Source: Parcubacteria group bacterium (lineage in GTDB: Bacteria > Patescibacteriota > Minisyncoccia > Phycocordibacterales > UBA2135). Taken from it: a stretch of 64,000 nucleotides of DNA. The position numbers and the translations under genes were made by a program. The stretch is from positions 38,395 to 102,394 of the forward strand of contig JACPBB010000003.1 of the NCBI GenBank assembly GCA_016180525.1. Reading direction: 5' to 3'. Each line of letters starts with the position of its first letter. Positions within the stretch are counted from its first letter, which is position 1. The notes under the pieces are model-generated. The model worked only from the letters and a program-made list of their open reading frames with translations, was not told where the DNA came from and made no database searches. Of this stretch, positions 1 to 64,000 are shown piece after piece.

Positions 1-590
1 ATGTACCAAGCAATTTTTTAATGGCACGAAGACGACGAAGGTACACTCCAAGAGTATCCGGGGTCCATCCGTTTTTTGCAAACACGCATACAGCATATGT
101 TTCAATGTCTTTAAAGACATCGCGGGTGCCTGAAAATATGGGGCCACAGTGATGCAGTTTTCCCAAAACGTGCGCAACAGATAATATGTCTTCTGCCCAA
201 ATTTCTGTTTTATCAAACACCGCTCCCTCAATATAGCGAACTATAAGCAGTTTGTGTTTAGGAAGATGTGCAATGGGATAGGGACCTATCCCCAATTCCG
301 CCGCTGTGCGCGTATTTCGTACCTCAACTTTTCTGTTAATTCCCAAAAGCTTGTTGAATGGAAACGCAAAACGCGCTACATATCGGTCTACGCCAGACTC
401 TACGACATAATTCTTGTTCGTAATACCTCCCTTGAGCTCAGTTATGCTCGTAGAACGATTTTTAAACAATGGAGTGTGTCGTAAAACATCCATGTGTTGT
501 GCAACCATTACCTCGGCCGTAATATGCCTACCTGCGCTCATTGCGATACCTCTTACAGTATTCTTGTATCGTTTTAACATGCCGCCTCAT
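1..590 (-). CDS. Partial (3'-truncated by window edge) phosphotransferase of the APH/choline-kinase family
   Basis: Minus-strand translation from ATG at 590..588 gives MLKRYKNTVRGIAMSAGRHITAEVMVAQH...ITELKGGITNKNYVVESG...RYIEGAVFD..., with the GG-x-TN-x-x-Y nucleotide-binding motif typical of APH/choline kinase-like kinases. The ORF runs off the 5' edge of the window. Confidence 0.55.
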
Positions 591-693
591 TTAGAGCAAG
601 TTGTGCAACAAACAAAATTTTTCGGTGTATGTCAATGCGTTTTATAAAAAATATCATTATAATAAAAACAGAACTTGAAAAAATAGGTACACG

Positions 694-1422
694 ATGTCAG
701 AAACAATTTTGCGGGAAAATGGAAATGGCTTAGAAACACAGATAAAACTATTGCATAAACATTTGAAAACTCGAGAGCGATATGACGGAGCATTTCTCCC
801 CCCGCCCCTTTTTATTGAGTTCGCGGGAACCCCGTCTTCAGGAAAAACTACTATTATTAAAGAATTGTATAAGTTTTTGAAAAGAAGCGGATTTAAAGTA
901 GCAATCCCCCAAGAAGGCGCCGAGGTTGTACCACATACTCACAGAAATTCTCCTAAATATAACATCAGAACTGGTATGTACGCTCTTGAAATTCTTTTGC
1001 GGCTACAGCAAACACATGAGTACGATTTTGTACTTTTTGATCGCTGTATTTTTGATGCATATGTTTGGATGACATATTGGAATGAAAAAGGAATGCTCAG
1101 TGCTGAAGAAACAAAATTACTTCAGCAATATTTTCTTTTCCCTCAATGGAGCCATGATATCGGTGTTGCGTATTATGTTGTGTGCGATCCAAAGATAGCT
1201 ATTGAACGAGAAAATGCCATTGCCATCTCTCAAAAATTGGGCGAAACCACAAATCCAAAAACCCTTGAAAAATTAATCGCGTTTCATTTTCAAGCATATA
1301 GTGAATTAAAAGACTCATTCCACCAGCTTCACTTGCTCGATACTACTGCCTTAAACCGTTTACAAATGGTTGAGACGGTGACAAAAGACTTGTTTAATAC
1401 TCTTCTTTTAAAAGTTGAGTAA
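694..1422 (+). CDS. P-loop NTPase, predicted nucleoside/nucleotide-kinase-like protein
   Basis: Walker A 'FAGTPSSGKTT' near the N-terminus in a 242-aa soluble protein; it is followed by a terminator. The family assignment beyond P-loop kinase-like is inference. Confidence 0.45.
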   Translation: MSETILRENGNGLETQIKLLHKHLKTRERYDGAFLPPPLFIEFAGTPSSGKTTIIKELYKFLKRSGFKVAIPQEGAEVVPHTHRNSPKYNIRTGMYALEILLRLQQTHEYDFVLFDRCIFDAYVWMTYWNEKGMLSAEETKLLQQYFLFPQWSHDIGVAYYVVCDPKIAIERENAIAISQKLGETTNPKTLEKLIAFHFQAYSELKDSFHQLHLLDTTALNRLQMVETVTKDLFNTLLLKVE

Positions 1423-1429
1423 AGCACAA

Positions 1430-1455
1430 ACCCTCTTACAAAGAGGGTTTTTTAT
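1430..1455. terminator. Rho-independent terminator between convergent genes
   Basis: Hairpin ccctctt-acaa-agaggg followed by TTTTTT immediately after the stop of 694..1422 (+) and abutting the end of 1452..2606 (-). Confidence 0.55.
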
Positions 1456-2606
1456 CCAAATGTAAACGCAAAGGCCTCAATGTTCGGATCAAGAAAGCGG
1501 ATAATAAGCACGTGCTCTCCGTATGCTCCCCGTAGGTCTACCAGATTATATAAGTCATGCTTATTAAACGTCACAAACCCGTCAACCACTTGCGCGCCTT
1601 CTCCGTTCGTCCCTATCGATTTTCCATCAAGCAATATCTGCGCGCGTACATTTTCCCCATCTGTCCCGCCGGCAACAAGATTAACCTTGTCCGCAGAAAA
1701 CGCAATAATAATCGCACCCTCTTCAGCTGAGGAGGCGGCGTATTCACTTTTTATATTCCAGATACCACTTAACGCAAAGGTGTTTAAATTTATTTTTTGA
1801 GGAGCAATAAAGACACAGTCAGTATCAAAACAATCATTTGAGGGCAAGTTTGCAAGAAACTGAATGCGACTAGACCCGAGATATGTTTCCGGACTTCTTA
1901 CCTTACTGAAATCAGTATCACCTCCAAGTTTAGAAGCAGTACCTTCAAGCACAACTTCCGTACCTTCGTTTAAAATCTTGTTACGCTCGTTCAGCAATGC
2001 AACAATTTTTTCTTCTGTTTCCTCATATGCCCCCTCACCGATATGGTCATATACGATAAACCCATCTATATCAATGAGATATTTTCTCGGCCAATATCTA
2101 TTTTTATACGCATTCCATGTTGAGTAATCATTATCAAGAATAACAGGGTACTGTATGCCAAACTTTTCCGTGGCCCGCTTTACATTGTCATAATTTTTTT
2201 CAAAATCAAACTCCGGTGTGTGAACTCCTAAGATCAAGAGACCCTTATCGGCGTATGCTTTATGCCACGCGTTAAGATATGGTGTTGTTCTCTGACAGTT
2301 AATGCACGAGTATGTCCAAAAATCAACAAGAATAATTTTTTTGCCAACGAACTCGGAAACAGCAATCCTGTCAGTATTGATAAATCCGTCCGGAGTTGAA
2401 ATTTCTTTTGCCGATTCATATTTTTTTGATTTCTCTGCAACGCGCGCCTTCGCAGCTACGTCCTCGGCTTCTAAAACAATTGTGCTGTCCTCGGAGACAG
2501 ATGAGAAACTCACAGACCTCGCTTTCCGTGATTCAAGATATACAATGAAGCCAATAATAAATATAAGTGCCACTGCAAGTAATATAATTCTTTTTTTATC
2601 TCGCAT
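1452..2606 (-). CDS. Membrane-anchored thioredoxin-fold thiol:disulfide oxidoreductase (TlpA/ResA-like) with extra C-terminal beta-rich domain
   Basis: N-terminal TM helix; redoxin motif 'FWTYSCINCQRTTPYL' (W-x-x-C-x-x-C); lies adjacent to ccdA. Confidence 0.6.
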   Translation of the reverse strand: MRDKKRIILLAVALIFIIGFIVYLESRKARSVSFSSVSEDSTIVLEAEDVAAKARVAEKSKKYESAKEISTPDGFINTDRIAVSEFVGKKIILVDFWTYSCINCQRTTPYLNAWHKAYADKGLLILGVHTPEFDFEKNYDNVKRATEKFGIQYPVILDNDYSTWNAYKNRYWPRKYLIDIDGFIVYDHIGEGAYEETEEKIVALLNERNKILNEGTEVVLEGTASKLGGDTDFSKVRSPETYLGSSRIQFLANLPSNDCFDTDCVFIAPQKINLNTFALSGIWNIKSEYAASSAEEGAIIIAFSADKVNLVAGGTDGENVRAQILLDGKSIGTNGEGAQVVDGFVTFNKHDLYNLVDLRGAYGEHVLIIRFLDPNIEAFAFTFG

Positions 2607-2623
2607 AATTTATTTTGGAGTGG

Positions 2624-3334
2624 TTATTTAAGAAGAAAACGATTAAGAAGCTCAAAATTTGCAATGAGATTTAAGCTTTGAGTAAAAACAAGAACGCCGA
2701 GAACAGTGAGTATTATTCCAAACACAATATTTACATAATGAAGTATGGAAGCGTATCTTTGAATAACAGCATCGGCTTGTGACGCAAACGCCCCTACGAC
2801 AAGAAACGGAAGGCCTAGCCCGAGAGAGTACGAAAACAACAGTCCGAAAGCAGACCCCGGCTCTGATGCCGCGAGTCCCAAAATCGCGCCGAGCGCCGCG
2901 CCCACGCACGGAGTCCATCCGGCCGCAAACGCCGCGCCAAAGACAAATGAGGTCACAAGACGTGATTTAAATCTGTGTCTTACAAGAATTTTATGTTCCC
3001 GTTCTAAAAATGGAATCTTAATAAGATGGGTGAGATATAATCCAAAAAATATGATTATTATTCCTCCGACACGCGCAAGCCATGTCTGTACTTCATATGC
3101 GACAGATTTAAGAATGCTGTTCAAAAGTACTCCGAGAAGCGCGAAAACTGCGGAAAATCCAATGACAAAAAACAAACTATTTACAAAAATCGCCATACGC
3201 CCTCTCGTTTCCGGTCTGTTAAGCGATGCCCCCGAAAGGTACGCTAAAAAACCCGGAATAATGGGCAGAACACACGGAGAAAGAAATGATATGAGTCCGG
3301 CAACAAACGCGATGCTAAGTGTTACAGTTTCCAT
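2624..3334 (-). CDS. ccdA: Cytochrome c-type biogenesis / disulfide-transfer membrane protein CcdA (DsbD family)
   Basis: Polytopic membrane protein with the hallmark 'LSPCVLPIIPGFLAYLSG' and a second Cys in 'GWTPCVGAALGAIL'. It pairs with the adjacent thioredoxin-like gene. Confidence 0.7.
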   Translation of the reverse strand: METVTLSIAFVAGLISFLSPCVLPIIPGFLAYLSGASLNRPETRGRMAIFVNSLFFVIGFSAVFALLGVLLNSILKSVAYEVQTWLARVGGIIIIFFGLYLTHLIKIPFLEREHKILVRHRFKSRLVTSFVFGAAFAAGWTPCVGAALGAILGLAASEPGSAFGLLFSYSLGLGLPFLVVGAFASQADAVIQRYASILHYVNIVFGIILTVLGVLVFTQSLNLIANFELLNRFLLK

Positions 3335-3349
3335 ATAATATATTGTATT

Positions 3350-4000
3350 TTACTCAAAAAAGATGGGTATTTCAAGAGCATCGTCGTGCTCAGGAAGTCC
3401 CGAAGGGTTATCTTTTCGTAAAATGAGTGTTCCGTGCTTGCTGAAATCCGCATCCAACCCATCTCGCCGAAAGCTTGCCGAGGCGGAGCTCGGGTTTTCA
3501 AATTGAAGTTCCGTTTTAAACGGAACAAAATCTTCCGTCATCCAACTTGCCCCGTCGGCGGAGCCGACCTCGGGGTCATCCTGCGCTTCTGCGTAATGCT
3601 CCGCGATAATTTTTCCATCCCAATCAGTAAGTACAACCGGAAAACTTGCTTCAAAAAACCAATAGCCGCGCGCCTCACCGATAATTATAAGCGGACTTTT
3701 AATGATCTCGTTTGGCCGCGGTGTCTCTAAACGAATCAAGTTTATTTTTTCAAGTTCGTTGCCGATGTGTTCTATGAATAAATTCCCTTCTTTATCTCTG
3801 CACTGCCGAGGATATGATTCCATAACCGCATTGCCCTGTCGTAGACATTCTTCAAACGTTTCCGTAACTTGAGGAATATTCGCTCCTGAAAGAAAAAAAA
3901 TAAGTATAAAAAGAGCAGCCAAAAATAATCCTACGAAGACAAACTTAATTTTTTGACTTGTCATAGTTAATAGTATACCAAAAGAAAAACCGGACTCCAT
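3350..4000 (-). CDS. Hypothetical secreted/membrane-anchored protein
   Basis: ORF with an N-terminal hydrophobic segment; no motif recognised. Confidence 0.3.
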   Translation of the reverse strand: MESGFSFGILLTMTSQKIKFVFVGLFLAALFILIFFLSGANIPQVTETFEECLRQGNAVMESYPRQCRDKEGNLFIEHIGNELEKINLIRLETPRPNEIIKSPLIIIGEARGYWFFEASFPVVLTDWDGKIIAEHYAEAQDDPEVGSADGASWMTEDFVPFKTELQFENPSSASASFRRDGLDADFSKHGTLILRKDNPSGLPEHDDALEIPIFFE

Positions 4001-4159
4001 TGTAGCCCGGTATGTGTTGTATGTTATTGGTTTCGAGAAAGTCTCGAGGGAACTTTATCTCGTCTTAAAATATCGCACGGATGAGAAAATAATTCCGACA
4101 TCACAAATAAAACGTACGCTGAAGGAAAGAATCCCCGATTGCTCGAGGATTTTGTGCTG

Positions 4160-5071
4160 TTACACAATTTTACTGGAATCAGAAAAAGTCATTTTTAGCT
4201 CGTGTGAATCTCCTTTTTCAAGGAGGCTTGCAATGACTGTATATAAATCATGAGTGGAGCCGCCACGCCATTCCCACAGTACTTCAGAGCGTTTTAAAAC
4301 CCCCACGGGGTACGGATAGAGCGAGAACTCAATCGTCATCGGTCTAAAATCGGATCTAAATGACGCAAGCTGGTCCCCCAAAAGCCGGAGCGATTCCGGT
4401 GCCCAATCAGGAGCTCTTGAACCAAACCGGCGCAAAAACACGTGAAGTTCTGATGTTTTCTCGTCTACATCCCTTGGAGTTCCATATCCTTTAAAGTACG
4501 AGACCAGATATCGCGCGTTATCCAAAAGCACAATATTGCCGGCGAGAAGTGAGTCCTTAAGGGGAAGTGCTTCGTTCACAAGCGTGTGATAATTTTCGTT
4601 GTGTTTATTACAAAACCTAAGAACAGTATCAATACTATCTACATCATACGCAACCGGCAGTTTGGGGGTTTCTTTAAGCGGATCCTCTTCGGTAAAATTG
4701 CGCAAAGAAATTCTTCCATGGCGAGCAAAAAACACCGTCAACTCTTCAACAGAAAGTTCGTTGCGTAACCAGAACCTAAAATCAGCACAATTAAAGCCCG
4801 CATGCGCTAACTCTTGAAGTCGTAGATGCTTGAGCGGAAGCATTCGCTCCAGCGAATAATTTGAAGATTTTCTAAGTAATAACCTTGCAAGCCAGCTCCC
4901 AATAATAGCGTGTCCGTCAGCGACACGAATAATCCGCGTGGCGCTTTTGAAGTGTTTATTGATGAAACGGCCAAACGCCCTTCGCTGATTTCTTGTTTGC
5001 TTCATGAAAATCCCTCTCCTAAACAAAGGACAACTAACTATATAAATAACATATAAATATAAACTTGTCAA
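4160..5071 (-). CDS. Hypothetical protein
   Basis: 303-aa ORF; the more likely start is the internal Met (MKQTRNQ..., about 5005); no recognised motif. Confidence 0.3.
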   Translation of the reverse strand: MTSLYLYVIYIVSCPLFRRGIFMKQTRNQRRAFGRFINKHFKSATRIIRVADGHAIIGSWLARLLLRKSSNYSLERMLPLKHLRLQELAHAGFNCADFRFWLRNELSVEELTVFFARHGRISLRNFTEEDPLKETPKLPVAYDVDSIDTVLRFCNKHNENYHTLVNEALPLKDSLLAGNIVLLDNARYLVSYFKGYGTPRDVDEKTSELHVFLRRFGSRAPDWAPESLRLLGDQLASFRSDFRPMTIEFSLYPYPVGVLKRSEVLWEWRGGSTHDLYTVIASLLEKGDSHELKMTFSDSSKIV

Positions 5072-5162
5072 AGAAAAAGGCTTACAAAATCTTGTAAGCC
5101 CAAACTAAAGGACGTGTAATTATTTGTTTTTATTTTTTTCTTCTAATCTGTCTTTTTTGTGT

Positions 5163-5990
5163 TTATGATTTTCTGCCATACTCAGGAGTATCGGTTTTCG
5201 GAAGCTGTCTCAGAACATCAAGCGGGCGCATAAAGGTGTAGGGGTCTTGTCGACGATAAAACTTTTTTACTTTCGGTACCTCGTCACCGAGTATAACTTG
5301 ATTCCAAGAACACGGATATGCCGCGTATGGATATTCTTTTGGTGTATTGCGCACCACAAGACATCCAACAGATACTCCAAGTTCTCGCGCAAGATATGCA
5401 CGATGTAATCCGTCAATTAACAACGGGGCGCAGAGTGTTTGTTTCTCCGGCGGTAATCGATCACCCTCACGAGGGAGAAAAGAAACAACTTCTTCGGAAA
5501 TTTCCACATATGGCGGAATCATGCCAATCAATCCTGATTCCGTCCTTAAATGCAATACTTCAGAAAGTGATAGCGTATCAATACCGTATTCATTGAGCAG
5601 ATGTTCTCGAAGTGCCCTTTGCACTTGAAAATTCTTGCGTAACAAATATAACGCAACAGGATTCAACTCCTCGGGGTGCATGGACGCAAGACGGATTTCA
5701 GTGTGTTTGTAAAAATAGACTTTTTGTTCACCCGTATTTTCAAGTCTTGCGTGTTTTAAAGAAACAATTGCTGTTTGAATTGGTATCCGTCGTTCAAGCA
5801 CGACGCGCATTGGTGCTCTCCATCCGGCGAGCGCCAAGCAATCCATCGAGGGAAACTTCTTGACACGAGGGTTGTGGGAGAATGAGCCAATCCAGAGAGG
5901 CGTTTTGGCGCCAAACGGACACATGCCCGATGTGTTGGTGCGTAAAGGTACACCCAGTCTCTGTATATCAGAGGAGTAAAAAGAAATCAA
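5163..5990 (-). CDS. Hypothetical protein
   Basis: 275-aa ORF with good coding appearance; no recognised motif. Confidence 0.3.
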   Translation of the reverse strand: MISFYSSDIQRLGVPLRTNTSGMCPFGAKTPLWIGSFSHNPRVKKFPSMDCLALAGWRAPMRVVLERRIPIQTAIVSLKHARLENTGEQKVYFYKHTEIRLASMHPEELNPVALYLLRKNFQVQRALREHLLNEYGIDTLSLSEVLHLRTESGLIGMIPPYVEISEEVVSFLPREGDRLPPEKQTLCAPLLIDGLHRAYLARELGVSVGCLVVRNTPKEYPYAAYPCSWNQVILGDEVPKVKKFYRRQDPYTFMRPLDVLRQLPKTDTPEYGRKS

Positions 5991-6038
5991 TTAGTAAGAC
6001 GTACTCAAACGCACTCGTTTTAGCGTGAGCGCATTTAT

Positions 6039-6081
6039 CCAGCACCTTTTATCAAACATGACTTAATTAAAAAGGTGCTGG
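6039..6081. terminator. Stem-loop (11-bp perfect stem ccagcaccttt/aaaggtgctgg, about 21-nt loop containing the ttaattaa palindrome) downstream of the flavodoxin-like gene
   Basis: The inverted repeat is seen directly. There is no strong T-run, so a terminator role is tentative. Confidence 0.3.
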
Positions 6082-6139
6082 GTTTACAACAACAACCACT
6101 GTTCTAAGACTCATAAGAAGTGATATTTCCGAGTACTAT

Positions 6140-6826
6140 TTACAAATTGCCCAGATTTTCTGCAAATATACGGCAGGAGCCGCAATGTTCACATCCGCAC
6201 GAGAGAACGCTCGCAAGAGACGCGAGACGAACACCAAGAATTCTCGCAATTTTTTTATCTGCTTCATTTGGTTTTTTCCCGTGTCCAGAAACAAAAATAG
6301 CGCCATATGGACTTCCGGCATCAAAATCAGGACCTTCGCTTTGAATTGGATACGGGATACCAACCGGTATCATACCAAGATTTAAAAGCGGAATCATAAG
6401 CGAAACGAGCGTCACCTCTTCCCCGCCGTGCATGCTACCCGCAGAGCAGAAAAGCGCAATCGGTTTATTCACAAGCTTTCCTTTTAGCCACACCGGCGTG
6501 AGTCCGTCTATAAAATGCTTTACTTGAGACGCAAAACTTCCAAAATGCGTCGGTGTACCCAGTAATATACCGTCAGCCTCCACAAAATCATCCCGTGTTG
6601 CTTCCGCAAATTCAGCGTGCAATGAGTCACGCGTACGTGCAAGATTAGGATTATCGCCAAAAAAAGAATCTGGAAGAATTTCCGGAATACGCTTTATAAC
6701 TACTTCGGTATTAGCAACTGACAAAGCTCCCGCGGCAACTTCACGCGCCATGTCCGCGGTATGCCCGCTTAAACTGTAAAAAAGAACTAAAATTTTTTGT
6801 TGTTTCGTGGTGGGCATATTATTCAC
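6140..6826 (-). CDS. Flavodoxin-like fold NAD(P)H-dependent FMN reductase family protein
   Basis: N-terminus 'KILVLFYSLSGHTADMAREVAAG' is the classic flavodoxin/WrbA/NADPH-FMN-reductase signature. The C-terminal Cys-rich tail (CGCEHCGSC) is unusual. Confidence 0.6.
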   Translation of the reverse strand: MNNMPTTKQQKILVLFYSLSGHTADMAREVAAGALSVANTEVVIKRIPEILPDSFFGDNPNLARTRDSLHAEFAEATRDDFVEADGILLGTPTHFGSFASQVKHFIDGLTPVWLKGKLVNKPIALFCSAGSMHGGEEVTLVSLMIPLLNLGMIPVGIPYPIQSEGPDFDAGSPYGAIFVSGHGKKPNEADKKIARILGVRLASLASVLSCGCEHCGSCRIFAENLGNL

Positions 6827-7514
6827 TCCGTTTAGGAAAAATAATAACTATTAAACGCAGTGCGAGAACTGCAATAATAAATAAAGCTGAAATTAAAGAA
6901 ATGGAAACAAAGCCATACAAGTAGCTTGTGCTTTCAAGCCACCCGCGAAAACCCATTGCAACCACGTGAAGCAGAACAAAGCTAAACGCAAGATACCCAA
7001 GCCGTTGAATTGTCTTCCATTGTTTGGGGTTCATCTGCGACGCGACTGCCGGAATAGACGTTACGGAAACAACTGAAAAAATAAACAGCGCGAGTGTCCC
7101 AAAGAGAGCAGATATTTCACCGGTAAAATTTAATTTTCCGCTCTCAAGAAAAAATTTTGGATAATACGCCGGTGAAAGAAGCGCGAGCGAAATAACGCCG
7201 TGAAGCGCGGCAATGCTGAATCCAAAGACGCCAAGGGGCTTGCGCAGATATAACTTTTGTTCAAATGTGCAAGGCCAAAAGCGCGCAAGTGGCCCGAGTA
7301 AAAATGAAAAGCCGATAAGAATAGTACTTGAGAGTGCCAGAACTTTGTTGGTAATAAACAAAGGAATCTGCTCAAGCGGCACATCGCGAAGTACATTATA
7401 TCGAACAAATGCGTACGCAAAAGAAATGACAAAAACGACGGCAAATATGATAACTGTGGTTTTCCATCCGTTAGGAGATGTTTGTTTTATTTCTTCCATC
7501 TTTAAATTATACAA
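6819..7514 (-). CDS. Polytopic membrane protein, ferric-reductase-like transmembrane domain (MsrQ-like) candidate
   Basis: About 6 TM helices with paired His in 'AALHGVISL' and 'LLHVVAMGF', consistent with heme-binding ferric reductase-type domains. It overlaps the end of the flavodoxin-like gene by 8 nt, suggesting a functional pair. Confidence 0.4.
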   Translation of the reverse strand: MYNLKMEEIKQTSPNGWKTTVIIFAVVFVISFAYAFVRYNVLRDVPLEQIPLFITNKVLALSSTILIGFSFLLGPLARFWPCTFEQKLYLRKPLGVFGFSIAALHGVISLALLSPAYYPKFFLESGKLNFTGEISALFGTLALFIFSVVSVTSIPAVASQMNPKQWKTIQRLGYLAFSFVLLHVVAMGFRGWLESTSYLYGFVSISLISALFIIAVLALRLIVIIFPKRSE

Positions 7515-7520
7515 TACTTT

Positions 7521-10058
7521 TTATGTTTTTAATCGCAGTGAATTTAAGACAACGCTTAGACTTGAAAATGCCATTGCCGCCGCGGCAAAAATAGGATTGA
7601 GCAAAATGCCAAAAAACGGATATAAAACGCCGGCGGCAACGGGAATAAACGCGATATTATAAAAGAATGCCCAAAACAAATTTTGCTTGATTATCCTCAT
7701 CGTCTTTTTTGAAAGTGCAATCACTTCGGGGATAAGCGTCAAGTCCCCCCTCATTAAGGTAATGCTTGCCGATTCCATCGCGATATCCGTCCCCTCACTC
7801 ATGGCGATCCCTATATGTGCTTGAGCAAGCGCGGGAGCGTCGTTGATTCCATCTCCGACCATCGCAACAATTTTACCAAGTGTTTGAAGTTCACGAACTT
7901 TTTCAGATTTTTTATGAGGCGCCACTTCGCTCATCACATTTTCTATGCCCACCTGTTTCGCAATTGCCTCAGCCGTTCTTTTATTATCTCCTGTGATCAT
8001 CCACACATCTATACCACTTTTTTTCAAAGCTTGTACTGCTTTAATTGACTCACCCTTCAACACATCGGCAACCGCAAGCGCGCCCTTGATGTGTTTATCA
8101 ACGACGAGAATCATTGCTGTCTTACCTTCTTTTTCAAGAGCCGTGATTTTGTCCTCATACAAAGAAATATCAAGTCCAATTTCTTGAATCAATATCCTGT
8201 TGCCCAGATATGCCTCAACTTTTTGAGATCCGACTTTTAAAAATCCCCGTAGACCCTGCCCTGAAATCGCCTTGAAATCACCGAGCGCATACAAGTCAAT
8301 TTTTTCTTTTTTTGCTTCTTCGATTATCGCAGTGTCAAGCGGATGTGATGACCTTTGGTTCAAACTTGCGGCATACTGCAATATCGCCTTTGCAAGCGGA
8401 TGTTCGGACCGCTGTTCCAAGGAAGCCGCGACGTGAAGCACTTCTTCTTTTTTTGTGTTATTAAAAGCAATAATATCAGTCAGTTGCGGTTTCCCTTGAG
8501 TGAGAGTTCCCGTTTTGTCCAAAATAACCGCGTTGATTTTACCCGCGATTTCAAGCGAGGCAGCATCTTTGATTAAAATTCCTTTTGATGCCGCGCTACC
8601 AGAGGAAACCATAATTGCCATTGGCGTCGCAAGGCCCAATGCGCATGGGCACGCGATGATAAGCACTGCTACAAGATTTATTAAAGCGAAATTAAAAGCA
8701 GGAGCGGGTCCAAAAAAGTACCACACGATAAAAGTAAGCACGGCCACTATCCCCACCATGGGAACAAAATAAGAAGAAACGAGGTCCGCTAAACGCTGAA
8801 TAGGTGCCTTTGATCCCTGCGCCTCCTCAACCATTTTTATTATTTGAGAGAGAACAGTGTCTTTTCCAATCCTCGTGGCTTGAAAAGTAAAAGTGCCAAA
8901 TTTATTTATCGTACTGCCGATAACAAGAGCGCCAACACTTTTATGCACGGGCATTGACTCTCCTGTTACCATTGATTCGTCAATTTCAGAGTCACCTTCA
9001 ATAATTTTTCCGTCAACGGGAATTTTCTCTCCCGGCCTCACGATTATTGCATCCCCAACCACAACATCAATAATAGGTATTTCAGTTTCTTTTTTACCTC
9101 GTATAACTATTGCCGTTTTTGGCTGAAGACCCATTAATTTTTTAATTGCTTCAGACGCTCTCCCCTTCATTAAAAGTTCAAAATATTTTCCTAGAAGTAT
9201 GAGCATGATAATTATCGCCGATGTGTCAAAATATATTTTTGGCTCAACTCCTCCTTGAGTGAAAAAATCTGGAAAAAGCATAACTGCGACACTATAGAAA
9301 TATGCCGCCAAAGTGCCAACGGCAATCAGTGTGTTCATGTCTGCAGTGCGATACTTTATGAGTAGTTTCAATCCGCTGTAAAACTGAAGTCCAACCCAAA
9401 ACTGAACAGGTGTGGTTAAGACAAAAAGTATCCAGTAATTGCTTAGAAATTCTGGCACAAATGTAAACCATTCAGGAAAACTGCCGAAAAATATAAAAAC
9501 CGAAAGAATGCCGCCGACAATGAGTTTGCGTCGCAAGGTTTTTGTCTGTTTTTCTCTTTCAATTTTCTCCTTATCCAACATTTCTTTTGCTTCTCCCTCC
9601 TCTTCAATTGGTTTATACCCAGCATCTGTAATAACTTCAAAAATCTTACTGATCTCAAGTTTTTGCGGATTAAAAACGACTTTTGCTCTTTGGTTTGAAA
9701 AATCCAGATCAGTGTTTTGTATACCCGGCAACTTCTTTAAAGCATTTTCAACAACCATCGCACAGTGTGGCGAGTCCATTCCTAAAATTTTCACTGATAT
9801 TGTTTGAAGACCCTTGCGAGAAGTTATTTTTTCTTTGGCAACCGGAGTAGGTATGTCCAGCTTATAGCCGACAGACTCAACTGCTTTTGCAAGGTTTGAT
9901 TCAGAAGCAACTCCTTCGTCAAACTCAACAAGCGCCGATTCTGACGCAAAATTAACCGCAGCAGAGTGTACACCCGCTGTTTTTAAAAGCACGCGTTCAA
10001 TGCTACCAGCGCATGAAGCACAGTGCATGCCTTTAATTTTAAAAGTTTTTTTAACCAT
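7521..10058 (-). CDS. copA: Copper-translocating P1B-type ATPase with two N-terminal heavy-metal-associated domains
   Basis: HMA motifs '[12 protein letters not shown]' and '[12 protein letters not shown]'; membrane 'CPC' motif '[13 protein letters not shown]'; phosphorylation site 'DKTGTLT'; hinge '[10 protein letters not shown]'. Confidence 0.9.
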
Positions 10059-10060
10059 GC

Positions 10061-10315
10061 TTACGCTTTTAGAAGTGTGTTATATAGCCACGCAAATACG
10101 TATACAGTTACATACGCAAGAATAATAACTTCAATAAATCCGTATATCACTTCCGGAAAACTTACCGCGCCTTCAACATTTAGCAAATGTGTCATCCAGC
10201 TGAAAAGCGTTGCCGCTGTTTTGGGCATTAAGGCGACAATAGCCGCACAAACAACATACCAAATGCCTGCGAGTACCGCTCCGGCTAAAGCAAATTTATG
10301 TGTATTAAGTTCCAT
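10061..10315 (-). CDS. Small hydrophobic membrane protein (84 aa), hypothetical
   Basis: Two predicted TM helices; lies immediately upstream of and adjacent to copA on the same strand. Confidence 0.35.
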
Positions 10316-10492
10316 ATTTTTAAACTTTTAATTTATACTTGGATATTCGACCTTTATATATCATTATACTCCATTATACCTCGCAGCTACCGCCCTGCGA
10401 CCCGTAGTTCCTCAACTTTCTAGCGCAAATACGAAAAACATAAGAAATGCAAAGATAGGAAGTACAACATATTCTTGTTACATGGCAATAAT

Positions 10493-10560
10493 TATTTCGG
10501 CTAGCGAGGAACGAAATGAAAATTGGTATTTTCATTTCGTCCGAGCGAAGACGAAATATA
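10493..10560. repeat. Imperfect long hairpin element, copy 1 of a 2-copy family (conserved flanks, variable apical stem)
   Basis: tatttcggctagcgagga-[acgaaatgaaaa ttggta ttttcatttcgt]-ccgagcgaagacgaaata. It is the reverse-complement counterpart of 39775..39839. Confidence 0.6.
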
Positions 10561-10589
10561 GGTTCCGCGGAGCAGTCCCCGCGAAACCC

Positions 10590-11438
10590 TTATTTTTTTG
10601 CCCGATACGCAAAAAAGGCAAAAATTCCGATAATAATAATTCCCCAGACTAATTCAGGAACAGTAGACAAGGCAGAAAATGCTTTTTGTGACCAGAGATT
10701 AAGAGATTTTCCGATATCTGCCTGTAACGATGGCGACCAAAATGCGTTTTCGGTAAATGCGAGTGTAAGAAGGACAATTCCCATAATAAGAAACACCACT
10801 TCAGCGAGCATATTTGTTGAGTGAATAAACATTATCTTAGAGCCAATTTTGATTTCTAATAATCTCCCCTTAATGAACGTGGAATTCTCAATTTGAAGCC
10901 GATCATAAAAATACGCGGCGATAAAAAGTGGGAATGTCATCCCAAACACATAGGCAAACGTTACAATAATAGCTTTCCAAAATGCGGCAGATACAACTGC
11001 AAGCGCCATGGCACCCGCTAACACCGGCGCACAGCATGAAGTCGCCGCTCCCGAAAACATACCGAGAAAAAATACCGATTTTGAATTCTGCATTCCCGCT
11101 GTTTTTAAGACACGCTTAGGCATTGGAACAAGTGACAATCCCTTGCCGCTTATTGAAAGCACGGAAAGCGTGAGCATGAATATGCCGCCCACAATATACA
11201 TTTCTTTGTGAAAATCGCGGAATATTTCGGCAAGCCATGCGGCGCCAAGACCAATCGGTACCAAAATTGCCGCAATGCCCGCAAAAAAGACCAGGGTCAT
11301 TTTCAGTATATGTTTCTTTTCACGAAACGCAGAGGCAAGGTAGGCTGGCAAAAGCACGGTAATACAGCATGGCGCAAACAAGGCAACCATACCCGCAAGA
11401 AACGCGGCAATAATTGACGCGGAAAAAATAATGTCCAT
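10590..11438 (-). CDS. DsbD/CcdA-like (DsbD_2 family) polytopic membrane protein
   Basis: Cys pairs inside TM segments, 'ALFAPCCITVLLP' and 'AATSCCAPVLAGA'; 8-9 TM helices. Confidence 0.5.
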   Translation of the reverse strand: MDIIFSASIIAAFLAGMVALFAPCCITVLLPAYLASAFREKKHILKMTLVFFAGIAAILVPIGLGAAWLAEIFRDFHKEMYIVGGIFMLTLSVLSISGKGLSLVPMPKRVLKTAGMQNSKSVFFLGMFSGAATSCCAPVLAGAMALAVVSAAFWKAIIVTFAYVFGMTFPLFIAAYFYDRLQIENSTFIKGRLLEIKIGSKIMFIHSTNMLAEVVFLIMGIVLLTLAFTENAFWSPSLQADIGKSLNLWSQKAFSALSTVPELVWGIIIIGIFAFFAYRAKK

Positions 11439-11529
11439 AAGTCTTATGCAATTTTCAATTTCTAATTTTAAATTTTCAAATAATTAAATGAAAATGTATT
11501 CATTAAAAACTGAAAATTGTTTTTTGTTT

Positions 11530-12078
11530 TTATCTAGTAACAAGTGCGGAGAAACGCAGTTCAATCGCCGGCGATATCTGAGAATCGGTTTCAAGATAAA
11601 TTACGCGCTCCGCAAGACCAACGCCAGATGGCCCATGCGCATTTGGGTCAAATATCGCTTCAACAGTAATTGATTCACCCGCGGGAACTGTTATATTAGC
11701 AATCGAAGAGCCGTGCCCTGGCATGCTAAATGTGCCTAATTTTTTTCCAGATATGTCTATAATAGAAGCCGTCGTACACATGCATGAGGTGTACACCTGT
11801 TTAATAAGAATTGTTTCTGTTTCTTCATTTTTGATTTTAAACGCGTGAGATACTACACCATTGCGCATTGATATCACTCCAAAATCAAAATATGTATCTT
11901 CGGCATTTAAAACCGACGATGTCGCCTGCGTGACGTTTACATTTTCCTTTACTTCAATGTTCCACGCAGATCCTAAAAATACGCCAATAATGATAATAAT
12001 AGTGATAATAAAAATATTCATAGATGAAAAAATTAAAAAAAACCCCTTATAAAGGAGAGTGGGAGACGCACAACACAA
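11530..12078 (-). CDS. DUF1573-domain protein (secreted/anchored)
   Basis: 'YTSCMCT' matches the conserved S-C-x-C-T core of DUF1573. The likely true start is internal (MNIFIITIII..., about 12021). The soluble domain is beta-rich. Confidence 0.45.
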   Translation of the reverse strand: MCCASPTLLYKGFFLIFSSMNIFIITIIIIIGVFLGSAWNIEVKENVNVTQATSSVLNAEDTYFDFGVISMRNGVVSHAFKIKNEETETILIKQVYTSCMCTTASIIDISGKKLGTFSMPGHGSSIANITVPAGESITVEAIFDPNAHGPSGVGLAERVIYLETDSQISPAIELRFSALVTR

Positions 12079-12114
12079 AAAGTATTCGACTAAAATCTTT
12101 TCATATGGGCGTCT

Positions 12115-12528
12115 CTAAAAAATAGTGGGACTGTGTTCGCGAAGAGCAAGCCAATACAAAAACATACTTACCGGCCCCAACACAAATACTTTTAAGAAAT
12201 AAACAAAAAGGGAATATAAGGTAGGAGTTCGTAATTGATGATACCTACCATTCCATATCCGTATAGTAATGACTAATATTAATAAAGCAGCCAGAAAAAT
12301 GAGTATTGAAAAACTTTTATATATTAATGCGTATGAGAAATTTTTCCACGCATTTATGTGAAAATTTATAAATGAAAGTGTTTCTACATTATCAGGACAT
12401 GTAACACCCAAAACAGAAATGGCAAGACATTCTGCGTGTGTTGATGAAGAAGCATGGCCCATAGCTAAAAATCCAACACCGGAAATTCCGATAAATGCGA
12501 TAAGCAAGAGAAAAATGCAAAATTTCAT
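12115..12528 (-). CDS. Hypothetical membrane protein
   Basis: 137 aa, about 3 TM helices, no motif. Confidence 0.3.
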   Translation of the reverse strand: MKFCIFLLLIAFIGISGVGFLAMGHASSSTHAECLAISVLGVTCPDNVETLSFINFHINAWKNFSYALIYKSFSILIFLAALLILVITIRIWNGRYHQLRTPTLYSLFVYFLKVFVLGPVSMFLYWLALREHSPTIF

Positions 12529-12575
12529 TATAGTAGCAGTGTATCAATGGTACGATAAAAAAGAAAGGGGCGGGG

Positions 12576-13337
12576 TTAAGACGCGAGCCAGCCGCCGTCT
12601 ACATAGAGTGTCGCCCCAGTTACATAGCTTGCCTCGTCTGAAGCGAGAAACACAATAGCAGCGGAAACCTCCTCTGGCTTGCCGATTCGTTTAAGAGGTA
12701 TGGTGGCTATCATTGCATCTAGCGCTTCCTTTGACATTTCTGCCGCGGTAACCATCGGAGTGTCAATGGCTCCCGGCCCGATCGCATTCACGGTAATACC
12801 AAGCGGTGCCCATTCAATTGCTAATGTTTCCGTCATTCCTATAATTCCACCTTTTGATGCCGTGTAGTGAGCGGCGCCCATAAAGCCAACCCCAACGCCA
12901 CCTGAGGCAATTGAGGTAATGTTTATAATTCTCCCCCATTTATTTTTTGCCATTTCTTTAGCGGCTCTCTGCGCGCAGAGAAACTGACCTTTGAGATTTA
13001 TATTAATCGTTTTATCCCATTCCGCTTCAGTCATCTCTAGCGCAGGCATAGGAGTAAAAATACCAGCGTTATTTACAAGAATATCTAGCCGCCCAAATGT
13101 TTTTATAACCTCATCAAAAACAGAATTAACTTCCGCGCTATTTGAAACATCCATTTTAAAACACGCGGCTTCTCCACCATTTGATTTTATTTCCTCTACT
13201 ACGATGGCACATTCTCCAGCATCAATGTCGGTTACCACGACTTTCGCGCCCTGCTTTGCAAGCGCGAGGGCGTGTGCCTTCCCCATCCCCCTACGAGCGC
13301 CCGTTATAAGAGCCACTTTGTCTTTAAGATTAAACAT
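12576..13337 (-). CDS. Short-chain dehydrogenase/reductase (FabG-like 3-oxoacyl reductase family)
   Basis: 'VALITGARRGMGKA' Rossmann motif (T-G-x-x-x-G-x-G) and catalytic 'YTASKGGIIGMTETLA' (Y-x-x-x-K); 253 aa. Confidence 0.8.
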   Translation of the reverse strand: MFNLKDKVALITGARRGMGKAHALALAKQGAKVVVTDIDAGECAIVVEEIKSNGGEAACFKMDVSNSAEVNSVFDEVIKTFGRLDILVNNAGIFTPMPALEMTEAEWDKTININLKGQFLCAQRAAKEMAKNKWGRIINITSIASGGVGVGFMGAAHYTASKGGIIGMTETLAIEWAPLGITVNAIGPGAIDTPMVTAAEMSKEALDAMIATIPLKRIGKPEEVSAAIVFLASDEASYVTGATLYVDGGWLAS

Positions 13338-13419
13338 ATCTATTATTGTATCATTTTTTCTGAGTGTTTGAGAAAAAACAATCTTTTAGAGTTTTAATAA
13401 TATGAATAGGACAGTGAAA

Positions 13420-13448
13420 AGGCCCGCGCATTGCTGCTGCGGGCTTTA
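13420..13448 (-). terminator. Rho-independent terminator candidate for the LysM/RlpA-like gene
   Basis: GC-rich hairpin gcccgcg...cgcgggc overlapping the stop, followed on the minus strand by cttttc. Confidence 0.35.
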
Positions 13449-14207
13449 TTTATAAATCTGTACCTGTGTCGGCAGGCAGGCAATTAGATACTGAAGACGT
13501 ACCACTCCTTTATCCTTGATACCAAGCTCTTTTGCCGCAGCGTATGAAAGATCAAACTCTCGACCTTTGATATATGGACCGCGGTCACGAACTTCCGTTT
13601 CTATTACTTTTCCATTGTGTGGATTTTTAAAAAGAACCTTTGTTCCAAACGGAAGTTTTTTGTGCGCGACCGTCTCGGGGTCGTGCATGTCATAGATATC
13701 TCTGTTTGACATGCGTTTCCCGTGAAAACCTGGCCCATACCAGCTGACTTTCGCTATTGTCGGCTGAATACGTACGATAAATTGGTCTCCGATCGCAATA
13801 ATATTTTTTCGCGCGGGATGAATACCATTTCGCTCTACGATGTCCGCTACCGTATCACCATATCGCCTTGCAATGATATGCAAATTCTCTCCTCGTTTTA
13901 CTGTATGCACAGCTTCAATGACAGCGTTGTGAACATTATCCCATTCATCAATATTTATACATTGAGAAACTATTTTGCCCCACACCTGCGGAGCAAATAG
14001 GAAGACAACAAGTCCTGCTCCAAGTGCTCGCAGTATCTTTTTCATTAAGATTCTCCCAGGTTTTGTTTGCTGTGCCCAGATTTCGACTTCGGGTCTCCGC
14101 AAATAGTTGTCCGCAAGAACGCTGCGCCCATTATACATTATGTTTTTTATTTGTCCAGTAAAAATGCCGGCGCGCGATACAAAAGAAAAACCCGGCCTGC
14201 ATAACAA
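13446..14207 (-). CDS. LysM domain + RlpA-like double-psi beta-barrel (lytic transglycosylase-like) cell-wall protein
   Basis: LysM 'HTVKRGENLHIIARRYGDTVADIVERNGI'; DPBB block 'VSWYGPGFHGKRMSNRDIYDMHDPETVAHKKLPFGTKVLFKNPHNGKVIETEVRDRGPYIKGREFDLSYAAAKELG'. The likely start is the internal MKKILRALGAG (signal peptide). Confidence 0.6.
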   Translation of the reverse strand: MLCRPGFSFVSRAGIFTGQIKNIMYNGRSVLADNYLRRPEVEIWAQQTKPGRILMKKILRALGAGLVVFLFAPQVWGKIVSQCINIDEWDNVHNAVIEAVHTVKRGENLHIIARRYGDTVADIVERNGIHPARKNIIAIGDQFIVRIQPTIAKVSWYGPGFHGKRMSNRDIYDMHDPETVAHKKLPFGTKVLFKNPHNGKVIETEVRDRGPYIKGREFDLSYAAAKELGIKDKGVVRLQYLIACLPTQVQIYK

Positions 14208-14246
14208 AGTGCATTCCGGGCTACTGTAATCTTTATCAAAGAATCT

Positions 14247-16145
14247 TTATTTTTTTTCTCCAGAATGAGGGTTGAGAATCTTTTCGAGCATATCGGTTGG
14301 CATTGCCTTCATTCTTTGCTCCAAAGTCTCGCGACGAGCGAAATCATCTTCGTGTTTCTGCCGAAGCTTAGCCGCGCCCTCCACCGCTTTTTCATCAGAA
14401 GATTTCTTGAGCGGAAGCGAAAGGTTGTCAAAATCAACAAGGGGAATAATGAGACCCGGTACTTTCACAAATGTAAATTGCACAATATCCCCTGCTCTCG
14501 TAATGGTCACTTCAGGATGCTCGGTAGAACTAACCGTATACAGATGCGCTGGATCTTTATCAACATACATGTTGTACACAGCGCCCCCGCCAGAGAGCGG
14601 CTCTGACGCAATACGTACCACAGTTGCCTTCATGGTTTCCTTTTGAGAAGCTCCAGACAGAGCGATCTGTTGGCCGTGTGCGCCAAGAATTCTCTCGTAT
14701 TTTCTAAGTGCTTCATACTGGTCAGCACCAACAGCAATATTCTGGACATTGGTGACTTCAACCAGCGCAACTCCTTGATATAGTTTTTCAGCGTTCAAAA
14801 GCGGTACAACAAATGTCGGTTTTCCAAACACGTTATAAATCTGCGGCACCGTACCGTGCAGATGTTTAAATTGTACTTCACTGTTGGAATTCACCGCGGC
14901 AATGGCTCCTGCATCGGTGGACCCTCCCTTCATGGCATAGGAGACACTCTTACCCGTACGGGCATTTGTGTACACAACTCCAATGAGCGATTGATCTTTT
15001 TCATTAGAAGACGTAATGCCCGTAACCCACTCCGGTTCCCCCTTCTCACTGTAAATAAGAATCGCGGATTCCGGCTCAGTGAGTTCCAATTTCGCCCACC
15101 ACGAGTTAAGCCATCCTTTACGGTACGAACCATTCCACGTTAGATACCGCTCCACAAAGTTTGCCGGTATTACCCGATCAACCCATTGCGGCACTTCACC
15201 GTATTTATGGAATACGATTTCACCGGATGCAGGATTAACCTGCACAATACCTTTTATTTTTTCCCCGGACCACCAGATGGTCGGTTCATACACTGTGGCA
15301 ATCCACCACGGCTGTCCCTTCTCATCAATTTCAAAATTAAAACTGGTAAGTCCCACGTTAAGGAAGCCGTTTCCCTGAAGGTGACGTTTCAGATTTGAGC
15401 CGAACCACGCACCGGGCGAAAAACGCATTTTCTTTCCGTCAGTGAACGAGATGAGCTCTGGGTCCTTGCGGGGATCTTCGGCATACACCTTAATGTACCC
15501 GGGTACGCCAACGGTGTTAAGCCACGGACGAAAGCCGGCATAATCAAGAGGAACAATGTACATAAGCTCACCGCCAATCAACTGAAGCGTCGCATACTCT
15601 GCGGCAAGTTCAAACTGACTACCAATGGCACCAAGCTGACCAACCTGGCGCTTTGCCTGCGCAAGCGCGTTAGTCGTTGAGACCATTCGCATATGCCTCG
15701 GGTCTTTTGGCTGAATATCTTGAGTCCATACCCTCTCTTCCGGATGAATAAACGAAGCATACGTAGATGCCCAAAAAGCAGACCAACCAGCAACATGCGT
15801 CCCAAACCAGACGATTAAGAGTAGCGCCGCGATAACCCAATTAAGCAATCGAACCGAACGACTATCACCTTCATTGCGTGAATCATTTTGAGTTAACACT
15901 GTATCTAGCGCACTACTTGCTACAAGCCACAGAATCGCCATGAAGCCGAAATAACCAAAGAGCGGCCAGACAGTAGAGAACATTTTGCCATACGCTATCC
16001 ACCATGTAACGAAAACAGCGGCAGCCCCCAATACAACACTTGAACCAAATCTCTTCCTCAATAAAAGCGGTATGATGCCTATGAGTACGCTTCCGAGTGA
16101 CGGTAGAAGATAAACCATTCGGTGTCCTCCGATTGTTATTTGCAA
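14247..16145 (-). CDS. Large membrane protein (N-terminal about 6 TM, about 450-aa extracytoplasmic domain), hypothetical
   Basis: 632-aa ORF with locally elevated GC (about 47%) relative to its neighbours; no catalytic motif recognised. Confidence 0.4.
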   Translation of the reverse strand: MQITIGGHRMVYLLPSLGSVLIGIIPLLLRKRFGSSVVLGAAAVFVTWWIAYGKMFSTVWPLFGYFGFMAILWLVASSALDTVLTQNDSRNEGDSRSVRLLNWVIAALLLIVWFGTHVAGWSAFWASTYASFIHPEERVWTQDIQPKDPRHMRMVSTTNALAQAKRQVGQLGAIGSQFELAAEYATLQLIGGELMYIVPLDYAGFRPWLNTVGVPGYIKVYAEDPRKDPELISFTDGKKMRFSPGAWFGSNLKRHLQGNGFLNVGLTSFNFEIDEKGQPWWIATVYEPTIWWSGEKIKGIVQVNPASGEIVFHKYGEVPQWVDRVIPANFVERYLTWNGSYRKGWLNSWWAKLELTEPESAILIYSEKGEPEWVTGITSSNEKDQSLIGVVYTNARTGKSVSYAMKGGSTDAGAIAAVNSNSEVQFKHLHGTVPQIYNVFGKPTFVVPLLNAEKLYQGVALVEVTNVQNIAVGADQYEALRKYERILGAHGQQIALSGASQKETMKATVVRIASEPLSGGGAVYNMYVDKDPAHLYTVSSTEHPEVTITRAGDIVQFTFVKVPGLIIPLVDFDNLSLPLKKSSDEKAVEGAAKLRQKHEDDFARRETLEQRMKAMPTDMLEKILNPHSGEKK

Positions 16146-16170
16146 AGGCCAAGACGCCCTTGACTAAATT

Positions 16171-16198
16171 CATAATACTTAAAAATAGTTTTTTGTCA
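16171..16198 (-). promoter_or_regulatory. Sigma70-like promoter candidate upstream of 14247..16145
   Basis: Minus strand reads TTGACA-N16-TATTAT, then GGAGGA 7 nt before the ATG. Confidence 0.3.
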
Positions 16199-16220
16199 AG
16201 AGTGTGTCTGTACGAATAAT

Positions 16221-17465
16221 TTATTCATATCGCAGAGCTTCAATGGGGCTTTTTCGCGCGGCAATACGAGCGGGATAGATTCCAAATATAAGGCCAACGA
16301 CTGCTGACATTGAAATACCAAGAAATACCGCCATGAGTGGAAATGAAAAAACCCATTTAAGCTCAAGAACTTGCGTAAGCAAAATAGAGGCGAGAAGCGA
16401 AAGCACTCCTCCAAGAACAATGCCGATGATACCGCCAAACGCTGTTAAAATAACGGCTTCAAACAAAAATTGCCGCAGTATGTCTTTTTCCGTCGCGCCG
16501 ATCGCCTTGCGCAATCCGATTTCTTTTGTCCGTTCAGTAACAGAGACAAGCATGATGTTCATCACCCCAATACCCCCAACAACAAGTGCGATTGCGACAA
16601 CGGAAGAAAGGAATGCGGTGAGTGCTCCCAATATTGTTTGTACCTGCTTTACTACTCCCTGTTGTGTCACCAAAAAGAAATCATCATCCTTTGAATTTTC
16701 AATACTGTGACTTTCACGGAGCGTTCGCTCAATGTCAGCGACAGAACGAGCGACAAACTCAGGTCCTTCTGTTTTGATAATAATTTCATGAAAATAATCT
16801 ATTCCTAAAAGATAGAGTTGCGCTGTCGTATACGGCACGATGACAATTTCGTCAAAATTAAAAAATGCTGCCTGCCCTTTCGGCTCCAGCACACCTATAA
16901 CACGAAACTTACGATCTTTAATTTTTATAAACTCACCAACCGCATCTCCTCCTCCGAATAATTCTTGTACAACCTTTGAGCCGATAATCGCGACAGAAGC
17001 GTTTTGATTGATTTCAGTTTCAGTAAAAGCCGTGCCCTTTGTAACATAAACATTAAAAGTAGCACTCATGATTTCGAATGAACCTCCCATAATGGTAGGT
17101 CGGTATGTCTCTCCTTCATAAGAAACACTCCCGGGCACAAGAAGCGCAGGCATGATTTCTCTAAGATACGGGACGTTTCCTTTCCGTTTCAGTGCCTCTA
17201 AATCTTTCCTCTTCAAAGAGTCCGCAAACAATGTCTCTCCTAAATCAGATGGTCCCGTTGGTTCTTTTCCCGGTCGCACGACAATAGTTTCGGCCCCGAG
17301 CCCACCTATTTCATTTAAAATGAGCTGCTCTGCACCGTTGCCGATTGACATCATTAGAATAATAGCCGTGATGCCGATCACAATTCCTAAAATAGTGAGC
17401 CCTGAGCGGGACTTGTGAGTCTTAAGCCCGCCAAGCGCTGTGATAAAGCTGTCTTTGAGAGTCAT
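16221..17465 (-). CDS. ABC transporter permease, MacB/FtsX family
   Basis: N-terminal TM, large periplasmic domain, C-terminal FtsX-type 3-TM bundle; 'MTLKDSFITALGGLKTHKSRSGLTILGIVIGI' is the typical MacB N-terminus. Confidence 0.8.
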   Translation of the reverse strand: MTLKDSFITALGGLKTHKSRSGLTILGIVIGITAIILMMSIGNGAEQLILNEIGGLGAETIVVRPGKEPTGPSDLGETLFADSLKRKDLEALKRKGNVPYLREIMPALLVPGSVSYEGETYRPTIMGGSFEIMSATFNVYVTKGTAFTETEINQNASVAIIGSKVVQELFGGGDAVGEFIKIKDRKFRVIGVLEPKGQAAFFNFDEIVIVPYTTAQLYLLGIDYFHEIIIKTEGPEFVARSVADIERTLRESHSIENSKDDDFFLVTQQGVVKQVQTILGALTAFLSSVVAIALVVGGIGVMNIMLVSVTERTKEIGLRKAIGATEKDILRQFLFEAVILTAFGGIIGIVLGGVLSLLASILLTQVLELKWVFSFPLMAVFLGISMSAVVGLIFGIYPARIAARKSPIEALRYE

Positions 17466-17467
17466 AG

Positions 17468-18187
17468 TTATTTACTAAATTTTTCTCGAGCATTATGACG
17501 ATGATGCACTTTTACGTCGCTCTCTATCGCTCCATCTTTAATTTTAATAATTCTCTCTGCGTGCTCTGCGGTATATGTCTCGTGAGTAATAAGAAAAATA
17601 GTGTGCCCTTCTTCTTCGTTTAATCTTTGAATAATTTCCATGATTTTTTTCCCAGACTCCGAATCAAGATTTCCCGTCGGCTCGTCCGCAAAAATAACAT
17701 TTGGCTTGTTGACAAGTGCTCGAGCGATCGCGACTCGCTGTTTTTCTCCACCAGAAAGTTGAGATGGTTCGTGATATATGCGATGGGAGAGCCCGACAGA
17801 CTCTATCGCTCTCCGCGCCACCTCTTCTCTTTTAGAATGTGGAACTAGAGAATAAAGAAGAGGCAGTTTCACATTTTCAAGTACCGTTGTTTTTGGTAAT
17901 AAATTAAATGATTGAAACACAAAACCCATTTTTTCGTTTCGTACGCACGCAAGTTCTTCATCCGTGTAATCATCAATTGTTTTGCCGTTAAATCGATATG
18001 TACCCCCCGAATGCCTGTCTAAAAAACCTAATATGTGCAGGAGCGTTGACTTACCGGAGCCGGAAGGCCCCATAATGGCGACAAACTCCCCTTCTTTTAC
18101 GGAAAAAGAAATATCCCGGAGCGCCGGGGTTTTCACTTCTCCGTCTTTGTATATTTTTTGCAAATCTGTTACTTCAATAAGTGGCAT
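17468..18187 (-). CDS. ABC transporter ATP-binding protein (MacB/LolD-type)
   Basis: Walker A 'GPSGSGKST', signature '[15 protein letters not shown]', Walker B '[11 protein letters not shown]'. Confidence 0.85.
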
Positions 18188-18196
18188 GTGTAATTT

Positions 18197-19747
18197 CTAC
18201 TCTTCAATTAAAGTAACGACAACATCTCCTTCAATAAGTCCTTCCGTGATTTCTATATTACCGTCTGACCCTCGTAAACCTGTTTCAACAGAGACCTCTG
18301 TTGTAACTCCGTTTTTTAGAACTTGAACAAATTTTCCTCCATTTTTCCGTATCACCGCCCGTTGAGGAATAGTGATTACATCATTAAGACTCGCCGCTTG
18401 GATATCAACATTCGCAGTCATACCTGATTTAATTCGCGCGTCCTCTTCCTTAAAATGAATTATCGCTTTATACGTTGCAACGCCTTCAATAATTGTTTCT
18501 GCAGGCTCCAAACTTACGACAGATGCGATAAATACAGTATCTCTACCATATGCGTCAAGTGTTATGCGCGCGCCATTTCCAATAGTCACTTTCGCAATAT
18601 CCGCTTCAGGAATATTTGCTTCAATCTCAAATTGCGTCGCGGATATAAGCGAAACAATAGAGGTATTTGCCGCAACAATTTCTCCAACTTTTGCCTCTTG
18701 TTTTGTTACAACGCCCATAAACGGTGCGCGAATAATCGTTTTAGCAAGTTGAGCCTCAAAGTTAAGAGCCTGTGCCTCTGCCGACTCAAGCCTGGCTTCT
18801 TGCCCTTGTATTTCAAGAGGAGTATTCCCCGCTTTTTTAAGCGCAAGTTCCCGTTCTCCTATCAGGAGATTTGATTTCGCACCTCTCCATTTTTCTTCAG
18901 CAGCTGTTATGTTGCTAATTGCAGTGTTTGTATTTGTCCGAGCAGTAAATACATCAGACCTCCATCCATCAATCGTTGCCTGCGTAAGAGACGGGTTTGA
19001 GCTTAAGCCGCTTAGTATAAATCCTGCGTCATCAAGAAATAAAGAAATTTGATTTAAATTATTTTTTGCAAGAATAGATGCCTGGCTTAAGTCGCTTATA
19101 TCTGAGAGTTCGCTCACCGCACCCTGCCACGAAGCAAGAGTTTTTTCAATGAGTACTCTATTAAACTCTACATTTTGCGCAAGAGAAGTATTCGCGCTTG
19201 TAAATGAAAGCTCTGGATTTGCGCTTTTTGGATTATTAAAAAATTGGTCTGTTTTATTTCGTATCGCGTCATCCGCTTTTGTGTACGCGTCTTTAAGTTT
19301 ATCAACAAGATTTGTGCGGGCATCGGCAAGCGCCGCTTCATAGTTTTTTACTTTTGCTTCTTGGATTTCAATATCTTCCTGCCGCGTACCCTGTTTCATT
19401 TCAGTAAGCTTTACCGCTTCAGCTTTCATGTCCGCTTGTGCTTGTTTGAGTTGTGCCCGAAGATCCGCGTTTTCAAGAACGACAAGTGCTTCTCCATTAT
19501 TTACCTTTTCATCGATGTCCGCATATACGGCAGCTACTCGTCCACTTTTTTCAAACGCGAGATTAACGCTTTGAATCGGCCTTACCCGTCCGGTAACACT
19601 TACTTCCTGAACAAGCATGCCGCGAGCGACAGTCATTATCTCAAGCTCTTTAGATTTTTCTCTTCCAAAGACAAAATACCCGCCAACTAAAATAAGTGCA
19701 ATAGCAGCAATTGCAACAACGCTCCGAGGAATGTGAGAAATGCTCAT
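18197..19747 (-). CDS. Periplasmic adaptor (HlyD/MacA family membrane fusion protein) with long coiled-coil
   Basis: N-terminal TM anchor, long alpha-helical hairpin region, C-terminal beta-barrel-like segment. It forms an operon with the ABC ATPase and permease. Confidence 0.65.
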   Translation of the reverse strand: MSISHIPRSVVAIAAIALILVGGYFVFGREKSKELEIMTVARGMLVQEVSVTGRVRPIQSVNLAFEKSGRVAAVYADIDEKVNNGEALVVLENADLRAQLKQAQADMKAEAVKLTEMKQGTRQEDIEIQEAKVKNYEAALADARTNLVDKLKDAYTKADDAIRNKTDQFFNNPKSANPELSFTSANTSLAQNVEFNRVLIEKTLASWQGAVSELSDISDLSQASILAKNNLNQISLFLDDAGFILSGLSSNPSLTQATIDGWRSDVFTARTNTNTAISNITAAEEKWRGAKSNLLIGERELALKKAGNTPLEIQGQEARLESAEAQALNFEAQLAKTIIRAPFMGVVTKQEAKVGEIVAANTSIVSLISATQFEIEANIPEADIAKVTIGNGARITLDAYGRDTVFIASVVSLEPAETIIEGVATYKAIIHFKEEDARIKSGMTANVDIQAASLNDVITIPQRAVIRKNGGKFVQVLKNGVTTEVSVETGLRGSDGNIEITEGLIEGDVVVTLIEE

Positions 19748-19888
19748 GTGTATTAATTATATCAAAAAACACACTTCATTTGCAGCACACATTAGAGCAA
19801 TATTTTACCAAAATAATTACGCCCTCACTCACAAAACACGCATCGGACACAGTGCGCATGTTTAAAGTACAAAAAAGAGATTTGTATC

Positions 19889-20029
19889 TTACTTATTAAT
19901 TTGTTTCCAGAGCCAGACTGCGAGAAGCACGAGGTTGATGAATACGAGAAGCCATGTCAAAAATGACAAGGTTCCCAAACCTCCAAACGCTCCCCAGAGT
20001 CCCGCATTGCTCATTCCATATCCCATCAT
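19889..20029 (-). CDS. Small hydrophobic peptide (46 aa), hypothetical
   Basis: MMGYGMSNAGLWGAFGGLGTLSFLTWLLVFINLVLLAVWLWKQINK is Gly-rich then a single TM. It is not in the supplied ORF track (<60 aa) and has no clear SD. Confidence 0.25.
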   Translation of the reverse strand: MMGYGMSNAGLWGAFGGLGTLSFLTWLLVFINLVLLAVWLWKQINK

Positions 20030-20119
20030 ATGTATAATTATACCAGTTTATTAAAAAATGAAAAACACCCGTGTAAAACCTACACGAGTGTTATTATTTT
20101 AAGACTTCACTTAAATTAC

Positions 20120-20581
20120 TTAATTAAGTGGATGAAGTACGAGCGCAAGTTCCTTGACTTTTACTATCCGCACGCGAACACCCGGACCAATTTTATCGGT
20201 CGAAACATCATCTGCGAGTCGCGCCTGCCATCGCGTACCCGACCAATCAATCACCCCTTCATTTTTTGTCACTTCTTCGGTTGTTACCAACTCACGACCA
20301 ATCAAATCACTGCTTTTATCCTCTTGAATATTCGAGTTCTGAAATAACTCAAGTGGCCGTTTGCCTAAAAGCGCAATAACTAAACTAAGCGCCGCGCACA
20401 CAGCAAGTGTCTCTACAAAGCCTGGATTCCATCCAGTGAAATACAGAAGTCCGCTTGTTACAAGAGTTCCAACCGCAACAAACATGAGTGGAGAAAGTCC
20501 AACTACAAAAATATCAATACCGAGCAAGACAAGTCCTACAATGAAATAAAAGACAGCTGGATTGCTGATTACCATCTCCAT
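20120..20581 (-). CDS. NfeD-like membrane protein (short form, OB-fold C-terminus)
   Basis: 2-3 N-terminal TM helices plus a C-terminal beta domain; it lies immediately downstream of the SPFH gene, the classic NfeD-stomatin pairing. Confidence 0.6.
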   Translation of the reverse strand: MEMVISNPAVFYFIVGLVLLGIDIFVVGLSPLMFVAVGTLVTSGLLYFTGWNPGFVETLAVCAALSLVIALLGKRPLELFQNSNIQEDKSSDLIGRELVTTEEVTKNEGVIDWSGTRWQARLADDVSTDKIGPGVRVRIVKVKELALVLHPLN

Positions 20582-20599
20582 TGTTATCTCTCCCTGCCG

Positions 20600-21610
20600 T
20601 TACTTGCTTGGCGCCGAGGAAGTAGACTGTGCCACGGATTTCGAATTATCGATAGTTTTAATCACCGCCATGGCTTTAGTCAACCACCCAACAGGATCAG
20701 CAGATTCACCCATCAAGACAAGTGAGTTATTTTTCTTTGCAAGATTTCCAAATTGCTCGAGAGTTTTCTTGGCAACTTCAAGTTGAACAGCCTTATCGCC
20801 ACCATTTTCATTAATTTCCTTAGCAACAAGCGATATCGCTTCCGCCTGACCCTTAGCGACCAAAACAGCGGATTGTTGCTGGCCTTCTGCAACAAGAATT
20901 GCTGATTGTTTTTCGCCCTCCGCATGATTGATTTTCGCCTGACGAACACCTTCAGACTCTAAAATCGCGGCACGCTTTTCACGCTCTGCTTTCATTTGCC
21001 GTTCCATTGATTCAAGAAGCGATTGCGGCATTTTAATGTCCTTAATTTCATACCGGGTTACTTGAACACCCCATGTTTTACCAGCCTCTGAAACAGCTGC
21101 CACAACTTTTTTATTGATTTCTTCCCTATTTTCAAATGTCTTGTCAAGCTCCATGGAACCAATTGCAGAGCGCATTGTTGTTTGCGCAAGATTGATCACT
21201 GCTTGCTCAATATTTTTTGCGCCATATGCCGAGTCTTTCGCGTCTAGAATTTTGAAATATAGAATGCCGTCAATGGTAACCGTTGCGTTGTCTTTTGTAA
21301 TCGCGTCTTGCTCGGGAACATCAATCACTCGTTCACGCAAATCAAATTGAAACGCAAGGCGCTCAACAACGGGTACTACAAAATTGATTCCAGCCGAAAG
21401 TGTCCGATTATATTTTCCAAGTCGTTCAACAACAAACACTTCCTGTTGGCGGACAAATTTAATTGTTGCTGTAATCGTTAGAACTAGAACATACACAATC
21501 CAGAAAAATGGACTGTAAACAATTCCTACTGGCATATGAAGTTGAAAAACGGTGTCAGTAATTGCCAGTAAAAGCGCGGCAAGACCAACCAAGAAAACAG
21601 TGACTCTCAT
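20600..21610 (-). CDS. SPFH/band-7 (stomatin/flotillin-like) membrane protein
   Basis: N-terminal TM, SPFH core, and C-terminal repeats 'AEGEKQSAILVAEGQQQSAVLVAKGQAEAISLVAKE' characteristic of flotillin/HflK-like tails. Confidence 0.8.
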   Translation of the reverse strand: MRVTVFLVGLAALLLAITDTVFQLHMPVGIVYSPFFWIVYVLVLTITATIKFVRQQEVFVVERLGKYNRTLSAGINFVVPVVERLAFQFDLRERVIDVPEQDAITKDNATVTIDGILYFKILDAKDSAYGAKNIEQAVINLAQTTMRSAIGSMELDKTFENREEINKKVVAAVSEAGKTWGVQVTRYEIKDIKMPQSLLESMERQMKAEREKRAAILESEGVRQAKINHAEGEKQSAILVAEGQQQSAVLVAKGQAEAISLVAKEINENGGDKAVQLEVAKKTLEQFGNLAKKNNSLVLMGESADPVGWLTKAMAVIKTIDNSKSVAQSTSSAPSK

Positions 21611-21761
21611 TAGTGCTCTCCTTCAAAAGCATGGCTTGATTTTCAAAGGGCTTCTCGGCGCGAGCGCACCATGCGTCTCACGCGAAACCGCATTTACACT
21701 AGCATATGCTATTTTTTTGTCAAGAAAAAATCCGCCACCCAAAGATGACGGATACAGTTTT

Positions 21762-22751
21762 TTACGCCGCTCCATAACTTTTTGGAGCAAGACAATCTTC
21801 CCATTTTTTATCAGTGCGAATGCGAAGCAATTTCTTCGCGTTCCGCAATTTGCCTGTTTTCTTGAATCTACTTTCGAATTGAACTTGAAGTACAATGGGG
21901 AATTGCTTCATCCGCGCAAGCTCTTCACGTACCGCGACGGTGAACTTCCCGAATTTCCCGCATGAAAATTCTTTTCCCGTGATCGGATCAATCTGGAGAA
22001 GCACGACTTCTTTCGCTCGCGCACTATCGGAAGCATTAATAATGACTTCGCGCGTGAAAAAGTCGTCTTCAAAAACCGGTTTCCATTTATAACACCCGGA
22101 AGGACGCGTTGGATTTTTACCATCAAGTCTGAAGTCATTTTCAAAATCAGCATTATATAACACAAGTCCCTCCCAATTATTTTTAAGAACCATCTTTTTT
22201 GCTTGTGTAAAGGATTCTTTTACTACCTCTACGCAAGAAACATATCTGCTTTTACGAGAGGTCGTCTTGAGGGCGCGTTGTATGTGTGAAAGAAAAAGTT
22301 CAAACGGCTCAGAGTATATATGCTTCCCCTCTCTAAACAGCGCTCCGAAAATAACAAGACACGGTTTCTCGTGCTGCTTTTGTTTCGCAAGAGCGGCTTT
22401 CTCGTTGCATTGGAAAAATTCTTGAGCTTTTGTGATGTCGTCATCTCCATCATCCTTGAGTACAACCTCACCAATAAGCATCAACAGTTGCCTGCTCATG
22501 TGGGCCCGAATTCTTTTTAACTCTGGCTTTAGATAGTCGAGCCGCCTGTCAGTTATTTCATTACATCCCGCAGTGTAAAATTTGATTCCCTTGTTTGTGA
22601 AAAGAACGTATATTTTCCAGCCATCTCGTTTGCGAGTAGTAACAAGCTTTCCTTTTTTTTCTAGTTTATGAATAACTGCTTCCTTATATGAACCATGCTG
22701 AATTGGCTTTCCGAGGACGAATCCTTTTAGTACAAAGCTCCAAACAGACAA
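21762..22751 (-). CDS. Minimal ATP-dependent polynucleotide ligase-like protein (covalent nucleotidyltransferase superfamily: NTase + OB)
   Basis: Motif I-like 'RKRDGWK' (K-x-D-G), motif III-like 'LMLIGEVVL', motif IV 'EGLVLY', motif V 'YKWKP' (K-x-K), and a C-terminal OB-like region; 329 aa. Whether it acts on DNA or RNA cannot be told from sequence alone. Confidence 0.45.
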   Translation of the reverse strand: MSVWSFVLKGFVLGKPIQHGSYKEAVIHKLEKKGKLVTTRKRDGWKIYVLFTNKGIKFYTAGCNEITDRRLDYLKPELKRIRAHMSRQLLMLIGEVVLKDDGDDDITKAQEFFQCNEKAALAKQKQHEKPCLVIFGALFREGKHIYSEPFELFLSHIQRALKTTSRKSRYVSCVEVVKESFTQAKKMVLKNNWEGLVLYNADFENDFRLDGKNPTRPSGCYKWKPVFEDDFFTREVIINASDSARAKEVVLLQIDPITGKEFSCGKFGKFTVAVREELARMKQFPIVLQVQFESRFKKTGKLRNAKKLLRIRTDKKWEDCLAPKSYGAA

Positions 22752-22884
22752 TCCGCACCTCCGTTACTAGTGTTATCGTATTTTAGAACCTAGAAACATA
22801 CTGGCACACAGATTTAAAAAGTCAATTATTATTATATTGAGTGAGTGCTAGGATGAATGTCAGAAGACAAAAAGGTGTTGACCT

Positions 22885-23538
22885 GTGCTAAAAAAGATCG
22901 CGCGCCCCTTGCTCTTTGAATTCGGCTTACTATTAATTCTGATGTTCGTGATTCCCCTTGCTGTGTCTGGATTACTATTTATTGCCTCTGAACAATCGCA
23001 GGCAAAAGGACTAGTGCTTACTCCTGAACAGAAAATATATGCTATTGCCAAAACAGTTTCGTCGCTTCCTATGGCAAAGAACATATTTATTGTTAACCAC
23101 ACCTTTTTACTTCCTAGAAATACACCGGTTGACTATGGCGTTCAATACACACTTGTTGTTACTAAATTAGACGAATTGAAAGAAGAAGACGCAAAAAAAA
23201 TATACGATGGTATCGGGCTGCTCTTAAAATCAACGACGAAAGAGGTGCTTGTAGAGAATAAAGACATAAAATATATTGCGATACTTTTTATACCTCCTCT
23301 TGTATGGCCGGTTGGTTTCGCGGAAAGTCTGGGGTTTCCCGTATTTTTATATGTTGCGAAAAGAGATGAGCTCTTGGCTCTTCATGAATACGGAATTGAA
23401 AAAGAATCTGCTTGGCTCATGGCGGCACAGAAAGGAAAGCTTGATCTTGTGGATTCTGTTATTCTGGAACAATTGATGGACGCGGCATCAAACAAGAATA
23501 GAGGTGAGGACGGCGGGGGCTTTATCCGCCCACGTTAA
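22885..23538 (+). CDS. Hypothetical membrane-anchored protein
   Basis: 217 aa, N-terminal TM, no motif; followed by a terminator. Confidence 0.35.
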   Translation: MLKKIARPLLFEFGLLLILMFVIPLAVSGLLFIASEQSQAKGLVLTPEQKIYAIAKTVSSLPMAKNIFIVNHTFLLPRNTPVDYGVQYTLVVTKLDELKEEDAKKIYDGIGLLLKSTTKEVLVENKDIKYIAILFIPPLVWPVGFAESLGFPVFLYVAKRDELLALHEYGIEKESAWLMAAQKGKLDLVDSVILEQLMDAASNKNRGEDGGGFIRPR

Positions 23539-23550
23539 TTATCTACTTAA

Positions 23551-23578
23551 AAATCTACCCCTCGGTAGATTTTTTTTG
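23551..23578 (+). terminator. Rho-independent terminator
   Basis: aaatctacc-cctc-ggtagattt followed by TTTTTTT. Confidence 0.55.
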
Positions 23579-23630
23579 ATGCATATGTTATCTGCGTGAA
23601 TCTGCACAACAATCTGCGAAAATCCGCGAA

Positions 23631-24950
23631 TTAGAGCTCCCGTAAATACCCCCAATTATGGAGTTTGTCAGAGTCCTCAAACCAACGGTCTCCGATATCT
23701 TTTCTGTAATACATATTTGGAATTAAAATATTCTGGATGCGCGCATATACCTGCTGTTGCGCCTGTTTCATGGTCTGCCCCGTGCCAACCACAATAAGCA
23801 CAACTCCCGATGTGCCCGTAACAAGCCATTCTCCGTTTACCTGTTTCACGTCTTCTATGTGTACGCCTTCACGATTTGGTTTTTTGAAAATAATAACCGC
23901 ATCTTTTGAATTAACTTCAAACGTTTTATTGTCATGAAACGGAAACGGGGGCACCACAATCCGTACACCAATTTGAAACCCGCTTTTTGCTTTAAATTTT
24001 GTTATTTCTCCCTTAGCTAAAGAATAGAAAAATTCTCCGATCGGAGTAAGTATTCCCTCCTGCTGAATGCTGATCGTGGGATATCCGAATCGAGCCGTAA
24101 ACTCAAGCGGATAAATACCGGCTCCGTTTACAACACAATTGATGTCAATATATCCCACAAAACCAGTGTCTCGTAATTTTTCTTCCATTTTGCCCAACGT
24201 AACATTAAAAATTTTATTAGGGGCACTCCAAAACATACTCGTACCCATTTCTCCGGTTGACGGCCCGATGTTCCCGGGAAATAATTTTTTATGTTCAAAA
24301 TTAACATTAATAGGATATACAAATTGTTTTCCATTAAAAAAAGCTCCAACAGCAATTTCAACTCCTACGATGCGCTTTTGAAGCTGAAACACTTTTATTT
24401 TTTTTGACCATGCCTTTTTATACGCTTCTAAAATTTGAAGAACGTCTCTTCCGTCTTCTTCTTCCCCCACAAAAAGAAATTGCTTTACGTTTTGAGCTTC
24501 TCCGCTTGGTTTTATTACATACCGATCGGGATGTGTTTTTACAAAAGCAATGGCCTCATCAAAGGAGGTAAAATTCTGATATGGAATTATATGAACTCCT
24601 GCATTTTTTAGCTCCTCTTGTCCGAAAGACCTATCGTCTTCAAGCATATCCGTATATGCTGTGCCGCCAATCACAAGTTTCCCTTGTTTGCGAAGCTGCT
24701 CCGCTTTCTTTCCCTGCCCCAAGACATCATCAAAAACAATAATGTCAGCCCACCCAACTTCATCTTTCCAAGAGTTGGTTTTAGAAACAAAACCGTCCCC
24801 GATGTCTTTTTCCGATTGAGCCTCAATATAATACTTTACCTCATGCCCCTCTTTAAAGATCTGCCATGCAATATCGCTAATAAGCCCGTCAAGAGAAACG
24901 AAGAGAAATTTTTTTTTGTCCATAGCCATACTGTAAAATGAGTATATCAA
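23631..24950 (-). CDS. ATP-grasp enzyme of the phosphoribosylamine--glycine ligase (PurD/GARS) family
   Basis: ATP-grasp blocks 'GPSTGEMGTSMFW' and 'YPLEFTARFGYPT' resemble the PurD NTGGMGA / LEFN-RFGDPE blocks. The N-terminus lacks the canonical GGREHA motif, so the substrate may differ. The likely start is the internal MDKKKFLFV. Confidence 0.5.
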   Translation of the reverse strand: MIYSFYSMAMDKKKFLFVSLDGLISDIAWQIFKEGHEVKYYIEAQSEKDIGDGFVSKTNSWKDEVGWADIIVFDDVLGQGKKAEQLRKQGKLVIGGTAYTDMLEDDRSFGQEELKNAGVHIIPYQNFTSFDEAIAFVKTHPDRYVIKPSGEAQNVKQFLFVGEEEDGRDVLQILEAYKKAWSKKIKVFQLQKRIVGVEIAVGAFFNGKQFVYPINVNFEHKKLFPGNIGPSTGEMGTSMFWSAPNKIFNVTLGKMEEKLRDTGFVGYIDINCVVNGAGIYPLEFTARFGYPTISIQQEGILTPIGEFFYSLAKGEITKFKAKSGFQIGVRIVVPPFPFHDNKTFEVNSKDAVIIFKKPNREGVHIEDVKQVNGEWLVTGTSGVVLIVVGTGQTMKQAQQQVYARIQNILIPNMYYRKDIGDRWFEDSDKLHNWGYLREL

Positions 24951-25038
24951 ACATTGAGAGAAAAATCTTTTTTAAATTACGCATAAGCACAAGCAGTCGA
25001 ATCAAAGACTGGTGTTTTGATTACCTAAAAGAGAAATA

Positions 25039-25707
25039 TTATGCAGCTGTCCCGGTACCAGCAATACACTCGGTAGAATCTTTAGCAGAAGCTGAAGTAA
25101 GGAGCCCTTCTCCGGCCGCGTTTATAAAGCGCTCTTTGAGCTCTGAAACAGATTTTTTGATAAAGCCTGTTTTTTGTTCTTCTGAGGCATTTTCCTCGTA
25201 TACTTCAATGTAAGGATACTCGCTTGAAAGCCATTCAGCATAGACAAGCGCAAGTGTTTTGCCCAGTTCCACTACTCCGCGTTGACGAAATGTTATTTCG
25301 GCAACAAGCGGGATACCTATAGAATGAGTGTTCCCTAAAATGCCACAGCGAACAAAATATTCGCGGTCATGAGGTGAGAGCCCAGTAAGAATATAAGTGG
25401 AGTCGTCATAGAGTTGTTGTTTAAGGTCTTCTACCGTAAGAATACGCGGATGTTCATTAATGCGCAGAGGTGCCGTGGCAGCAATAGATGGCATGCTCCA
25501 TGATACTTCTTTTATTTCTATATCATTGCCACCAGATACGACAAAAGCCCCCTTATCATCTTCAAATGTATATTGAATAAGCGGATCATCCTGTCGTTCA
25601 ACTTCTATCCTAAAGAGACTATATTCCATATACGCGAAATAAACACCAAGTACCATAAGCACCAAGGACACTAGCACAGAAAGTTTTTGAAGAATTGTTT
25701 TAAACAT
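25039..25707 (-). CDS. Hypothetical signal-anchored protein
   Basis: 222 aa, N-terminal TM, no motif. Confidence 0.3.
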   Translation of the reverse strand: MFKTILQKLSVLVSLVLMVLGVYFAYMEYSLFRIEVERQDDPLIQYTFEDDKGAFVVSGGNDIEIKEVSWSMPSIAATAPLRINEHPRILTVEDLKQQLYDDSTYILTGLSPHDREYFVRCGILGNTHSIGIPLVAEITFRQRGVVELGKTLALVYAEWLSSEYPYIEVYEENASEEQKTGFIKKSVSELKERFINAAGEGLLTSASAKDSTECIAGTGTAA

Positions 25708-26144
25708 AGTTTGATGATTAGTTATTATGTTCCTTATCGACCAAGAGACATTTATGCCTGTATTTTTTGGTTTAAAAATATGTCAGAGCATGATGACAAA
25801 GTTTATGTTTTTAGTTATCCACAGGTCAAAATTGTCGTCTTTGCAAGGAGCACTACTTTAATTGTAAGATGAGCATAGAGGTAATACAATAATTTAAAAT
25901 ATATTTTTTATGTTAACTATAAGAAACATATGTTAACAGTAAGAAACAACGAGCGAAAACACTTAACGATATAAGAAAATACTGGGAAGAGATTTTTTCC
26001 AGTAAAACAAAGATTTTGTTTCTTTAAAGTAACAAAAAAATTTGTTATCAGAAATAATAAACAAGTTATCCACAGTACTATTTTGCAAAATTGAATCAAG
26101 TGGTATAAACACCGATCATAATAAATTATAAAGATTAAAAAATA

Positions 26145-26582
26145 ATGTCAAAAATTTTAGACAAAATGAATAGCCACACTACAAAAAGAAAAAAAATAGA
26201 TATATCGTCACAGGAAATGGCAAAATTGGGTTCATATCTTCAAAGATTACGCCTTGACTTAGATATGTCTTTACGGAGGGCGGCGCAACTCTCCCGAATA
26301 TCCCCAGCTCATCTTTGTAAAATTGAACAAGGGGATGTTTTTAAATCAGTAGGAATTGATGTACTATCTCGCCTTGCCAGAACATACAGTATTCCCCTTT
26401 CGTCTATCCTTGAAGAAGCGGGGTTTATTGAGGAATACACCGATAAACTTCCTTCTTTTACACAATATTTGCGTCAAAAATTTAATTTGTCTCCCCAAGC
26501 GATTAGAGACCTTGAAACAACAAAAGAAGTTGTTTTAAAGAAATATAAAGTCTCTCCCGATCTTCAATCCCGCTTGTTTTAA
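26145..26582 (+). CDS. XRE-family helix-turn-helix transcriptional regulator
   Basis: 'LGSYLQRLRLDLDMSLRRAAQLSRISPAHLCKIEQG' is the canonical HTH_XRE (Cro/C1) motif. Confidence 0.6.
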   Translation: MSKILDKMNSHTTKRKKIDISSQEMAKLGSYLQRLRLDLDMSLRRAAQLSRISPAHLCKIEQGDVFKSVGIDVLSRLARTYSIPLSSILEEAGFIEEYTDKLPSFTQYLRQKFNLSPQAIRDLETTKEVVLKKYKVSPDLQSRLF

Positions 26583-26639
26583 GTTAAAGATACAGGCATA
26601 ATAGAGGCAGATAGCATCTTTACAAAAAGGCCCAGGGCG

Positions 26640-27911
26640 ATGACACCATCCGGCTTCTCTCGGATAGTGCGGCCCAACGGGCTCACTATCCTTATCCAGA
26701 AAAAAGAACACGGGACGGTAAGTTTTGGCATTGGCGTACGTTTTGGCTCCGCAAATCATGGAGCAAGCCACCTTATTGAGCATGTGCTCTTTACCGGCAC
26801 AAAAACACGAACTGAGGAACAAATACGACAAGAGGCAACGCGCTGGGGAGGGTACCATGACGCATACGTTGGTTTCTTCTCAACTTTTTTTGTTACAAAA
26901 AATCTTGTGGTTCGTGGTTATGAACCTTTAGAAATTCTCTGTGACATGATTGCCAATCCGTCATTTTTACCGGAAAAAATAGAAAATCAGCGGAATGTAA
27001 CACTTGAAGAACATGAAAAGCGCTCCAGTGAGCCAGAAACAATGCTTATGAATAGAATTTATAGGACGCTCTATTGTGATACTCCCCTTGAGTGTGCTGT
27101 TGTGGATGACACCGGGGTGTTAAATAAAATAACACGCCAAGAACTTGTCAAGCTCTATCAAAAACACTACATCCCCTCCCAGCTAATTGTCGTGGGTGTC
27201 GGTCCAATAGATGTCGACCGTGTTGTTGAAATTGTTGACACACACTTCCCCCAAAAGAGGAAACAGCTTCCGGAAACGCTTGAGGTTTCTCCTGAGGTTC
27301 TTGAGCCTCCATCGGGAAACATCATCATTCCTAAGAGTGGGGTAGGTCAGGCACACATGATGGTGGGGTTTAAAACAGTCTCCCGTACGCATCCTGATTT
27401 TTATCCGTTGCGAGTATTTTCAATGATTATCGGAGAAAGTACTAATTCTCGCCTGTTTAGAGCAACTCGTGGAATGGTCGGCCTCGTATATAATATAACT
27501 TCACATTTTGATACGGTGCGGTCCTCAAGACAAAGTGTTCTCCGAGCAGATTGTACCGCCTATCACGGCACTCTTCGCATCTATTCATTCTTTAAACAAC
27601 GGAAGCTGAGACGTGTTGAGAATACCATAAAGGAGGAGCTCAGAAAGCTTACGGAATCTTTAGTTCCTCCAGAAGAGTTGAAAATCAATCAAGAAGGAGT
27701 AATTGGTAAACACGAGCTTGGAATGCAAGGAACTCATCAAGAAATGCGTATGTTATTTGCGGCTGAAATAAATAAGAGTACAGAAGAATTTTTCAATTTT
27801 AAAGAAAAAATACGCGCGGTAACTGCTGAAGATGTGCGGAGGGTTGCGCAAACATATTGTGGCCCAAATCAGGGAGTTTGGGTTACGCTCAAGCCAAAAG
27901 CTCATAATTAA
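26640..27911 (+). CDS. M16 (pitrilysin/insulinase) family zinc peptidase
   Basis: Inverted zinc-binding motif 'HGASHLIEHVLFTGT' (H-x-x-E-H) and downstream Glu; 423 aa. Confidence 0.75.
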   Translation: MTPSGFSRIVRPNGLTILIQKKEHGTVSFGIGVRFGSANHGASHLIEHVLFTGTKTRTEEQIRQEATRWGGYHDAYVGFFSTFFVTKNLVVRGYEPLEILCDMIANPSFLPEKIENQRNVTLEEHEKRSSEPETMLMNRIYRTLYCDTPLECAVVDDTGVLNKITRQELVKLYQKHYIPSQLIVVGVGPIDVDRVVEIVDTHFPQKRKQLPETLEVSPEVLEPPSGNIIIPKSGVGQAHMMVGFKTVSRTHPDFYPLRVFSMIIGESTNSRLFRATRGMVGLVYNITSHFDTVRSSRQSVLRADCTAYHGTLRIYSFFKQRKLRRVENTIKEELRKLTESLVPPEELKINQEGVIGKHELGMQGTHQEMRMLFAAEINKSTEEFFNFKEKIRAVTAEDVRRVAQTYCGPNQGVWVTLKPKAHN

Positions 27912-27978
27912 AACAAGGTCAATCATAGACTGTGAATGATTGACCTTTTGTCTTTTTTTCAATATTCTATAGAGTATT

Positions 27979-28737
27979 ATGCTCAAAGACATACTCACAA
28001 AAATAGGCCTTGAGGATAAGGAGGTAAAAATATATGAAGCGGCACTTGAATCTGGACCAGAAACAGTACAAAAAATTGCTAGGCACGCCGGTATTACAAG
28101 AACCTCTGCGTATATTCATATCAACTCTCTTATGCAACAAGGGCTGATGTCAAAGAGCACTCGCGACAAGCACACCTATTTCAGCGCAGAACCTCCTGAA
28201 AATTTATTTCGTCTTGTTGAAACACGAAAAAAGGAGGCTCAGCGATATTCCTTTGAATTAAAAAAAATAATGCCTCAGCTGCGAATGTTATATGAAACTG
28301 GCGCTGAACGGCCACATGTTCGAGTTTTTGAAGGAAGAGAGGGTCTTAAAACAATGATTGACGACCTTTTAAAATCTAAAATTCAGAGCTTGGAAGAATT
28401 TACGGCACTGGATGAAATACACGCCATAATACCTCCGCAGCCGAATGACCATAGAATAAAAATAAAAAATAAACTGAAAAAAGTACCGCGTAAAATTATT
28501 TATACGAGTAGTAAAGGGCCATTTTTAGAAGTGAAAGAAGGGACAAAAGAACGACGTTTTTTAGACAAAAATAAATTTCCCTTTACGGGAGGCATAAATG
28601 TTTACGGAAACAAGGTTTCTATGACTAGCCGTAAAAAAACAATTACGGGCGTTATTATTGAAAATAAAGAAATTGCCGATACGGTTCGCGCACTCTTCAA
28701 TTTAGCCTGGGAATCATTTAAAAAGCATAAAAATTAA
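27979..28737 (+). CDS. TrmB-family transcriptional regulator
   Basis: N-terminal wHTH 'LGLEDKEVKIYEAALESGPETVQKIARHAGITRTSAYIHINSLMQQGLM' matches the TrmB N-terminal DNA-binding domain architecture. Confidence 0.5.
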   Translation: MLKDILTKIGLEDKEVKIYEAALESGPETVQKIARHAGITRTSAYIHINSLMQQGLMSKSTRDKHTYFSAEPPENLFRLVETRKKEAQRYSFELKKIMPQLRMLYETGAERPHVRVFEGREGLKTMIDDLLKSKIQSLEEFTALDEIHAIIPPQPNDHRIKIKNKLKKVPRKIIYTSSKGPFLEVKEGTKERRFLDKNKFPFTGGINVYGNKVSMTSRKKTITGVIIENKEIADTVRALFNLAWESFKKHKN

Positions 28738-29014
28738 TCCCCGGCACGCGTTTGCGTACCGGGGTATAACTAATCTCCTTCATCGCAATGTGCAACTCGC
28801 ATATTGCCAATTTTTCGTGATGCCCAAAAGTCAAGAACGTCTTGAGATGCCATCGCGGTAAGATCCTCTTGGTACAAACTGTCATTTATCTTACTACAAA
28901 TATTTATAGCTACAAAGAGTTATCAACAATTTTATATCCTTTATTTAAAGGCGAGGTCAGCAATTTCATTTTTATATTGATTTTTAGGCATTTTTTGTCA
29001 ATTTTAAAAAACAA

Positions 29015-29563
29015 TTATTTTTTATTACTCAACATATTTTTAAGTTTTTCAAGAGCTATCCGCCTCATTGCAATAGGGTCTCTTTCTTCCGGTAAAAGTT
29101 CTCCATATGTTTTACTCATTCCCTCTGGAATAAAAATAGGAGACCAGCCAAAACTGGTGTCCCCTTTTGGATTCTCCGCGACAACCCCCTTCATCTCTCC
29201 TTCTATAAGATGAGTAATTGCTCCATCATGATACCCGTAACAGACAGTGGCAATACAACTCCTGTCTTTTCCGTCAACAAGCCGCGCGAGACCTTCGTTC
29301 CCCAATTCTTTGAAAAACCATTTTATTAATGGCCCGGGTAAATTTCCAAAAGCAGTAAATACAAGCGACACATCTTCTACAAGAACGGGGCTATTTATTT
29401 TTTGATACGCAAGCAACACCTTCTCTTTTACTATTTCTTTTAAATCAAGTGATTGGATCTCATGCAGATCAAGCGCGATATGTTTAATTGAAAAACCGAG
29501 GTATCGTGAAGCTTCAGCCGCCTTACTTTTGTTGCTTGTAATAAGCGTTAGATTTTTATTCAT
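29015..29563 (-). CDS. Non-canonical purine NTP pyrophosphatase (Ham1/RdgB/ITPase family)
   Basis: N-terminal 'LITSNKSKAAE' (T-x-N-x-x-K-x-x-E) is the Ham1 signature; 182 aa. Confidence 0.8.
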   Translation of the reverse strand: MNKNLTLITSNKSKAAEASRYLGFSIKHIALDLHEIQSLDLKEIVKEKVLLAYQKINSPVLVEDVSLVFTAFGNLPGPLIKWFFKELGNEGLARLVDGKDRSCIATVCYGYHDGAITHLIEGEMKGVVAENPKGDTSFGWSPIFIPEGMSKTYGELLPEERDPIAMRRIALEKLKNMLSNKK

Positions 29564-29656
29564 AATTTTTTAATTAAATCACACTTCAGTGTAAATTCAA
29601 TATACTATGTTATTTTTATTTGTTATGAAGAAGGGAGAGCATAGTGCGGAGTAGCC

Positions 29657-29830
29657 ATGCTACAGGGCATTATTGAACAAAATTTCCCCCTATTTGGAGA
29701 TGGTCCTTTAAACAAAGCTCTCGAGGAGGCGCACGAAAATGACTGGGAACAACCAGGCACTCCCCCATCCACAGAAAAAATGGATATCATAACAATCGTA
29801 AACCTCCTTGAGCAGGATTATTGTGAATAA
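29657..29830 (+). CDS. Small acidic protein (57 aa), hypothetical
   Basis: MLQGIIEQNFPLFGDGPLNKALEEAHENDWEQPGTPPSTEKMDIITIVNLLEQDYCE, followed directly by a strong terminator. Not in the supplied ORF track. Confidence 0.3.
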   Translation: MLQGIIEQNFPLFGDGPLNKALEEAHENDWEQPGTPPSTEKMDIITIVNLLEQDYCE

Positions 29831-29868
29831 ACCTCGCTATGTATGCAAGCGAGGTTTGACTTTTTTAT
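29831..29868 (+). terminator. Rho-independent terminator
   Basis: aacctcgc-tatgtatgca-agcgaggtt followed by tgactttttt. Confidence 0.5.
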
Positions 29869-29912
29869 AAATATAATGCAATATATATAAAGAATTACTG
29901 TGAGATTTCTGT

Positions 29913-30437
29913 ATGAAGAAACGAGATACTAGTCTTTCGGATCTGTTAACAAAAAGACTTATCTTGGACATGCGTCGTATCTTGTTTCCCGTTAATGTTA
30001 AAAAATTGCGTGAATTTTACAGGGGTTATAATGGAGTCGTGGCTCTTATTGATTATCTTGATTTACCTGAAGTACGCGCGCTTGATTTAACCGAGATTGG
30101 CTCAAGCACGATTGACCTTGACGGTGTTTTAGATGATGAAACAATGACTGAAGCAGAGACTGCCTACGCAATATTTTTCAAAACATATAAAATGTATATT
30201 GGCAGTAAAGACGGATCTGTTACACCGCTTGAATGGTTAGAAAAACTCTCCAAGGTATTTTCAAAAATTCACCCTGTCGCTCGTGGACGTTTTGATAGAA
30301 TCTGCGGAGCGCTGGCTGCAGTAAATAAAGCGGTCCATAGAGCACTGGAGACTGGAGACTATGAAATTGTTACGGATGAAATGATGGAGGAAGAAGACAG
30401 AAAAGCACTAGAAGAAGAAATACAAGTTCGCCATTAA
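29913..30437 (+). CDS. Hypothetical protein
   Basis: 174 aa, acidic C-terminus, no motif; followed by a terminator. Confidence 0.35.
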   Translation: MKKRDTSLSDLLTKRLILDMRRILFPVNVKKLREFYRGYNGVVALIDYLDLPEVRALDLTEIGSSTIDLDGVLDDETMTEAETAYAIFFKTYKMYIGSKDGSVTPLEWLEKLSKVFSKIHPVARGRFDRICGALAAVNKAVHRALETGDYEIVTDEMMEEEDRKALEEEIQVRH

Positions 30438-30444
30438 ACCCTCG

Positions 30445-30478
30445 GCTCCGGGGGTTTTTGATTTTTTAAAAAAATTGA
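30445..30478 (+). terminator. Rho-independent terminator
   Basis: ccctcgg-ctcc-ggggg followed by tttttgatttttt. Confidence 0.45.
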
Positions 30479-30530
30479 CAAGTCTTTATTTTTTTGTTTA
30501 CATACGTTTAGAAAATGGGGAGTCTTTCAC

Positions 30531-31343
30531 ATGGCTTTACCTATTGACTTAGTGCTCGTCCGACACGGTGAATCTGAAGGAAATGCTGCGAAACGGCTTT
30601 CTGAACAAGGAAGTCACGGTGCTATTGAAACATTACGAGAGCGACATACCAGCCGTTATCGCCTTACCAAAAAAGGACGAGGACAGGCACTAAAGGCCGG
30701 AGAATGGATTCGCAAAAATTTTTTTACTGGTGAACAATATGGTTTTGACCGCTGTTATGTCTCAGAGTATATTCGCGCCATGGAAACAGCCGCCCTGCTG
30801 CAGCTTCCATGCGTAAAGTGGTTTTGCGATTTTTACCTGTGCGAACGAGACTGGGGAGAGTTACACGCGCTTCCTGAAGAAGAACGTTGGGAAAAATTTG
30901 GCGACGCGCTTCGTATGAAACGACAAGAGCCGTTTTTCTGGATTCCTCCAAATGGTGAGTCATTCGCGAAATTGTGTCATCGAGTTGATAGGGTGTTAGA
31001 TACACTGCATCGCGAATGCAGTGACAAGAAAGTCATTATTGTCTGCCATGGCGAAGTAATGTGGGCGTTCCGCGTCCGACTTGAGAGGATGTCACAACAG
31101 CGCTTCAGAGAATTGAATCTTTCTGAACAAAAAAAAGACAAAATTTATAATTGTCAAATTTTTCATTACACGCGCAGAAATCCACATACAAATAAACTGA
31201 TGCCGCACGCCCACTGGATGCGTTCAGTCCGTCCAACAAAATCTCCTCTCTGGGATACCGAGTGGCAAGAAATCAGTCGCCCACGGTACACCAATGAAGA
31301 TTTGTTAGAGATTGTTCATTCTGTTTCTCCTACGGTACAGTAA
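30531..31343 (+). CDS. Histidine phosphatase superfamily protein (phosphoglycerate mutase-like)
   Basis: Catalytic 'LVLVRHGESEGN' (R-H-G-E) at the N-terminus; 270 aa. Confidence 0.7.
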   Translation: MALPIDLVLVRHGESEGNAAKRLSEQGSHGAIETLRERHTSRYRLTKKGRGQALKAGEWIRKNFFTGEQYGFDRCYVSEYIRAMETAALLQLPCVKWFCDFYLCERDWGELHALPEEERWEKFGDALRMKRQEPFFWIPPNGESFAKLCHRVDRVLDTLHRECSDKKVIIVCHGEVMWAFRVRLERMSQQRFRELNLSEQKKDKIYNCQIFHYTRRNPHTNKLMPHAHWMRSVRPTKSPLWDTEWQEISRPRYTNEDLLEIVHSVSPTVQ

Positions 31344-31363
31344 TACATTATAAAAGGATAGTA

Positions 31364-31396
31364 AAACCGTCACCTGTGACGGTTTTTATATTTTAG
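31364..31396. terminator. Bidirectional rho-independent terminator between convergent genes
   Basis: aaaccgtcac-ctg-tgacggttt flanked by A/T runs on both sides. Confidence 0.5.
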
Positions 31397-31863
31397 ATAT
31401 TAAAATCTATAACGCTTATGCCAAGACGCCCTGCCTGCTCCCGCTCCCAGCGAGCGCCAACGGAGGACTGCCAATCTGGAAGAAAATAGAGCGCTTCAAT
31501 AACTTTTGTTTCAAAAATAGGCAGATAAAATTGTTCCAAAATTCCCATCGCGTAGTCAACATTTGGCTCCTCAATACCTTTGATTTTCTGTATTGATGGC
31601 TCAAACGGTATTTGATTAAAGACGTGTCTCCCCTCTCTTTTGAGTAACGAAACAGCGCGAGCAAAGCGTTTTAAATTTTCTTCAAGTGAACCCGCTCCTC
31701 CCGTTGAGATAGGTCCCGAGACTTGTACAATCGGCCGCGGCATTCGTCCAATAACTGTGAACGCCACAGTACGCAACTCTTTGTACGACGAGGCGTTTGT
31801 AACCATTTCTACTTCTTTATGTGTCCAATATTCTGGAATCATAATGTTAGAATTTAAATCCAT
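31393..31863 (-). CDS. Hypothetical protein (possible nucleoside 2-deoxyribosyltransferase-like / DUF4406-like fold)
   Basis: 'QVSGPISTGGAG' is reminiscent of the DUF4406/deoxyribosyltransferase-like family; this is weak. Confidence 0.3.
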   Translation of the reverse strand: MDLNSNIMIPEYWTHKEVEMVTNASSYKELRTVAFTVIGRMPRPIVQVSGPISTGGAGSLEENLKRFARAVSLLKREGRHVFNQIPFEPSIQKIKGIEEPNVDYAMGILEQFYLPIFETKVIEALYFLPDWQSSVGARWEREQAGRLGISVIDFNI

Positions 31864-32465
31864 TTTTGAGCAGTTAAAAAATCTTTTACTTGAGTAAAAA
31901 TTTTCTCGTGTCCTCTGGCATTTGGATGCAATCCATCATCAAAATCATCATTATTGAGAGGCGCGATATGAAGAAAATGTACTTTTTCGTCCTCACATAC
32001 TTCTTTCATAATATTGTTATATTTCTTCAAGTTTTCATTTGTATAATAAATTGGAATCCACGGAACGGGAGTTGTTTTTGATTCATCACAGTTTTTCAAG
32101 TCTAAAAATAAAATATTATCTGTTATCTTGCGAGCCCTCCGTATAATTCCCTCTATGTTGCTTTTGAATTTTTCTGGAGAAACCATAAGAGTTTCTGGAT
32201 GTCCTTCATGATATGAGGCGTCGTTGCCTCCTGTCTGGAAAATAAGCACATCCGCCTTGCGTATTTTTGCTTCTGCCTCAAACCGCTCAAGAATTGTCTT
32301 TGACGTTCCGCCCGAAATACTTAAATTATAAATCTCCACATAATTTTCCTCACTTCGTTTTGCCACATGAAACCACAGGCGACTCACCCACCCGCCCCTC
32401 TCCATATCCCACGCCCCCCACGCGGTACTGTCTCCAAATATACAGATTGATTCTATTCTGGACAT
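31854..32465 (-). CDS. SGNH/GDSL-family hydrolase
   Basis: Block I 'ICIFGDSTAWG' (G-D-S), block III 'GGNDAS', block V 'DGLHPNARGH' (D-x-x-H). Confidence 0.75.
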   Translation of the reverse strand: MSRIESICIFGDSTAWGAWDMERGGWVSRLWFHVAKRSEENYVEIYNLSISGGTSKTILERFEAEAKIRKADVLIFQTGGNDASYHEGHPETLMVSPEKFKSNIEGIIRRARKITDNILFLDLKNCDESKTTPVPWIPIYYTNENLKKYNNIMKEVCEDEKVHFLHIAPLNNDDFDDGLHPNARGHEKIFTQVKDFLTAQKWI

Positions 32466-32561
32466 ATGTTCATTTTATCAAATTTACTCAATACATTCTT
32501 GTGGCACTTGACCACAAGGCGTAACGTTGATAGTGTGTAGAAAGATATGAGGTAGGAATAA

Positions 32562-33026
32562 ATGATGAAACGAACAAGCGCTGTTTTTGCTATTCTTTTT
32601 GGCTTAGCTTTATCCGCGTGTGCGAATGGTGTGGTGAAAGACGTACCAGAATATGTAGACATTCCAAGTTTTATAAATGAGAATACGCTCGTATACACAG
32701 TGGCGTGTAATTCAGGTACAGAAAAATTGAGTCACTATTTCGTTGAACCTTTTAATCTCGCTGCTACAGTTACTCTCTACGGAGAAGTAGCGTATTATGC
32801 CTTTACCTATCCAGCAGATTCGCACCGCATACAATGGTTTAAGGTAGACGCTAACGGAAAATTAATAAAAATCTTTTTAGCAGAACGAATAACAGACTTT
32901 ATGACAAAAGCTCCCCACTTATTAGTATGGGAGAGACGCGGTAATAATACGTGGATAAATGGAGATAGAGTTGTGTATCAAAATAATTGCGTAGAGAAAG
33001 AAATTAGAAAAATTGAAAAAAAATAA
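32562..33026 (+). CDS. Putative lipoprotein, hypothetical
   Basis: Signal peptide with lipobox 'LALSAC'; 154 aa. Confidence 0.4.
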   Translation: MMKRTSAVFAILFGLALSACANGVVKDVPEYVDIPSFINENTLVYTVACNSGTEKLSHYFVEPFNLAATVTLYGEVAYYAFTYPADSHRIQWFKVDANGKLIKIFLAERITDFMTKAPHLLVWERRGNNTWINGDRVVYQNNCVEKEIRKIEKK

Positions 33027-33067
33027 TTGTTTCAATTCCGGATTTTCCGGAATTTTTATTTTTAAAA

Positions 33068-33682
33068 TCAAGGAAGATTTTTGATATCCTCAACAAGCTC
33101 TAGAAATGATTCTTGCATAAAATGTCCACGTTTTTCAAAATCTATTACTGTTGCTCGCGGAAGTTGTGCGGCATATTTTTTACAGTCAGAGAATGAGACT
33201 ACGGTATCGTCTTTACTATGATAGATAAAAACTTTTCCTGCCTGTTTTTCAAACAATGCAAGAGATTCCGGTAATTCAAAATCCGCAAGAGAATATGCCG
33301 AGTCCTTATCGTCATATGGTGCTGCGACAAGAAATGTCGCGGCAATTTTTACGGGAAACGCATGAATAGCAAGATATTTTACAAGAAAAATTCCTCCAAG
33401 CGAATGCCCAACTAAAATTATATCGTTACGCACATGGGGCAATAATTTTTGAAACCAAATTTCCCACTCTTTATATTTGGCATTATATTTTGACGGCATA
33501 GATGGAGTAAAAACTTCAAAATCATCCCCGAGCTCTTTAGCAAAGGAATCTTTCCACCGCTTTTCAGGTTCTTTTGTGGGATCATATTCCGAGTACTTTA
33601 AATACTCAATGTATTCTTCGTGGGTATTAAATGTCTCCCCGCCGTGTATAAATATGACCTGTTTTTTTATGTGTGCAGGCAT
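33068..33682 (-). CDS. Alpha/beta hydrolase of the YdeN/RBBP9 serine-hydrolase family
   Basis: 'VIFIHGGETFNT...' N-terminal block and nucleophile elbow 'LVGHSLGGIF' (G-H-S-x-G); 204 aa. Confidence 0.65.
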   Translation of the reverse strand: MPAHIKKQVIFIHGGETFNTHEEYIEYLKYSEYDPTKEPEKRWKDSFAKELGDDFEVFTPSMPSKYNAKYKEWEIWFQKLLPHVRNDIILVGHSLGGIFLVKYLAIHAFPVKIAATFLVAAPYDDKDSAYSLADFELPESLALFEKQAGKVFIYHSKDDTVVSFSDCKKYAAQLPRATVIDFEKRGHFMQESFLELVEDIKNLP

Positions 33683-33785
33683 TATAAAAAATATTTACCA
33701 TGTACTTGGTATTTTACTGCGCGGGCAATGACGACGAAAGATAAAAAAGCTTTGTCATATGGACTTTATTATGACAAAGATTTCT

Positions 33786-34103
33786 TTAGGATACAATGCG
33801 TGAGTTGAGAATAAAAAGAGCGAAAAAGAGAAGCACAGTAATTACCGCAAACACAAGTATGGTTGAAAGGAAAAAATGAACAGCTTCTTTCTTTTTCCCG
33901 TCAAGATACAACTGCATCGGTTCAAAAACAAAGAGATAGCCCATAACAGCGGCGGAAAGTACAAAGAGCGAGAGCATTGCCATGGGAATAAGTATCGTCT
34001 CCTCAGTCTCACCAAATAGTTGTTTTCCGTACTGCATTACAGAAACGATTCCAATAATGTAAAGTTCCGCAAGCAGAGCGTGTAAAAAAGATTTTTTTGT
34101 CAT
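33786..34103 (-). CDS. Small membrane protein, hypothetical
   Basis: 105 aa, 3 TM helices. Confidence 0.3.
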   Translation of the reverse strand: MTKKSFLHALLAELYIIGIVSVMQYGKQLFGETEETILIPMAMLSLFVLSAAVMGYLFVFEPMQLYLDGKKKEAVHFFLSTILVFAVITVLLFFALFILNSRIVS

Positions 34104-34152
34104 AGTACCGTATATAACTTCGTAAAAAAGATAAAAGTGTGATGCGTGAGTT

Positions 34153-34812
34153 TTAGATTAGCCGCACAGTAATAAATCTTTTTTTCCATGCTTGTTTAAA
34201 ATCATTTACCGAAACGCTCTCACCTCCGCGACCGCTTGAAGGGTCATTATAATACACCCTATCTCCATCTATGCCGTTTACGACAATAAGGTGCGGTATC
34301 GGGTTGCCAGGTTCAATTTTGTAATACACAGATGCGATAACTGGTCCCTCGCTCAAACTTGCTTCAAGTTTTAGAAACGCAGCATCTATATTCAAAAGCG
34401 AAAAATCGTACGCTCCACCCGAGAGTCCATATTTTTCTGCAAGCAACACAAGTCCTCCATGCGACCATCCCGCGCCATTAATATATGCACCGGAGGCAAT
34501 ACCTTCTTGGAGCAGTGTGTCAACTGAAACACCACCTGGTTTATAAAACTCAATAAGCATCGCTAAATCTGCTATACCACATCCAAGTTTTTGCCACTCC
34601 GGAGCACTGATATCATGAAACTGCGAATAAAAAGGAACATTGGGAATGTTCTTGGGGATTCCTAATACGGCTTCTTTTTCAAGGGCTTGCATAGGTGTAA
34701 AAACAGCCGCTGGAGCGATCATTTGAAGGTCTTTGATCTCAGCCCCCGAAACGTTAAAAATAGCCCCAGAAGCGCTTAAAATAAGGCCTAAAAGCAGTGT
34801 AATGTATGTCAT
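34153..34812 (-). CDS. Secreted papain-like cysteine peptidase, C39-like domain
   Basis: Signal peptide; 'QKLGCGIADLAMLIEFY' carries the C39-like catalytic Cys context, with His/Asp later in 'WSHGGLVLLAEKYG...HLIVVNGIDGD'. Confidence 0.5.
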   Translation of the reverse strand: MTYITLLLGLILSASGAIFNVSGAEIKDLQMIAPAAVFTPMQALEKEAVLGIPKNIPNVPFYSQFHDISAPEWQKLGCGIADLAMLIEFYKPGGVSVDTLLQEGIASGAYINGAGWSHGGLVLLAEKYGLSGGAYDFSLLNIDAAFLKLEASLSEGPVIASVYYKIEPGNPIPHLIVVNGIDGDRVYYNDPSSGRGGESVSVNDFKQAWKKRFITVRLI

Positions 34813-34855
34813 GAACCAGTAGAATGTACACTAATAAGGCTCATTTCGCAAGAAT

Positions 34856-35755
34856 CTAATTTTGAACAACAACCAACGTTCCAACATCAGCCCATTTGTA
34901 TAATTTTTCGGCTTGCGCGGGGGGCAGGTTGACGCAGCCATTTGAAGAAGGTTTGCCAAAATTTTCATGCCAATATGTTCCGTGAATGACGGCGCCTTGA
35001 CTGGTAAAATACAAATTCCATGGAACGCCGGGTAAATCATAAAATTTTTCAGTAATACTCGGTATCGGCCCTTGCATGTAACGGCTCGGGGTCTTTTTAA
35101 AAATAGTAAACGTGCCTTTCGGAGTAGGCGTCAACTCAAGACCTGTGGAAATTTTCTCTTGCATAAATAATTCATCTCCATCATACGCAGAGAGCATCTG
35201 GAGAGAACGGTCAACGACAATCCGTTTGTTTGAGCCGCCCACTATTCTCTCTATCAATTTGCGCTCTCCTTCGTCATAGAGTATGCGCACATAATCCGCG
35301 GCAACATAAAAATCTCCCTTGACCCTTTCCGGGTACCGAAGCCATTCATCAAAAACAATTTTGTACCACGTGAATCCCTCTCGCTCTACCTTTCCACCAA
35401 CTTTAAGCACCACGCCTTTTCGTAATTTTGTAATTGCGGGAAACTCTGCTCCAGGGCCAGAGCGCGCGTTAAGACACTCTCCGACAAAATTTGGTCCGCA
35501 GCTATCGGTTACCTCTACATATTCAAAAAGCACCTTTTGTATAGGAAGAATGGAGTTCGTGAGCTCTTCTCCCTTTGGTGTTACGATCACCGCTTCCTCT
35601 GATTTAAGATATTCGCCGACAACAGAAACTTTCTCCTTTTTTTGCTGAAATGGCCCAATATCAAAGAGCGCGAGCGCAAGCACGGCTAAAAGTAAAAGGA
35701 GTGCTTTCCAAAAATTTCCCACCACTCGTTCATGATGTTCAATCGGTATGTGCAT
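34856..35755 (-). CDS. L,D-transpeptidase (YkuD family) with N-terminal anchor
   Basis: Catalytic block 'AVIHGTYWHENFGKPSSNGCVNLPPAQAEKLYKW' (H-G...S-x-G-C). Confidence 0.75.
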   Translation of the reverse strand: MHIPIEHHERVVGNFWKALLLLLAVLALALFDIGPFQQKKEKVSVVGEYLKSEEAVIVTPKGEELTNSILPIQKVLFEYVEVTDSCGPNFVGECLNARSGPGAEFPAITKLRKGVVLKVGGKVEREGFTWYKIVFDEWLRYPERVKGDFYVAADYVRILYDEGERKLIERIVGGSNKRIVVDRSLQMLSAYDGDELFMQEKISTGLELTPTPKGTFTIFKKTPSRYMQGPIPSITEKFYDLPGVPWNLYFTSQGAVIHGTYWHENFGKPSSNGCVNLPPAQAEKLYKWADVGTLVVVQN

Positions 35756-35815
35756 GTATATTTAAGTATACCGCGCTTTTTTAAAAATCATTGCTTAAAC
35801 AATACTTAATAGTGA

Positions 35816-37084
35816 TTATCTGCGGGCTCTTTTAGTACGATATCCCCCAAATCTGCGGGGTTTAAAGCGTCCTCCGCCTCCTCTAGAGTGGTGCGAAAAA
35901 CGAGAGGGCGAGAGTCGAAATTCACGTGGTTCATATTGCAGAGTAACTTGCGGAAGTTCCGCGGGAAGTTGTGAAACAGAGAGCCGTTTTCCCGTGAGCC
36001 GCTCTATCGCACGGATTTCCCGCTCATCTCCCGGCATCGCGAATGTGATGGCCCTTCCTCCTGCTCCCGCGCGCGCGGTACGGCCTATGCGGTGCACGTA
36101 GTCATGGGATGTAGACGGCAAATCATAATTTATAACCGTTTCAATGCCAACGACATCAATACCGCGAGAAGCAATATCTGTTGCGATAAGAACGCGATAC
36201 TTCCCCGACTTAAAACCCTGAAGCGCCTCCCGTCGTTGACCGAGAGACCTGTTTGAATGAATTTCCGCGGCAAGAACCCCCAAGGTGCGAAGATGCCGAG
36301 TTACTTTTTTTGCACCGTGTTTTGTTCTTGTAAAAACAAGTGTTGACCCATGGTAGTCTTCCAATAATTTAGCAAGAAGGCGTATTTTCTGTTCTTTTCC
36401 CACAATAAAAAGTTCTTGAATAATATTTTCCGCAGTCGTCCCCGGCCGCGCAATCTCCACCCGAACAGGTAATTTCATATAGGCAGACGCTAGCTTCATA
36501 ATTTCAGGCGGCATAGTCGCGGAGAAAAGCATCGTCTGCCGTTCTTTTGGAATTGTTTCAAAAATTTTCCGAATCTGCGGCAGAAATCCCATGTCAAGCA
36601 TGCGGTCTGCTTCGTCAAGCACAACTATTTTAACCGTATTGAGCCGCACATTCTTTTGATTGAGGTGGTCAATAAGACGCCCGGGTGTCGCGATAATAAT
36701 ATGCGGATTTTTGGAGAGCGCGCGCACCTGCGCGCCGATGGAAAGCCCACCGATTAAAACCGCCGTTCGGAGCTGAAGACCTCTTCCGATATGTCCAAGC
36801 ATTTCATCAACCTGGAGTGCCAACTCTCTCGTAGGAAGCACCACAAGTCCTTGACCTTTTACCTGCGCAAGCCGTTGAATCATTGGCAGACCGAAGGCAA
36901 GTGTTTTACCTGTTCCTGTTTGCGCGATGCCCGCAATATCTTTCCCTGTAATAGCCACAGGAATTGCCTGCGCCTGTATGGGAGTAGGCGTTTTAAATTG
37001 GAGAGACTCTACTATTTGAAGCAGTGCCGGAGCAAGGCCTAGGCCATGAAAGCCCGCCGCGCCTTCTTTGTTGGAATGAGGCAT
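35816..37084 (-). CDS. DEAD-box ATP-dependent RNA helicase
   Basis: Q-motif 'FKTPTPIQAQAIP', motif I 'AQTGTGKT', motif II 'DEAD', motif III 'SAT', motif VI 'HRIGRTARAG'; RGG-rich C-terminus. Confidence 0.9.
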   Translation of the reverse strand: MPHSNKEGAAGFHGLGLAPALLQIVESLQFKTPTPIQAQAIPVAITGKDIAGIAQTGTGKTLAFGLPMIQRLAQVKGQGLVVLPTRELALQVDEMLGHIGRGLQLRTAVLIGGLSIGAQVRALSKNPHIIIATPGRLIDHLNQKNVRLNTVKIVVLDEADRMLDMGFLPQIRKIFETIPKERQTMLFSATMPPEIMKLASAYMKLPVRVEIARPGTTAENIIQELFIVGKEQKIRLLAKLLEDYHGSTLVFTRTKHGAKKVTRHLRTLGVLAAEIHSNRSLGQRREALQGFKSGKYRVLIATDIASRGIDVVGIETVINYDLPSTSHDYVHRIGRTARAGAGGRAITFAMPGDEREIRAIERLTGKRLSVSQLPAELPQVTLQYEPREFRLSPSRFSHHSRGGGGRFKPRRFGGYRTKRARR

Positions 37085-37171
37085 ATTTTAGTCCTTTGAG
37101 TATAGTACACTTGTGCCGCAAAAGCAAAGAAAAAAACCGCCCGACGTATATCGAAACGGTTGTTGTTTACA

Positions 37172-38161
37172 TTACGCGTGAGTAAGTTTCTGAAGATTCC
37201 GCTCGGCTTCCGCTTTCTTTTCCTCTGCCTTTTGAATTGCAACAAGCCGTGCTCGTTCTTTTGTTCGTACCTTGTGCTCTACAAGCAAAAGAGCTTCTGG
37301 AGAGCCGATGAAACATGCTTCTTCTACGCTCTTAACGAGACGGTGTGCTGAAACGGGATGTTTGTAATCTTTAAGTTCATTTTGAAGCGCAAGTTCTTTC
37401 AATTTTTCTAAAGACTTTTTATCAAGCATGAAGATCCATTTTCGCAATGTATTCAGTTCTCCTAAAGCAGACAAAATTCCAATACTCCATGGTTTGGCAT
37501 ATCCAATAATTGCATCGTCTTCTTCTGATTCCCAGATAAAATGAATGAATTTGCGAAGGAATTGTATTACTTGCTTTTCTTGGTGTGACCTTCTCCCCTC
37601 TTCTTTCACTGGTAAATTTCGTATGACAATATGATCAAAATTTTTTTCCGTTCTAAAAAATTTCTGAACAGCAACAAAAAGATTCGGTGAGTCAGAGGGC
37701 TTGAGCCATTCGTTCCACTTTTCTTCAAAATGTTCATACCACGGGCCCTGCTCATCTAGTTTAAAGAAGTGATCAACGAGCTCGTAAAACGCCTTACGCG
37801 CAACAAACTGACGCAACTCATGCTCTCCAATGGAGTTACGATTGGAACGATTTCCGTGAACATTATAATATTTTAATTCATCAAGACTTTTCCCTTGGGG
37901 GCGAAACAAGAAAGCATCTTCCCAGCCATCAGCAATTGTCAAATAAAATTGAATTCTATCGTGAGAGGAATATTCAGGCTCGCTGTAGTCACATTTATGT
38001 AAAGGAACATCAAATCCCACATGAAGAAGTCCGAGCATTTCATCAAATACATTCGTGGTATTCCAGCGCTGCAACCATTCATGCCAATTCATAATTGGTC
38101 GAATTTCTCGAAAAATAAGAGGTGTAAGTGACTCTATGACGATCTTTGTCGTGGTGGTCAT
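37172..38161 (-). CDS. Hypothetical protein
   Basis: 329 aa, Trp/Glu-rich, C-terminal coiled-coil; no motif. Confidence 0.35.
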   Translation of the reverse strand: MTTTTKIVIESLTPLIFREIRPIMNWHEWLQRWNTTNVFDEMLGLLHVGFDVPLHKCDYSEPEYSSHDRIQFYLTIADGWEDAFLFRPQGKSLDELKYYNVHGNRSNRNSIGEHELRQFVARKAFYELVDHFFKLDEQGPWYEHFEEKWNEWLKPSDSPNLFVAVQKFFRTEKNFDHIVIRNLPVKEEGRRSHQEKQVIQFLRKFIHFIWESEEDDAIIGYAKPWSIGILSALGELNTLRKWIFMLDKKSLEKLKELALQNELKDYKHPVSAHRLVKSVEEACFIGSPEALLLVEHKVRTKERARLVAIQKAEEKKAEAERNLQKLTHA

Positions 38162-38262
38162 GCGGTAGCCTCCGTCTTTGGGTTATGCCCTGTACTGTGA
38201 CAGGACTGGGGTACTCCCACAATCACCTTACTTTATCTGTTTCTCATAAGTCAAGTATTTTT

Positions 38263-38607
38263 CTATTGCTTAAATTCAAATCCAAATATGCCGAACTTTT
38301 GTATTTTTTCAGTGTATCCTGGATATGACACGTACATTTTTTTCATTTCTTCCACAGATTCTACATGAGGCATTATTTTTTTAAATGGAATTTCTTTTAC
38401 CATCGCCTCTATGCTCGGCCAATGATATTTTTTGTTCACTATTTTTGAAAACGAATCCTCCCCGCATACAAACTTTATTCTATCCCCTATGGCAATCGAC
38501 TGATACTTAACCGTTGCCGCCCTCGTTTCTATTTCTTTAGCCCCGCTTTTAAGTTCCTCAAAGCGTGCTTTATCAACTTTTCTAAATCTAAAAATCAATA
38601 TTGTCAT
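38263..38607 (-). CDS. ASCH (PUA-like) domain protein
   Basis: 'LKSGAKEIETRAAT' fits the ASCH G-x-K-x-x-E-x-R core; about 114 aa, the typical size. Confidence 0.5.
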   Translation of the reverse strand: MTILIFRFRKVDKARFEELKSGAKEIETRAATVKYQSIAIGDRIKFVCGEDSFSKIVNKKYHWPSIEAMVKEIPFKKIMPHVESVEEMKKMYVSYPGYTEKIQKFGIFGFEFKQ

Positions 38608-38619
38608 TATTTCAGTATA

Positions 38620-38650
38620 ACAAAACCGCCAATGTATTGGCGGTTATTTC
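38620..38650 (-). terminator. Rho-independent terminator downstream of ltaE
   Basis: Perfect 10-bp stem aaccgccaat-gt-attggcggtt followed on the minus strand by ttttgtta. Confidence 0.55.
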
Positions 38651-38669
38651 ACTATTTAACAGCAGATTT

Positions 38670-39686
38670 TTAATATTTTTTAATATCTTCTATGAGCGCG
38701 GTCACGTCATCTTCAGTCGTATCAAATGAGGCCATGAAACGGCACAAGCCCTTACTGTCCCAATCATAGAAAAACCATTTTCCATGCAACGCACGTAGCT
38801 TATATTCGCCAAAACGAACAAAAACAGAATTCGCCTCTACCGGATATTCGGGAACATATCCAGTCTCTTCGCGCAACGTGCGAGCAAGAAGCGCAGCCAT
38901 TTCATTTGCATGAAGCGCGTTCTTTCTCCACAACTCATTGGAGAGCAGGGCATCAAACTGTGCCGCAATGAATCGTGTTTTTGAAACGGTCTGCATCCCC
39001 TGTTTCTGAATATATTTAAATTTTTCCGCGAGTTCATGTTCAAAAAATATCACCGATTCGGCAAGCATCGCACCATTTTTTGTTCCACCGAAAGAAAGTA
39101 CGTCAACGCCTGAATCTCTTGCAAGTGATAATTTTTCGTTTAAACTGACAACCGCGTTTGCAAAACGAGCCCCATCAATGTGGAAAAGCATTTTATGTTT
39201 GTGCGCGAAATCAGCAAGCGCGCATAATTCTTTACGAGTATAAACCGTTTCAAATTCAGTCGGTTGCGCGACAGAAATAACTTTTGGCTGCGGATGATGT
39301 TTGTCGCCAAAACCGCAGACATGCGGCTCAATGAGCGGAACAGTTAATTTTCCGTTTTCACCATCAATTTGAATCATGGTACAACCGGTAAACTTGCTCG
39401 GGGCACCGCATTCATCCACGTGTAAATGCGAGGTGCGCGCGCAGATAATAGAGTTCCATGATTGTGTACATGCTGATAGCGCAAGCACATTTGCGGCGGT
39501 TCCGGTAGTTACAAAAAAGGTTTCTGCAGTAAGACCAAAATTATCTTTAAACTTCCGCCACACAGACTCGGTATATGGGTCATCACCGTATGCTGGAGTA
39601 TGACCACAGTCTGCTTTTATAATCGCCTCTAAAACTGCAGGATGAATGCCGGAGTTATTATCGCTTCCGAATCCTCGCTCTTGCAT
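38670..39686 (-). CDS. ltaE: Low-specificity L-threonine aldolase (PLP-dependent, beta-eliminating lyase fold)
   Basis: N-terminus 'FGSDNNSGIHPAVLEAI' and the PLP-lysine region 'SFGGTKNGAM' match the threonine aldolase family; 338 aa. Confidence 0.75.
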   Translation of the reverse strand: MQERGFGSDNNSGIHPAVLEAIIKADCGHTPAYGDDPYTESVWRKFKDNFGLTAETFFVTTGTAANVLALSACTQSWNSIICARTSHLHVDECGAPSKFTGCTMIQIDGENGKLTVPLIEPHVCGFGDKHHPQPKVISVAQPTEFETVYTRKELCALADFAHKHKMLFHIDGARFANAVVSLNEKLSLARDSGVDVLSFGGTKNGAMLAESVIFFEHELAEKFKYIQKQGMQTVSKTRFIAAQFDALLSNELWRKNALHANEMAALLARTLREETGYVPEYPVEANSVFVRFGEYKLRALHGKWFFYDWDSKGLCRFMASFDTTEDDVTALIEDIKKY

Positions 39687-39774
39687 TTGTTATATTCCAC
39701 AATGACAATTCTATTAGCATTTCTAGCATACAGAAATAAGTTGTCAAAATTCTTTTTATATATATGATTTTCAT

Positions 39775-39839
39775 ATATTTCGTCTTCGCTCGGACGAAGT
39801 GAGCATACGTGCTCACTTCGCTCCTCGCTAGCCGAAATA
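39775..39839. repeat. Imperfect long hairpin element, copy 2 (reverse orientation) of the 10493..10560 family
   Basis: rc = tatttcggctagcgagga-[gcgaagtgagca cgta tgctcacttcgt]-ccgagcgaagacgaaata. The flanks are identical to copy 1 and the apical stem differs with compensating changes. Confidence 0.6.
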
Positions 39840-39842
39840 AAA

Positions 39843-39880
39843 CAACCCCTCACTCTTTTAGAGCAAGGGGTTATTTTACA
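39843..39880 (-). terminator. Rho-independent terminator candidate downstream of the small ORF 39898..40104
   Basis: aacccct-TGCTCTAAAAGAGTGA-ggggtt followed on the minus strand by gttttatttcgg. Confidence 0.4.
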
Positions 39881-39897
39881 TAAAAATGTTCTTGAGT

Positions 39898-40104
39898 TTA
39901 TTCTGCCACTGCTTCATCTGCCGCTCCGTTATCCATCGCTCCATCATCCGCTGCCATTCCTGCATCTCCCGCTACTGCCGCTCCCTGCTCTACGGTTGCA
40001 TCAGCCGGAACGACATCTGCCGTGCCGTTTCCTTTCAAGAAATACCATCCTCCCGCAATAACAACCACCGCGACGACAACCCAGATAAGTATTTTGTTGT
40101 CCAT
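39898..40104 (-). CDS. Small membrane-anchored protein with Ala/Asp-rich tail, hypothetical
   Basis: 68 aa, N-terminal TM then a low-complexity acidic tail; there is an inverse-strand ORF artefact opposite. Confidence 0.3.
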   Translation of the reverse strand: MDNKILIWVVVAVVVIAGGWYFLKGNGTADVVPADATVEQGAAVAGDAGMAADDGAMDNGAADEAVAE

Positions 40105-40207
40105 ACAAATGCGTTAAAATTAACTATTAATAAGTTTGAAAAAAGTATACACGACCCTTAACAATTTGCAACTCTTTTCAGAAAGATTTTCCTAAAAGCA
40201 TTTTACA

Positions 40208-40393
40208 CTATTTTACTGGAATAACAAAAATGGCGATAAGATACGCGACTAATCCTGGCACAAGACCCGTGAATATAACAATAAGAAGCCAAATAACCCT
40301 CAAAATGACTGGGTCAACGGCTAAATATTCACCGAGACCACCACAAATACCCGCGAACACCTTATTTGTTCTGCTTCTGTACAAATGTTTCAT
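40208..40393 (-). CDS. PspC-domain protein (phage-shock protein C family)
   Basis: 'LYRSRTNKVFAGICGGLGEYLAVDPVILRVIWLL' is the PspC domain signature. The start is taken at the internal MKHLYRS, since the longer ORF overlaps the upstream gene. Confidence 0.6.
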   Translation of the reverse strand: MKHLYRSRTNKVFAGICGGLGEYLAVDPVILRVIWLLIVIFTGLVPGLVAYLIAIFVIPVK

Positions 40394-40400
40394 GGATTTT

Positions 40401-40931
40401 TTATTCACCCTTTTGTTCGCTTTTTCGTGCCTTACCCGTCTTTCTCGCGAGCTGCTCACTCTGTTTTCTGTATGAAAACAGAAACACGATGAGTAACAGC
40501 ACAAATAAAATATGGAGCCCGTATTCGCTCAAAAATGGATATCCGGGAATATACAATTCATAAACCCTCACAAGCAAAACTAAAACAAACAACGCGATAA
40601 ATGTCCTATACATATTGTTTGCCTCCGTGTAGATGTTGATTTTCTCATCTGTTCTCGCGAGCGTGACAAGCTTATCTCCATCAAATGATTTTACAAATGA
40701 AATGTCTTTAAGAATCGGCTCAATAACGAGGGAGCCAAATCTGCTTACCACGAGTCCGGCAAAATAATACACAAAAATGCCGATAATAATGTCTGGATGG
40801 ATGAGCGAATATGAAGTAAATTTTTCAAGCGCGACAACAAACAAAACCCCCGGAAGCAGGTAATTAAAAAGATTATACGAAGTTATTTTGTTTAGAAGGT
40901 CTTTCATCCCGTTTATTATAGCATTAATCAA
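40401..40931 (-). CDS. Hypothetical membrane protein
   Basis: 176 aa, about 4 TM helices. Confidence 0.35.
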   Translation of the reverse strand: MINAIINGMKDLLNKITSYNLFNYLLPGVLFVVALEKFTSYSLIHPDIIIGIFVYYFAGLVVSRFGSLVIEPILKDISFVKSFDGDKLVTLARTDEKINIYTEANNMYRTFIALFVLVLLVRVYELYIPGYPFLSEYGLHILFVLLLIVFLFSYRKQSEQLARKTGKARKSEQKGE

Positions 40932-40963
40932 ATCGTCTACGAGAGTTCCGTTATCCCCTTAAC

Positions 40964-40999
40964 AACATTCCAATCCGCCAGCTGGCGGATTGGAATGTT
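40964..40999. repeat. Perfect 18-bp palindrome, member 1 of the 'AACATTCCAA' palindromic element family
   Basis: aacattccaatccgccag|ctggcggattggaatgtt; it shares its outer arms and flanks (cctta... / ...gttgtatg) with 44760..44789. Confidence 0.6.
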
Positions 41000-41030
41000 G
41001 TATGGTTAAAAAATCGCTTTTCCGTCGTAA

Positions 41031-41735
41031 TCAATTTTTTGCAAACTCCGCGCCGAAACTGTGAATCTTTACAGACTTTTTCCATTTAAAATTCTTGTCT
41101 ATTTTCAATCCCGTTGGTTTTTTAACGACAAAGAATTTTTTCTGAAAAAAATTGAGGCTGTGAGCCAATTGTTGAATTTCAGGCTTGGTGTGCATAAAAC
41201 CAGTGAGTTTTATTTTGCCTAAATTATACTGAACTGTTTGCCCAATTAAGTTTTTGTTTTTAATTTCATAATAATCAGAAGCCACAAAAAGAGACCCTCG
41301 GGGTTTAAGGATCCGATAAAATTCTTTAAATACTGTATGCAAATCTGAAACCTGTGGAAGAGAATAGATAGAGAGAATGATGTCAATTGAATTGGCAGGC
41401 AGTTTTGTTTTTGTAAAATCTCCCTTTTTAACTTCTAAATTAGTGAGATTGAACATTTTCTTCCTTTTTTTAGCCAGATTAAGCATAAAATCACTTATAT
41501 CCATACAAATTACCCTTTTTGCACCTCGCTGTAAGGCAAGGTGGGAAAAATATCCAGAGCCCCCTCCTGCATCAAATATAGTTTTGCCCGACAAATTTTT
41601 AGGAAGAAATTTTAAAAGCTTATCTAAAACTTCACTGTCAATCTTTCCTTCATCTCTAATTTTCTCATGCGCTCTGCCAATCCTGTTATAAAGTTTTCTG
41701 GCGAGTTTTGTAGCTTCTGCTTGAGTAATTTTCAT
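41031..41735 (-). CDS. Class I SAM-dependent methyltransferase
   Basis: Motif I 'IFDAGGGSGYFS', motif II 'RVICMDIS', and post-I acidic residues. Confidence 0.7.
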   Translation of the reverse strand: MKITQAEATKLARKLYNRIGRAHEKIRDEGKIDSEVLDKLLKFLPKNLSGKTIFDAGGGSGYFSHLALQRGAKRVICMDISDFMLNLAKKRKKMFNLTNLEVKKGDFTKTKLPANSIDIILSIYSLPQVSDLHTVFKEFYRILKPRGSLFVASDYYEIKNKNLIGQTVQYNLGKIKLTGFMHTKPEIQQLAHSLNFFQKKFFVVKKPTGLKIDKNFKWKKSVKIHSFGAEFAKN

Positions 41736-41775
41736 AATTTAATTTTTATGCGGAGATTTTTTTATACAGCCATTA

Positions 41776-42738
41776 CTAATACGCTGTCGTAAGAGTGCGG
41801 TGGTATGGCTTATCGTTGGGATTTTTTGTTTGTCCCATGAGCCATAGGTGGTCGTTGATGCCGATTGAAGGAGTCTGCTTGCCGTTTTTACCGAGCTCCG
41901 TTTTCATTTTCTCTACTGCCCAAATGGTGTTTGCCCTAATCTCAACCTCCTCCGAACTGCCATGTGGAATTTGGACAAACGTATCTATTTTTTTCTCAAG
42001 TTCTGTCGCATACGTCAGTATCCCCAGCTTTCTTAAAGATTGTGGCAGTTTATAATCCGCGCACGCGGTAAACTCTTCCAAATGACTTAAATCGCCGAAC
42101 CCCTCAGCGCCAAAAGTTTGGTATATATCTTCAACTAAAAGCTGCGCTCGTTTATAAAAATACACTTTTTTACCTTCATATAAAGAGACGTCTTCAAACG
42201 AGGGGAAATTAGTAATAATAAGGCCAAGTAGTTTTGTAGCATTTCCCTTTGCCGCCTGAACAAATTTTACGAAATTGCCATCGTATTTTTCTAAAAGGAT
42301 GGATGCGACTTCTTTTGTTATTTTCCATCTTTCCTCAAGAAGCGGTATCTCAGCATTCCCCCGAAGTATTTTTTGATACTCTTCTTTACTGATTGCGGAA
42401 CGATACTCTATATCTAAAATAGGCACCCCCTCCTCAATCGCTCGCATTATCGCGGCAATCATACCCCAAGACCCGTCATATCGTTCCCCCTTCCACTCAA
42501 GCGTCCATTTTGGATCGCCCCAATAGCAAAAACTTGTTGAATTAAAAACAAGGAGCAGATTCAGCTTATCAATATCTTTAAGGTGTGAGAATGCGATTGG
42601 TGACCCGCTCAACCAATGCGGAAGATTTCCATGCTGAAATGTCTTACAAAACGTAGCGATGTTCTCATTATTTATTTTGACGCTTTTTGAACTATCAACT
42701 ACAAAACGAGTTGTTTCCAAGATTTTATTCATAACCAC
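41776..42738 (-). CDS. Queuosine salvage family protein (DUF2419/Q_salvage; Q-nucleoside/nucleotide hydrolase-like)
   Basis: Size and blocks 'FCYWGDPKW', 'YFYKRAQLLVEDIY', 'ACADYKLPQSLRKLGIL' resemble the DUF2419 (QNG1/C9orf64) family; recalled from memory, not searched. Confidence 0.5.
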   Translation of the reverse strand: MVMNKILETTRFVVDSSKSVKINNENIATFCKTFQHGNLPHWLSGSPIAFSHLKDIDKLNLLLVFNSTSFCYWGDPKWTLEWKGERYDGSWGMIAAIMRAIEEGVPILDIEYRSAISKEEYQKILRGNAEIPLLEERWKITKEVASILLEKYDGNFVKFVQAAKGNATKLLGLIITNFPSFEDVSLYEGKKVYFYKRAQLLVEDIYQTFGAEGFGDLSHLEEFTACADYKLPQSLRKLGILTYATELEKKIDTFVQIPHGSSEEVEIRANTIWAVEKMKTELGKNGKQTPSIGINDHLWLMGQTKNPNDKPYHRTLTTAY

Positions 42739-42760
42739 AGTATATCAAATTAGAAAATTT

Positions 42761-43219
42761 TTATTGGGTATGCAGAAATTGTTTACTAAACTCCGCGCGG
42801 ATTGCGTCGCGAATGGCAAACAGTTTTTCTTCAGGAAGTTTCAGGTCGGGTTTTATTGGATAATTTTTCCCCCACTGCTCATCTACAAATGTAATGCCAA
42901 GATATGTCCGAGGAGATTTATATCGCGGAATAAAATGCATGTGCCCGTGTCCTTTGTGTTCACGAAACATGTTTCCGAGCCACGCGTAATTCATGTGGTC
43001 AGGTTGCCAGAGATTTCCAAGAACTTTTTCATACTCTTCGGCAATTCTTTTGAGCTCGTTTAATTCTTGAGGAGTTAATTGAGAAAACCTCTGCATTTCG
43101 CCAGGTCGAGAAAGCCACGCGTACGCGCGCCCCAAATAATACTGGTCGTCATGAAGAAAGAGCGTGAAGTGCTCATACTTCTTCAACACAAACGGCTCAT
43201 ACTGCGGCAAATAGGTCAT
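42761..43219 (-). CDS. HIT-family (histidine triad) hydrolase
   Basis: 'HKGHGHMHFIP' is the H-phi-H-phi-H-phi-phi histidine triad. Confidence 0.6.
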   Translation of the reverse strand: MTYLPQYEPFVLKKYEHFTLFLHDDQYYLGRAYAWLSRPGEMQRFSQLTPQELNELKRIAEEYEKVLGNLWQPDHMNYAWLGNMFREHKGHGHMHFIPRYKSPRTYLGITFVDEQWGKNYPIKPDLKLPEEKLFAIRDAIRAEFSKQFLHTQ

Positions 43220-43372
43220 GATTTAGTTTTTATCTTTGCGCTTCATTAGAGTTGGGGTTGAATCAGTGGTTCCAATAAAATAATAAATTGGTGTCAGGTA
43301 CTTTTTATTTTTTCTTAATTCAAAAATACTGTTTTTTAATGTTTATTTTATCCATTCACTAAATAAACTATC

Positions 43373-43696
43373 TCAAATACCAATTTCAATTTTCCACTCC
43401 ATTGGAATCAGGGTTAAGTTTATAGGATATTTAAAATCTGTAGATTGTTTCCAATCCGTAAGCTTTAATTTGAGTTCTTTGATAAGTTTGTCAGCATCTT
43501 TAATTTTCTGCGCGGACATTCTTACAAATATTTCCACAGGAGCAATTTTAACTTTTATATGAGCTGAATTGGTATATGTAAAAACATCTTCTATCCCCGT
43601 AACCTCGGAAACAATATCCCGAACAGCTTTTGATAGAGCTTGTATATCCCCTTCGGAGATCTGCTCATTGTCATATTCAATATTAATCATTGGCAT
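43373..43696 (-). CDS. Hypothetical small protein (possible tautomerase-like, N-terminal Met-Pro)
   Basis: Begins MPMINIEY...; Pro1 after Met removal is the hallmark of tautomerase superfamily members, but this is weak. Very low GC. Confidence 0.3.
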   Translation of the reverse strand: MPMINIEYDNEQISEGDIQALSKAVRDIVSEVTGIEDVFTYTNSAHIKVKIAPVEIFVRMSAQKIKDADKLIKELKLKLTDWKQSTDFKYPINLTLIPMEWKIEIGI

Positions 43697-43720
43697 AATA
43701 TGTGTATTAAAATTCTTATA

Positions 43721-43752
43721 AATTAATTCTCAAATACTGCTTCTATATTATT
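43721..43752. repeat. 32-nt direct repeat, copy 1 (5'-leader/promoter element of 43373..43696)
   Basis: ttaattctcaaatactgcttctatattatttc; 31/32 identical to 44719..44750. Confidence 0.6.
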
Positions 43753-44692
43753 TCTTTGATTTAAAAAGTTGTTTATTAAATTCTTCACGACCCATTGTGT
43801 TTAAAAATTTTATTTTTTCTTTTTCACTTTCAAAATCTCCTTCTTCTCCCCAGCTAATTCCCAGAAGAATAATGAGTTTTAATGCATCAAAAATATGCAG
43901 CCGTTCTTCTGTGTCAAGCACACGATATTTTATATACTCCTCTATGATAAAAGCGGCTTCATATTCCTTAAACCCCCTCTTTGGAGGGAATGCCCACCAA
44001 TATATAAGTCCTGCGACATCATAGATAAGGTAAAAATAAAAACTCATATCAAAATCAAGAACGGCAACAATATCTTTACCTTTAAACAAAAAGTTGCTGT
44101 AATTTAAATCGGCGTGACAAATACCTTTCGGCATACTATTCGGCAACTGTATATCTTCCAATTCATTTTTAAGCCATTGTTCGCGCTTCGGTAAACTTTC
44201 TGTTCGATTCTGTTTGCAATATATTCTCAAACAATAATCAGCATCAAATGGCTCTCTGTCTTTAAAAAATTCAAGTTCATTATTTTTAGTGATGTTGTGC
44301 AGTTGTGCTATTAGTTTTATAACTTCAGCAATTTCTGTTTTGTTAAACGCGTCATTTGGATTTTGGCCGTGCGTGCCTTCAATAAATGCCGTAATCATGT
44401 ACGGCTTTTCTTTATATATTCCAAAAAAATCTCCAGTGCGATTTTTGATTATAGAAAGAACCGGGTAGTTGCTATCTTGCAAAAAATTAATCAGTTGCAC
44501 TTCAAATGCAACGTGTTTTTTTGTTCTGTTTTCGTAGTATCGTAAAACAAATTTTCCTTCGGTGGTTTTTAGAAGAACAGTTGTCTGTCCTGCCCCGCTC
44601 CCAAATGTTTCATAGCCGCAATATTCTCCCACGTCATAGTTTGACAGAATTTCAAGAAAATCATTTTCATTTATGGTAGTTTGTACAGGCAT
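43748..44692 (-). CDS. Aminoglycoside/choline-kinase-type phosphotransferase (APH family)
   Basis: Catalytic loop 'ICHADLNYSNFLF' (H-x-D-x-x-x-x-N) and 'VLDFDMSF' (D-F-D); 314 aa; very low GC. Confidence 0.65.
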   Translation of the reverse strand: MPVQTTINENDFLEILSNYDVGEYCGYETFGSGAGQTTVLLKTTEGKFVLRYYENRTKKHVAFEVQLINFLQDSNYPVLSIIKNRTGDFFGIYKEKPYMITAFIEGTHGQNPNDAFNKTEIAEVIKLIAQLHNITKNNELEFFKDREPFDADYCLRIYCKQNRTESLPKREQWLKNELEDIQLPNSMPKGICHADLNYSNFLFKGKDIVAVLDFDMSFYFYLIYDVAGLIYWWAFPPKRGFKEYEAAFIIEEYIKYRVLDTEERLHIFDALKLIILLGISWGEEGDFESEKEKIKFLNTMGREEFNKQLFKSKK

Positions 44693-44718
44693 AGAAATCG
44701 CTGTCAGATACTTTTTTA

Positions 44719-44750
44719 TTAATTCCCAAATACTGCTTCTATATTATTTC
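44719..44750. repeat. 32-nt direct repeat, copy 2 (5'-leader/promoter element of the APH-like gene)
   Basis: ttaattcccaaatactgcttctatattatttc. Confidence 0.6.
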
Positions 44751-44759
44751 CCTTACTGA

Positions 44760-44789
44760 CATTCCAACATTCTCAAGAATGTTGGAATG
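44760..44789. repeat. Palindromic element, member 2 of the 'AACATTCCAA' family
   Basis: cattccaacattct-ca-agaatgttggaatg (14-bp perfect stem). Confidence 0.6.
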
Positions 44790-44792
44790 TTG

Positions 44793-45128
44793 TTATGTTA
44801 TTTTTCCTCTTTGGAAAAAATTTATGAGGGTTTTATTGGCAAATTTTTTAACATCCTCCGGGGGAGGTTCATAATAAGAAACTTCTACTCTTCCATTTCT
44901 AAAATAAACATAGCCTTGCAATAATATATCACTGAGCTCAATGCCCATTGCGTGGCGTACAAGCGCATGTCCTTCGTGAGAAAGATATAACTTAAAATTT
45001 TTTGTTCCTACAAGCGTAATATCATTTCCGTTTGAAAATCTTTCTTGAACGATTTTCCTGGAAGACCCGACCCCGAATTTAATTTCAAATTCCGGAACAT
45101 ATTCTTTGCTTTCAAAATTTTTTTCCAT
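44793..45128 (-). CDS. Hypothetical protein
   Basis: 111 aa, no motif, low GC. Confidence 0.3.
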   Translation of the reverse strand: MEKNFESKEYVPEFEIKFGVGSSRKIVQERFSNGNDITLVGTKNFKLYLSHEGHALVRHAMGIELSDILLQGYVYFRNGRVEVSYYEPPPEDVKKFANKTLINFFQRGKIT

Positions 45129-45271
45129 TACTTTGAGAATATATTAAAAAAATTATTTATGCAAAATGTTAAATTCCTCTCAATGAAAAAAGGGGCTCAC
45201 ATGTTTTAAATAGTTGACAAATAAACTATAATATATTATAAATTAATTTAGAGGTTCAAAACTACTTCAAG

Positions 45272-46528
45272 GTGCGGCATATGCGGTGGTTTGATGTCAT
45301 CGGACTCATTCTCACTATTTCGGCATTCTTCAGTTTCTTGAATTATAAGTTCTTTAAACTACCCAAAACCGTGGGGCTCATGATTATCTCTCTCGGTTCC
45401 GCATTCTGTCTTATGGGACTTGAAATGATGGGAATTGGTTCAACCGTAAAATTAGCAGAAGCTCTGCACTCCATTAACTTTAGTGAAACACTACTACAAG
45501 GAGTCTTATGTTTCCTGCTATTCGCCGGAGCCCTTCATATTGATATTGGAGATTTTCTTGAACAAAAATGGTCAATTGGTTTTCTCGCCTCTCTGGGTGT
45601 TGTCATATCCGCATTCATTATTGGAGTAGGCGCGTATGTATTGTTTCCGTTATTTGGATTTACACTACCCTTTTTGGTCTGCTTCCTTTTCGGAGCGCTC
45701 ATTTCTCCAACTGACCCAGTCGCGACTCTCGCCATTCTCAAAAACTCAAAAGCCCCAACAAGTATTAAAATGAAAATCGCGGGAGAATCGCTTTTAAATG
45801 ATGGCATGGCAGTTGTGTTGTTCGTGGTGGCGCTTACTCTTCTCAATAATGAAAAAAGCGTATCTTCAATGGATGTCGTAGTGATGTTTGTGCAAGAAGT
45901 ACTCGGGGGTATCGCGTATGGACTTGCTATTGGCTATATTGCCTACGAACTTATTCGGCGCGTTGATGACTATAATGTGGAAATATTACTCTCGCTTTCT
46001 CTCGTGACGGGGGGCTATGCGCTCGCTTCAGTGCTTCATGTTTCAGGACCCCTTGCAATGGCAGTTGCCGGACTCTTTATAGGAAACCATGCCCGAAAAT
46101 ATGGAATGTCCGAAAAAACTCGCAAACATCTTGATATTTTCTGGAATGTCATTGACGATGTTCTCAATGTAATATTGTTTGTCCTTGTTGGACTTGAGGC
46201 GCTACTCATCAACGTAGAGCATGAGTACGCGCTCGCGGGACTTTTTATAATTCCACTCGTACTCTGTGCGCGCTTTATAAGTGTCTCGGCGGGAGCTGTA
46301 CTTTTGCGGCCGCTCAAGCCCTTTAGCCCAAATTCTATCCCCTTGCTAACCTGGGGAGGACTACGCGGCGGCATTTCATTTGCTTTAGCGCTTTCCTTGC
46401 CATATGGGGAAGGACGAGACGCGCTCATTCTTATTACATATATGGTTGTCGTGTTTTCCGTTATTGCGCAAGGGCTCACTATGAATAAAATTTTTGCCTA
46501 CCTTGAAGGCAAAAATAGTGTGTCGTAA
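45272..46528 (+). CDS. Na+/H+ antiporter, CPA1 (NhaP-type) family
   Basis: 12-13 TM helices, 'FGALISPTDPVATLAIL' (the conserved CPA1 TDP region), 418 aa. Confidence 0.8.
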   Translation: MRHMRWFDVIGLILTISAFFSFLNYKFFKLPKTVGLMIISLGSAFCLMGLEMMGIGSTVKLAEALHSINFSETLLQGVLCFLLFAGALHIDIGDFLEQKWSIGFLASLGVVISAFIIGVGAYVLFPLFGFTLPFLVCFLFGALISPTDPVATLAILKNSKAPTSIKMKIAGESLLNDGMAVVLFVVALTLLNNEKSVSSMDVVVMFVQEVLGGIAYGLAIGYIAYELIRRVDDYNVEILLSLSLVTGGYALASVLHVSGPLAMAVAGLFIGNHARKYGMSEKTRKHLDIFWNVIDDVLNVILFVLVGLEALLINVEHEYALAGLFIIPLVLCARFISVSAGAVLLRPLKPFSPNSIPLLTWGGLRGGISFALALSLPYGEGRDALILITYMVVVFSVIAQGLTMNKIFAYLEGKNSVS

Positions 46529-46542
46529 AATTTACAAACACA

Positions 46543-46570
46543 AAGCCCGCTTTTGAGCGGGTTTTTTTGT
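46543..46570 (+). terminator. Rho-independent terminator
   Basis: cccgct-tttg-agcggg followed by ttttttt. Confidence 0.6.
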
Positions 46571-46603
46571 TTTACCTAACTACGGACCGACTAATCTTTG
46601 TTC

Positions 46604-48436
46604 TCAATTCCGTCTATGTTTAACTCGCTCATTTTCCGTGAGATGTTGTTTACGAAGCCTAACGGATGCAGGTGTTACTTCAAGAAATTCATCTTCCGTC
46701 ATCACCTCAAGCCCGCGTTCAATCGTAAGCGTGTAGGGCGGAGTAAGAACTATCGCTTCATCTGCGGCTTTTGAACGAACGTTGCTAAATGCTTTTCCTT
46801 TTGTCGGGTTCACCATCATCTCCTCACCTTTTGCGGTATTCCCAATAACCATTCCTTCGTACACCCCCGTACCGGGACCAATGTAAAGCACTCCACGCTC
46901 CTGCAAATACCATAATGCGTAGCCGAGCGCCTTGCCTGTTGCCATTGAAATCATGGAGCCCACGACTCGTTTTTGAATTTCTCCGGCATGTTTTCTAAAG
47001 CCCACAACACGTGAAGAAAGAATGCCTTCTCCCTTCGTGTCAATAACAAACTGACTTCTGTATCCCAAAAGCCCGCGAGTCGGCCCTTCAAAGAAAATCC
47101 GCACCGAAACACCCTCTTGTGTCTGTGACATATTGGTGAGTACAAAGCCACGCTTCCCCAGCCGCTCAATAATAATTCCCTGATATTCCTGCGGCGTGTC
47201 CACAATAACTTCTTCAAACGGTTCAAGCAGCACGCCGTTTTCTTCTTTCGTAATGACGCGCGGCTGTGAAACTTGTACCTCGTACCCCGCGCGGCGCATA
47301 TTTTCAAGAAGAATCGCGATGTGGAGTTCTCCCCTACCTGAAACACGGAAATACTCCGTGGATGAGAAATCAACACGAAGTCCCACATTGACTTCAATCT
47401 CACGCTTTAGATATTCACGAAGCTGGCGCGAAGTGACATATTTCCCCTCCTTTCCCGCAAATGGCGAGTTGTTTACTAAAAAAGAAAGTTCTATGGTCGG
47501 CTCGTCAACAGCAATTGCAGGAAGCGGCGGAGAGCCTTCGTTGTCGGTAACCGTCTCTCCAATGTAAATATCAGGAAGCCCGGCAATAAGCGCGATGTCT
47601 CCCGCGCCGATTAGAGGAGCCTCAACTTTTTGAATTCCGTTAAAACTAAAGATTTTTGTTATTTTTCCCGTTCGCGTTTCTCCCTGACCAGGTAGGCTCT
47701 CTCCGATCAATCCGCGCGGCTTTTTTATAAACACATTCATATTCGGCTTCACGGTACCTTCATAAATTCGCGCGACGGCAAGCCGTCCTAAAAAATTATC
47801 GTATCCAAGATTAAACGGCTGAAAGAGGAGCGGTTTTTCACGAAGTACCTGTGATGAAGCTGGGGGTATGTGAGAGAGAATCGTATCTAAAAGCGGAGAA
47901 AGATCTTTTGACTCGTCTTCAAGTTTTAATTTTGCGATACCCTGCTTTCCGATAGCATATACAATCGGAAAATGCGCCTGCGTATCGGAAGCGCCCAGTT
48001 CAAGAAACAAATCAAGTACTTGCTCTTCGGTGCGATGCGGGTCTGCCGCGGGCCGGTCAATTTTATTAATGACCACAATCGGCCGTAATCCAAGCTCAAG
48101 AGATTTTTTAAGAACAAACCTTGTCTGCGGCATCGGCCCCTCCTGCGCGTCAACAACAAGAAGCACCGAGTCAATGGAGCGCAACACGCGTTCAACCTCA
48201 GAGCCAAAGTCGGCATGTCCCGGTGTATCCACAATATTTATTTTTGTTCCTTTATACATGAGTGAGGCATTTTTCGCGTATATAGTAATGCCACGCTCAA
48301 GCTCAAGCGTGTTTGAGTCCATTGACGCACCCTCTTTCTCTGCGCCCGTCTCCCGCAGGAGAGCGTCAGTTAAAGTGGTTTTCCCATGGTCAACGTGAGC
48401 AATAATCGCGATATTACGTATTTCAGTGGGTTTCAT
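46604..48436 (-). CDS. typA: Translational GTPase TypA/BipA
   Basis: 'IRNIAIIAHVDHGKTTLTDALL' G1, 'DTPGHADF' G3, 'NKIDR' G4; 610 aa with the EF-G-like domain order. Confidence 0.9.
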   Translation of the reverse strand: MKPTEIRNIAIIAHVDHGKTTLTDALLRETGAEKEGASMDSNTLELERGITIYAKNASLMYKGTKINIVDTPGHADFGSEVERVLRSIDSVLLVVDAQEGPMPQTRFVLKKSLELGLRPIVVINKIDRPAADPHRTEEQVLDLFLELGASDTQAHFPIVYAIGKQGIAKLKLEDESKDLSPLLDTILSHIPPASSQVLREKPLLFQPFNLGYDNFLGRLAVARIYEGTVKPNMNVFIKKPRGLIGESLPGQGETRTGKITKIFSFNGIQKVEAPLIGAGDIALIAGLPDIYIGETVTDNEGSPPLPAIAVDEPTIELSFLVNNSPFAGKEGKYVTSRQLREYLKREIEVNVGLRVDFSSTEYFRVSGRGELHIAILLENMRRAGYEVQVSQPRVITKEENGVLLEPFEEVIVDTPQEYQGIIIERLGKRGFVLTNMSQTQEGVSVRIFFEGPTRGLLGYRSQFVIDTKGEGILSSRVVGFRKHAGEIQKRVVGSMISMATGKALGYALWYLQERGVLYIGPGTGVYEGMVIGNTAKGEEMMVNPTKGKAFSNVRSKAADEAIVLTPPYTLTIERGLEVMTEDEFLEVTPASVRLRKQHLTENERVKHRRN

Positions 48437-48534
48437 ATTATGGTTTTGTTTACCGCTTCTCGCCCCGTAGTAAGCTTTGCTTTACTACTGGGGTGGTCAA
48501 CGTGGGCAATGATAGCGATATTTCTAATTTCCAT
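48433..48534 (-). CDS. 33-aa upstream mini-ORF whose first 14 residues duplicate the TypA N-terminus; its stop overlaps the typA ATG (ATGA)
   Basis: MEIRNIAIIAHVDHPSSKAKLTTGREAVNKTII; its nucleotides are about 75% identical to typA codons 1-18. Confidence 0.25.
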   Translation of the reverse strand: MEIRNIAIIAHVDHPSSKAKLTTGREAVNKTII

Positions 48535-48629
48535 AATAAAAAAGGCTGCAAAGCCAGAAGAGTGTATAGAGTAAGAATAACACGAAATTATCCAAAACAA
48601 ATTTTGAGGAATGGGAAATGGTCTCTTGT

Positions 48630-48953
48630 CTAATTAAGACAAACACCGTCAGAACAAACAAGGAACACAAAAAAGAAGAAGGTAAACAAAATTGGTATGA
48701 GCGGGAACATCACAAAGTGTTTAGCGCGAGCGTAATTTTGCTTATGGTAAAACCAGATTGATGAAATTACCGAAATAAAAACAATAATAGGATATGACCA
48801 TATAATAATTACCACTATAAAAACGAGTACATCCCATATCGGACCAGCAGAACTGTCTCCCAGAAATCCTGCAAGAAGAGCAACAATAAACCATGGAGCT
48901 AGCGATGCAACCCAGATTAAATTTAGAATGATCAAGATTATTTTTGGATTCAT
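48630..48953 (-). CDS. Small membrane protein, hypothetical
   Basis: 107 aa, 3 TM helices. Confidence 0.3.
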   Translation of the reverse strand: MNPKIILIILNLIWVASLAPWFIVALLAGFLGDSSAGPIWDVLVFIVVIIIWSYPIIVFISVISSIWFYHKQNYARAKHFVMFPLIPILFTFFFFVFLVCSDGVCLN

Positions 48954-48994
48954 GTAAATTTAATATAACATATTCAAATGTGAACGCGCAAAGT

Positions 48995-49957
48995 TTATTT
49001 TTTCGCTTGTATTTTATTGAGAATTTTTTTTACTTTTTCTAAGCTCTCCCAGTCGTATACGGAGATGGGTGTAACATGTTTATTAAGTTTCTTGAGCGTG
49101 AAAACTTTTTTCTTTACATCAGCAGCCGACACCATGTCACTTTTGCTTAAAAATACATATTCGGGTTTTTTCACAAGCTCTCCGCTATACGTCTTAAGTT
49201 CTTTTTTAATTACTCTGTAATCTTTTACCGGAGTCTTTGATTCCGCGGATATAAGGTGAAAAAGAATTTTTGTACGCTCAACATGACGCAAAAATTTCAT
49301 GCCCAAGCCCTTGCCGGAAGAAGCGCCTTCAATAAGTCCGGGAATGTCGGCGATAATAAGTTCATAATACACTCCAAGGTTCGGCTCAAGCGTGGTAAAC
49401 GCGTAATTCGCCACCTTACTTTTTGCTTTGGTAAGTTCATTAAGTAAGCTTGATTTTCCGGCATTTGGCAGTCCGATTAATCCCACGTCGGCAATAAGTT
49501 TTAAATTGAGACGCACCGTGAAATGCTCTCCAAGTAACCCTTCTTGAAATTGCCGCGGGCTCGTGTTTTTTGATGAACGAAAGAGGAAATTCCCTTTTCC
49601 CCCATGCCCGCCTTTTGCGACGAGAATTTTTTCACCGACTTTAAGCAATTCCCAAACTTCATTTGTCTCAACCTTTGTGATAACTGTCCCTACGGGTATT
49701 TTTAATATAAGATCATCGCCATCGGCTCCGTCGTTGCATTGCGCCTTGCCATTCTCTCCTCCTTCTGCTTTTTGGTCTTTTTCATATCTAAATTGATCAA
49801 GCGAACCAAGATCAGAAACGCCTTCAAAATAGACACTGCCGCCAGCGCCCCCGGAGCCACCAGTCGGCCCCAGACTCATTGCCTGCTTATTAAAAGCAAC
49901 GGCTCCCCTGCCGCCGTTTCCCGCAGAGACTTTTATGGTTACATCGTCAATTAACAT
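48995..49957 (-). CDS. obg: GTPase Obg/CgtA
   Basis: Obg-fold N-terminus 'DDVTIKVSAGNGGRGAVAF' with Gly-rich repeats; G-domain 'GLPNAGKSSLL', 'DIPGLIEGA', 'SKSD'. Confidence 0.85.
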   Translation of the reverse strand: MLIDDVTIKVSAGNGGRGAVAFNKQAMSLGPTGGSGGAGGSVYFEGVSDLGSLDQFRYEKDQKAEGGENGKAQCNDGADGDDLILKIPVGTVITKVETNEVWELLKVGEKILVAKGGHGGKGNFLFRSSKNTSPRQFQEGLLGEHFTVRLNLKLIADVGLIGLPNAGKSSLLNELTKAKSKVANYAFTTLEPNLGVYYELIIADIPGLIEGASSGKGLGMKFLRHVERTKILFHLISAESKTPVKDYRVIKKELKTYSGELVKKPEYVFLSKSDMVSAADVKKKVFTLKKLNKHVTPISVYDWESLEKVKKILNKIQAKK

Positions 49958-49980
49958 GAAAAATTATTATTTGTTAAAAA

Positions 49981-50010
49981 CATTCCAACATTCTATAGAA
50001 TATTGGAATG
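49981..50010. repeat. Palindromic element, member 3 of the 'AACATTCCAA' family; flanked by A5/T6 runs (bidirectional terminator-like)
   Basis: aaaaa-cattccaacattcta-t-agaatattggaatg-tttttt (one mismatch in the stem). Confidence 0.55.
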
Positions 50011-50055
50011 TTTTTTGCCAATTTGTTAAAGTTAACAATTTAGATTTTTTATACA

Positions 50056-50418
50056 CTACTCGTCACAAGCCAAGCCGTTCTGATCTTTATCTAAATAAAA
50101 AATATCGGTCCCAAGCACCTCTACTTTTCCAGTATAATTTGGTCCGTCTCCACCGCTTCCGTCGCAATCATAATCACCAATGTCGTCTAGGAGACAGCCG
50201 GAGTAATTAGGGTTGCATAGGCGCACTCCGCCAGAATTTGTTGAGCTCTGCGAAGAGCGTCGCGGAAGCAAAATTCTCTCATCTTGGACCGGTTTAACGG
50301 TATTTGACTGCTCCTCCTGCGGGAGTTCAGGCGGCTTGCTTAAAATCACCATAATAGCGAACAACATACCGGCAAGGCCTAAACTAAATAAAATTATGAG
50401 AACTTGATTTTTAAACAT
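50056..50418 (-). CDS. Secreted protein with Excalibur-like calcium-binding motif
   Basis: Signal anchor plus 'DYDCDGSGGDG' and 'DKDQNGLACDE' (D-x-D-x-D-G-x-x-C-E). Confidence 0.45.
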   Translation of the reverse strand: MFKNQVLIILFSLGLAGMLFAIMVILSKPPELPQEEQSNTVKPVQDERILLPRRSSQSSTNSGGVRLCNPNYSGCLLDDIGDYDCDGSGGDGPNYTGKVEVLGTDIFYLDKDQNGLACDE

Positions 50419-50502
50419 AAAAGTATACGTATATAGTACCCCAAATCACATTATTTCTATAATAAGTTTCCACAGCATCCTCAAAATATTGCCTTATGTA
50501 TT

Positions 50503-50778
50503 TTATGTAACCTCTTCTCTCGCGGCAATTTCTGCCTGTAATTCATTAATTTCAATCCGAAGCTCTTGTATTCGCTCTTCGTTGCCTTTCGACTCTTCTT
50601 CCAATGTTTTAAGCTCTGTCAATCTCTCTTCCAGCATTTCTTTAAGCGCAGGAATTTGCCCTATCATTGCTTCAAAATCCTCCGGGGACATTTCCGGAGT
50701 TGGCTCTGTTTCTTGTTTTGAACTAAAAGATATTCCTTCGCGTGACATATTTTTTAAAATTATTTTATTCCTGCTCAA
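50503..50778 (-). CDS. Small coiled-coil protein, hypothetical
   Basis: 91 aa, heptad-rich acidic C-terminus. Confidence 0.3.
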   Translation of the reverse strand: MSRNKIILKNMSREGISFSSKQETEPTPEMSPEDFEAMIGQIPALKEMLEERLTELKTLEEESKGNEERIQELRIEINELQAEIAAREEVT

Positions 50779-50781
50779 AAC

Positions 50782-50851
50782 TGCCGGCCAGGGACTCGAA
50801 CCCCAATACCCGCCTCCAAAGGGCGGTGTCCTACCATTAGACGAGCCGGCA
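50782..50851 (-). tRNA. tRNA-Gln (anticodon TTG)
   Basis: Hand-folded: acceptor TGCCGGC/GCCGGCA with U1:A72, U8, D-arm GTCT-AATGGTA-GGAC, anticodon arm CCGCC-CTTTGGA-GGCGG, T-arm TGGGG-TTCGAGT-CCCTG; no encoded CCA. Confidence 0.7.
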
Positions 50852-50867
50852 ATAAGATTGTCGATAT

Positions 50868-51167
50868 TTAACTCTTTTTTCCTCTGCTTCCTTGCGTATA
50901 TTTTTTAAATATAGGGTCAGTTTCAAGGAGCTCTTCAACTTTAAGTCGTAATCCGAATGCGCGTGCAACATCCTGGGGACTCATGTTTCCATGACGAACC
51001 CGCTCAATTATTTTTATCAATTCTTCCGGTGTATATTTTTTTTGACTTTCCTCTACTACTACGCCTATATTGTTTATAACTTCATACAACGCGTCAAACG
51101 AAACCGCTTTCTCAACGGCTTCATCTTTTTCAATATCTGGACCCTCTATAAAATCCTCAAGTGACAT
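50868..51167 (-). CDS. Hypothetical small protein
   Basis: 99 aa; a possible HTH-like segment 'MSPQDVARAFGL'. Confidence 0.3.
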   Translation of the reverse strand: MSLEDFIEGPDIEKDEAVEKAVSFDALYEVINNIGVVVEESQKKYTPEELIKIIERVRHGNMSPQDVARAFGLRLKVEELLETDPIFKKYTQGSRGKKS

Positions 51168-51359
51168 ATAAAAGCACTTCGTCTTATATAAGCTCCTCGG
51201 CTCAGAAATGAAAAATCTGATGAATTTTTCATTTCTCTCACTCTACGTCGCTTATAAATAGAGAATACATTTAATTATCCTTAAAATACACCAAAAATCA
51301 AGGAATACTTATCGTATAGAAAATCCCCACATCTATGTATAAGATGCGGGGACAAAAAA

Positions 51360-51896
51360 TTAATCAATATGAGAATGAAACACCTCTCTGAATTTAGATA
51401 GCTTTCTCCTAGTGGCCGCGACTTGTGCTGCGGGAAGATATCTGTTCGCTAATCTCATAAGCTCATCTTCCGTAGAGCTAGACTGGCCTGCAGTATCATT
51501 GCAATAATTGTCTACTAACGCGTGTACTTCTTCGGGCAATAAACCTCTCCTCAAATACACGTGAGCAACATCCTCAATACACCCGATGAAACCACTTTTT
51601 GCAAGCTCCGCAACAACTTTTTCAACAACAGAACGAGAAGCTCCATACTCTAAGAAGTAAGAAGCTTGACCGTGCGCTTCATGATTCAGTCTTGATTGCT
51701 TATACAATTCCAAACACTTCATAACCACCGCATCAACAACTGTAGTCGAAACCTTCCTGTAAGCAAGAATGCTATGAATAGCGGCATAGTTCGGTCCAGA
51801 AATAGGATCTTCTCTTTTTGATCTTTCGTCATCAAAGAGTATTTTGATAATCTCCAAAATTATTTTTTCCTCTTTTCTAGAAACTGATTTCCTCAT
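51360..51896 (-). CDS. Hypothetical protein
   Basis: 178 aa, helical; no motif. Confidence 0.3.
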   Translation of the reverse strand: MRKSVSRKEEKIILEIIKILFDDERSKREDPISGPNYAAIHSILAYRKVSTTVVDAVVMKCLELYKQSRLNHEAHGQASYFLEYGASRSVVEKVVAELAKSGFIGCIEDVAHVYLRRGLLPEEVHALVDNYCNDTAGQSSSTEDELMRLANRYLPAAQVAATRRKLSKFREVFHSHID

Positions 51897-52022
51897 TACG
51901 CACTCCTTTATTTAGACAAATCTGTTTTCTATATTCATTAATACAAAAAAGAACCCACAAAGTCAATAAAAAACGGGTCTTCCAGAGGAAGACCCGTACT
52001 AAAAAGAACTATAAAGAACTAT

Positions 52023-53696
52023 TTATTCGCGTGCCCAGATGGAACCCAATGCTTTTTGAAGTTCCTCCGGCCACTTTTGCGGTTCCAAGGCGTTTACCCA
52101 GACCACCGTAGAACGGTGAATATCGGTAATCGCGATTTCAGGAACGGTTCCTGAAACGACCCCTGTTGCGGTACTGCCGCCTTTTTGTTTTTGTGTCACG
52201 ACCGTCGTCATCCAGAAGAACCGTTCTTTTGAGACGCCGTTTACATCCGGAAGCACCCGAATGTAGGGACGATGTTCAACGGGCGTGTTTTGCGTCCAAT
52301 CGTAATTTTTCTTTGAATTGCGCACATAGTCGGCAACTGCGCTCACTCCAATCGCGGACTCACCGTGTTTGAAGTGCCGGTACGCATATTGCGGACCAAC
52401 GCCGTCTGCCGAGACAAAGAAGCTTGTTGAAAGCCCCTGCTTGCCCGTGTCATACGGCTCAAGCGCAAAGTACTGATAGAGTTTCCCCGCCTCCCCTTTC
52501 TTCATGTTGAAGTAGAGAGTAAAGGGCTGTTGATTCATGTCGTCGGGCAAGTCAGCGATCCGCAGATCCCCGACACGATTACCCGGCAAGGGTCCCAGAA
52601 AACCTTCCTGGAACCGCAAGCTTTTTGCCATGAACCGTGACACCGCATACGGCATCACATTCTGCCCTTTCAGAAACTCATGTTTGCCAATCTCTTCAGG
52701 TGGAATCCATTCCCCGCATCCTTTAAGAATGTATGGAATGAAATCAAGCGCCGCTTCCCACGAGTAGTCGTGGTCACTTTGCCTGATTACCTGAACGCCG
52801 CCAAATTCCGGCCAAGGAAAGAAGATGCCTTCCCACTTTATGAGTGTGACAACTTGAACCCACTTGCCGGCATCATCTTTCATGAAGAGGATGTTGCCCG
52901 GCTCGTAGTTTAAGAATCGCCACAGGCCAAATGAACGGCGTGTGCATGTGGTGGCATTTCGTGAAAACGGAAGCTGCTCACCTGCGGTAAACGAGACACC
53001 GTCCCGATGCTTTTTTGAAAGCTCCGGAGAAGCAGATGTCGCAGGCAAATGCACCACTTCCTGAACCTTTCCTAAAAACCGCTGCACAAAGTATGTCGGT
53101 GCAATCGCTGAGGTCCATTCATACCGATCTCCCGTACGCACCATGTTCGGCGGCGTTGCCACCTCCGTTTCATTGATGCGTTCGTTTACGAGCGTGTGGA
53201 CACTGTTTAACGGCAGTATCCGCTCGTAATCAGTAATCGGCAATGTCTGAAGATCAACAATCTTTAAAGTTTCATACCTCCAGTATGAAGTAATGTAATG
53301 ATTTACCTCCTTACCCAAGACGACGATGGCAACGCCTGCGCCACATGCAAGGAGTGACACGAATGCCCTCCAGCGCGCCGAGCGTTTTCTCACAATCATC
53401 CAGGCAAGAGACATGACAATGAGCACCGTAAGCAAGCTTCCGAGATATATTCTTCCGGTAAGCGCAAACGGCTGAACAAAATTGCGTTCTACATACATGC
53501 CACCGACAACAAATGCCGACAGAATGAATGTGAGAATAGGACGATTTAGAAAAGCCCTACCCAGTGCACGAATCGGACCAAATATCATATTCCAGGGAGA
53601 CCATGACGCTTCACGCCATGCCCCCTTTTCCGCTGCGGATATTGTTTCTTTTGCGTCCACCTGCTCACCTTGCGGTTCAAGCGGAGTGTCGTTCAT
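52023..53696 (-). CDS. Operon gene 6/6: membrane protein (3 N-terminal TM) with large about 400-aa C-terminal domain, unknown function
   Basis: ATG overlaps the upstream stop as TAATG; GC about 50%. Confidence 0.4.
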   Translation of the reverse strand: MNDTPLEPQGEQVDAKETISAAEKGAWREASWSPWNMIFGPIRALGRAFLNRPILTFILSAFVVGGMYVERNFVQPFALTGRIYLGSLLTVLIVMSLAWMIVRKRSARWRAFVSLLACGAGVAIVVLGKEVNHYITSYWRYETLKIVDLQTLPITDYERILPLNSVHTLVNERINETEVATPPNMVRTGDRYEWTSAIAPTYFVQRFLGKVQEVVHLPATSASPELSKKHRDGVSFTAGEQLPFSRNATTCTRRSFGLWRFLNYEPGNILFMKDDAGKWVQVVTLIKWEGIFFPWPEFGGVQVIRQSDHDYSWEAALDFIPYILKGCGEWIPPEEIGKHEFLKGQNVMPYAVSRFMAKSLRFQEGFLGPLPGNRVGDLRIADLPDDMNQQPFTLYFNMKKGEAGKLYQYFALEPYDTGKQGLSTSFFVSADGVGPQYAYRHFKHGESAIGVSAVADYVRNSKKNYDWTQNTPVEHRPYIRVLPDVNGVSKERFFWMTTVVTQKQKGGSTATGVVSGTVPEIAITDIHRSTVVWVNALEPQKWPEELQKALGSIWARE

Positions 53697-54376
53697 TACA
53701 GTCTCCCTCTTTTTGTGAAGTTGGCAATGATTTCCTGCGCACTCGACTCTATCTTTATCTCTGCAGGAGCCAAGGTTGCCTTCAGCGTCTCTGCCGGAAT
53801 TTCTGGTTTAGACACCACTACAGGAGTTTCCTCTCGGTGTACGCTGAAGACATATTTTTTCCAGAACGAAAGGAGCCGCGATGGAGCTGAAGTGAGAAGC
53901 CCTTTTGAGACAGCCACAAGCTCTTCGCCTTTCTCTTCCGCTTCTTTCTTTACCGCGTTTAAGTCAATGTGTTCTGCCCTTTCAGTCGCCGTATCAATTA
54001 CCTCAAACACCTCTTCTCTTCGCTGAAACAGGCGATAGAAGGGATTTCCAAGGGCAAGTCCGATAAGCATCGCCGGCACCTCAACAAGCCAGAGGATAAT
54101 TTCTGCCAATAGATTTATATCATGTCCCCAGATCATGTAGATGCTCTGGGCAGTTGAAATCAGAAACGCAATTGTCGCTTTTCGGTGAGTCTTTTGGTTG
54201 TACATGAACCCCCGCACGACCTCTGGCGGTATGGGCTCCTTGTGACAAATATCATAGAGCCACCGGTATACATGAATGCCATACGTTCTGTCAAGGAAAT
54301 ACCACGCAACTCCCAAAATCATGTAAAGCACGATGCATGTGAGCGCGTAATTCCATACGTTGAGAACTGCCTGCAT
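53696..54376 (-). CDS. Operon gene 5/6: membrane protein (4 TM) with cytoplasmic C-terminal region, unknown function
   Basis: Start chosen at MQAVLNV (AGGAGGG RBS 8 nt upstream) rather than the longer ORF to 54448. Confidence 0.4.
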   Translation of the reverse strand: MQAVLNVWNYALTCIVLYMILGVAWYFLDRTYGIHVYRWLYDICHKEPIPPEVVRGFMYNQKTHRKATIAFLISTAQSIYMIWGHDINLLAEIILWLVEVPAMLIGLALGNPFYRLFQRREEVFEVIDTATERAEHIDLNAVKKEAEEKGEELVAVSKGLLTSAPSRLLSFWKKYVFSVHREETPVVVSKPEIPAETLKATLAPAEIKIESSAQEIIANFTKRGRL

Positions 54377-54393
54377 GGTCGGTCCCTCCTTTC

Positions 54394-55650
54394 CTAGGGT
54401 TGGAGCATGAGCGGAGTGTAGTTTGCCGCAAGATATCCGGCAACCCACTCACGCTTTGCTTTTCCGAATTTTTTATAACAATTCAGGAAAAAGTTTTTAT
54501 CGTGGGTGTAAAGCTCAAGAATATTTCTCGGCTCACATCTGGTCAGCAATATCCACAGTACATCCTGCGTTGCTGGATGCAGATGTGATGCCGGCTCAGC
54601 AAGAAAGAACGAGAGTTCATCCGAGAGCTCCGGCAGAGTTTTCTTTGCAAGAGCCATCGCGATAAATCTTTCCAGCTCAAAGTACATTTCAGGAATATTT
54701 TTCTTATGTTTTCCGACAAGCTGCTTTCGTTGCGTTGACGTAAGATTATCCCAGTCAATATTTTTTTCAAGATCAAGTAGAGAATGCGCCAGCAAAACCT
54801 CTTTTTTCCGAATGAGCAAATCCGGCGTTTCCTTATATCGATCGGGTATAGAGATCCACCCCGCGTCCCAGAGGAAACGGAGCAGTCCATAGTCCTTCTC
54901 GTAGAGGAAAAACAGAATCGTGCCATCCGGTACCGAAGTCTCGCTATAGAGAGCTTCATCTTCAAGAATAAGTACATCATTTCCATCTGCTCCGCGGAGC
55001 ACTGCTGCCCCGCCGAAAGCAGTCGTGTAGAAATCCTGAAAGGCGCCAAAGTCTGACATCCGCTCGATAACCACTCGACGCCTTCTCAAATCGCCATGAA
55101 TCCGTGCGTGTTCGCGGATTTTTTCCTGAACTTCCGAATTCAGACAATTTGTTCCTTCAAAAAAAGCATCAATGAGCTTTTGTTGTTCAATCGCCGCTTT
55201 AGAAAGCTCGCCCGCGTCTATTTTGGGCACGATTGAATTCAGAAGGAGAAGATCAGCCGGACTTTCAAAACTTGCAAGCTGGTTGTCAAAATCAATGACA
55301 AGTCCGTGTGTTGCGGTAATATCCGCGATCTCGCGAAAATTACCGTCAAATACGGAACGCAACATCCGGCGCATCCATGAGTATGTCGGAAAATATACCG
55401 GCTTTTTGAATTGCGCTTGAGATACGATAATCGCCATCGGATTGGCCACATCGTGGCAGAGATAAAAGGTGTTTCCTTTTTCCTCCGCCACTTCAGGGCT
55501 CCATCCCGCTCCATCAATATTAATCCGCTTCAGTCTTGTCGGCTCAATGCCCGCAATGCGCAAACATTCGTTATAGCGGTCCACAAGCTCCCTGCTGTCA
55601 AGCGGAACAAGTCCCGCATAGAGGAGCTTGTTGCCTATCAACTGTTTCAT
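54394..55650 (-). CDS. Operon gene 4/6: 418-aa soluble protein, unknown function
   Basis: Start overlaps the AAA gene's stop (ATGA); no motif. Confidence 0.4.
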   Translation of the reverse strand: MKQLIGNKLLYAGLVPLDSRELVDRYNECLRIAGIEPTRLKRINIDGAGWSPEVAEEKGNTFYLCHDVANPMAIIVSQAQFKKPVYFPTYSWMRRMLRSVFDGNFREIADITATHGLVIDFDNQLASFESPADLLLLNSIVPKIDAGELSKAAIEQQKLIDAFFEGTNCLNSEVQEKIREHARIHGDLRRRRVVIERMSDFGAFQDFYTTAFGGAAVLRGADGNDVLILEDEALYSETSVPDGTILFFLYEKDYGLLRFLWDAGWISIPDRYKETPDLLIRKKEVLLAHSLLDLEKNIDWDNLTSTQRKQLVGKHKKNIPEMYFELERFIAMALAKKTLPELSDELSFFLAEPASHLHPATQDVLWILLTRCEPRNILELYTHDKNFFLNCYKKFGKAKREWVAGYLAANYTPLMLQP

Positions 55651-57659
55651 TCCCTTCCTCCTACGTGTTTTGAGGCTGGTCTCTTATGCACTTCGCCATA
55701 GCGAGACGTAGCATCATCTCTTACTTTCATTTGTTTTACGGTATCTTCCACTTCGCGATTATACGACGCGTCAAGGATTGAAACCATGGTATTGAGATAT
55801 TTGAATGTCTCTTCATAGAGCAACTCATGGAACTTAAGTCCTCCCATGTGTTCTAACATCAATTTCACAATCATATCTTTCTTTGTATCATACGGATGAA
55901 CAACGAAGCTTTCACGCTTCGTGAGCCATTCTTCCGGAAAATCAAAATCCAGAAGCCGCGAACCGACAGCAACCTGAATGTTGCGTACGTCCCGCGAGGA
56001 GAAAAACGGATATTCCTGCTGCAGCTTTACAAAAAGCGCGGCATAGAAATCATGTTCATGCGGATTGTGCTCACTCTTAACCTCATCAATAATGCGAGCC
56101 AATTTACGGTCTCGCACGGTTTCGAGCGCTTCAACCGTCCGTTCAACCGTATTTTTGAATTTCTGGCCGGAAAGATATTCGTAATCACCCGGCCATTCTA
56201 AGTTAACAATGTTACTCTTATATTTATCATACCCACCTGTCCACAGTCTCATTTGGTCAAGAAAGTCCGCGCGTGTCCGGGCTCCGTCAACATCCATGCG
56301 ACCCAAAACACGCGAGAGCACGGCTTTATCCACCTGCTCCGGAATGTTCGTGGCGAACATGATGATGACATTGCCTCGATTAATCGCGGAAGCTCCCTCG
56401 GTTCTCCGAAGAAAGACCCCGATTATTTCACGCACACCCGATGAAACGCCTTGCATGCTCCTATCCTGAAAACTGTTTTCCGCGTCATCAACCGGCGCGA
56501 GCAATAGCTCATGCGAGTTAGAGAGTGGCGCCATCCAGTTTTCCATATTTTCGGCCGAACCGCCCTGAAACGTCGAAACAATAGCGTTCGGGAACGGATG
56601 CGGACGAAATGGAATATTAAGCGCATCACAGTAATCTTTTACCATCGTGAGAATCGCCGCGATGAGAAGAGTTTTACCGGTACCCGGAATGCCTTTCATG
56701 AGGTAAATCCACGGGAAACCGCCAAGCTCAACCATGGGGTTCATTTTCTTTTCAAAATCATAGGCAATGAGCGCTTGCGCAAGCCGATACGCGTATAGTT
56801 TCGCGATGCGGTTGCCCACAATCGTGTTGATATCAACACGTTTAAATTCAACGGCAACATGAGCACCAAAGGCGTCTCCATGGAAGCCATTTACAGAAAA
56901 CGTCGTTTTCTCAAGACGATAGTTGCGCTCTGTATACTGTTCCGTGTGCTTTAGAGATTGCGATTTACCTTTGATTTCCTCAAGTACTGCCGCAAAGTAA
57001 AGCTCGGTCATCTTTCGAAAATCAACACCTGTGAGCACTCCTCCACTTTTTAGGTACGAACCTAAGTGGAAGAGCGTGCATTGCATTGCCGAGAGCTGGC
57101 CCGAAAGTGAAATCATCTCGGGCAACCCGCGGAATGAAAGTGCTGATTCGGATATATCCGCTTCCTGAGAACTCTGTTGAAGTTTCCATACGATGAAGTA
57201 TGAGAGCACGAACGCCGTGATGGCCGCGTGCGTCTCCGACTTATCGCGGAATTCAACTTGCTCCATTTGCGTAGTCAGCTGATTCTTACTGTTTCTTTCA
57301 CGAAGTGTCTCGAGCCCGGATACTTTCGCATACAAGCTCGCAACATGAAGTGCGATGCACAATCCTGTGCGCATTACGTTAAGCGTCTGATTTACGTGCT
57401 CATTCATGAGTTCATCGCCGCCGCCAATGGGGCGTGCGACATCAAGGATTGAAATAGTTTCGTTTCGTGAACTATCCCGTGAAGCTGGTTTCCATCCTAT
57501 TGGCTTCTGTGGTGATTTTACCTCAAGCTCACTCTGAAGTTCAGCGACACTGCGACGCGGGTCCCATTGAACCGACTTCAGCAGATTTGTCGCTTGCTTT
57601 AAGTAATGCGCGAGTTGTTCTCGCGTGACGGGAATTTCAGAAGCGGTGTTAGCCGACAT
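55647..57659 (-). CDS. Operon gene 3/6: AAA+ ATPase (classic AAA clade) with about 330-aa N-terminal domain of unknown function
   Basis: Walker A 'GIPGTGKTLLIAA'; sensor-1 region 'VIIMFATNIPEQVDKAVLSRVLGRMDV' (the ATN-x-P-x-x-hD-x-A-h-x-R-x-GR pattern of classic AAA). Start set at MSANTASE, with AGGAGGG 7 nt upstream. Confidence 0.6.
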   Translation of the reverse strand: MSANTASEIPVTREQLAHYLKQATNLLKSVQWDPRRSVAELQSELEVKSPQKPIGWKPASRDSSRNETISILDVARPIGGGDELMNEHVNQTLNVMRTGLCIALHVASLYAKVSGLETLRERNSKNQLTTQMEQVEFRDKSETHAAITAFVLSYFIVWKLQQSSQEADISESALSFRGLPEMISLSGQLSAMQCTLFHLGSYLKSGGVLTGVDFRKMTELYFAAVLEEIKGKSQSLKHTEQYTERNYRLEKTTFSVNGFHGDAFGAHVAVEFKRVDINTIVGNRIAKLYAYRLAQALIAYDFEKKMNPMVELGGFPWIYLMKGIPGTGKTLLIAAILTMVKDYCDALNIPFRPHPFPNAIVSTFQGGSAENMENWMAPLSNSHELLLAPVDDAENSFQDRSMQGVSSGVREIIGVFLRRTEGASAINRGNVIIMFATNIPEQVDKAVLSRVLGRMDVDGARTRADFLDQMRLWTGGYDKYKSNIVNLEWPGDYEYLSGQKFKNTVERTVEALETVRDRKLARIIDEVKSEHNPHEHDFYAALFVKLQQEYPFFSSRDVRNIQVAVGSRLLDFDFPEEWLTKRESFVVHPYDTKKDMIVKLMLEHMGGLKFHELLYEETFKYLNTMVSILDASYNREVEDTVKQMKVRDDATSRYGEVHKRPASKHVGGRE

Positions 57660-58827
57660 GTTCGACCCTCCTTTCTTCCTGGTCGTATGCCAAAAACTGC
57701 ACATCTCCGGAGAATTCCGGAAATAGCGCGCGATCTTCGGCGGTTAAGTGTTGGCGAAACCGGTGCGGCATGAGCGCGAAACGAGTCATAGATGTTGACC
57801 CGCGTCTCACAAGCTCGCGATCCGTCTTTGGCACGTGGAAAATTTGTCGTGCCTTCTTTTTTCCAAGCGAGAACAACGAGTCAGGCATTTTTTCCTTTGT
57901 TGACTGCACAATTTCAGTCTCAAACAGTAGCACAAAATCTTCTGGCAAGAGATGCGTGTCGTCAAAACAATTCTGCATCCTTACCAGAAAGCTTTTCTGA
58001 TTTGTTTCAACACTGGAAAAAAGCGGCGAATAAACGGGGCCGATTCTGTTTCGCTTTATGACTATCGGATAGATATTCGGCAAAATTTCGTCAAGTCGAA
58101 TACCGACAGCGCGAAGCTCCTCTGGAGCTCGCTCACCGATGTGCTCAACGGCCTCCAGGAGACCAATGAGTTCAGGGCCCCCCTCTTCAAGTGGTAGAGT
58201 TCCGTTTTCCATCTCATGCTCAAAAAGCATAAGATAGACATACGGCAAGTTGGTTGCCGAATCATAGCATGCCCAAGAAAAATAGTACGCTTTCCGATTT
58301 TTATTCCGAATTGGAACATCTTCTGGAGCGCGATATACTTTTCCCGGAGTGAATTTGAAGAACATGGTTCGTAGATCAAGCATTTCAAGATATGTCCGGT
58401 CTGCACACTGCCACAGTAAATCAGCGAGTTTCTGATTATTTAATTTCTGTTTCTCCGGAGATGCTTCCTGTATCATCAATATATTGAGTATTTTTTCCTT
58501 CAATTTTTGAGAAGGTAGGAATTTTGGCAACCGTTCATCCCGCGTAGACAAGTCAGCGAACAGCTGACTGATATCCATCCACATCGGAAACCCCGAATCC
58601 GCGATCTCGAGCTCGTCCGTAGATTTCCAGCTGGGGCTATGCACATGTTTGAGTTGCAGCGCCTCTACTGTTTTTTGCAATTTACCCATATAAATCGCCA
58701 TTGATTCAAATTCAGAACTTTTGACGTTGCCATAATATATTCCGAGCATAGAAAATGCGCGGGCGAGCAAGCGTGTATACGCACTATAATCAATGCGTTG
58801 CGCAGTAGTTTTCTCTCGAGCCGTCAT
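57649..58827 (-). CDS. Operon gene 2/6: 392-aa soluble protein, unknown function
   Basis: Overlaps the AAA gene start by 11 nt; no motif. Confidence 0.4.
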   Translation of the reverse strand: MTAREKTTAQRIDYSAYTRLLARAFSMLGIYYGNVKSSEFESMAIYMGKLQKTVEALQLKHVHSPSWKSTDELEIADSGFPMWMDISQLFADLSTRDERLPKFLPSQKLKEKILNILMIQEASPEKQKLNNQKLADLLWQCADRTYLEMLDLRTMFFKFTPGKVYRAPEDVPIRNKNRKAYYFSWACYDSATNLPYVYLMLFEHEMENGTLPLEEGGPELIGLLEAVEHIGERAPEELRAVGIRLDEILPNIYPIVIKRNRIGPVYSPLFSSVETNQKSFLVRMQNCFDDTHLLPEDFVLLFETEIVQSTKEKMPDSLFSLGKKKARQIFHVPKTDRELVRRGSTSMTRFALMPHRFRQHLTAEDRALFPEFSGDVQFLAYDQEERRVEHVG

Positions 58828-58906
58828 TTGTCTCCTCCGTGTTTGGGGTTAGTAGAAAAACAGGGGCCCGAGAGCCCCTGTGAAGACGCGTTGAGAGCAA
58901 TATGCA

Positions 58907-60232
58907 TCACGCCGCGTCCACGGTCTTACGATGGCTTGCGACCGAATCGTAGCTGGTATCACGACCATATCCATTGCTGAACTGTTCAAGTATGTCATCG
59001 AGCCTTTTTTCAAAATTTGCTCGCGCCTCAGCACGGGCCTCAGAAATTTCTTCAAGCGTTTTAAGATCTTTTGGAGCGCGCTCTATCCGATCAAGGATTG
59101 CTTTTTGGCCTCCCGTAATCATCTTGGCCATAGCTTCCATGCCCTTCATATCTACGGTAGTCGCGACGTCATCGATCATCTTCATCGCTTCTTGGTCAGC
59201 CGTCGCCTGCATGGCGCCAATCTGGCTGTCAAAAATAGTTTCGCGCTCCTTCACACCCATCTGCAAGGTTGCAACCCATGCATGATGGTGCTCCAGGAAC
59301 TGACGCTGTCCAGCAACGTGAGTTTTGTAAATCTCAATGAATCGCTCTTGCTCCTGCAAAACCATAAAATTCTTGTTTTGCTCTTCCCGCGCCTTATCGC
59401 GCTCCTTGGTTACTTCGGAGATTTCAGTTTCAAGACGAGCGGCCTCTTCGGTTCCCTGCTGAACTTCATTTCGCTGAGCGACGAGAGTCGCGAGCTGTGC
59501 TTCGTGATTTGTAAGATTTTTTGTAAGAACTTCAATGTTTGCTACCAGCTCTTCGCGCTTTGCCAGCCCTTCCACAAGAGCAGCATCCACCGACTGGAGA
59601 TCCTCTTCAATGAAGCTAACGCGCCCGACGGCATTGTCAATCGCAATCTGCGTGCATGCCTGAATCCTCTGCATCGAGGTGCTAAGGTCTGCATTGATGA
59701 GCCGCTCGCGCTGCTTCGCCGAAGCAATCTCTTGTGCGGCTTTCATGCCGGCTTCCGCGCTCTCGATATCCTTCTTCGCTTTGGCAATCGCCTTGTCGCG
59801 TCTTCCGAAGAAAATGTTGAACATCTTCTTTTCCGCCTTAGCAAGATCTGATTTTGCGCGGCCAAACATCGCCTCCGCGTCATCAACAATCTTCTGCTCG
59901 TCCGGATTTAACTTTTCAAGGGCGTCAATCGACACGCCAATTTCCTTATACTGCTCTCCAAGCGCAATCATTACTCGAGCGATATCTTTTGTCGTCGCAT
60001 CAACGGCAGTCCGCGCAGACTTAAGGTCCGCAGCAAGAATACCAGCGCGATCCACGTCTCCAGTGCTGAGTGCTTCCTGAATATCTTTGGCAATGGTTTC
60101 AAAATGTTCAACAGCCTGAGCGGCCTTTTCGGACCGCTCTTGCATCTCTTTTGCCTGATGATCAGCCATATCGGCAATCATTCGAGGGTCTTTCGCGCGA
60201 ACCTGTGCGGTTCGAGTACCTTTCTGTACCAT
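58907..60232 (-). CDS. Operon gene 1/6: about 440-aa all-alpha coiled-coil protein (Ala/Lys/Glu-rich), unknown function
   Basis: Start set at ATG (MVQKGTRTAQ, RBS AAAGGAAGG 5 nt upstream). The supplied ORF extends to a TTG at 60283. The heptad-rich sequence suggests PspA/ESCRT-III-like or TelA-like helical scaffolds, which is inference. Confidence 0.45.
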   Translation of the reverse strand: MVQKGTRTAQVRAKDPRMIADMADHQAKEMQERSEKAAQAVEHFETIAKDIQEALSTGDVDRAGILAADLKSARTAVDATTKDIARVMIALGEQYKEIGVSIDALEKLNPDEQKIVDDAEAMFGRAKSDLAKAEKKMFNIFFGRRDKAIAKAKKDIESAEAGMKAAQEIASAKQRERLINADLSTSMQRIQACTQIAIDNAVGRVSFIEEDLQSVDAALVEGLAKREELVANIEVLTKNLTNHEAQLATLVAQRNEVQQGTEEAARLETEISEVTKERDKAREEQNKNFMVLQEQERFIEIYKTHVAGQRQFLEHHHAWVATLQMGVKERETIFDSQIGAMQATADQEAMKMIDDVATTVDMKGMEAMAKMITGGQKAILDRIERAPKDLKTLEEISEARAEARANFEKRLDDILEQFSNGYGRDTSYDSVASHRKTVDAA

Positions 60233-60270
60233 GGCGTCCTTCCTTTGTTTGCCTTGGGGTTGGTGGGTAT

Positions 60271-60289
60271 GTCCTTTTGTCAAAGGACA
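60271..60289 (-). promoter_or_regulatory. Palindromic site containing a TTGACA hexamer upstream of the six-gene operon (operator/-35 candidate)
   Basis: gtccttt-tgtca-aaggac; the minus strand reads ...cctttGACAaaaggac. No convincing -10 was seen. Confidence 0.25.
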
Positions 60290-60406
60290 AGAGTACAGTA
60301 AATAGGGCTTAAAAACCCTATTTAAAGCTCCGTAACTCTAATAACCTTCTACACTATTTTAACAAAAAAGTCAAGTGTTTTGGGCATGCGCAATACATAT
60401 CAATAT

Positions 60407-61117
60407 TTATAACCCTTTTGATGAATTTTCAGAGTGATATTCGGGAACAACCTTAAGCCCCAATATCAGAGCAAAAATAATTGCGAATCCACACATGATT
60501 GACGGGATTGTGTTTGCCGTTAGTTTCAATGTCGTGAGTACAAAAACCATCGGCACGATAAACGAGAGATATCCGACAACCATAAAGAAGAGTGCCCCAC
60601 CCTTTCCGTGTATCGTGCGCAATTTTTGAATCCATTCAATTGACTCTCCGATTCCCAAAAATAAAAATCCAAAATAGTATGTGGTATAAAGATATGCGAG
60701 TACTTGAGCGGTATTAAAAATTATGTAATTGCCCGTGCACACCGGAGATGTCAGCGTATTGGGACCAAATATAAAATAGATGCTGAATAAAAACGCGAGC
60801 GCGTAACCAAGTTTGAGTAATGGTTTTTCTCCCGTAACAAGACATACAAGATGATATCCGAGAATCGGAAGAAATGTGATGGCAACAAAACCAATCTGCG
60901 CCCACATAAAAATATTTTCACCCGTGCAAATATGGTATTCAGCAGCTTGGAAGAATGCCAGCAGTATAAGTATTGCTGTTGCTATCCGCCCAAACAAAGT
61001 ACTGTGATAGCGAAGAAGCGTATAGAGCGCGAGCGCACCTTCTACCAGTACTGTCGCCACCATTACTTCCGGTGTAAAACATTTAAAAGAAGATTTATCT
61101 TTTAAAAATCTGAACAT
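60407..61117 (-). CDS. Hypothetical polytopic membrane protein
   Basis: 236 aa, about 7 TM helices. Confidence 0.4.
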   Translation of the reverse strand: MFRFLKDKSSFKCFTPEVMVATVLVEGALALYTLLRYHSTLFGRIATAILILLAFFQAAEYHICTGENIFMWAQIGFVAITFLPILGYHLVCLVTGEKPLLKLGYALAFLFSIYFIFGPNTLTSPVCTGNYIIFNTAQVLAYLYTTYYFGFLFLGIGESIEWIQKLRTIHGKGGALFFMVVGYLSFIVPMVFVLTTLKLTANTIPSIMCGFAIIFALILGLKVVPEYHSENSSKGL

Positions 61118-61131
61118 ATCCGCGTATAGAA

Positions 61132-62172
61132 TTATTTTCCTTTCGTGTCTAACAATTCAATAAGCGCAAGTTCAAGCGGCAATTGTTTTATATATGCCCG
61201 ATTCGTATCAGAATACGCGTCAAGAAGTTTTCCAAGCATTTCAGAATTAATTGCTAACCCCTCTTTTCCAGCCAGTGTTTCAAAAAATAGAATGTCATCC
61301 TCCGAAAAGTCTTCTTTAATTTTCTTTTTTGTTTCCAGATCAAAGCGGGTTAAAAGTACAAGCCGCATTTTTTCAAGTATCAGTTTAAGAAAGAGCATAA
61401 AATCAACATTTGTTTCAGTTGCCTTTCTCACTGCGCCAAGCGCATCCTCTAAATTTTTATGAGCAAGCGACTTTACAAACTCGTTGACCAAAACTGCCGG
61501 CGGAGCATTTGTAATTTTTTCAACAAATTCACGCCCTATTGTTTTTCCTTTTACCGCGGAAAGTACGAGATGAAGAATCCCTTGCGTGTCACGGAACGAA
61601 CCGTCCCCCAAAACTGCGACAAGGTCAGCGGCAGATGGTTCAAGCGAGTATCCTTCTTTGCGCGCGATTTCTGTCGCTGATTTTTTAAGAAGTGCGTGCG
61701 TCGGTTTTTTAAATGTAAATGTCTGACAGCGCGAGATAACAGTTTCTGGAACTTTTCCGACTTCCGTTGTCGCAAGCACGAACACCGCGTGCTTCGGCGG
61801 TTCTTCAAGTGTTTTTAAAAGCGCGTTAAACGCTTCTTTAGTAAGCATATGCACTTCATCTATGATGTACACTTTGTACGGGGATTTAAATGGCAGAGTT
61901 TTTACTCCTTCACGCAACTCCCGCACGTCATCAATGCCGCGGTTTGAAGCGGCATCTATTTCATATAAATCTTCCGGCTCACAACCAATTTCGCGCGCTA
62001 AAATACGGGCAACAGATGTTTTTCCCGTCCCGCGAGAACCAAAAAAAAGATATGAGTGCGTAATGTCCCCTGACTTAACCGATTCTTTAAGCACTTCTAT
62101 TATATGATCTTGTCCCAAGACTTCCGCGAAGCTCTGGGGACGATATTTTCTATAAAGCGCGATGAAAGACAT
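61132..62172 (-). CDS. dnaX: DNA polymerase III subunit gamma/tau (short form, clamp-loader AAA+ module only)
   Basis: 'YRKYRPQSFAEVLGQDHI', Walker A 'GSRGTGKTSVARILA', Walker B 'YIIDEVHML', SRC 'VISRCQTF'. Confidence 0.8.
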   Translation of the reverse strand: MSFIALYRKYRPQSFAEVLGQDHIIEVLKESVKSGDITHSYLFFGSRGTGKTSVARILAREIGCEPEDLYEIDAASNRGIDDVRELREGVKTLPFKSPYKVYIIDEVHMLTKEAFNALLKTLEEPPKHAVFVLATTEVGKVPETVISRCQTFTFKKPTHALLKKSATEIARKEGYSLEPSAADLVAVLGDGSFRDTQGILHLVLSAVKGKTIGREFVEKITNAPPAVLVNEFVKSLAHKNLEDALGAVRKATETNVDFMLFLKLILEKMRLVLLTRFDLETKKKIKEDFSEDDILFFETLAGKEGLAINSEMLGKLLDAYSDTNRAYIKQLPLELALIELLDTKGK

Positions 62173-62214
62173 AGTTGTTGTACGTTATTGTAGCATATTT
62201 ACAAACTAAAATGA

Positions 62215-62775
62215 GTGGAGTATGGTAGTTTACAGAAGATTGTTTTGTGCACACTTTTGCGAGAAGGGGTTTCTATGTTCAAACGGCGGCTTATACCGGG
62301 GAAAAATATATCTCAAGGCGGAGATATGGAAAAGAGCCCTGTTGCATATAATACCAACGGGGGTAGAAAAAGGGGCGGGGTTCGTCCGCGACAAATCATT
62401 CCTCTTACGGTGCTTGATTCTCTTTCATACACAGAGAAATTCACGCGTGAAAAAACTGAGCAACTGTTGCAGTTGTGGAACGCACAAGTGGTCATAGCGG
62501 ACATAGAAACAAAAACAGGATTTACAGAAAGTAATATTAGAATGCGTATTGGTAACATTCGTAAAGCGGCGGGATTAAGAAAAAGATATACTCCATCTCA
62601 AAAAGAAAACTTTACTCGTCCTCGCGATACGCGTCTCGCCGGAGTGACAAAGTGCCTCGGGTGCGGAAAACAGTTTGATAGTTACAATGTAAGAACAAAT
62701 CGAAAATGTCCACAGTGCAAACAGGAAGAAGCGGGAATAAGTGACGAATATTACGTGTTCCATACTCCCGGATGA
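62215..62775 (+). CDS. Hypothetical protein with C-terminal zinc ribbon
   Basis: 'CLGCGKQF...CPQCKQ' C-x-x-C...C-x-x-C; the start is uncertain (several in-frame Met). Confidence 0.35.
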   Translation: MEYGSLQKIVLCTLLREGVSMFKRRLIPGKNISQGGDMEKSPVAYNTNGGRKRGGVRPRQIIPLTVLDSLSYTEKFTREKTEQLLQLWNAQVVIADIETKTGFTESNIRMRIGNIRKAAGLRKRYTPSQKENFTRPRDTRLAGVTKCLGCGKQFDSYNVRTNRKCPQCKQEEAGISDEYYVFHTPG

Positions 62776-62814
62776 TTTTAAATTCATGACACGGGGTACA
62801 ATTATAAAAAATTA

Positions 62815-62842
62815 AAACAGGACACTGTCCTGTTTTTTCTTT
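62815..62842 (+). terminator. Rho-independent terminator
   Basis: acaggacactgtcctgt followed by ttttttc. Confidence 0.55.
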
Positions 62843-62868
62843 GTTCAAATCCAACGCCGCAAGAAAAG

Positions 62869-62903
62869 AAAACCGCTCCCAACAAACGGAGCGGTGTATA
62901 AAA
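62869..62903 (-). terminator. Rho-independent terminator for the HicB-like gene
   Basis: ccgctcc-caacaaac-ggagcgg followed on the minus strand by ttttcttttc. Confidence 0.5.
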
Positions 62904-62904
62904 A

Positions 62905-63183
62905 TTATTTTATTACAGTACAGATAGTCGGTTGAGGAATCTCCAGACCAAGTTCTTTGGCGGCACTAATCCATTCTTTGATTGCTTCTTCTCCCATGGA
63001 AATGGCTTCTGCCTTTGTTTTTCCATCCGCCATACAGCCGGGCAATTCAGGAACTGTAACTACAAAACATCCATCAGCCTCACTCCATTCAACAAGCATT
63101 GAATACCGCGAGAATTCTTTTGCCATGACCAGTATTCCTTTCTTAAACTTCCGAATTTCTGGATAAAGAATATCAATTTCCAT
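62905..63183 (-). CDS. HicB-like (UPF0150) antitoxin-family protein, apparently orphan
   Basis: 'YSMLVEWSEADGCFVVTVPELPGCMADGKTKAEAISMGEEAIKEWI' matches the HicB_lk/UPF0150 core. No HicA-like ORF is adjacent on either side. Confidence 0.5.
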   Translation of the reverse strand: MEIDILYPEIRKFKKGILVMAKEFSRYSMLVEWSEADGCFVVTVPELPGCMADGKTKAEAISMGEEAIKEWISAAKELGLEIPQPTICTVIK

Positions 63184-63252
63184 TTTTTTGTCAAGTAAAA
63201 TTGCATTAACTATTTTCTATTAGAGTCCTGCCATTAGAAAATCCTGTCTCAA

Positions 63253-63329
63253 AAAGACAGGATTGGCGGCCCCGGCAGGACTCGAACCTGCAACCTGGAG
63301 ATTAGAAATCTCCCGCTCTATCCAGTTGA
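63253..63329 (-). tRNA. tRNA-Arg (anticodon TCT), CCA encoded
   Basis: Hand-folded: GGCCTCG-TA-GCTC-AACTGGATA-GAGC-G-GGAGA-TTTCTAA-TCTCC-AGGTT-GCAGG-TTCGAGT-CCTGC-CGGGGCC-G-CCA. Confidence 0.8.
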
Positions 63330-63416
63330 GCTACGAGGCCGCTGTATAACAAAAACAGAAAAAAGAACAATTTTCTCCTCCTTTCCGTTCAAATCCCAGT
63401 AAAAAAACAGAGGGGG

Positions 63417-63509
63417 TGGTAGGCCTGGAGGGATTCGAACCCCCAACCGTGCGCCGATCTAGCGCTCATGGATCATAAATCCACCGCTCTGCCGTTGAGC
63501 TACAGGCCC
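63417..63509 (-). tRNA. Atypical 93-nt tRNA: canonical acceptor/D/T arms and CCA, anticodon loop TTTATGA (anticodon TAT, Ile-AUA-type) plus a 23-nt variable-region insertion
   Basis: GGGCCTG-TA-GCTC-AACGGCA-GAGC-G-GTGGA-TTTATGA-TCCAT-[GAGCGCTAGATCGGCGCACGGTT]-GGGGG-TTCGAAT-CCCTC-CAGGCCT-A-CCA. Confidence 0.5.
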
Positions 63510-63530
63510 CCAAGAAGAGTTATTCATCCG

Positions 63531-63803
63531 TTATTTGGCGCTTCGGTAGTGTCTCATTTGGTGCTCAAAATATGGGAGAAAATCTCCCACCTTAAGTTTA
63601 AGTTTCTCCAAATTTTTTAACAACTTTTCTCCAACTGGAGGTCTGTTACAAAAATTTATCAAATCATCTACGGATATACCAGTGTTCTTAAATGCCTTTA
63701 AAATTGCCTGATGAACCCCTGGCAACCCAACTACTCTCTGGCCTTCCTTTTTAAGACCTGCTTTTTTAATAACTGCACGAGCAATCTTGTCAGCTTTTGT
63801 CAT
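63531..63803 (-). CDS. Small basic protein (90 aa), hypothetical
   Basis: The start is taken at MTKADKIARAV, because the longer 121-aa ORF overlaps the upstream Cys-rich ORF in another frame. Confidence 0.3.
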   Translation of the reverse strand: MTKADKIARAVIKKAGLKKEGQRVVGLPGVHQAILKAFKNTGISVDDLINFCNRPPVGEKLLKNLEKLKLKVGDFLPYFEHQMRHYRSAK

Positions 63804-64000
63804 GTGGAAACCCATCTTCAGTTGCATCGGCTTTCTCGCCGCAATCAATACACGGGTCGTCTTTGTATTCAACCAGATTTTTTTTGCAAATAACACACAG
63901 GTGTTCTTCCAAGTATTCTTCTTGAGGGTCGCGTATCTCGCCTTCGTCCCTCTCTATACACATGAGACATAGTTGCCCTTTCTTCTCGACGGGATTTACT
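63790..64000 (-). CDS. Partial (5'-truncated by window edge) Cys-rich zinc-ribbon protein
   Basis: Frame gives ...QLCLMCIERDEGEIRDPQEEYLEEHLCVICKKNLVEYKDDPCIDCGEKADATEDGFPHDKS* with three C-x-x-C pairs. It ends 14 nt inside the downstream small gene. Confidence 0.3.
   Translation of the reverse strand, partial: VNPVEKKGQLCLMCIERDEGEIRDPQEEYLEEHLCVICKKNLVEYKDDPCIDCGEKADATEDGFPHDKS

Follow-up and report, generated by a model that had tools for sequence, protein, structure and literature searches.

Two intergenic hairpins in a Parcubacteria contig are copies of a previously undescribed structured repeat

Two hairpins that lie between genes of a Parcubacteria contig, in a 64-kb stretch of DNA (hereafter the window, meaning the whole stretch that was analysed), are true copies of a previously undescribed structured intergenic repeat, which we call HP1. 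Further copies occur in the genomes of relatives, where their stems covary strongly, and we consider it probable that HP1 represents a new dispersed modular hairpin repeat, similar in kind to REP/BIME or BOX elements, that occupies intergenic DNA in a clade of Parcubacteria (Paceibacteria). It would add a new family to the dispersed structured intergenic repeats, a general kind of element that is already known, in a group where we found none described.

Two copies in the window and their relatives

The two copies of HP1 in the window are the following, P1 denoting the outer stem:

10493-10559, plus strand: HP1 type 1, copy 1 (covariance-model match of 82.6 bits, E 1.6e-24); P1 is TATTTCG/CGAAATA, the conserved blocks are GGCTAGCGAGGA at 10499-10510 and TCCGAGCGAAGA at 10540-10551, and the variable apical stem-loop is at 10511-10539
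about 39775-39841, minus strand: HP1 type 1, copy 2 (covariance-model match of 85.6 bits, E 1.7e-25); P1 and the conserved blocks are the same as in copy 1, and the apical stem is GCGAAGTGAGCA/TGCTCACTTCG

A reading of the sequence alone, without database searches (hereafter the sequence-only reading), had picked out these loci by matching flanks of 18 and 20 nt. The match is confirmed, and the identity in fact spans 19 nt (TTATTTCGGCTAGCGAGGA) on the 5' side and 25 nt (TTCGTCCGAGCGAAGACGAAATATA) on the 3' side. Within the 64 kb, TATTTCGGCTAGCGAGGA occurs only at 10493-10510 (plus strand) and 39822-39839 (minus strand), and TCCGAGCGAAGACGAAATA only at 10540-10558 (plus strand) and 39776-39794 (minus strand), while 0.07 and 0.04 flank matches, respectively, are expected by chance with three mismatches tolerated. 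HP1 is the sole part that the two copies have in common: the DNA outside its ends does not align, in agreement with the earlier impression by eye, and the likeness stops at the hairpin ends, with no larger duplicated segment. The central 12-bp stem had been described as differing between copies with matching changes on both arms; the compensation is real, but it concerns three base pairs and not the whole stem. Two of these go from A-T to G-C and the third from A-T to C-G, with both partners replaced each time, and the copies also differ at one unpaired position. On either strand, both window copies fold much more stably than shuffled sequence, with z scores of -6.6 to -7.1 as RNA and of -6.3 to -7.1 as DNA.

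Both copies are intergenic between same-strand genes, as had been stated, and all neighbours are on the minus strand. Those of copy 1 are a ccdA/DsbD-like gene (10590-11438), a DUF5676 gene (10061-10315) and copA (7521-10058), and those of copy 2 are a 68-aa ORF (39898-40104) and ltaE (38670-39686). With copy 1 on the plus and copy 2 on the minus strand, the two have opposite orientations relative to their neighbours. A weak covariance-model match at 26643-26707 of the window has no loop blocks and is taken as chance.

In a search covering one genome per species, exact matches to GGCTAGCGAGGA and TCCGAGCGAAGA were required in this order and 15-45 nt apart, and 113 further loci in 76 assemblies were recovered. 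The hosts are essentially all metagenome-assembled Parcubacteria/Patescibacteria, including the named groups Nomura-, Kaiser-, Taylor-, Yonath- and Zambryskibacteria; the off-group labels are one Bacteroidetes contig and several automated submissions as Saccharibacteria. The ccdA protein of the window itself carries the source name 'Parcubacteria group bacterium'. Each assembly holds one to five exact copies, the assemblies being incomplete. Viral contigs searched for the loops of type 1 and of the sister type 2 described below gave no match. With all 4227 Rfam families at gathering thresholds, the window yields only tRNAs and nine of the family loci yield nothing; permissive thresholds add noise-level matches only. 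In the literature, we found no description of dispersed structured repeats in candidate phyla radiation bacteria.

A covarying two-tier hairpin within a modular unit

HP1 is a two-tier hairpin of about 70 nt (range 65-80 nt). Read from the fold inward from P1, it presents a G.A mismatch, CU/AG, an A opposite GA, GC/GC, a tandem GA/GA, GGA/UCC and a bulged base, and then a freely covarying apical stem. The region between P1 and the apical stem is purine-rich and holds 24 fixed nucleotides in internal loops, an invariance that is partly built in since the loci were collected by exact match to both loop blocks. In the few non-exact copies retrieved with the covariance model, the core A-GC-GA-GG / CC-GA-GC-GAA persists and the outer loop can change; one of these (L099) has an A-U pair in place of the G.A mismatch.

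Covariation was assessed on an alignment of 113 distinct copies, with the region between the stems outside the test because it was fixed by the search. P1 appears as TTTC/GAAA, TTGC/GCAA, TCGC/GCGA, TCAC/GTGA, TTGT/ACAA, TATT/AATA and other variants. Standard pairs occupy 93.5% of the cells of the structure; the corresponding share is 80.9% in column shuffles and 27-48% for slid partners. Double-sided changes are seen in 297 cells where 79 are expected, and none of 500 shuffles matches the observed pairing, double-change count or covariation score. P1 and the apical stem thus covary strongly by both the shuffle and the slid-partner controls. Selection on secondary structure, which the sequence-only reading had proposed from two copies, is borne out by this covariation, by the further copies and by the lack of a larger duplication, and the best reading is that the folded strand of the repeat is under selection.

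Several features are strand-specific, and are suggestive of one particular strand being the folded one. The tandem G.A pairs lie in a CGAG/CGAG context, and the commonest apical loop is G[CTTG]C (26 copies), CAAG loops being very few. Apical stems contain 69 G.T against 22 A.C/C.A pairs, counts that are not phylogenetically independent, and in minimum-energy folds of the whole hairpin, wobble pairs number 87 for the top strand and 69 for the reverse strand. The top strand is on the G-rich strand in a ratio of 68:43, a weak bias. Both G.T and tandem G.A are tolerated in DNA hairpins too.

The unit extends beyond the limits first given to the element (10493-10560), with a second hairpin (HP2) after copy 1. 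The elements adjoining the two copies are:

about 10560-10599, plus strand: HP2 of copy 1, AGGTTCCGCGG..CCCCGCGAAACC then CTTATTTTTTT
39757-39778, minus strand: second hairpin after copy 2, ATATATGAAAATCATATAT, overlapping the 3' arm of P1
39838-39870, minus strand: terminator-like hairpin of the upstream 68-aa ORF, CCCCTTGCTCTAAAAGAGTGAGGGG, whose T-tract TTGTTTTA enters the 5' arm of HP1

In HP2 of copy 1, the hairpin itself takes up 10560-10589 and a T-run comes after it. This module contains the ccdA stop codon (10590-10592) and, on the minus strand, scores as a terminator-like site for ccdA whose T-rich tail is the end of HP1. The second hairpin of copy 2 is unlike it in sequence, and one of the same type follows HP1 at locus L078. 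The hairpin at 39838-39870 was not flagged in a strict terminator scan. Across the family, HP2 begins inside the 3' arm of P1 or immediately behind it in nearly every copy, and about 70% of second hairpins are a module of the form AAAGGTTcAATACC-[GC hairpin]-GGAACCTTTAT. Some units include a third module containing GAGCGAAGCGAG, and head-to-tail tandem units are present at L016, L070, L072, L081 and L021. The ends of the unit are sharp in the same-genome pairs L038/L059 and L035/L066, running from TTTATT.. to ..CCTTTATT. TTTAT stands at both ends of composite units, yet also contributes to the HP2 stem. Being the two sides of a stem, the arms of P1 are necessarily inverted repeats, and a TTTAT within the structure is indistinguishable from a target-site duplication. 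A terminator-like hairpin lies at most 12 nt upstream of about 19% of copies and of 10% of control TTTAT sites, a two-fold enrichment over a control that was not restricted to intergenic DNA. A role as dedicated terminator was rejected, as divergent regions are not avoided; HP2 nonetheless can be terminator-like.

A sister element with the same layout, type 2, is also present in the window:

51184-51260, minus strand: sister element type 2 (weak covariance-model match), with P1 TATAAGC/GCTTATA, loop blocks GACGTAGAGTGAGA and TGAGCCGAGGA, and apical stem GAAATGAAAAAT/ATTTTTCATTTC
about 51158-51183, minus strand: hairpin after the type 2 element, TATAAGACGAAGTGCTTTTATA

Its loops are likewise purine-rich (GA-rich) and differ from those of type 1, being GACGTAGAG(C/T)GAG ... 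(C/T)GAGCCGAGGA. Type 2 elements with a covarying P1 are also found at L015, L053 and L062, in genomes that hold type 1 as well. The apical stems of the window's type 2 element (51205-51240) and of type 1 copy 1 (10511-10539) are nearly equal, with different loop blocks, which hints at exchange or a shared constraint within the genome. At L053 (2120-2320), one element of each type is present, the two being inverted and about 45 nt apart, with a terminator-like hairpin in between and more hairpins on both outer sides.

Genomic setting, dispersal and long-term retention

HP1 copies are intergenic. Between co-directional genes, 28 are in sense and 29 in antisense orientation, and a further 12 lie between divergent and nine between convergent genes, about the background mix of intergenic types. 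Stem integrity is equal across sense, antisense and the other context classes. The 400 neighbour proteins fall into 343 clusters, among which we found no recurrent neighbour gene and no recurrent transposase. A cis-regulatory leader or regulon element was rejected on account of the random orientation and the lack of gene association.

Copies resemble each other within genomes: apical identity is 0.83 within assemblies and 0.58 between them, and 63% of within-assembly pairs have the same P1 type, compared with 18% of between-assembly pairs. Read by eye, the apical sequence of L033 is like that of its genome-mate L027 and not that of its orthologue L023, with which it has a common downstream flank. 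As for gain or loss, the ccdA-copA loci of relatives (ccdA 72-79% identical) contain no HP1 copy, but they have extra genes and a different gene order. The closest ltaE relative is 63% identical, and no clean pre-insertion site was found among the relatives of either ccdA or ltaE. Logan contigs from the population of the window (L115, L116, L117, L119 and L121) end within or beside the element, the pattern expected when a repeat breaks short-read assembly. Taken together, orientation, context, within-genome similarity and gain or loss indicate a dispersed repeat that was amplified or homogenised within genomes, and this distribution suggests that HP1 is, or has been, mobile.

Some details of these loci may be recorded here. 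At L122, L123 and L124, a gene of 283-324 aa begins 5-16 nt after ccdA, sometimes with others, and is followed by the DUF5676 gene and copA; in the window (10061-11438) these intervening genes are absent, and the repeat occupies the ccdA-DUF5676 junction. In L099, two inverted copies (13-86 and 4108-4181) bracket a 4-kb block of sugar-modification-type genes, inside which we found no transposase.

Neither an autonomous mobile partner nor an empty site was found near the loci or in the ccdA and ltaE relatives. A motif scan of about 1.2 Mb (about 8 kb per locus) detected a single Y1_Tnp gene, in L108, and no cognate mobilising enzyme. The L108 gene, from a Kaiserbacteria genome, encodes a 236-aa IS200-like Y1 transposase (2270-3040; PF01797, 29.8 bits) and has on each side a perfect copy of the hairpin TGGCAAGGTAAGACCTTGCCAT, the two copies being inverted; this hairpin is absent from the other loci sampled. 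The arrangement is like that of a RAYT with its REPs but has no sequence relation to HP1, and it was rejected as a RAYT partner for HP1 because its flanking hairpins are unrelated.

HP1 followed by HP2 also stands in sense orientation in the 5' leader of tuf in five genomes (L014, L074, L076, L083 and L101), whose EF-Tu proteins are 88-95% identical and whose tuf DNA is about 80% identical. The leader sits downstream of a conserved TTGAC-17-TACTAT promoter in all five. All 24 loop nucleotides of HP1 are kept, P1 and the HP2 stem differ by compensated changes, and the spacer before the tuf start codon is not alignable. These copies resemble each other and not their genome-mates, which argues for vertical descent under purifying selection. 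A second orthologous pair, L013/L070, lies just after a gene stop codon, one as a single unit and the other as a tandem. HP1 can therefore stay in place for long periods with compensatory changes. A metagenome scan with EF-Tu gave 80 more distant tuf loci (66-80% identical), none with HP1. In the five genomes, a conserved 5' hairpin, ACGCACGC...GTGCGT, lies about 300 nt upstream of tuf, and the canonical HP1 of the tuf leaders is preceded by a shorter segment similar to it (GGCGTAGCGAcc ... AGCGAAG).

Alternative readings and comparison with known systems

Among the three options offered by the sequence-only reading, the best fit is a REP/MITE-like dispersed repeat. A small-RNA gene standing on its own is less likely, since the repeat has no promoter and faces either way, and the one-strand features tell against a symmetric cruciform. 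In such a dispersed repeat, the invariant loops would form the recognition surface for a conserved trans-acting protein. This protein would act on one folded strand, either RNA or single-stranded DNA, and its role might be to disperse the element or else to make use of it, for instance where mRNAs end beside terminators. The independence of orientation from transcription speaks against a purely RNA-level role, and the tuf leader for an RNA-level role at that locus, where long-term retention is more easily reconciled with a host function than with a repeat that is purely selfish.

A reading that we hold to be rather unlikely, though it accounts for several of these observations, is that HP1 is mainly a host RNA module, i.e. 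a protein-binding or stabilising UTR structure by terminators whose copies reflect reuse and not selfish spread. The sense copies kept in the tuf leader of five genomes with in-place compensation in both HP1 and HP2, the position of L013/L070 directly after the stop codon, the RNA-typical motifs (tandem sheared-type G.A in CGAG/CGAG, G[CUUG]C loops and an excess of G.U) and the P1 arms that double as T-tract or A-tract of adjoining terminator-like hairpins would all suit such a module. However, antisense copies make up half of those between co-directional genes and are equally intact, and the reverse complement has pyrimidine loops that could not bind the same factor as RNA. Moreover, divergent promoter regions are not avoided, no gene family is associated, and the 80 further tuf loci lack the element.

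The invariant purine-rich loops, the two co-resident loop types and the long retention at tuf are unusual, and in combination they point to a putative partner protein. One could speculate further, with more doubt still, that HP1 and its sister type are the docking site of a clade-specific conserved protein reading a tandem-G.A 'purine zipper'. They might then be a domesticated genome-wide signal, for example at transcript ends or in 5' leaders such as that of tuf (in processing, stability or termination control), or else serve as substrate for a new mobilisation enzyme that is specific for hairpins and not related to the Y1 transposases.

It seems improbable to us that HP1 is instead a single-stranded-DNA signal, such as a recombination, nicking or priming site that a DNA enzyme would read on the exposed top strand, comparable to REP-RAYT, attC or plasmid single-strand origins. 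HP1 does fold well as DNA, its orientation is independent of transcription, and the architecture recalls a folded attC in its basal stem, its unpaired bases that are fixed, its extrahelical base and its variable tip. Its purine-rich motifs, of a type that forms very stable DNA mini-hairpins, include GCGAAGC, which is found in some apical tips as well as the third module, and the top strand is weakly biased to the G-rich strand as given above. Yet this bias is slight, attC core sites, cassette arrays, an integrase or a cognate Y1 transposase were not found nearby, and the RNA level is a simpler account of the conservation in the tuf leader. That HP1 and HP2 together make up an independent small-RNA gene, in which an intrinsic terminator comes after a structured 5' hairpin, is hardly credible: the plus strand of copy 1 does read HP1, GC hairpin, TTATTTTTTT with no plus-strand gene nearby, but there is no promoter-like site upstream of it, the similarity between copies starts exactly at the hairpin so that no promoter travels along, copy 2 has no T-run terminator, and the tuf copies lie inside a longer leader.

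Coming back to the dispersed repeat that we favour, the closest known systems in behaviour are the REP/BIME elements of Enterobacteria and pseudomonads, which are mobilised by RAYT Y1 transposases. Like these, HP1 is a short imperfect palindrome, intergenic, multi-copy and in both orientations, often by terminators; its stems covary between lineages with few nucleotides fixed; and there are several types per genome, composite or tandem arrangements and within-genome likeness. Unlike REPs (20-40 nt with a 5' GTAG), HP1 is about twice as long and two-tiered, with its 24 fixed internal-loop nucleotides. As to the GTAG, type 1 has CTAG in the internal loop, and type 2 has GTAG (GACGTAGAG) internally, between P1 and the inner stem. 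Further differences are that no cognate RAYT flanked by inverted HP1 copies was found in the roughly 1.2 Mb covered (about 8 kb per locus), that HP1 modules are chained head-to-tail and not as the inverted Y/Z pairs of BIMEs, and that exact copies per assembly, in incomplete assemblies, are far fewer than for classical REPs. HP1 also resembles BOX of Streptococcus pneumoniae (boxA-boxB-boxC), Correia/NEMIS and the Rickettsia palindromic elements, which are modular non-coding intergenic hairpin repeats; their number of modules varies, and their host genomes are small or streamlined. However, it has no sequence relationship to any of them, it spans many species-level genomes and not one species, and no terminal-inverted-repeat or target-duplication signature is established for it.

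At the level of structure, the lactis-plasmid RNA of Lactococcus plasmids (RF01742) has the same layout as HP1, with a long basal stem, a GAA-containing internal loop, two base pairs, a tandem GA/GA (CGAG/CGAG), an inner stem and then a 3' hairpin. This is a resemblance only: copy 1 scores 25.4 bits against a gathering score of 70, and copy 2 gives no match. For Enterococcus-1 (RF02973), the best sub-threshold score is 17.9 against 71.4 bits. Integron attC sites are recognised as one folded strand. They share with HP1 a basal stem, unpaired or extrahelical bases that are fixed, and a terminal stem-loop that varies, and in both the structure is kept more than the sequence. In contrast to attC, HP1 has no RYYYAAC/GTTRRRY core sites, integrase or one-orientation cassette arrays; its loop is invariant, its P1 is TTATTTCG/CGAAATAA-like and freely covarying, and its copies are solitary or form ORF-less tandems in either orientation.

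The TIGR 'stem arrays' of candidate phyla radiation bacteria consist of regular hairpin units with internal loops (PMC12045711). Their loops carry variable dual spacers between short box C/D motifs, and the arrays stand beside a Nop-domain tas gene (PMC12045711). A TIGR stem array was rejected for HP1, whose loops are invariant, whose copies are mostly solitary, and which has neither tas nor any other recurrent neighbour.

Candidate phyla radiation genomes are very small and have little room for non-coding DNA. With more than 110 natural variants of one fold, HP1 is a ready case for finding the protein that reads it, and the family allows asking whether such elements are selfish DNA, modules of mRNA ends and leaders, or both. 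In practical terms, the repeat breaks short-read assemblies, and it can serve as a clade marker.

Finally, the window contains a separate family of palindromes built on ACATTCCAA..TTGGAATGT, at 40962-41001, 44759-44795 and 49969-50022. They are probably terminator-like or belong to another repeat family, and the one at 40962-41001 is a perfect 20+20-nt palindrome.

Follow-up and report, generated by a model that had tools for sequence, protein, structure and literature searches.

The window analysed here is a 64,000-nt stretch of DNA from a Parcubacteria group bacterium, in which a near-palindromic hairpin lies upstream of an ltaE-like gene for low-specificity L-threonine aldolase (38670–39686, − strand; assigned by a Beta_elim_lyase domain match with E = 9e-46 and by the name of a homologue). 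A sequence-only reading had proposed that the hairpin could serve as a terminator, attenuator or operator working in either orientation. We find that the hairpin is a copy of a previously undescribed repeat, which is ordinary in kind and new in its family and host. The feature itself had been seen correctly but read too locally.

The hairpin, hereinafter copy 2, occupies 39774–39842 on the + strand (TATATTTCGTCTTCGCTCGGACGAA-GTGAGCAtacgTGCTCAC-TTCGCTCCTCGCTAGCCGAAATAAAA), and its sequence, its folding and a covariance model (91.2 bits, E = 8e-25) define it as one long imperfect hairpin, the type-1 3' module of the repeat. Specifically, it has an outer stem, TATTTCG/CGAAATA, a 3' tail, AAAA, and inner and central stems at 39795–39820 that read CGAAGTGAGCA-tacg-TGCTCACTTCG. 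The + strand carries two pyrimidine-rich internal loops, TCTTCGCTCGG and CTCCTCGCTAGC, and is designated the UC strand. The 21-nt left arm, TTTCGTCTTCGCTCGGACGAA, is found exactly at 39778–39798 (+) and 10536–10556 (−), and the 18-nt right arm, CCTCGCTAGCCGAAATAA, at 39823–39840 (+) and 10492–10509 (−). Each arm occurs exactly twice in the window, compared with 0.00 (left) and 0.08 (right) occurrences expected from shuffles. The other location is copy 1 (10490–10592, − strand), defined by its arms, its folding and a covariance-model score of 92.1 bits. Copy 1 comprises a type-1 3' module (10490–10560) and a short 5' module (10561–10592; TAAGGGTT-hairpin-AACCTATA), and the TAA stop codon of a CcdA-like gene (10590–10592) falls in its 5' end.

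The centres of the two copies differ, GTGAGCAtacgTGCTCAC in copy 2 versus ATGAAAATaccaATTTTCAT in copy 1, and each pairs with itself. Either strand gives a single long, imperfect hairpin, at −26 to −34 kcal/mol, with z of −5.5 to −6.6 and no equally stable structure in 200 shuffles. These results bear out the proposal that copy 2 is the second copy of a co-varying, near-palindromic element; the shared arms are exact, the central stems differ but compensate, and z is about −6. The unit, at 39774–39842, is slightly larger than had been proposed and is just the 3' module of a composite. The two copies are 29 kb apart and inverted on the same replichore (GC skew negative throughout). Because the neighbouring genes of both copies are all on the − strand, the copies have opposite orientations relative to transcription, as had been stated.

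A third stretch of the window, 51185–51259 (+), is a diverged, type-2-like solo hairpin (covariance model 22.6 bits, E ~0.0025). It has an outer stem TATAAGC/GCTTATA, loops TCCTCGGCTC and TCTCACTCTACGTC, and a central stem GAAATGAAAAAT.../...ATTTTTCATTTC, and it is related to a type-2 3' module at locus L030 (2181–2252). It is a probable, not a certain, member of the repeat family.

Copy 2 adjoins a genuine intrinsic terminator on the − strand (39843–39880, hairpin ~39844–39872), which belongs to an upstream gene of 68 aa. The terminator hairpin folds to −27.1 kcal/mol on the − strand versus −16.6 kcal/mol on the + strand, contains G-U pairs on the − strand only and is followed by the U-tract GUUUUAUUU (− strand of ~39832–39843). 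The U-tract overlaps the first bases of copy 2 and doubles as the first strand of its outer stem. A permissive Rfam scan also gives a terminator-like partial match on the − strand at 39843–39880. The 68-aa gene (39898–40104, − strand) comes from the ORF list, is called as a gene in L001 and L002, has a predicted membrane-anchor N-terminus and gives no match in a Pfam scan. On the other side, the ltaE start codon at 39686 is 87 nt from the end of copy 2, close to the 90 nt reported earlier. Copy 2 is upstream of ltaE, between a complete terminator and the ltaE promoter region. Its local effect is likely to be small: transcripts that read through would meet no more than one further stable hairpin (−31 to −34 kcal/mol). 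It may have a secondary effect as an RNA hairpin, a barrier or a 3'-end protector, and any terminator or RNA-stabiliser effect of the element is best read as secondary.

An AT-only 8-bp hairpin, ATATATGA-ttt-TCATATAT (39758–39778, +; predicted stem), abuts the 5' end of copy 2. In the other copies, a hairpin is always present directly 5' of TTTCG. Judging from the 5' modules elsewhere, the AT hairpin may be a vestigial or minimal 5' module of copy 2.

The element itself is not a canonical terminator. It resembles intrinsic terminators in forming a stable GC-containing hairpin downstream of genes, but the hairpin is followed by AAUAAAAC on the + strand or AUAUAUGAAAA on the − strand, neither of which is a U-tract. 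Its sequence is also kept beside unrelated genes and in different genomes, a conservation that a terminator does not require. Together with the complete terminator already present upstream of copy 2, this argues against the proposed terminator role. Promoter and terminator scans of both copies found no promoter within the element, and the only terminator-like features were the flanking hairpins. Specifically, the 5' hairpin of copy 1 was picked up by the terminator scan, and the long hairpin of copy 2 was not reported.

The same locus, with the element, is present in four Logan assemblies of one study. The interval between BipA and a DEAD helicase is 9.5 kb in the window versus 0.05–1.6 kb in relatives with an 80–82% identical helicase, indicating that copy 2 and ltaE are inside an accessory insert.

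The invariant arms in alignment A2 fit one long hairpin and three local hairpins equally well. Two diverged copies found with the covariance model distinguish these structures. The copy at L030 2991–3059 has an outer stem ATACG...CGTAA and an inner stem CAAGAT...ATCTTG, and the copy at L027 4681–4773 has TTTCAAC...GTTGAAA. For the long hairpin all of these changes are compensatory, whereas they disrupt the local hairpins; the outer stem, the conserved loops, the inner stem and the variable tip thus belong to one hairpin. The three local hairpins were dropped because both copies keep only the long-hairpin pairing. The central stem also covaries in a 20-sequence alignment, with 30 double-change cells versus 0/500 shuffles, and 96% of its cells are paired versus 36–50% when the partner is slid. 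Column 26-47 switches from A-U to G-C. Non-Watson-Crick positions in the stems are G-T in 6 cases and A-C in 8, so neither strand is favoured.

In public data, the 65–70-nt hairpin proves to be the 3' module of an intergenic repeat built from modules, which is present in at least seven Parcubacteria/Patescibacteria metagenome-assembled genomes (MAGs) and in many groundwater metagenome contigs. A scan with the exact left arm, using one genome per species, identified 13 CPR loci in 7 MAGs. JACOYO01 (Parcubacteria) accounts for five of these loci and JACROH01 (Lloydbacteria) for three; the remaining MAGs are titled Paceibacterota, Patescibacteria, Parcubacteria and 'Saccharibacteria', plus one bacterium. 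A match inside a Prevotellaceae gene is an obvious chance hit. The right arm alone identified 22 loci in a metagenome scan, nearly all of them from groundwater projects. As a reciprocal check against ascertainment, identity was measured in the arm not used as the query. This arm is 93–96% identical between copies, compared with 47% for the centre and ~26% for the 40-nt flanks. The arms are therefore unusually well conserved between distant genomes.

The family is multi-copy and dispersed. Its density is about 1 per 30–100 kb, or ~10–30 copies per genome, which is low compared with classical REPs, and the copies are solitary or at most two together. Tandem pairs are found in L030 and L027, and near-identical 165-nt composites are found at different loci of one metagenome (L019, L030, L038). 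Pattern scans of IMG/VR with the left, right and type-2 arms gave no match, and a phage or viral origin was rejected. Rfam 15 at the gathering threshold finds only tRNA and rRNA in the window and the 13 loci, and in permissive mode gives sub-threshold chance matches only, none of them a family for the element, and a known RNA family was rejected. In the literature searched, no such repeat is described for CPR bacteria.

Alignment of longer stretches shows that the full element is ~100–170 nt. The composite starts with 5'-ATAAAGG(T/G)T, continues with one or two variable GC hairpins that have GTATT after each, and ends with ...RAACC-TRTR, the long hairpin and TAAA. The first GC-rich hairpin has a free stem sequence and a GCARAGC-type loop. 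An optional segment, ACTCGCnnnGCTCG (also read as ...ACTCGCnnnGCTCGnAC...), precedes the second hairpin and the second GTATT. The enclosing stem of the 5' module covaries, being GGTTC...GAACC, GGGT...ACCC or TATAGGTCA...TGACCTATA, and the module ranges from ~20 nt (L008, L017) to >150 nt (L020). In the long hairpin, an outer stem TTTCG/CGAAA and an inner stem CGAAR/YTTCG lead to a free-sequence tip. The conserved loops are TC(G/A)CTCGGA (5' arm) and CTCCTCG(C/T)T (3' arm), and the same strand is pyrimidine-rich in both. In the opposite strand, where tandem G-A mismatches take their place, folding is 2–3 kcal/mol better.

The modules are present in several combinations. The left-arm loop takes inserted stems in L022 and L031. 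Single-arm forms, TTTCGTC-TTCGCTCG-GACGAAA-TAAA, are found in L010, L013 and L015, with a loop-inverted version in L017. In L030, a type-2 3' module, GTAGCTCCTTGGCTCTGACATGA...TCATGTCACTCGCTCTATGTCGCTAATAAAA, is joined to the same 5' module.

The motif YTCGCTMG is repeated in the same sense: each arm has one and the 5' module one or two, giving 3–4 motifs in one orientation per composite. The element could be an array bound as double-stranded DNA by a nucleoid-associated or regulatory protein, that is, an operator-like, insulator-like or gyrase/IHF-type site, as for BIMEs. Consistent with such an array, the arms are closer as direct repeats (78% alike) than as inverted repeats (73%), only the stem parts being inverted, and the loops are invariant while the stems are free to change. 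A double-stranded DNA array would not account, however, for the compensatory changes by which the hairpin is kept, and the neighbouring genes do not form a common regulon. We know of no candidate binding protein, and we consider this explanation improbable.

At the foot of the central stem, the opposite strand has AGGAG-CGAA-ATG, which resembles a Shine-Dalgarno sequence with a start codon and could be the start of a short peptide gene or a type I toxin. Nearly every type-1 copy keeps AGGAG and ATG. However, the element has lengths of 69–73 nt, which puts the downstream arm in all three frames (ISSERRRN, FVRAKTK, RPSEDE), there is no conserved stop codon, and the ATG/CAT pair is simply part of the palindrome. 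The variation of the frame with element length effectively refutes a small ORF on the opposite strand, and we give a peptide gene almost no weight.

The genes next to the copies are ordinary, unrelated housekeeping genes, and include those for Clp protease, tRNA synthetases, CorA, L9 and pilins. With respect to the UC strand, ~13 copies follow a same-strand gene and ~14 are antisense to both neighbours. Three copies are between convergent genes and very few between divergent genes. The upstream stop codon is within ATAAAGG at L007, L013, L014 and copy 1, and at L009 a converging gene ends inside the right arm (...LYFG-TAG). An A-run, a GC hairpin and a T-run directly adjoin the 3' end at 15 or more of ~28 loci, as at copy 2.

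This context bears on the main rival explanation, namely that the element functions in host RNA as a 3'-end protector against exonucleases, as a barrier to read-through transcription that backs the terminator, or as an RNase processing site, with the conserved internal loops as a protein-binding platform, as proposed for REP/BIME and BOX. The position of almost every copy downstream of a gene 3' end and rarely between divergent genes, the abutting GC hairpin and T-run, and the overlapping stop codons are consistent with such a role. So are the stability of the hairpin (−26 to −34 kcal/mol, z ~−6), the better folding of the strand with tandem G-A mismatches and the retention of the arms across distant genomes. 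On the other hand, the hairpin lacks a U-tract in either orientation, little transcription should arrive at copy 2 behind a complete terminator, there is no orientation preference or wobble bias, and the orthologous genes of relatives manage without the element. Moreover, a sequence-independent hairpin is enough for 3' protection, which leaves the invariant loops unexplained, as are the antisense copies. We therefore regard a host RNA function as unlikely, and the double-stranded DNA array, the anti-Shine-Dalgarno small RNA and the peptide gene as less likely still.

In the small RNA explanation, the element is an independent or 3'-UTR-derived small RNA whose exposed CUCCU / CUUCGCU pyrimidine loops act as anti-Shine-Dalgarno seeds that target the ribosome-binding sites of mRNAs, or as a sponge for an RNA-binding protein. 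The internal loop of the UC strand contains CUCCUC, the anti-Shine-Dalgarno core, a terminator often lies beyond the composites in the UC direction, and a multi-hairpin fold with optional stems is like that of structured non-coding RNAs. However, the 5' end at or inside the upstream stop codon leaves no room for a promoter, and no promoter-like site is present in the element. Copy 2 is among the roughly one half of all copies that run antisense to local transcription, and the wobble pairs have no strand bias. We consider a small RNA family very doubtful.

At the loci orthologous to the CcdA-like gene in four relatives (71–79% aa identity), no match to the element was found in 76 kb, and in the closest of them (79%) a 283-aa gene replaces ~230 nt including copy 1. 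A copy is located directly after the CcdA-like gene of L008 (~33–54% aa identity), which suggested conserved synteny, but the four closer orthologous loci without the element argue against it. In 61 kb of the DEAD-helicase loci of relatives there is one decayed copy only (19 bits). Such a patchy distribution of intact, decayed and partial copies is the pattern of dispersed semi-selfish repeats.

The nearest ltaE homologue (63% identity) is in a different context and has no element, which speaks against an ltaE-linked regulator. The same element is present beside dozens of unrelated genes in other genomes, which does not fit the proposed terminator, attenuator or operator of ltaE, and copy 2 carries none of the marks of a gene-specific operator. 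No fixed association with ltaE or with a regulon was found, as the family flanks unrelated genes in both orientations. The term 'orientation-independent' is right as a description, because both orientations are about equally frequent; the mixed orientation most simply means a dispersed DNA repeat rather than a bidirectional regulatory device.

The element was compared with REP/REPIN/BIME repeats, which are RAYT-mobilised repeats of Enterobacteria and Pseudomonas, using features from PMC3733652 and PMC3337134. Both are short imperfect extragenic palindromes without a transposase of their own, located mostly downstream of genes, between unidirectional or convergent ORFs. Both have conserved arms with a variable but compensated spacer, and both form mosaic combinations with other motifs. 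Singlets and a long hairpin, as in the paired forms of REPs, are present here too; the arms, however, match better in direct (78%) than in inverted (73%) alignment. A REP is a short palindrome with a stem of 6–13 bp and an unpaired terminal GTAG or CGTC tag (PMC3733652). In type-1 copies CGTC lies within the paired TTTCGTC; one type-2 copy (L030 2181) starts with GTAG, and the type-2 copy of the window has TAAG. With no unpaired tag beside a 6–13-bp stem, the resemblance to the GTAG/CGTC-tagged REP superfamily is superficial, and membership was rejected. Unlike REPINs, the element has arms that are same-sense and head-to-tail-like rather than true inverted REPs. REPs number hundreds per genome versus ~10–30 here, and are species-specific, whereas the sequence of the element is common to many genera or candidate phyla.

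REPs and REPINs also have a cognate RAYT (Y1 HUH), usually flanked by REPs. Here, a weak probe (an IS200 TnpA sequence) found no RAYT or other Y1-like ORF in the small sample of ~430 kb formed by the window and the loci, and Pfam scans found no transposase among 124 neighbouring ORFs or 20 window ORFs. The composite lacks the terminal inverted repeats expected of a MITE (5' ATAAAGGTTC versus 3' CGAAATAAA) and is not one. ATAAA was considered as a target-site duplication and rejected: it is constant between copies and its ends are mismatched in L014, L026, L031 and L040, which makes it either a fixed target or a component of the element. Its constancy at the left flank and the right end fits an IS200/IS605-derived PATE, which inserts 3' of an invariable target of 4–5 nt. 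However, a PATE is expected to have similar subterminal hairpins, whereas the 5' and 3' hairpins here are unlike, and to have an orientation tied to replication, whereas copies 1 and 2 are opposite on one replichore.

BOX elements (boxA-boxB(n)-boxC) of Streptococcus pneumoniae are restricted to one species group. Like them, the element has modules that are present or absent and vary in number, an intergenic location, a stable predicted structure, no coding capacity, no known transposase and a copy number of up to about one hundred. BOX elements differ in their unrelated sequence and host phylum, and their modules do not follow the logic of conserved arms and a free tip. The descriptive class of BOX/BIME-type mosaic interspersed repeats accommodates the element in its modules, combinations, copy number and folding.

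Rickettsia palindromic elements (RPE) are selfish-looking repeats in the reduced genomes of host-dependent bacteria and are shared between species. The element is likewise a palindromic repeat of small reduced genomes that crosses species and sometimes extends or alters ORF ends. RPE are typically in frame inside genes and 100–150 bp long, whereas the element is intergenic and clips the stop-codon region only, and there is no sequence similarity. RPE are also mentioned in PMC3733652.

Integron attC sites share with the element an imperfect palindrome with conserved ends and unpaired positions, a variable terminal structure and a location right after ORF stop codons, and they are recognised as a folded single strand. 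However, neither RYYYAAC nor GTTRRRY (R''/R' core) is present at either end on either strand, and there are no cassette arrays and no intI or other integrase gene near the copies, which are scattered in both orientations. TIGR guide arrays of CPR (Tas-associated) have tandem units, box C/D-like motifs, paired spacers and a tas (Nop-domain) gene (PMC12045711). The element forms no array, has no RUGAUGA/CUGA box C/D motifs and has no tas gene, which excludes a TIGR-Tas array. Judged by analogy, the element would work most like REP/BIME and BOX mosaic repeats; it appears to resemble REPINs in its arm-versus-spacer logic and attC in being a folded site with conserved unpaired bases.

We thus favour, with moderate confidence, the explanation that copy 2 is the solo 3' module of a non-autonomous, modular, REP/BIME/BOX-like palindromic repeat whose arms are kept by a trans-acting factor. 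Such an element would be spread or maintained at the DNA level, with a putative trans-acting protein recognising the folded arms or the repeated TCGCT motifs. Only copies with intact arms would remain active, while the tip would merely have to pair. Copies would accumulate where they are tolerated, at gene 3' ends and by the A/T runs of terminators, and would sometimes provide the stop codon of a neighbouring gene.

Some observations weigh against the repeat explanation. No transposase or RAYT was found near any copy in the ~430 kb examined, with the weak probe and small sample given above. Neither a target-site duplication nor a filled-versus-empty pair at nucleotide resolution was obtained. 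The density is low, at ~1 per 30–100 kb, and arms that are exact across genomes with ~45–80% identical proteins exceed the conservation of most selfish repeats. This strict identity of the arms across genomes could instead reflect a host function.

The pyrimidine loops on the same strand hint at strand-specific recognition, of RNA or of single-stranded DNA. The opposite orientations of the window copies on one replichore argue against a strictly lagging-strand, IS200-like insertion of single-stranded DNA. A more far-reaching explanation, which we advance only tentatively, is that the element is not junk DNA but the RNA or single-stranded DNA recognition site of a conserved putative Parcubacteria protein or ribonucleoprotein. 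The recognised parts would be the invariant loops TCGCTCGGA / CTCCTCGCT, or the tandem G-A loops of the opposite strand, displayed on a scaffold of free sequence.

The result for copy 2 removes a tempting but wrong annotation as an ltaE regulator. The repeat also breaks metagenome assemblies, as several contigs end in or beside it, and it marks variable regions; it could be used as a lineage marker and as a handle to find the binding protein. CPR/Patescibacteria genomes are ~1 Mb, highly streamlined and usually called poor in repeats and mobile DNA. Arms that are ~95% identical across many candidate lineages, amid surroundings that have diverged, would represent either a highly successful selfish element or a conserved cis-signal, which would have been overlooked because the organisms are uncultured. 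If the element is a recognition site, it would define either a new class of hairpin-targeted mobile elements, moved by an enzyme of a new type, or an RNA signal that acts in cis at gene ends throughout the CPR. In these organisms, whose regulatory repertoires are minimal, such a signal might, for example, couple the termination of translation, the formation of transcript 3' ends or the turnover of RNA.

The ends of the element provide stop codons for neighboring genes. Specifically, the TAA within the 5' ATAAAGG of the composite element terminates the upstream genes at three loci outside the window (L007, L013, and L014) and at copy 1 (window 10590-10592), while at a fourth such locus (L009, about 7095-7115) the right arm of the hairpin contains the last four codons and the TAG of a converging gene. 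In the closest relative (L043, interval 5733-6598), a 283-aa gene lies between the CcdA-like gene and the DUF5676 gene; in its place, the window has ~230 non-coding nt (10374-10603) that include copy 1.

Copy 2 resides in an insert of ~9.5 kb (window about 37100-46600), which is bordered by the DEAD-box helicase gene (35816-37084) on one side and the BipA/TypA gene (46604-48436) on the other. The corresponding interval is only 0.05-1.6 kb in the nearest relatives (L051 and L049). Besides copy 2, the insert contains ltaE, whose nearest homologues are non-CPR, together with PspC, APH and methyltransferase-like genes and two AACATTCCAA hairpins. The APH-like gene (43748-44692) has a 43-nt direct repeat in the intergenic regions on both sides (43712-43754 and 44708-44750; 88% identity), with one unit overlapping the 3' end of the gene and the other located shortly upstream of its start.

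Repeat comparison within the window defines the AACATTCCAA hairpins as a second repeated family with three sites (40962-41001, 44759-44795, and 49969-50022). An A-run and a T-run border the arms AACATTCCAA...TTGGAATGTT, which enclose variable centers. The hairpins look like a set of bidirectional intrinsic terminators with a common sequence. Every copy is located directly 3' of the stop codon of a − strand gene.

Six overlapping genes on the − strand (window 52023-60283) encode proteins of 557, 250, 418, 685, 392, and 458 aa, of which the 418-aa protein is a DUF6638 protein and the 685-aa protein is an AAA ATPase. Most of the six have no match in Pfam, and none of the six has a match in PADLOC. 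The GC content of the cluster is raised (0.45-0.48, versus about 0.41 in other parts), and the cluster may represent a system gained by horizontal transfer, with no assigned function.

Several metagenome contigs start (L003 and L004) or stop (L022, L023, L025, L028, and L033) inside or directly beside the element, a pattern suggesting that metagenome assemblies break at the repeat. The start of L004 is a remnant of the Nextera mosaic end (GATGTGTATAAGAGACAG).

A decayed type-1 copy (19 bits) is present 3' of a 61-aa ORF in L049 (3276-3343), a relative whose DEAD helicase is 82% identical, showing that the element family is old and that its copies erode.

Follow-up and report, generated by a model that had tools for sequence, protein, structure and literature searches.

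Three palindromes in the window, i.e., the whole 64-kb stretch of DNA that was analyzed, are read here as solo members of a short palindromic repeat family that would spread by horizontal transfer and serve as the binding site of a winged-helix protein (probability of roughly 0.55). The family to which they belong is best described as a REP/RPE-like dispersed palindrome whose partner gene encodes an ArsR-like winged-helix regulator and not a transposase. Apparently, this repeat family is undescribed. No description of the palindrome was found in the literature searched, where the 15-mer arm was unmatched and matches to the 10-mer came from unrelated eukaryotic papers. Likewise, nothing relevant was found in the literature on palindromes of Patescibacteria, on CPR transcription factors or on LexA motifs.

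Three Palindromes in the Window Share an Outer Arm

Copy 1 (40962..41001), identified from the sequence and with a repeat finder, is a perfect 40-bp palindrome with 20-bp arms and a spacer of 0. It represents a "GC-core" variant and reads ac-AACATTCCAA-TCCGCCAG up to its midpoint and CTGGCGGA-TTGGAATGTT-gt beyond it. Copy 2 (44759..44790) is the canonical 32-bp element with perfect 15-bp arms and the 2-nt centre CA (ACATTCCAACATTCT-CA-AGAATGTTGGAATGT). Copy 3 is canonical as well, with its core at 49980-50011 and one arm mismatch (G/A); together with A4/T4 flanks, it spans 49976..50015 (aaaa-ACATTCCAACATTCT-AT-AGAATATTGGAATGT-tttt). The three palindromes had been recognized in an initial annotation of this DNA, with coordinates that were off by 1–2 nt. 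It had assigned 18-bp arms to copy 1 (40964-40999) and 14-bp arms to copy 2 (44760-44789); both copies are present, but their arms extend to 20 bp and 15 bp, respectively. The mismatch of copy 3 was described correctly, and so were its A5/T6 flanks, in which A4 and T4 had been counted together with the first and last core base.

The outer arm ACATTCCAA/TTGGAATGT is common to all three window palindromes, as had been claimed. The exact 9-mer ACATTCCAA occurred seven times in the window, counting both strands, as compared to 0.80 expected occurrences, and none of 100 dinucleotide-preserving shuffles reached seven. The arms of the three palindromes account for six of the seven occurrences. This excess ruled out a chance origin, and the three palindromes are a real, non-chance feature. 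The check originally proposed, a search for the 10-mer with at most one mismatch, was uninformative, since its 11 matches were not enriched over the 9.3 expected. The flanks cctta and gttgt(t)atg, noted earlier as shared by copies 1 and 2, do exist. Because conservation among 178 family flanks was limited to T at +1, T at +3 and the mirror-image positions, this likeness is mostly extended consensus plus chance, and an asymmetric conserved flank (cctta/gttgtatg) was rejected, as conservation ends at position +3.

All three copies sit between co-directional minus-strand genes. Copy 1 follows the stop of a class-I methyltransferase gene (41031-41735, minus) at 30 nt and precedes a 176-aa membrane ORF (40401-40931, minus) by 31–57 nt. 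Copy 2 is preceded at 2 nt by the stop of a 111-aa ORF (44793-45128, minus) and followed after 66 nt by a gene for an APH-family kinase (43748-44692, minus). Copy 3 had been placed between obg and the gene downstream of it; instead, it is located 22 nt upstream of the start of obg (48995-49957, minus) and 44 nt past the stop of a 120-aa ORF (50056-50418, minus). Each copy is located at its own boundary between minus-strand transcription units, and none lies inside a gene. A block of five genes (3.8 kb) is enclosed by copies 1 and 2, which fall within a stretch of about 9.5 kb (37.1–46.6 kb) that is absent, between typA and a DEAD-box helicase gene, from the relatives L156 and L211. The housekeeping genes obg and typA are located between copies 2 and 3. 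Within the window and the adjoining contig, i.e., about 80 kb of this genome, three copies were counted. At gathering thresholds, Rfam detected only three tRNAs in the window and no RNA family at the palindromes. Of four short contigs with the obg gene of the window, three break off at copy 3, about 49 nt upstream of obg.

The Same Palindrome Recurs across Patescibacteria

One genome per species was scanned with the pattern ACATTCCAA-N(2-30)-TTGGAATGT, for which about 250 chance matches were estimated for a collection of that size. At least 120 loci were obtained, and 127 matches were listed; copy numbers per genome derived from the matches listed are rough estimates. Among these 127 matches, 62 contained the same 32-mer ACATTCCAACATTCT-NN-AGAATGTTGGAATGT that constitutes copy 2 of the window. 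Almost all of the 32-mer matches listed belonged to Patescibacteria (Saccharibacteria, Paceibacteria, Nomura-, Kaiser-, Giovannoni-, Brenner-, Liptonbacteria and others), and a few were found in MAGs labelled Kiritimatiellia, Verrucomicrobia or Bdellovibrionales.

The family core is (AACATTCY)2-NN-(RGAATGTT)2, with a length of 32 bp and flanks that often lengthen the stem. In each arm, AACATTCC and AACATTCT follow one another as tandem 8-mers. Copy 1 and other variants retain the outer arms but enclose a GC-rich centre, with outer half-sites that are N14 to N24 apart. The exact 34-nt core of copy 1 recurs in the unrelated MAG L063, a loop variant of it is present twice in L129, the closest relative by Obg, and further variant cores were found in L067 and L074. 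The architecture of conserved termini and a variable core described at the outset is broadly supported by these variants. Conversely, the variant of L156 keeps the inner 8-mers and has a different outer arm.

Locus L041, which carries the winged-helix gene described below together with two copies, is part of a genuine PVC genome, as its PolX homologs, at 76–90% identity, are named Kiritimatiellaeota, Verrucomicrobia or Lentisphaerae. Its winged-helix protein is 83–94% identical to those of CPR bacteria. This combination implies horizontal transfer, by which the family would cross phyla. Searches of viral contigs and of phage and plasmid records did not turn up the element, and an origin from phages or plasmids was rejected; the winged-helix protein matched only ArsR proteins of 32–41% identity on plasmids and had no match in phages. 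A LexA box was considered unlikely, since the LexA gene in L125 is not preceded by a copy.

A Winged-Helix Gene Is Bracketed by Copies in Other Genomes

Clustering of the ORFs at the loci listed yielded a single recurrent neighbour of the copies, a gene for an 88–95-aa protein (MKTPKQLERYFKGAANHRRIAIL...NFKTISQHTRSLVQAGLLNKKYRGRQVAHSLSPYGKSFLKFMKTF). At all ten such loci retrieved by the DNA pattern, a copy ends 15–52 nt before the ATG. At three loci chosen by protein identifier, independently of the motif, a copy was likewise found 8–28 nt before the ATG in every case. Taken together, a copy precedes the winged-helix start by 8–52 nt in 13 of 13 loci, all of them in other genomes, i.e., an inverted repeat over the regulator's own upstream region, a feature of ArsR/SmtB operators, is present throughout. 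For the operator idea of the initial annotation, this arrangement is direct support of a kind that the window itself could not provide. In 12 of the 13 loci, the winged-helix gene is bracketed, with a second copy that overlaps its stop codon or follows it; all family members end in (K/R)TF and a stop codon, encoded by ACA TTC TAA within this second copy. Candidate -35/-10 elements at the winged-helix genes were inconsistent between loci, and the claim made here is limited to the copy overlapping the upstream region. Additional copies cluster near the gene, with four in 6 kb at L006, six in 8 kb at L067 and four in 8 kb at L120. Away from it, copies are single, with about one extra copy per 100 kb as a rough estimate.

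In a sister subfamily of the protein (L136, L073), the gene is preceded by a variant palindrome of its own, CTATTCCARTGTTYT, whose layout in L136 is 15-2-15. The variant is also present at the stop codon in L136, and none was detected beyond the stop in L073. Unrelated long palindromes occupy the same upstream place at more distant ArsR-like genes (L076, L032): that of L076 is a 12-2-12 palindrome repeated over the stop codon, and that of L032 comprises 46 bp. Thus, protein subfamily and palindrome change together, a pattern usually explained by a protein paired with the site that it binds. Judged solely from this gene–site linkage, the palindrome is most likely the DNA binding site of the winged-helix protein.

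The protein scored 33.9 bits with NF033788, for which the curated cut-off is 55. With Pfam HTH_5, the first protein was not significant, and the second reached 21.3 bits at a cut-off of 22. The closest solved relatives by sequence were CadC, ArsR and HlyU, with E values of about 1e-3. An AF2 model (pLDDT 86.6) predicted the fold a1-a2-a3-aR-b1-b2-a5, i.e., the ArsR/SmtB topology, and Foldseek aligned it with ArsR, CadC, SmtB, CzrA and HlyU at TM scores of 0.62–0.69 (normalized to target length); the model also matched structures of NolR and MarR. The family consensus contains neither cysteine nor a metal-site motif. At 90% identity, the winged-helix family comprises at least 1039 clusters, which are named only as generic regulators.

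No homolog of the winged-helix protein was detected in the 64-kb window by six-frame hmmsearch or in 16 kb of adjoining contigs; because of this, the link of the window copies to the regulator rests on other genomes. ORFs of 88 aa in the relatives L209 and L211 were considered and turned out to encode membrane proteins, not the regulator.

Copies Are Patchy in Distribution and Occasionally In-Frame within Genes

The gene context of the copies was counted from greedy ORF calls, which initially placed 16 of 68 copies within genes; eight of these 16 were then inspected more closely. At the loci listed, 30 copies were in tandem, 11 in convergent and 4 in divergent context, with three of the four divergent contexts representing the winged-helix gene's own upstream region. 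The median distance was about 23 nt from the preceding stop (ten copies within 7 nt) as compared to about 50 nt to the next start. By these calls, copies typically lie nearer to the end of the preceding gene, in line with the positional bias that the initial annotation had raised as a question. The upstream flanking genes were ordinary housekeeping genes, and the downstream genes shared no theme by Pfam. Zincin_1 matched one scanned member and recurs beside copies in L127 and L211.

At least three copies, and probably six, lie in-frame within housekeeping genes, a behaviour of Rickettsia palindromic elements (RPE) that was seen here in TsaD, PGK and PrmC. Alignment of TsaD with its E. coli counterpart (4wq5) shows a clean gap of 13 residues precisely where EHSNILENVGMS is encoded, and additional residues were found at the element in PGK and PrmC. 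Probable further cases are a PurL-like gene, a glycosyltransferase and an FAD oxidase. The frame HSNILxNVGM is used by five of the six in-frame copies.

The distribution among relatives was patchy. In 819 kb around obg from 80 relatives (Obg 62–79% identical), a copy was found only in L129, L156 and L138. The relative L211 (TypA 86–87% identical) has copies after obg and before the Zincin_1 gene; none were found in L209 (TypA 86–87% identical) or in L212/L213 (TypA 77% identical). A variant palindrome occupies the orthologous place in L156, 14 nt before obg, with a different upstream gene. Only this place, that of copy 3 before obg, is shared, and the outer arm there differs by three compensated changes. 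A target-site duplication was not detected: no direct repeat of 3 nt or more was present at boundary offsets 0 to 7 in 89 copies. With its patchy occurrence, its non-orthologous positions and its in-frame copies, the repeat behaves like a spreading element.

Both Arms of the Palindrome Change in Concert

Double changes were observed in 18 of 22 stem pairs among 90 distinct copies. The covariation score of 0.206 compares to 0.120 for shuffles, none of 500 of which reached the observed value, and to 0.06–0.12 for slid controls. At pair 15–34, for example, CG occurred 68 times, UA 17 times, UG 4 times and another combination once, which corresponds to 17 double changes and only 5 single ones. The flanks lengthen the stem by a mean of 2.5 bp, as compared to 1.2 bp in the re-paired control, and non-conserved flanks pair as well (e.g., cccgca/tgcggg and ttagcc/ggctaa). 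Different symmetric variants coexist within one genome (L006, L067). Since a protein dimer does not require concerted change of both arms, symmetry appears to be actively kept, either by selection for a folded hairpin or cruciform, or by a copy mechanism that regenerates one arm from the other.

Proposed Mode of Action and Alternative Readings

The "home" of the family is the 88-aa winged-helix gene, with one copy over the upstream (promoter) region and one over or just after the stop codon. According to the preferred reading, the protein would most likely bind the palindrome and thereby repress its own gene. Further copies would be generated actively, in a way that maintains the identity of both arms, and would persist where they cause little harm, i.e., just past a stop codon, between two convergent genes or, at times, in-frame within a gene. 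Each window copy, when transcribed, is predicted to fold into a strong hairpin; if this genome encodes the winged-helix protein, all three window copies would also be bound by it. Several points stand against this reading: no winged-helix homolog was found in about 80 kb of this genome, outer half-sites that are 14–24 nt apart fit poorly with one fixed dimer on duplex DNA, no mobilizing enzyme was found among the flanking genes, and target-site duplications are missing.

A simpler account, possible although unlikely, regards the copies as plain operators of a regulon, at which a dimeric or tetrameric winged-helix repressor acts on duplex DNA and neither spread nor a hairpin plays a role. In the window, the controlled genes would be that for the 176-aa membrane protein, the APH-to-methyltransferase operon and the obg operon. 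The copy just upstream of the winged-helix start in every one of the 13 loci is what such operators would look like, and so is the joint change of palindrome variant and protein subfamily. Moreover, the 15-2-15 layout resembles the 12-2-12 inverted-repeat operators used by ArsR/SmtB repressors, and a variant was retained at the orthologous place before obg in L156 despite a different upstream gene. A regulon does not explain, however, why 11 copies lie between convergent gene ends, where a promoter is absent, or why some lie in-frame inside genes. Downstream genes have no function in common: a coherent regulon was rejected by their Pfam census, which was diverse, with only TspO, NUDIX and MTES_1575/DUF559 recurring, twice each. 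Covarying arms are not needed by a protein dimer, the spacing of the outer half-sites differs between variants (14–24 nt), and sites are missing in close relatives. The earlier suggestion that the half-site could be an operator is directly supported at the winged-helix gene and, with its own variant, in the sister subfamily, but a plain regulon leaves the convergent and intragenic copies unexplained.

It is also conceivable, albeit quite unlikely, that palindrome and 88-aa partner form a selfish module of a new kind, a "spreading operator" whose sole dedicated gene encodes a sequence-specific DNA-binding protein and not a transposase. In a first version, the protein would recognize the folded or duplex palindrome and recruit host replication or repair to copy it into new sites, and such copying would preserve the identity of the two arms. 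In the other version, copies at gene ends would be occupied by the protein, which would act there as a boundary or termination factor of transcription that is bound to DNA in a sequence-specific manner, a role for which we know of no established bacterial precedent.

Another possibility is that the copies are ordinary intrinsic (bidirectional) terminators or hairpins stabilizing mRNA 3' ends that merely share their stem sequence. This was considered very unlikely, although several properties of the copies would suit it. The RNA hairpin of copy 1 was predicted at -34 kcal/mol (z = -7.6) and that of copy 2 at -19 to -21 kcal/mol. For copy 3, the prediction was -22 kcal/mol for the minus-strand RNA, in which the mismatched position forms a G.U pair, and -18 kcal/mol for the plus-strand RNA, in which it is an A.C mismatch. 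Overall, hairpin energies range from -18 to -34 kcal/mol, and z scores lie between -4.5 and -7.6. They follow stop codons at 30, 2 and 44 nt, as expected of intrinsic terminators; such distances fall between 0 and 45 nt, and convergent contexts are common in the family. Canonical terminators are used elsewhere in the window, and the slot before obg in L211 holds a canonical GC hairpin followed by TTT. A U-tract 3' of the hairpin is present only at copy 3 (TTTTT, minus strand). T-runs are absent on both sides of copy 1 and in the sense (minus) direction of copy 2. Because copy 3 is the only one with T-runs, on both sides and facing an A-run, it is the only copy that is plausible as an intrinsic terminator. 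Its role as a bidirectional terminator, as proposed in the initial annotation, fits these local runs but not the family, in which a T-run was found in sense direction at only 13 of 53 copies as compared to 23 of 53 in antisense direction. In addition, mismatches showed no bias for the sense strand, with eight G.U and ten A.C cases. Selection at the RNA level was rejected on both counts, and the family pattern does not look like RNA-only selection. Identity over 32 nt across classes and phyla is not expected of terminators either, some copies lie in-frame within essential genes, and the winged-helix linkage would be left unexplained.

REP/BIME (REPIN) elements mobilized by a RAYT, or a MITE mobilized in trans by the transposase of an insertion sequence, have very little probability. 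The resemblance to REP/BIME-type or miniature inverted-repeat elements pointed out at the outset is real as far as it concerns a dispersed, spreading repeat: the palindromes are short, mostly extragenic and biased to 3' ends, and a gene is bracketed by two copies, as a RAYT gene is by REPs. Strict membership in either class did not hold. By Pfam, neither a Y1/HUH protein (PF01797) nor another transposase was found among 39 downstream and 45 upstream flanking genes, so that the search for a RAYT that had been suggested came back empty for about 84 genes. Called genes of three 20-kb winged-helix loci contained no transposase, recombinase or integrase, and the bracketed gene encodes a winged-helix regulator. 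A GTAG-like 5' tetranucleotide is absent, the flanks showing only a symmetric A/T-rich extension (AAmA...TkTT). Besides their low density away from the winged-helix gene, single occurrence and lack of duplications of 3 nt or more, the elements consist entirely of the inverted repeat, without internal sequence.

Finally, site-specific recombination sites bounding gene cassettes, in the manner of serine-recombinase crossover sites with a 2-bp centre or of integron attC, are hardly tenable. In their favour, the 15-2-15 layout, in which the central dinucleotide varies, is reminiscent of hix/res site I, the winged-helix gene is bracketed by copies, and copies 1 and 2 enclose the 3.8-kb block within the stretch absent from L156 and L211. 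However, no recombinase or integrase was found among flanking genes, the extrahelical bases of attC are lacking in these perfect palindromes, some of the copies occur in-frame within genes, and obg and typA lie between copies 2 and 3.

Comparison with Known Systems

Genomes of CPR bacteria (Patescibacteria) are tiny and streamlined, with few regulators and few recognized mobile elements. If the reading of a spreading palindromic repeat bound by a winged-helix protein is correct, a repeat would multiply in these genomes without a recognizable transposase, which bears on how REP- and RPE-like elements move. Moreover, it would provide the first regulator–site pair for a widespread, uncharacterized winged-helix family of CPR bacteria and document gene flow between CPR and PVC bacteria. 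Copies would also be practical markers of operon boundaries and would coincide with assembly breaks.

Like the REP/REPIN-RAYT systems of Enterobacteria and Pseudomonas, the family consists of hairpin palindromes of 30–40 nt that are dispersed, for the most part extragenically at 3' ends, and bracket a dedicated gene. It differs from them in that this gene, of 88 aa, is ArsR-like and does not encode a Y1/HUH transposase, and in that its palindromes are perfect and lack a GTAG guide. REPs are present in tens to hundreds of copies and are often paired or clustered, whereas copies of the family described here are few and single, some of them in-frame, and occur across phyla.

With the ArsR/SmtB repressors (SmtB, CzrA, CadC, HlyU, NolR), the winged-helix protein shares fold, size and a long inverted repeat with a 2-bp centre upstream of its gene. 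Unlike these repressors, it scores below curated cut-offs and has no cysteine or metal site. In contrast to their operators, the palindrome is 15-2-15 and perfectly symmetric, is located at gene ends or inside genes and defines no coherent regulon.

CIRCE, the site of HrcA, is an inverted repeat that occurs across phyla and serves both as repressor operator and as mRNA hairpin. It is found at fixed orthologous promoters (groE, dnaK), is not known to spread or to occur inside genes and has arms that are 9 nt apart. Sequence conservation of an inverted repeat across phyla is common to both, whereas the repeat described here spreads and is also found inside genes.

Inverted pairs of the DUS of Neisseria occur about once per kb and serve DNA uptake. 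SPRITE, a name used in PMC10969869, is a terminator-like repeat family of S. pneumoniae. Both resemble the palindrome family in being hairpin-folding repeats in the terminator slot after genes. They differ from it in that neither is known to be linked to a winged-helix gene or to occur in-frame in genes, and most copies of the palindrome family have no sense T-run.

RPEs of about 100–150 bp form ten families and are confined to Rickettsia (PMC10969869). As in the family described here, they are palindromes in a reduced genome that insert in-frame into unrelated housekeeping genes and add a conserved peptide (PMC10969869), and for neither is a transposase known. The palindromes described here differ from RPEs in being 32–42 bp long and mostly intergenic, in their linkage to the gene of a DNA-binding protein and in their occurrence in both Patescibacteria and Kiritimatiellia.

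Genomic context of the palindromic repeat

Copies 1 and 2 of the dispersed palindrome family (40962-41001 and 44759-44790) lie within a block of about 9.5 kb (37100-46600) that encodes, among others, a Na+/H+ antiporter, a 111-aa ORF, an APH kinase, queuosine salvage and a methyltransferase. The relatives L156 and L211 lack this block, which has the appearance of an accessory island, in the interval from typA to the DEAD-box helicase homolog.

Three of the four short-read Logan contigs carrying the window's obg (L122-L124) stopped about 49 nt upstream of obg, i.e., at copy 3 (49976-50015). Many contigs with the winged-helix gene, which codes for an 88-aa ArsR/SmtB-like protein and is bracketed by family copies in other genomes, were just 0.5-1.5 kb long. 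Both observations fit the repeat being a site of assembly breaks. In all three winged-helix loci chosen by protein identifier, independently of the DNA motif (L125-L127), defence islands adjoined the gene 0-10 kb upstream, with restriction-modification, CBASS/SMODS, AbiE, AIPR and HEPN/MNT genes. It was followed there by the stress or repair genes TspO, Zincin_1, MsrA/B, pyrimidine-dimer endonuclease and UvrABC.

Other palindromes and an unusual tRNA

A second pair of palindromes with shared arms, GAAATGAAAA...TTTTCATTTC, was present at 10513-10538 and 51205-51235; the pattern matched twice in the window, compared to 0 matches expected from shuffles, and may represent a further small palindrome family of the source genome.

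The slot 5' of obg was occupied in relatives (L135-L137, L148, L159, L161 and L163) by other perfect, lineage-specific palindromes, namely CCTGCCTGCC|GGCAGGCAGG and GGTTTAATAAT-AAC-ATTATTAAACC, located about 57-68 nt before obg in L135-L137 and L148. Possibly, each CPR lineage has palindrome families of its own.

The window also encodes an unusual isoacceptor, a tRNA-Ile with the anticodon UAU (63417-63509, minus strand; 93 nt by ARAGORN). Of its sequence, 90 nt were aligned to the 71-position Rfam tRNA model; it may contain an intron or insert.

Similar palindromes in other phyla

The outer 9-mer of the window family is shared by a 29-nt family of Bacteroidota, (G)ACATTCCAAGTYT-N3-ARACTTGGAATGT(C), which was found repeatedly in Runella, Arcicella, Spirosomataceae, Tannerella, Symbiothrix and Reichenbachiellaceae. 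At the nine loci (L002, L039, L045, L051, L056, L075, L077, L099 and L108), the neighbourhood of its palindromes held no homolog of the winged-helix gene. Three palindromes of the gammaproteobacterial MAG JAHJDE01 (L015, 930-953 and 3003-3026; L037, 2223-2246) all conserve the core ctaACATTCCAACAWWTGTTGGAATGTtag. Those of L015 have complementary outer flanks of 9-12 bp that are not alike between copies; thus, a conserved centre is combined with a variable outer stem. In Bacillota MAGs (L110, L020 and L065), small hairpins follow the pattern gcaACATTCCAA-N4-TTGGAATGTtgc; those of L110, at 43-64 and 98-119, are spaced 55 nt apart and may constitute a tandem hairpin array.

Follow-up and report, generated by a model that had tools for sequence, protein, structure and literature searches.

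Direct repeats bracketing an APH-fold kinase gene in a Parcubacteria genome as apparent remnants of a decayed glyoxalase-family gene

A 32-nt direct repeat precedes two consecutive short genes at 43373-45128 (the islet) of the window, by which we mean the whole 64,000-nt stretch of Parcubacteria DNA analyzed here. On balance, our sequence comparisons favor the view that a glyoxalase-family (VOC) gene has decayed and that duplicates of its final ten codons survive as the repeats, which would mark a past rearrangement next to a conserved palindrome and would not have been built as a common leader. The repeat finding is real but fairly ordinary. The three open reading frames (ORFs) of the original prediction were all present as described, encoding a 107-aa Met-Pro protein, a 314-aa APH-family kinase and a 111-aa hypothetical protein. 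The genes considered are as follows.

42761-43219, minus strand: HIT-like gene, 152 aa; weak Pfam HIT match (E = 0.0082); normal GC content, 44%.
43373-43696, minus strand: gene for a 107-aa protein with an invariant Met-Pro start; native syntenic gene, judging by its relatives, of a family conserved in CPR bacteria and DPANN archaea.
43748-44692, minus strand: APH-fold kinase gene, 314 aa, homoserine-kinase-type-II-like; appears intact, its last codons and stop running into repeat copy R1.
44793-45128, minus strand: 111-aa ORF, first gene of a co-directional array; GC3 26.8%.

The two copies, R1 (43723-43754) and R2 (44719-44750), were identical at 31/32 positions, and shuffled sequences gave no match at all (0/100). 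The similarity extended to 43 nt at 88% identity (43712-43754 and 44708-44750), and the local alignment of R1 with R2 had z = 11.5. The predicted position of the second copy was correct, but that of the first was off by 2 nt, the repeat starting at 43723 and not at 43721. Both copies sat on the coding (minus) strand side of two consecutive genes and each finished exactly 26 nt ahead of an ATGCC start (43696 and 44692), in agreement with the predicted 25-40 nt upstream of the start codons; the start-to-start spacing of the copies was 996 nt, as was that of the two start codons. R1 overlapped the kinase stop codon. The repeat was not palindromic and was without attC-like features. Its similarity stopped abruptly at the ends and 1/32 positions differed, suggesting that the copying was recent. 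An independent Logan assembly (L001, SRR12113431) ran through both repeats with identical sequence; thus, they are not a misassembly. A blastn-short search of 138 fetched loci and the window returned only R1, R2, a third copy (R3) and the Logan duplicate. Exact-pattern scans gave 0 matches for a 22-mer in genome_contigs and for a 21-mer in viral_contigs, and a codon-degenerate pattern of the VOC tail gave 0 matches in metagenome_contigs. The search for the 32-mer elsewhere, suggested with the original prediction, therefore yielded no copy beyond this locus in the window, the 138 related loci or the viral contigs. The repeat copies and adjoining elements, with their proposed identities, are as follows.

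About 43285-43344, minus strand: R3, putative older, decayed copy that covers the VOC tail and segment C and carries 6 inserted nt; the 107-aa and HIT-like genes lie on either side.
43723-43755, minus strand: R1, AGA AAT AAT ATA GAA GCA GTA TTT GAG AAT TAA; putative young second copy of the VOC tail, overlapping the kinase stop in another frame.
44693-44718, minus strand: segment C (AAAAAAGTATCTGACAGCGATTTCT, about 25 nt), separating R2 from the kinase ATG; lacks both a -10 box and a Shine-Dalgarno sequence.
44719-44751, minus strand: R2, GGA AAT AAT ATA GAA GCA GTA TTT GGG AAT TAA (GNNIEAVFGN*); putative relic of the last 10 codons and stop of a VOC/glyoxalase gene.
44759-44790, no strand: palindrome ACATTCCAACATTCT-TG-AGAATGTTGGAATGT, perfect, 32 nt, with 15-bp arms and a 2-nt loop; no U-tract on the coding strand.

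A related, syntenic contig (L008, approximately 80% nucleotide identity) carried a 62-aa ORF about 100 nt upstream of the orthologue of the 107-aa gene. This ORF is a VOC/glyoxalase gene with an internal deletion (Pfam PF00903, E = 1.3e-7), and its match to PDB 4z04_A (E = 4.8e-17) was aligned through ...DPDGNNVEAV. Its terminus reads ...DPDGNNVEAVFGN*, and its last codons are GAC GGA AAT AAT GTG GAG GCG GTG TTC GGG AAT TAA (DGNNVEAVFGN*). R2 was identical to this 3' end at 27/33 positions; five of the six differences were synonymous third-position changes from G/C to A/T, and the remaining one was a first-position change between Val and Ile. By our calculation, the chance of at least five of six differences falling at third positions is approximately 0.018, for what is a small sample. 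R1 matched the same 3' end at 26/33 positions (z = 4.7, p <= 0.003). When the L008 VOC ORF was compared with the whole 64-kb window by tblastn, R2 and R1 were the two best matches, R2 ranking first with 10/11 identity over a short match of 10-11 residues (E = 0.049) and R1 reading NNIEAVFEN*. The position of the parent gene was also syntenic, with R1 and R2 placed 26 nt and 1022 nt, respectively, ahead of the 107-aa gene and the L008 VOC ORF ending 99 nt ahead of its orthologue. The first 9 nt of the repeat (GGAAATAAT) also resemble the right flank of the palindromes, so that only about 24 nt are unambiguously VOC-derived. All three marks of a VOC gene relic were found: in-frame C-terminal similarity up to the stop, syntenic position and a synonymous-site pattern. 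No link between VOC and kinase genes was seen in seven contexts from other genomes.

The third copy, R3, is diverged and includes the 3' flank of the repeat; its core lies at 43315-43331, and its alignment with the kinase-proximal copy R2 spanned 61 columns (z = 7.3). As read from the sequence, its differences from the VOC tail are non-synonymous. Segment C is common to R2 and R3 (z = 5.4) and is collinear with the L008 sequence that follows the VOC stop and with the left arm of an L008 palindrome, hp2 (z = 3.6, p = 0.006); it probably represents the sequence that originally followed the VOC gene, with the remnant of a palindrome's left arm in it. A homology between segment C and what follows the 107-aa stop codon in L008 was rejected (z = 0.0), and a candidate fourth repeat copy upstream of the 111-aa ORF was not significant (z of approximately 1).

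L008 shares with the window the 107-aa gene and genes for Q_salvage, methyltransferase, TypA and RuvB as well as tRNAs. The two sequences aligned without a break from the 107-aa gene through R1 (L008 7888-8260 to window 43757-43377, 80% identity), and the palindrome with the start of R2 aligned with hp2 and the sequence upstream of the L008 107-aa gene (54 nt, z = 16.5). At the syntenic site in L008, the 107-aa gene was present and the kinase gene and 111-aa ORF were missing. These alignments show that the 996 nt holding the kinase gene are extra relative to L008. L008 is one informative relative, so deletion of the kinase gene from L008 by recombination between the repeats fits as well as insertion here; the relatives found through the 107-aa protein in genome_contigs reached an identity of <=67% only. 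The original prediction offered a cassette-like duplication, co-regulation through a shared operator and a recombination footprint of acquisition as possible origins of the repeat. The last comes closest, because the repeat appears to be a relic of a VOC 3' end and the kinase gene lies between young copies of it and is absent from L008.

On the basis of the repeat and its three copies, their homology to the 3' end of a VOC gene, the conserved gene order and the lack of the kinase gene in L008, we infer the order of events, the mechanism and present-day transcription as follows. The conserved 107-aa gene would once have been preceded by a VOC/glyoxalase gene, now decayed. R2 and segment C would probably be its tail in situ with the native 3' flank, the body of the gene having been deleted up to the palindrome at 44759-44790. 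R1 would be a recent copy of the same 33-43 nt, made by duplication during the rearrangement that placed the kinase gene or by later gene conversion, and R3 an older, decayed copy. This would leave the kinase coding sequence almost bare between two copies: about 9-25 nt of flank remain on its 5' side and none on its 3' side, and R1 supplies its stop codon. The kinase gene would probably be transcribed by read-through from the promoter of the 111-aa ORF across the palindrome, which has no U-tract, and its translation would probably proceed from a leader that is rich in A/U, unstructured and devoid of a Shine-Dalgarno sequence; the 107-aa gene would have kept its own leaderless-type promoter, for which R1 by chance provides a -35-like TTGAGA. 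The two promoter-like sites are as follows.

43697-43733, minus strand: putative promoter of the 107-aa gene as read from the sequence, TTGAGA (43733-43728, inside R1)-16-TTTAAT (43711-43706)-9-ATG.
45138-45165, minus strand: promoter-like site of the 111-aa ORF, TTTGCA-16-TATATT, 9 nt before the ATG; a consensus match only.

Compared with other upstream regions, the layout of the 111-aa ORF site is of the leaderless type typical of this genome. The -10 box of the 107-aa gene and its 9-nt spacing are orthologous to TGATATAAT-9-ATG in L008. A putative host-type promoter was found for the 107-aa gene but not in front of the kinase gene, where CTGACA occupies the -10 position corresponding to TTTAAT. 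A promoter scan of the region gave 10 promoter-like matches against 11.2 expected from shuffles, and none of them lay in R2. The TGnTAYAAT box, which is found before many first genes of this genome, was missing from R1 and R2; a -10-like hexamer, TAATAT, occurs in the 5' half of both. Upstream of the L008 107-aa orthologue, the first 15 nt or so of the repeat were alike, and the B half was broken by gaps and not conserved. A structured RNA leader or riboswitch was rejected, as the folds were not stable (z = +0.74 and -0.97); the leaders had no Rfam match at the gathering threshold, nor any at E <= 1 apart from chance-level matches. A reading of the repeat as archaeal TATA/BRE elements was also dropped, the window being bacterial (MacB, HlyD, TypA). 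The common leader or promoter originally proposed thus found no backing in folding, Rfam, a host-type kinase promoter or conservation of the B half in L008.

The kinase belongs to the APH family (Pfam PF01636, E = 1.9e-25, 90.5 bits against a gathering score of 23.2), and the catalytic motifs HxDxxxxN (H193-A-D195-...-N200) and DFD (D213-F-D215) can be read from its translation. Its best solved relative was the homoserine kinase 2ppq (E = 2.8e-18), followed by the amicoumacin kinase 6sum. Against the NCBIfam homoserine kinase models NF003558 and TIGR00938, it scored 121 and 103.5 bits, respectively, where the cut-offs are 271 and 255.9; being below the curated equivalog cut-off, it was not placed in homoserine kinase type II (ThrB2). 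The predicted APH/choline-kinase-like phosphotransferase is therefore correct as to family, and the subfamily comparison leaves it homoserine-kinase-like but below both cut-offs. The closest homologue (P0002, 312 aa) was within 2 aa in length. The neighborhood of the kinase gene differed in each of the seven other genomes inspected, and it is a gene that relocates often; no related flanks were found around its homologues elsewhere. A phage origin was rejected, as there were no viral relatives, and so was membership of a defense system, for which PADLOC gave marginal matches only. The second APH-family fragment reported at 1-590 did not hold up: its match (E = 0.003, 17.8 bits) fell short of the 23.2-bit cut-off, and it is not a paralogue of the islet kinase.

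The 107-aa protein had 142 homologues, nearly all of them 107 aa long and some from archaeal MAGs; M1 and P2 were invariant in 21 aligned members. Its L008 orthologue was 85% identical and had the same Q_salvage and methyltransferase neighbors; on this comparative evidence, the gene is native and not foreign. The AF2 model (pLDDT 76) showed a beta-alpha-beta-beta-alpha-beta topology. A tautomerase fold was not supported, as the best Foldseek matches in the PDB were ferredoxin-like or DABB (E of about 2e-3, TM of about 0.6, for a model of only moderate confidence) and no tautomerase was among the top 50 matches; the protein thus has the N-terminal proline of the tautomerases but no support for the tautomerase/MIF fold. 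The sole database match of the 111-aa ORF was itself, with no homologue outside this organism, and the ORF had no Pfam, NCBIfam or PADLOC family. The HIT-like gene was without a counterpart at the syntenic place in L008.

The islet had been described as a very low-GC segment of about 27-30% GC. It was indeed the lowest-GC 1.76-kb stretch of the window (0.9th percentile, z of approximately -2.5; mean 42.1%, sd 3.5%), but its GC content was 33.4% (32.0% for 43220-45271), and 28.7% was reached only by single 300-nt windows. Single genes as AT-rich as the islet, moreover, occurred in both the window and L008: genes with the same GC and GC3 lay at 12115-12528, 26145-26582 and 41031-41735, GC3 was below 0.30 in 7/65 window ORFs, and the L008 genes at the syntenic place were even lower in GC (28.6% and 30.8%). 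In other genomes as well, members of the 107-aa and kinase families were richer in AT than their hosts. Within the islet, the highest AT content belongs to the native gene, so that a foreign origin of the islet holds only in part. In these genomes, foreign DNA cannot safely be recognized by its low GC content.

A functional shared cis-element (a promoter, operator or 5' leader) that co-regulates the kinase and 107-aa genes and is kept by selection would give a direct meaning to copies that are 31/32 identical, both stand 26 nt from ATGCC and lie in abruptly diverging flanks, with TAATAT in both, a third copy ahead of the next gene and, in R1, a -35-like TTGAGA 16 nt from the TTTAAT -10 box. 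We nevertheless regard it as unlikely, since the kinase gene is preceded by CTGACA and no -10 box, promoter matches did not exceed those in shuffles and were absent from R2, neither copy has a TGnTAYAAT box, the folds are unstable and without an Rfam match, the B half is lost in L008 while the -10 box and spacing are conserved, the ancestry in coding sequence is clear, and the collections searched held no further copies. The derivation from a VOC tail, for its part, has to count the equal 26-nt distance to ATGCC as a coincidence, and selection could likewise account for how little R1 and R2 differ. Chance similarity in AT-rich DNA or an assembly artefact is scarcely credible: the region is AT-rich and short AT-rich matches are common in it (many weak families), but no shuffle gave a match, the alignment z-score was 11.5 and the SRR12113431 assembly spans both copies identically.

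The repeats might instead be att-like or cassette-like sites at which the kinase, 107-aa and HIT genes were captured singly, by site-specific or Campbell-type recombination at the VOC 3' end or the palindrome, leaving one copy of the site per gene. The 3' end of a gene is a classical attB location, and here three same-strand copies at such a target precede three consecutive genes, the kinase insert coincides almost exactly with a single coding sequence, palindromes are found at the boundaries both here and in L008 (hp1 and hp2), and the kinase gene changes context among other genomes. This origin is improbable in our judgment, as no integrase, transposase or IntI was found among the ORFs tested in the 64-kb window, the repeat is neither palindromic nor attC-like, the 107-aa gene is native and syntenic and not a captured cassette, kinase homologues elsewhere lack related flanks, and the 138 loci held no other copies. 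Direct repeats that bracket an insert of about 1 kb also recall the target-site duplication of a kinase-carrying transposable element. Known target-site duplications measure 2-14 bp, however, far less than the 32-43 nt seen here, and the insert is a bare coding sequence without terminal inverted repeats or a transposase gene; this very improbable origin is already effectively excluded. A decayed VOC tail, duplicated during rearrangement, is the reading that we retain.

The palindrome that was predicted to abut the second repeat at 44760-44789 is real and occupies 44759-44790. Its RNA fold had an energy of -31 kcal/mol (z = -4.5), and L008 has three identical copies; the VOC remnant there lies between hp1 and hp2. 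The window contains two further members.

40962-41001, no strand: variant palindrome sharing the outer arms ACAACATTCCAA...TTGGAATGTTGT.
49980-50011, no strand: second palindrome copy, set between an A-run and a T-run, 23 nt ahead of the start of the Obg GTPase gene.

The 30-nt palindrome sequence had at least 120 exact metagenome matches and was conserved to the base across many metagenomes. In 29 of 120 loci, a gene for an 88-aa ArsR-type regulator was nearby, immediately next to the palindrome in 27 of them, with the palindrome often on both sides. A plain intrinsic terminator was rejected, as a U-tract is missing from the coding strand of the copy at 44759-44790 and the element occurs in divergent and convergent contexts (under crude ORF calling). 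The literature searched contained no paper with this sequence and no description from Patescibacteria. The palindrome may serve as the operator of a regulon, belong to the REP-like elements or mark a hot spot of rearrangement. A more speculative and unlikely extension is that CPR genomes take up and reshuffle single promoterless genes at the palindromes, which would act, possibly with the ArsR-type partner, as hot spots of breakage or recombination, in which case the kinase coding sequence would have been captured into a split hp2 and R2, R1 and R3 would be junction sites of a small cassette-like array without a classical integrase.

If the repeats do derive from a VOC tail, the striking shared leader would be the recycled coding sequence of a dying gene and a cautionary example for reading repeats of this kind; the locus would offer a dated snapshot of a reduced Parcubacteria genome losing a VOC gene while accommodating an APH-fold kinase gene that relocates between genomes. 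The more valuable lead is the palindrome, a 30-nt sequence that is base-exact in more than 100 metagenome contigs and repeatedly paired with a small ArsR-type gene. As a 14-2-14 perfect inverted repeat that adjoins a small ArsR-type HTH gene in 27 of 120 loci, it resembles the 12-2-12 operators of ArsR/SmtB regulators, and its many dispersed intergenic copies recall REP-like elements. It differs from both in being base-exact across metagenomes, in a stem lengthened by compensatory flanking pairs and in occurring alike in tandem, convergent and divergent intergenic contexts; unlike REP elements, it was not seen with a RAYT transposase.

The kinase shares the APH fold and the HxDxxxxN and DFD motifs with homoserine kinase type II and the APH small-molecule kinases (COG2334), but it scores under half of the NCBIfam cut-offs and its family is spread across CPR and DPANN genomes, which mostly lack amino-acid biosynthesis. 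As in integron cassette arrays, a repeated element stands between unrelated, co-directional short genes, and the kinase gene has no promoter of its own; unlike in such arrays, the repeat is not an imperfect palindrome, R'/R'' core sites are absent, no IntI or attI was found, and one of the supposed cassettes is a native syntenic gene. Islands bounded by attL and attR in tRNA, tmRNA or protein-coding genes similarly have direct repeats of tens of bases from a gene 3' end flanking DNA that is absent from a relative; here, however, no integrase was found, the island amounts to one coding sequence shorter than 1 kb, the target VOC gene is neither intact nor reconstituted, and a third copy lies beyond a native gene. 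Like the pseudogene relics of reduced genomes, the repeat is an intergenic coding remnant still readable in frame (GNNIEAVFGN* against DGNNVEAVFGN*), and its parent gene is visibly decaying in a relative (the 62-aa ORF with its internal deletion). Ordinary relics are single, whereas this locus holds three same-strand copies, two of them nearly identical and bracketing an intact, unrelated gene.

The DNA of this region is bacterial, from a metagenome-assembled genome of the Parcubacteria group (CPR/Patescibacteria), and the genes of the region are all encoded on the minus strand. The features are listed below in transcriptional order.

45128-44793, minus strand: 111-aa ORF, the first in the direction of transcription
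44790-44759: palindrome, after the 111-aa ORF
44719-44750: R2, first copy of the 32-nt direct repeat, after the palindrome
44692-43748, minus strand: kinase gene, between R2 and R1
43723-43754: R1, second copy of the repeat
43696-43373, minus strand: 107-aa gene, between R1 and R3
43315-43331: core (TTAATTCAAAAATACTG) of R3, a weaker third copy, between the 107-aa and HIT-like genes
43219-42761, minus strand: HIT-like gene, after R3, followed by a Q_salvage gene and then a methyltransferase gene

The 32-nt direct repeat was confirmed at exactly two positions, R1 and R2, which differ by one mismatch and had no equivalent in 100 shuffles; it can be extended to 43 nt at 88% identity. A short assembly built independently from other data spans both copies with identical sequence. 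R1 overlaps the kinase stop codon, and an ATGCC start lies 26 nt past the end of each copy, an equal spacing that we cannot explain other than by coincidence. The alignment of R3 with the R2 region (z = 7.3) is 61 columns long, contains a single 6-nt gap and takes in segment C, the ~25 nt between R2 and the kinase ATG. R3 was regarded as an older relic because it has acquired non-synonymous changes (KTVFLN*) and an indel. Searches of the window, of 138 related loci and of the scanned collections turned up no further copy.

The origin of the repeat was traced in L008 (GCA_964653905.1), the contig of the closest available relative, which is ~78-82% identical in DNA across the RuvB, Q_salvage, methyltransferase, TypA and tRNA genes, with several rearrangements, and whose 107-aa orthologue is 85% identical. 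Upstream of that orthologue, L008 carries, in order, an 81-aa gene, the palindrome hp1 (identical to window 44759-44790), a 62-aa ORF, the variant palindrome hp2 and the promoter of the 107-aa gene (TGATATAAT-9 nt-ATG). The 62-aa ORF is a VOC/glyoxalase protein without its middle: it matches Pfam PF00903 and aligns to PDB 4z04_A residues 9-37 and 82-126, the latter via ...FVFDPDGNNVEAV. Its final codons are GGA AAT AAT GTG GAG GCG GTG TTC GGG AAT TAA, and R2 on the minus strand reads GGA AAT AAT ATA GAA GCA GTA TTT GGG AAT TAA (GNNIEAVFGN*). The two are identical at 27 of 33 positions, which is the genome-wide level; five of the six differences are synonymous third-position changes from G/C to A/T, and the other exchanges Val and Ile. 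By our own calculation, at least five of six differences would fall at third positions by chance with a probability of ~0.018. The two best tblastn matches of the 62-aa ORF in the entire window were R2 and R1, and R1 matched the L008 VOC tail at the DNA level as well (z = 4.7). From the codon-level match, the synonymous differences and the tblastn ranking, we conclude that the 32-nt repeat is, as judged from sequence, the tail of a VOC gene. Since the two genomes diverged, this gene would have been constrained at the protein level most of the time, being cut to its last ten codons only recently.

The L008 alignment is unbroken from the 107-aa gene up through R1. The window palindrome together with the start of R2 aligns with hp2 and the sequence upstream of the L008 107-aa gene over 54 nt (z = 16.5), and also with hp1 and its flank over 46 nt. 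On both alignments, therefore, a 996-nt stretch that starts with segment C and runs through R1 is extra relative to L008. It comprises the kinase coding sequence and 9-25 nt of 5' flank, without 3' flank. In length, the kinase differs by no more than 2 residues from its closest homologue, and its stop codon falls inside R1. Segment C is common to R2 and R3 (z = 5.4); it is also collinear with the L008 DNA that extends from behind the VOC stop into the left arm of hp2 (AATTAATAmAAAA...TCTGACA; z = 3.6, p = 0.006). On these matches, R2 and segment C look like an in-situ VOC tail with its native 3' flank, and the kinase appears to occupy the former place of the remainder of hp2.

R1 must be a recent copy of R2, because a single base separates the two and R1, like R2, departs from the L008 VOC tail in a synonymous-only pattern. 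It may have arisen together with the placement of the kinase, through single-crossover or homology-assisted integration for example; alternatively, it could be a gene conversion of an older copy, like the degenerate one still visible in L008. L008 is the only relative that bears on the order of events, and it fits both an insertion in the window and a repeat-mediated deletion in L008, between which we cannot decide.

The repeat had originally been read as a shared 5' leader or promoter, with a recombination footprint as an alternative. In many first genes of the window (e.g. 12576-13337, 18197-19747, 31854-32465, 38263-38607, 41776-42738, 48630-48953 and 61132-62172), an extended -10 box (TGnTAYAAT) lies only 6-9 nt ahead of the ATG, an arrangement that implies leaderless mRNAs; internal operon genes have GGAGG-type ribosome-binding sites. 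The kinase has neither, with CTGACA at the -10 position and no ribosome-binding site before the gene. A consensus scan found no excess of promoter-like sites in the region over shuffles and none in R2, and identified TTTGCA-16-TATATT-9 nt-ATG at the 111-aa ORF. The leaders folded no better than shuffles and matched nothing in Rfam, and one half of the repeat, the B half, was not conserved in L008. The palindrome at 44759-44790 forms a strong hairpin (-31 kcal/mol), without a U-tract on the coding strand. The 107-aa gene retains a first-gene layout, TTTAAT-9 nt-ATG, orthologous to the corresponding L008 promoter, and TTGAGA from R1 falls 16 nt upstream of this TTTAAT. Today, the kinase is most likely transcribed by read-through from the promoter of the 111-aa ORF, and the 107-aa gene from its own leaderless promoter. 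The shared-leader reading was thus left unsupported, whereas the footprint alternative gained support from the duplicated VOC tail and the kinase DNA that is extra relative to L008.

The proposal of a foreign islet held only in part. The GC content of 43373-45128 was 33.4%, not 27-30%. The window averages 42.1% (sd 3.5% for stretches of this size), and this is its lowest-GC stretch at this scale. At the L008 site, neither the kinase nor the orphan 111-aa ORF is present; however, the 107-aa gene is syntenic there, and both the 107-aa and the kinase families are AT-rich elsewhere. Members of the 107-aa family are 5-17 GC points below their host locus in other genomes, except on one already AT-rich archaeal contig, those of the kinase family are 2-11 points below, and two genes at the same place in L008 have 28.6% and 30.8% GC.

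Other parts of the window also stood out. A block of ~8-9 kb at ~51900-60300, with GC raised to 46-51% versus 42%, GGAGG ribosome-binding sites, an AAA ATPase and several proteins without a family, has no L008 counterpart; in L008, a hairpin-flanked ArsR-type gene lies between the same flanking orthologues (tRNA-Gln and a 236/261-aa gene). This block may be an acquired island. An imperfect inverted repeat at 10493-10558 (31-nt arms, 74% complementary, 4-nt spacer) lies at the upstream edge of ORF 10516-10824. ARAGORN identified an unusually long, 93-nt tRNA-Ile (anticodon TAT) at 63417-63509, which could contain an intron or insertion.

The kinase is, by sequence, an intact APH-fold enzyme closest to homoserine kinase type II (PDB 2ppq) and amicoumacin kinase, but its scores fall well short of the curated cut-offs for homoserine kinase. 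Its neighborhood is different in each of 7 other genomes examined. Transposase genes lie beside it in two: a Transposase_mut fragment (L005 4464-4784) and, in one other genome, a 301-317-aa Y1_Tnp protein (L006 6043-6996 and L007 5905-6810). The kinase is probably a mobile singleton. Three homologues (P0015, P0019 and P0077; 428-474 aa) are fused to a SET domain (PF00856), and another (P0017, 492 aa) carries an extension. The second APH fragment suggested at 1-590 was not confirmed: this minus-strand N-terminal part of a kinase-like protein (ITELKGGITNKNY...), which runs off the window, has a weak APH match below the cut-off (E = 0.003) and shows no relationship to the islet kinase by BLASTP (E = 0.068).

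The 107-aa protein belongs to a family of 142 homologues, nearly all of 107 aa, from CPR bacteria and DPANN archaea (Woesearchaeota and Nanoarchaeota; P0122-P0240, L012-L018). The Met-Pro start is invariant in 21/21 aligned members, and the family matches no Pfam family. A tautomerase fold was not supported: the AF2 model (pLDDT 76) shows a ferredoxin-like beta-alpha-beta-beta-alpha-beta fold, with DABB proteins as its nearest structural relatives.

The palindrome has a core, CATTCCAACATTCT-NN-AGAATGTTGGAATG, that forms a 30-nt perfect palindrome and occurs at the following positions.

Window, three copies, one a variant: 44759-44790, 49980-50011, 40962-41001
L008, four copies: 5738-5769, 6091-6122, 7594-7625, 7849-7882

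At least 120 exact matches to the core were found in metagenome contigs of varied GC (L019-L138). Among the matches listed, the loop is always self-complementary, and the flanks vary in sequence and GC yet lengthen the stem through compensatory pairs by 3.2 bp on average, with the consensus AnAA-core-TTnT and a covarying third position. Also among these matches, a gene for an 88-aa ArsR-type HTH protein (Pfam HTH_5; in most cases 57-70% identity to the L008 copy) is found near the hairpin in 29 of 120 loci and directly adjacent in 27. The hairpin is typically 15-40 nt upstream of the ArsR-type start or overlaps its stop; at least five loci have hairpins on both sides of the gene. By crude gene calls, the copies occupy tandem, convergent and divergent intergenic regions. 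Several adjoin gene fragments.

Some hairpins lie within locally duplicated units, such as a 473-nt tandem repeat (L023 7073 and 7546) and a ~2-kb unit in which the ArsR-type gene is duplicated (L046 1104 and 3072, with L071 11077). Others (e.g. L132 2509-2922) adjoin apparent fragments of housekeeping genes, as read by eye from translations without a family search.

We found no sequence or description of the palindrome in the searchable literature. The duplicated units and apparent fragments hint that the palindromes mark unstable sites; candidate identities for the element are an operator, a REP-like element and a recombination hot spot. The original observation was largely correct, and the feature is most likely a pseudogene tail that was duplicated at a rearrangement site marked by the palindrome. 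The palindrome, rather than the 32-nt repeat, is what merits following up in this region; the repeat locus adds one more case to the known kinds of genome scar and is of modest interest.
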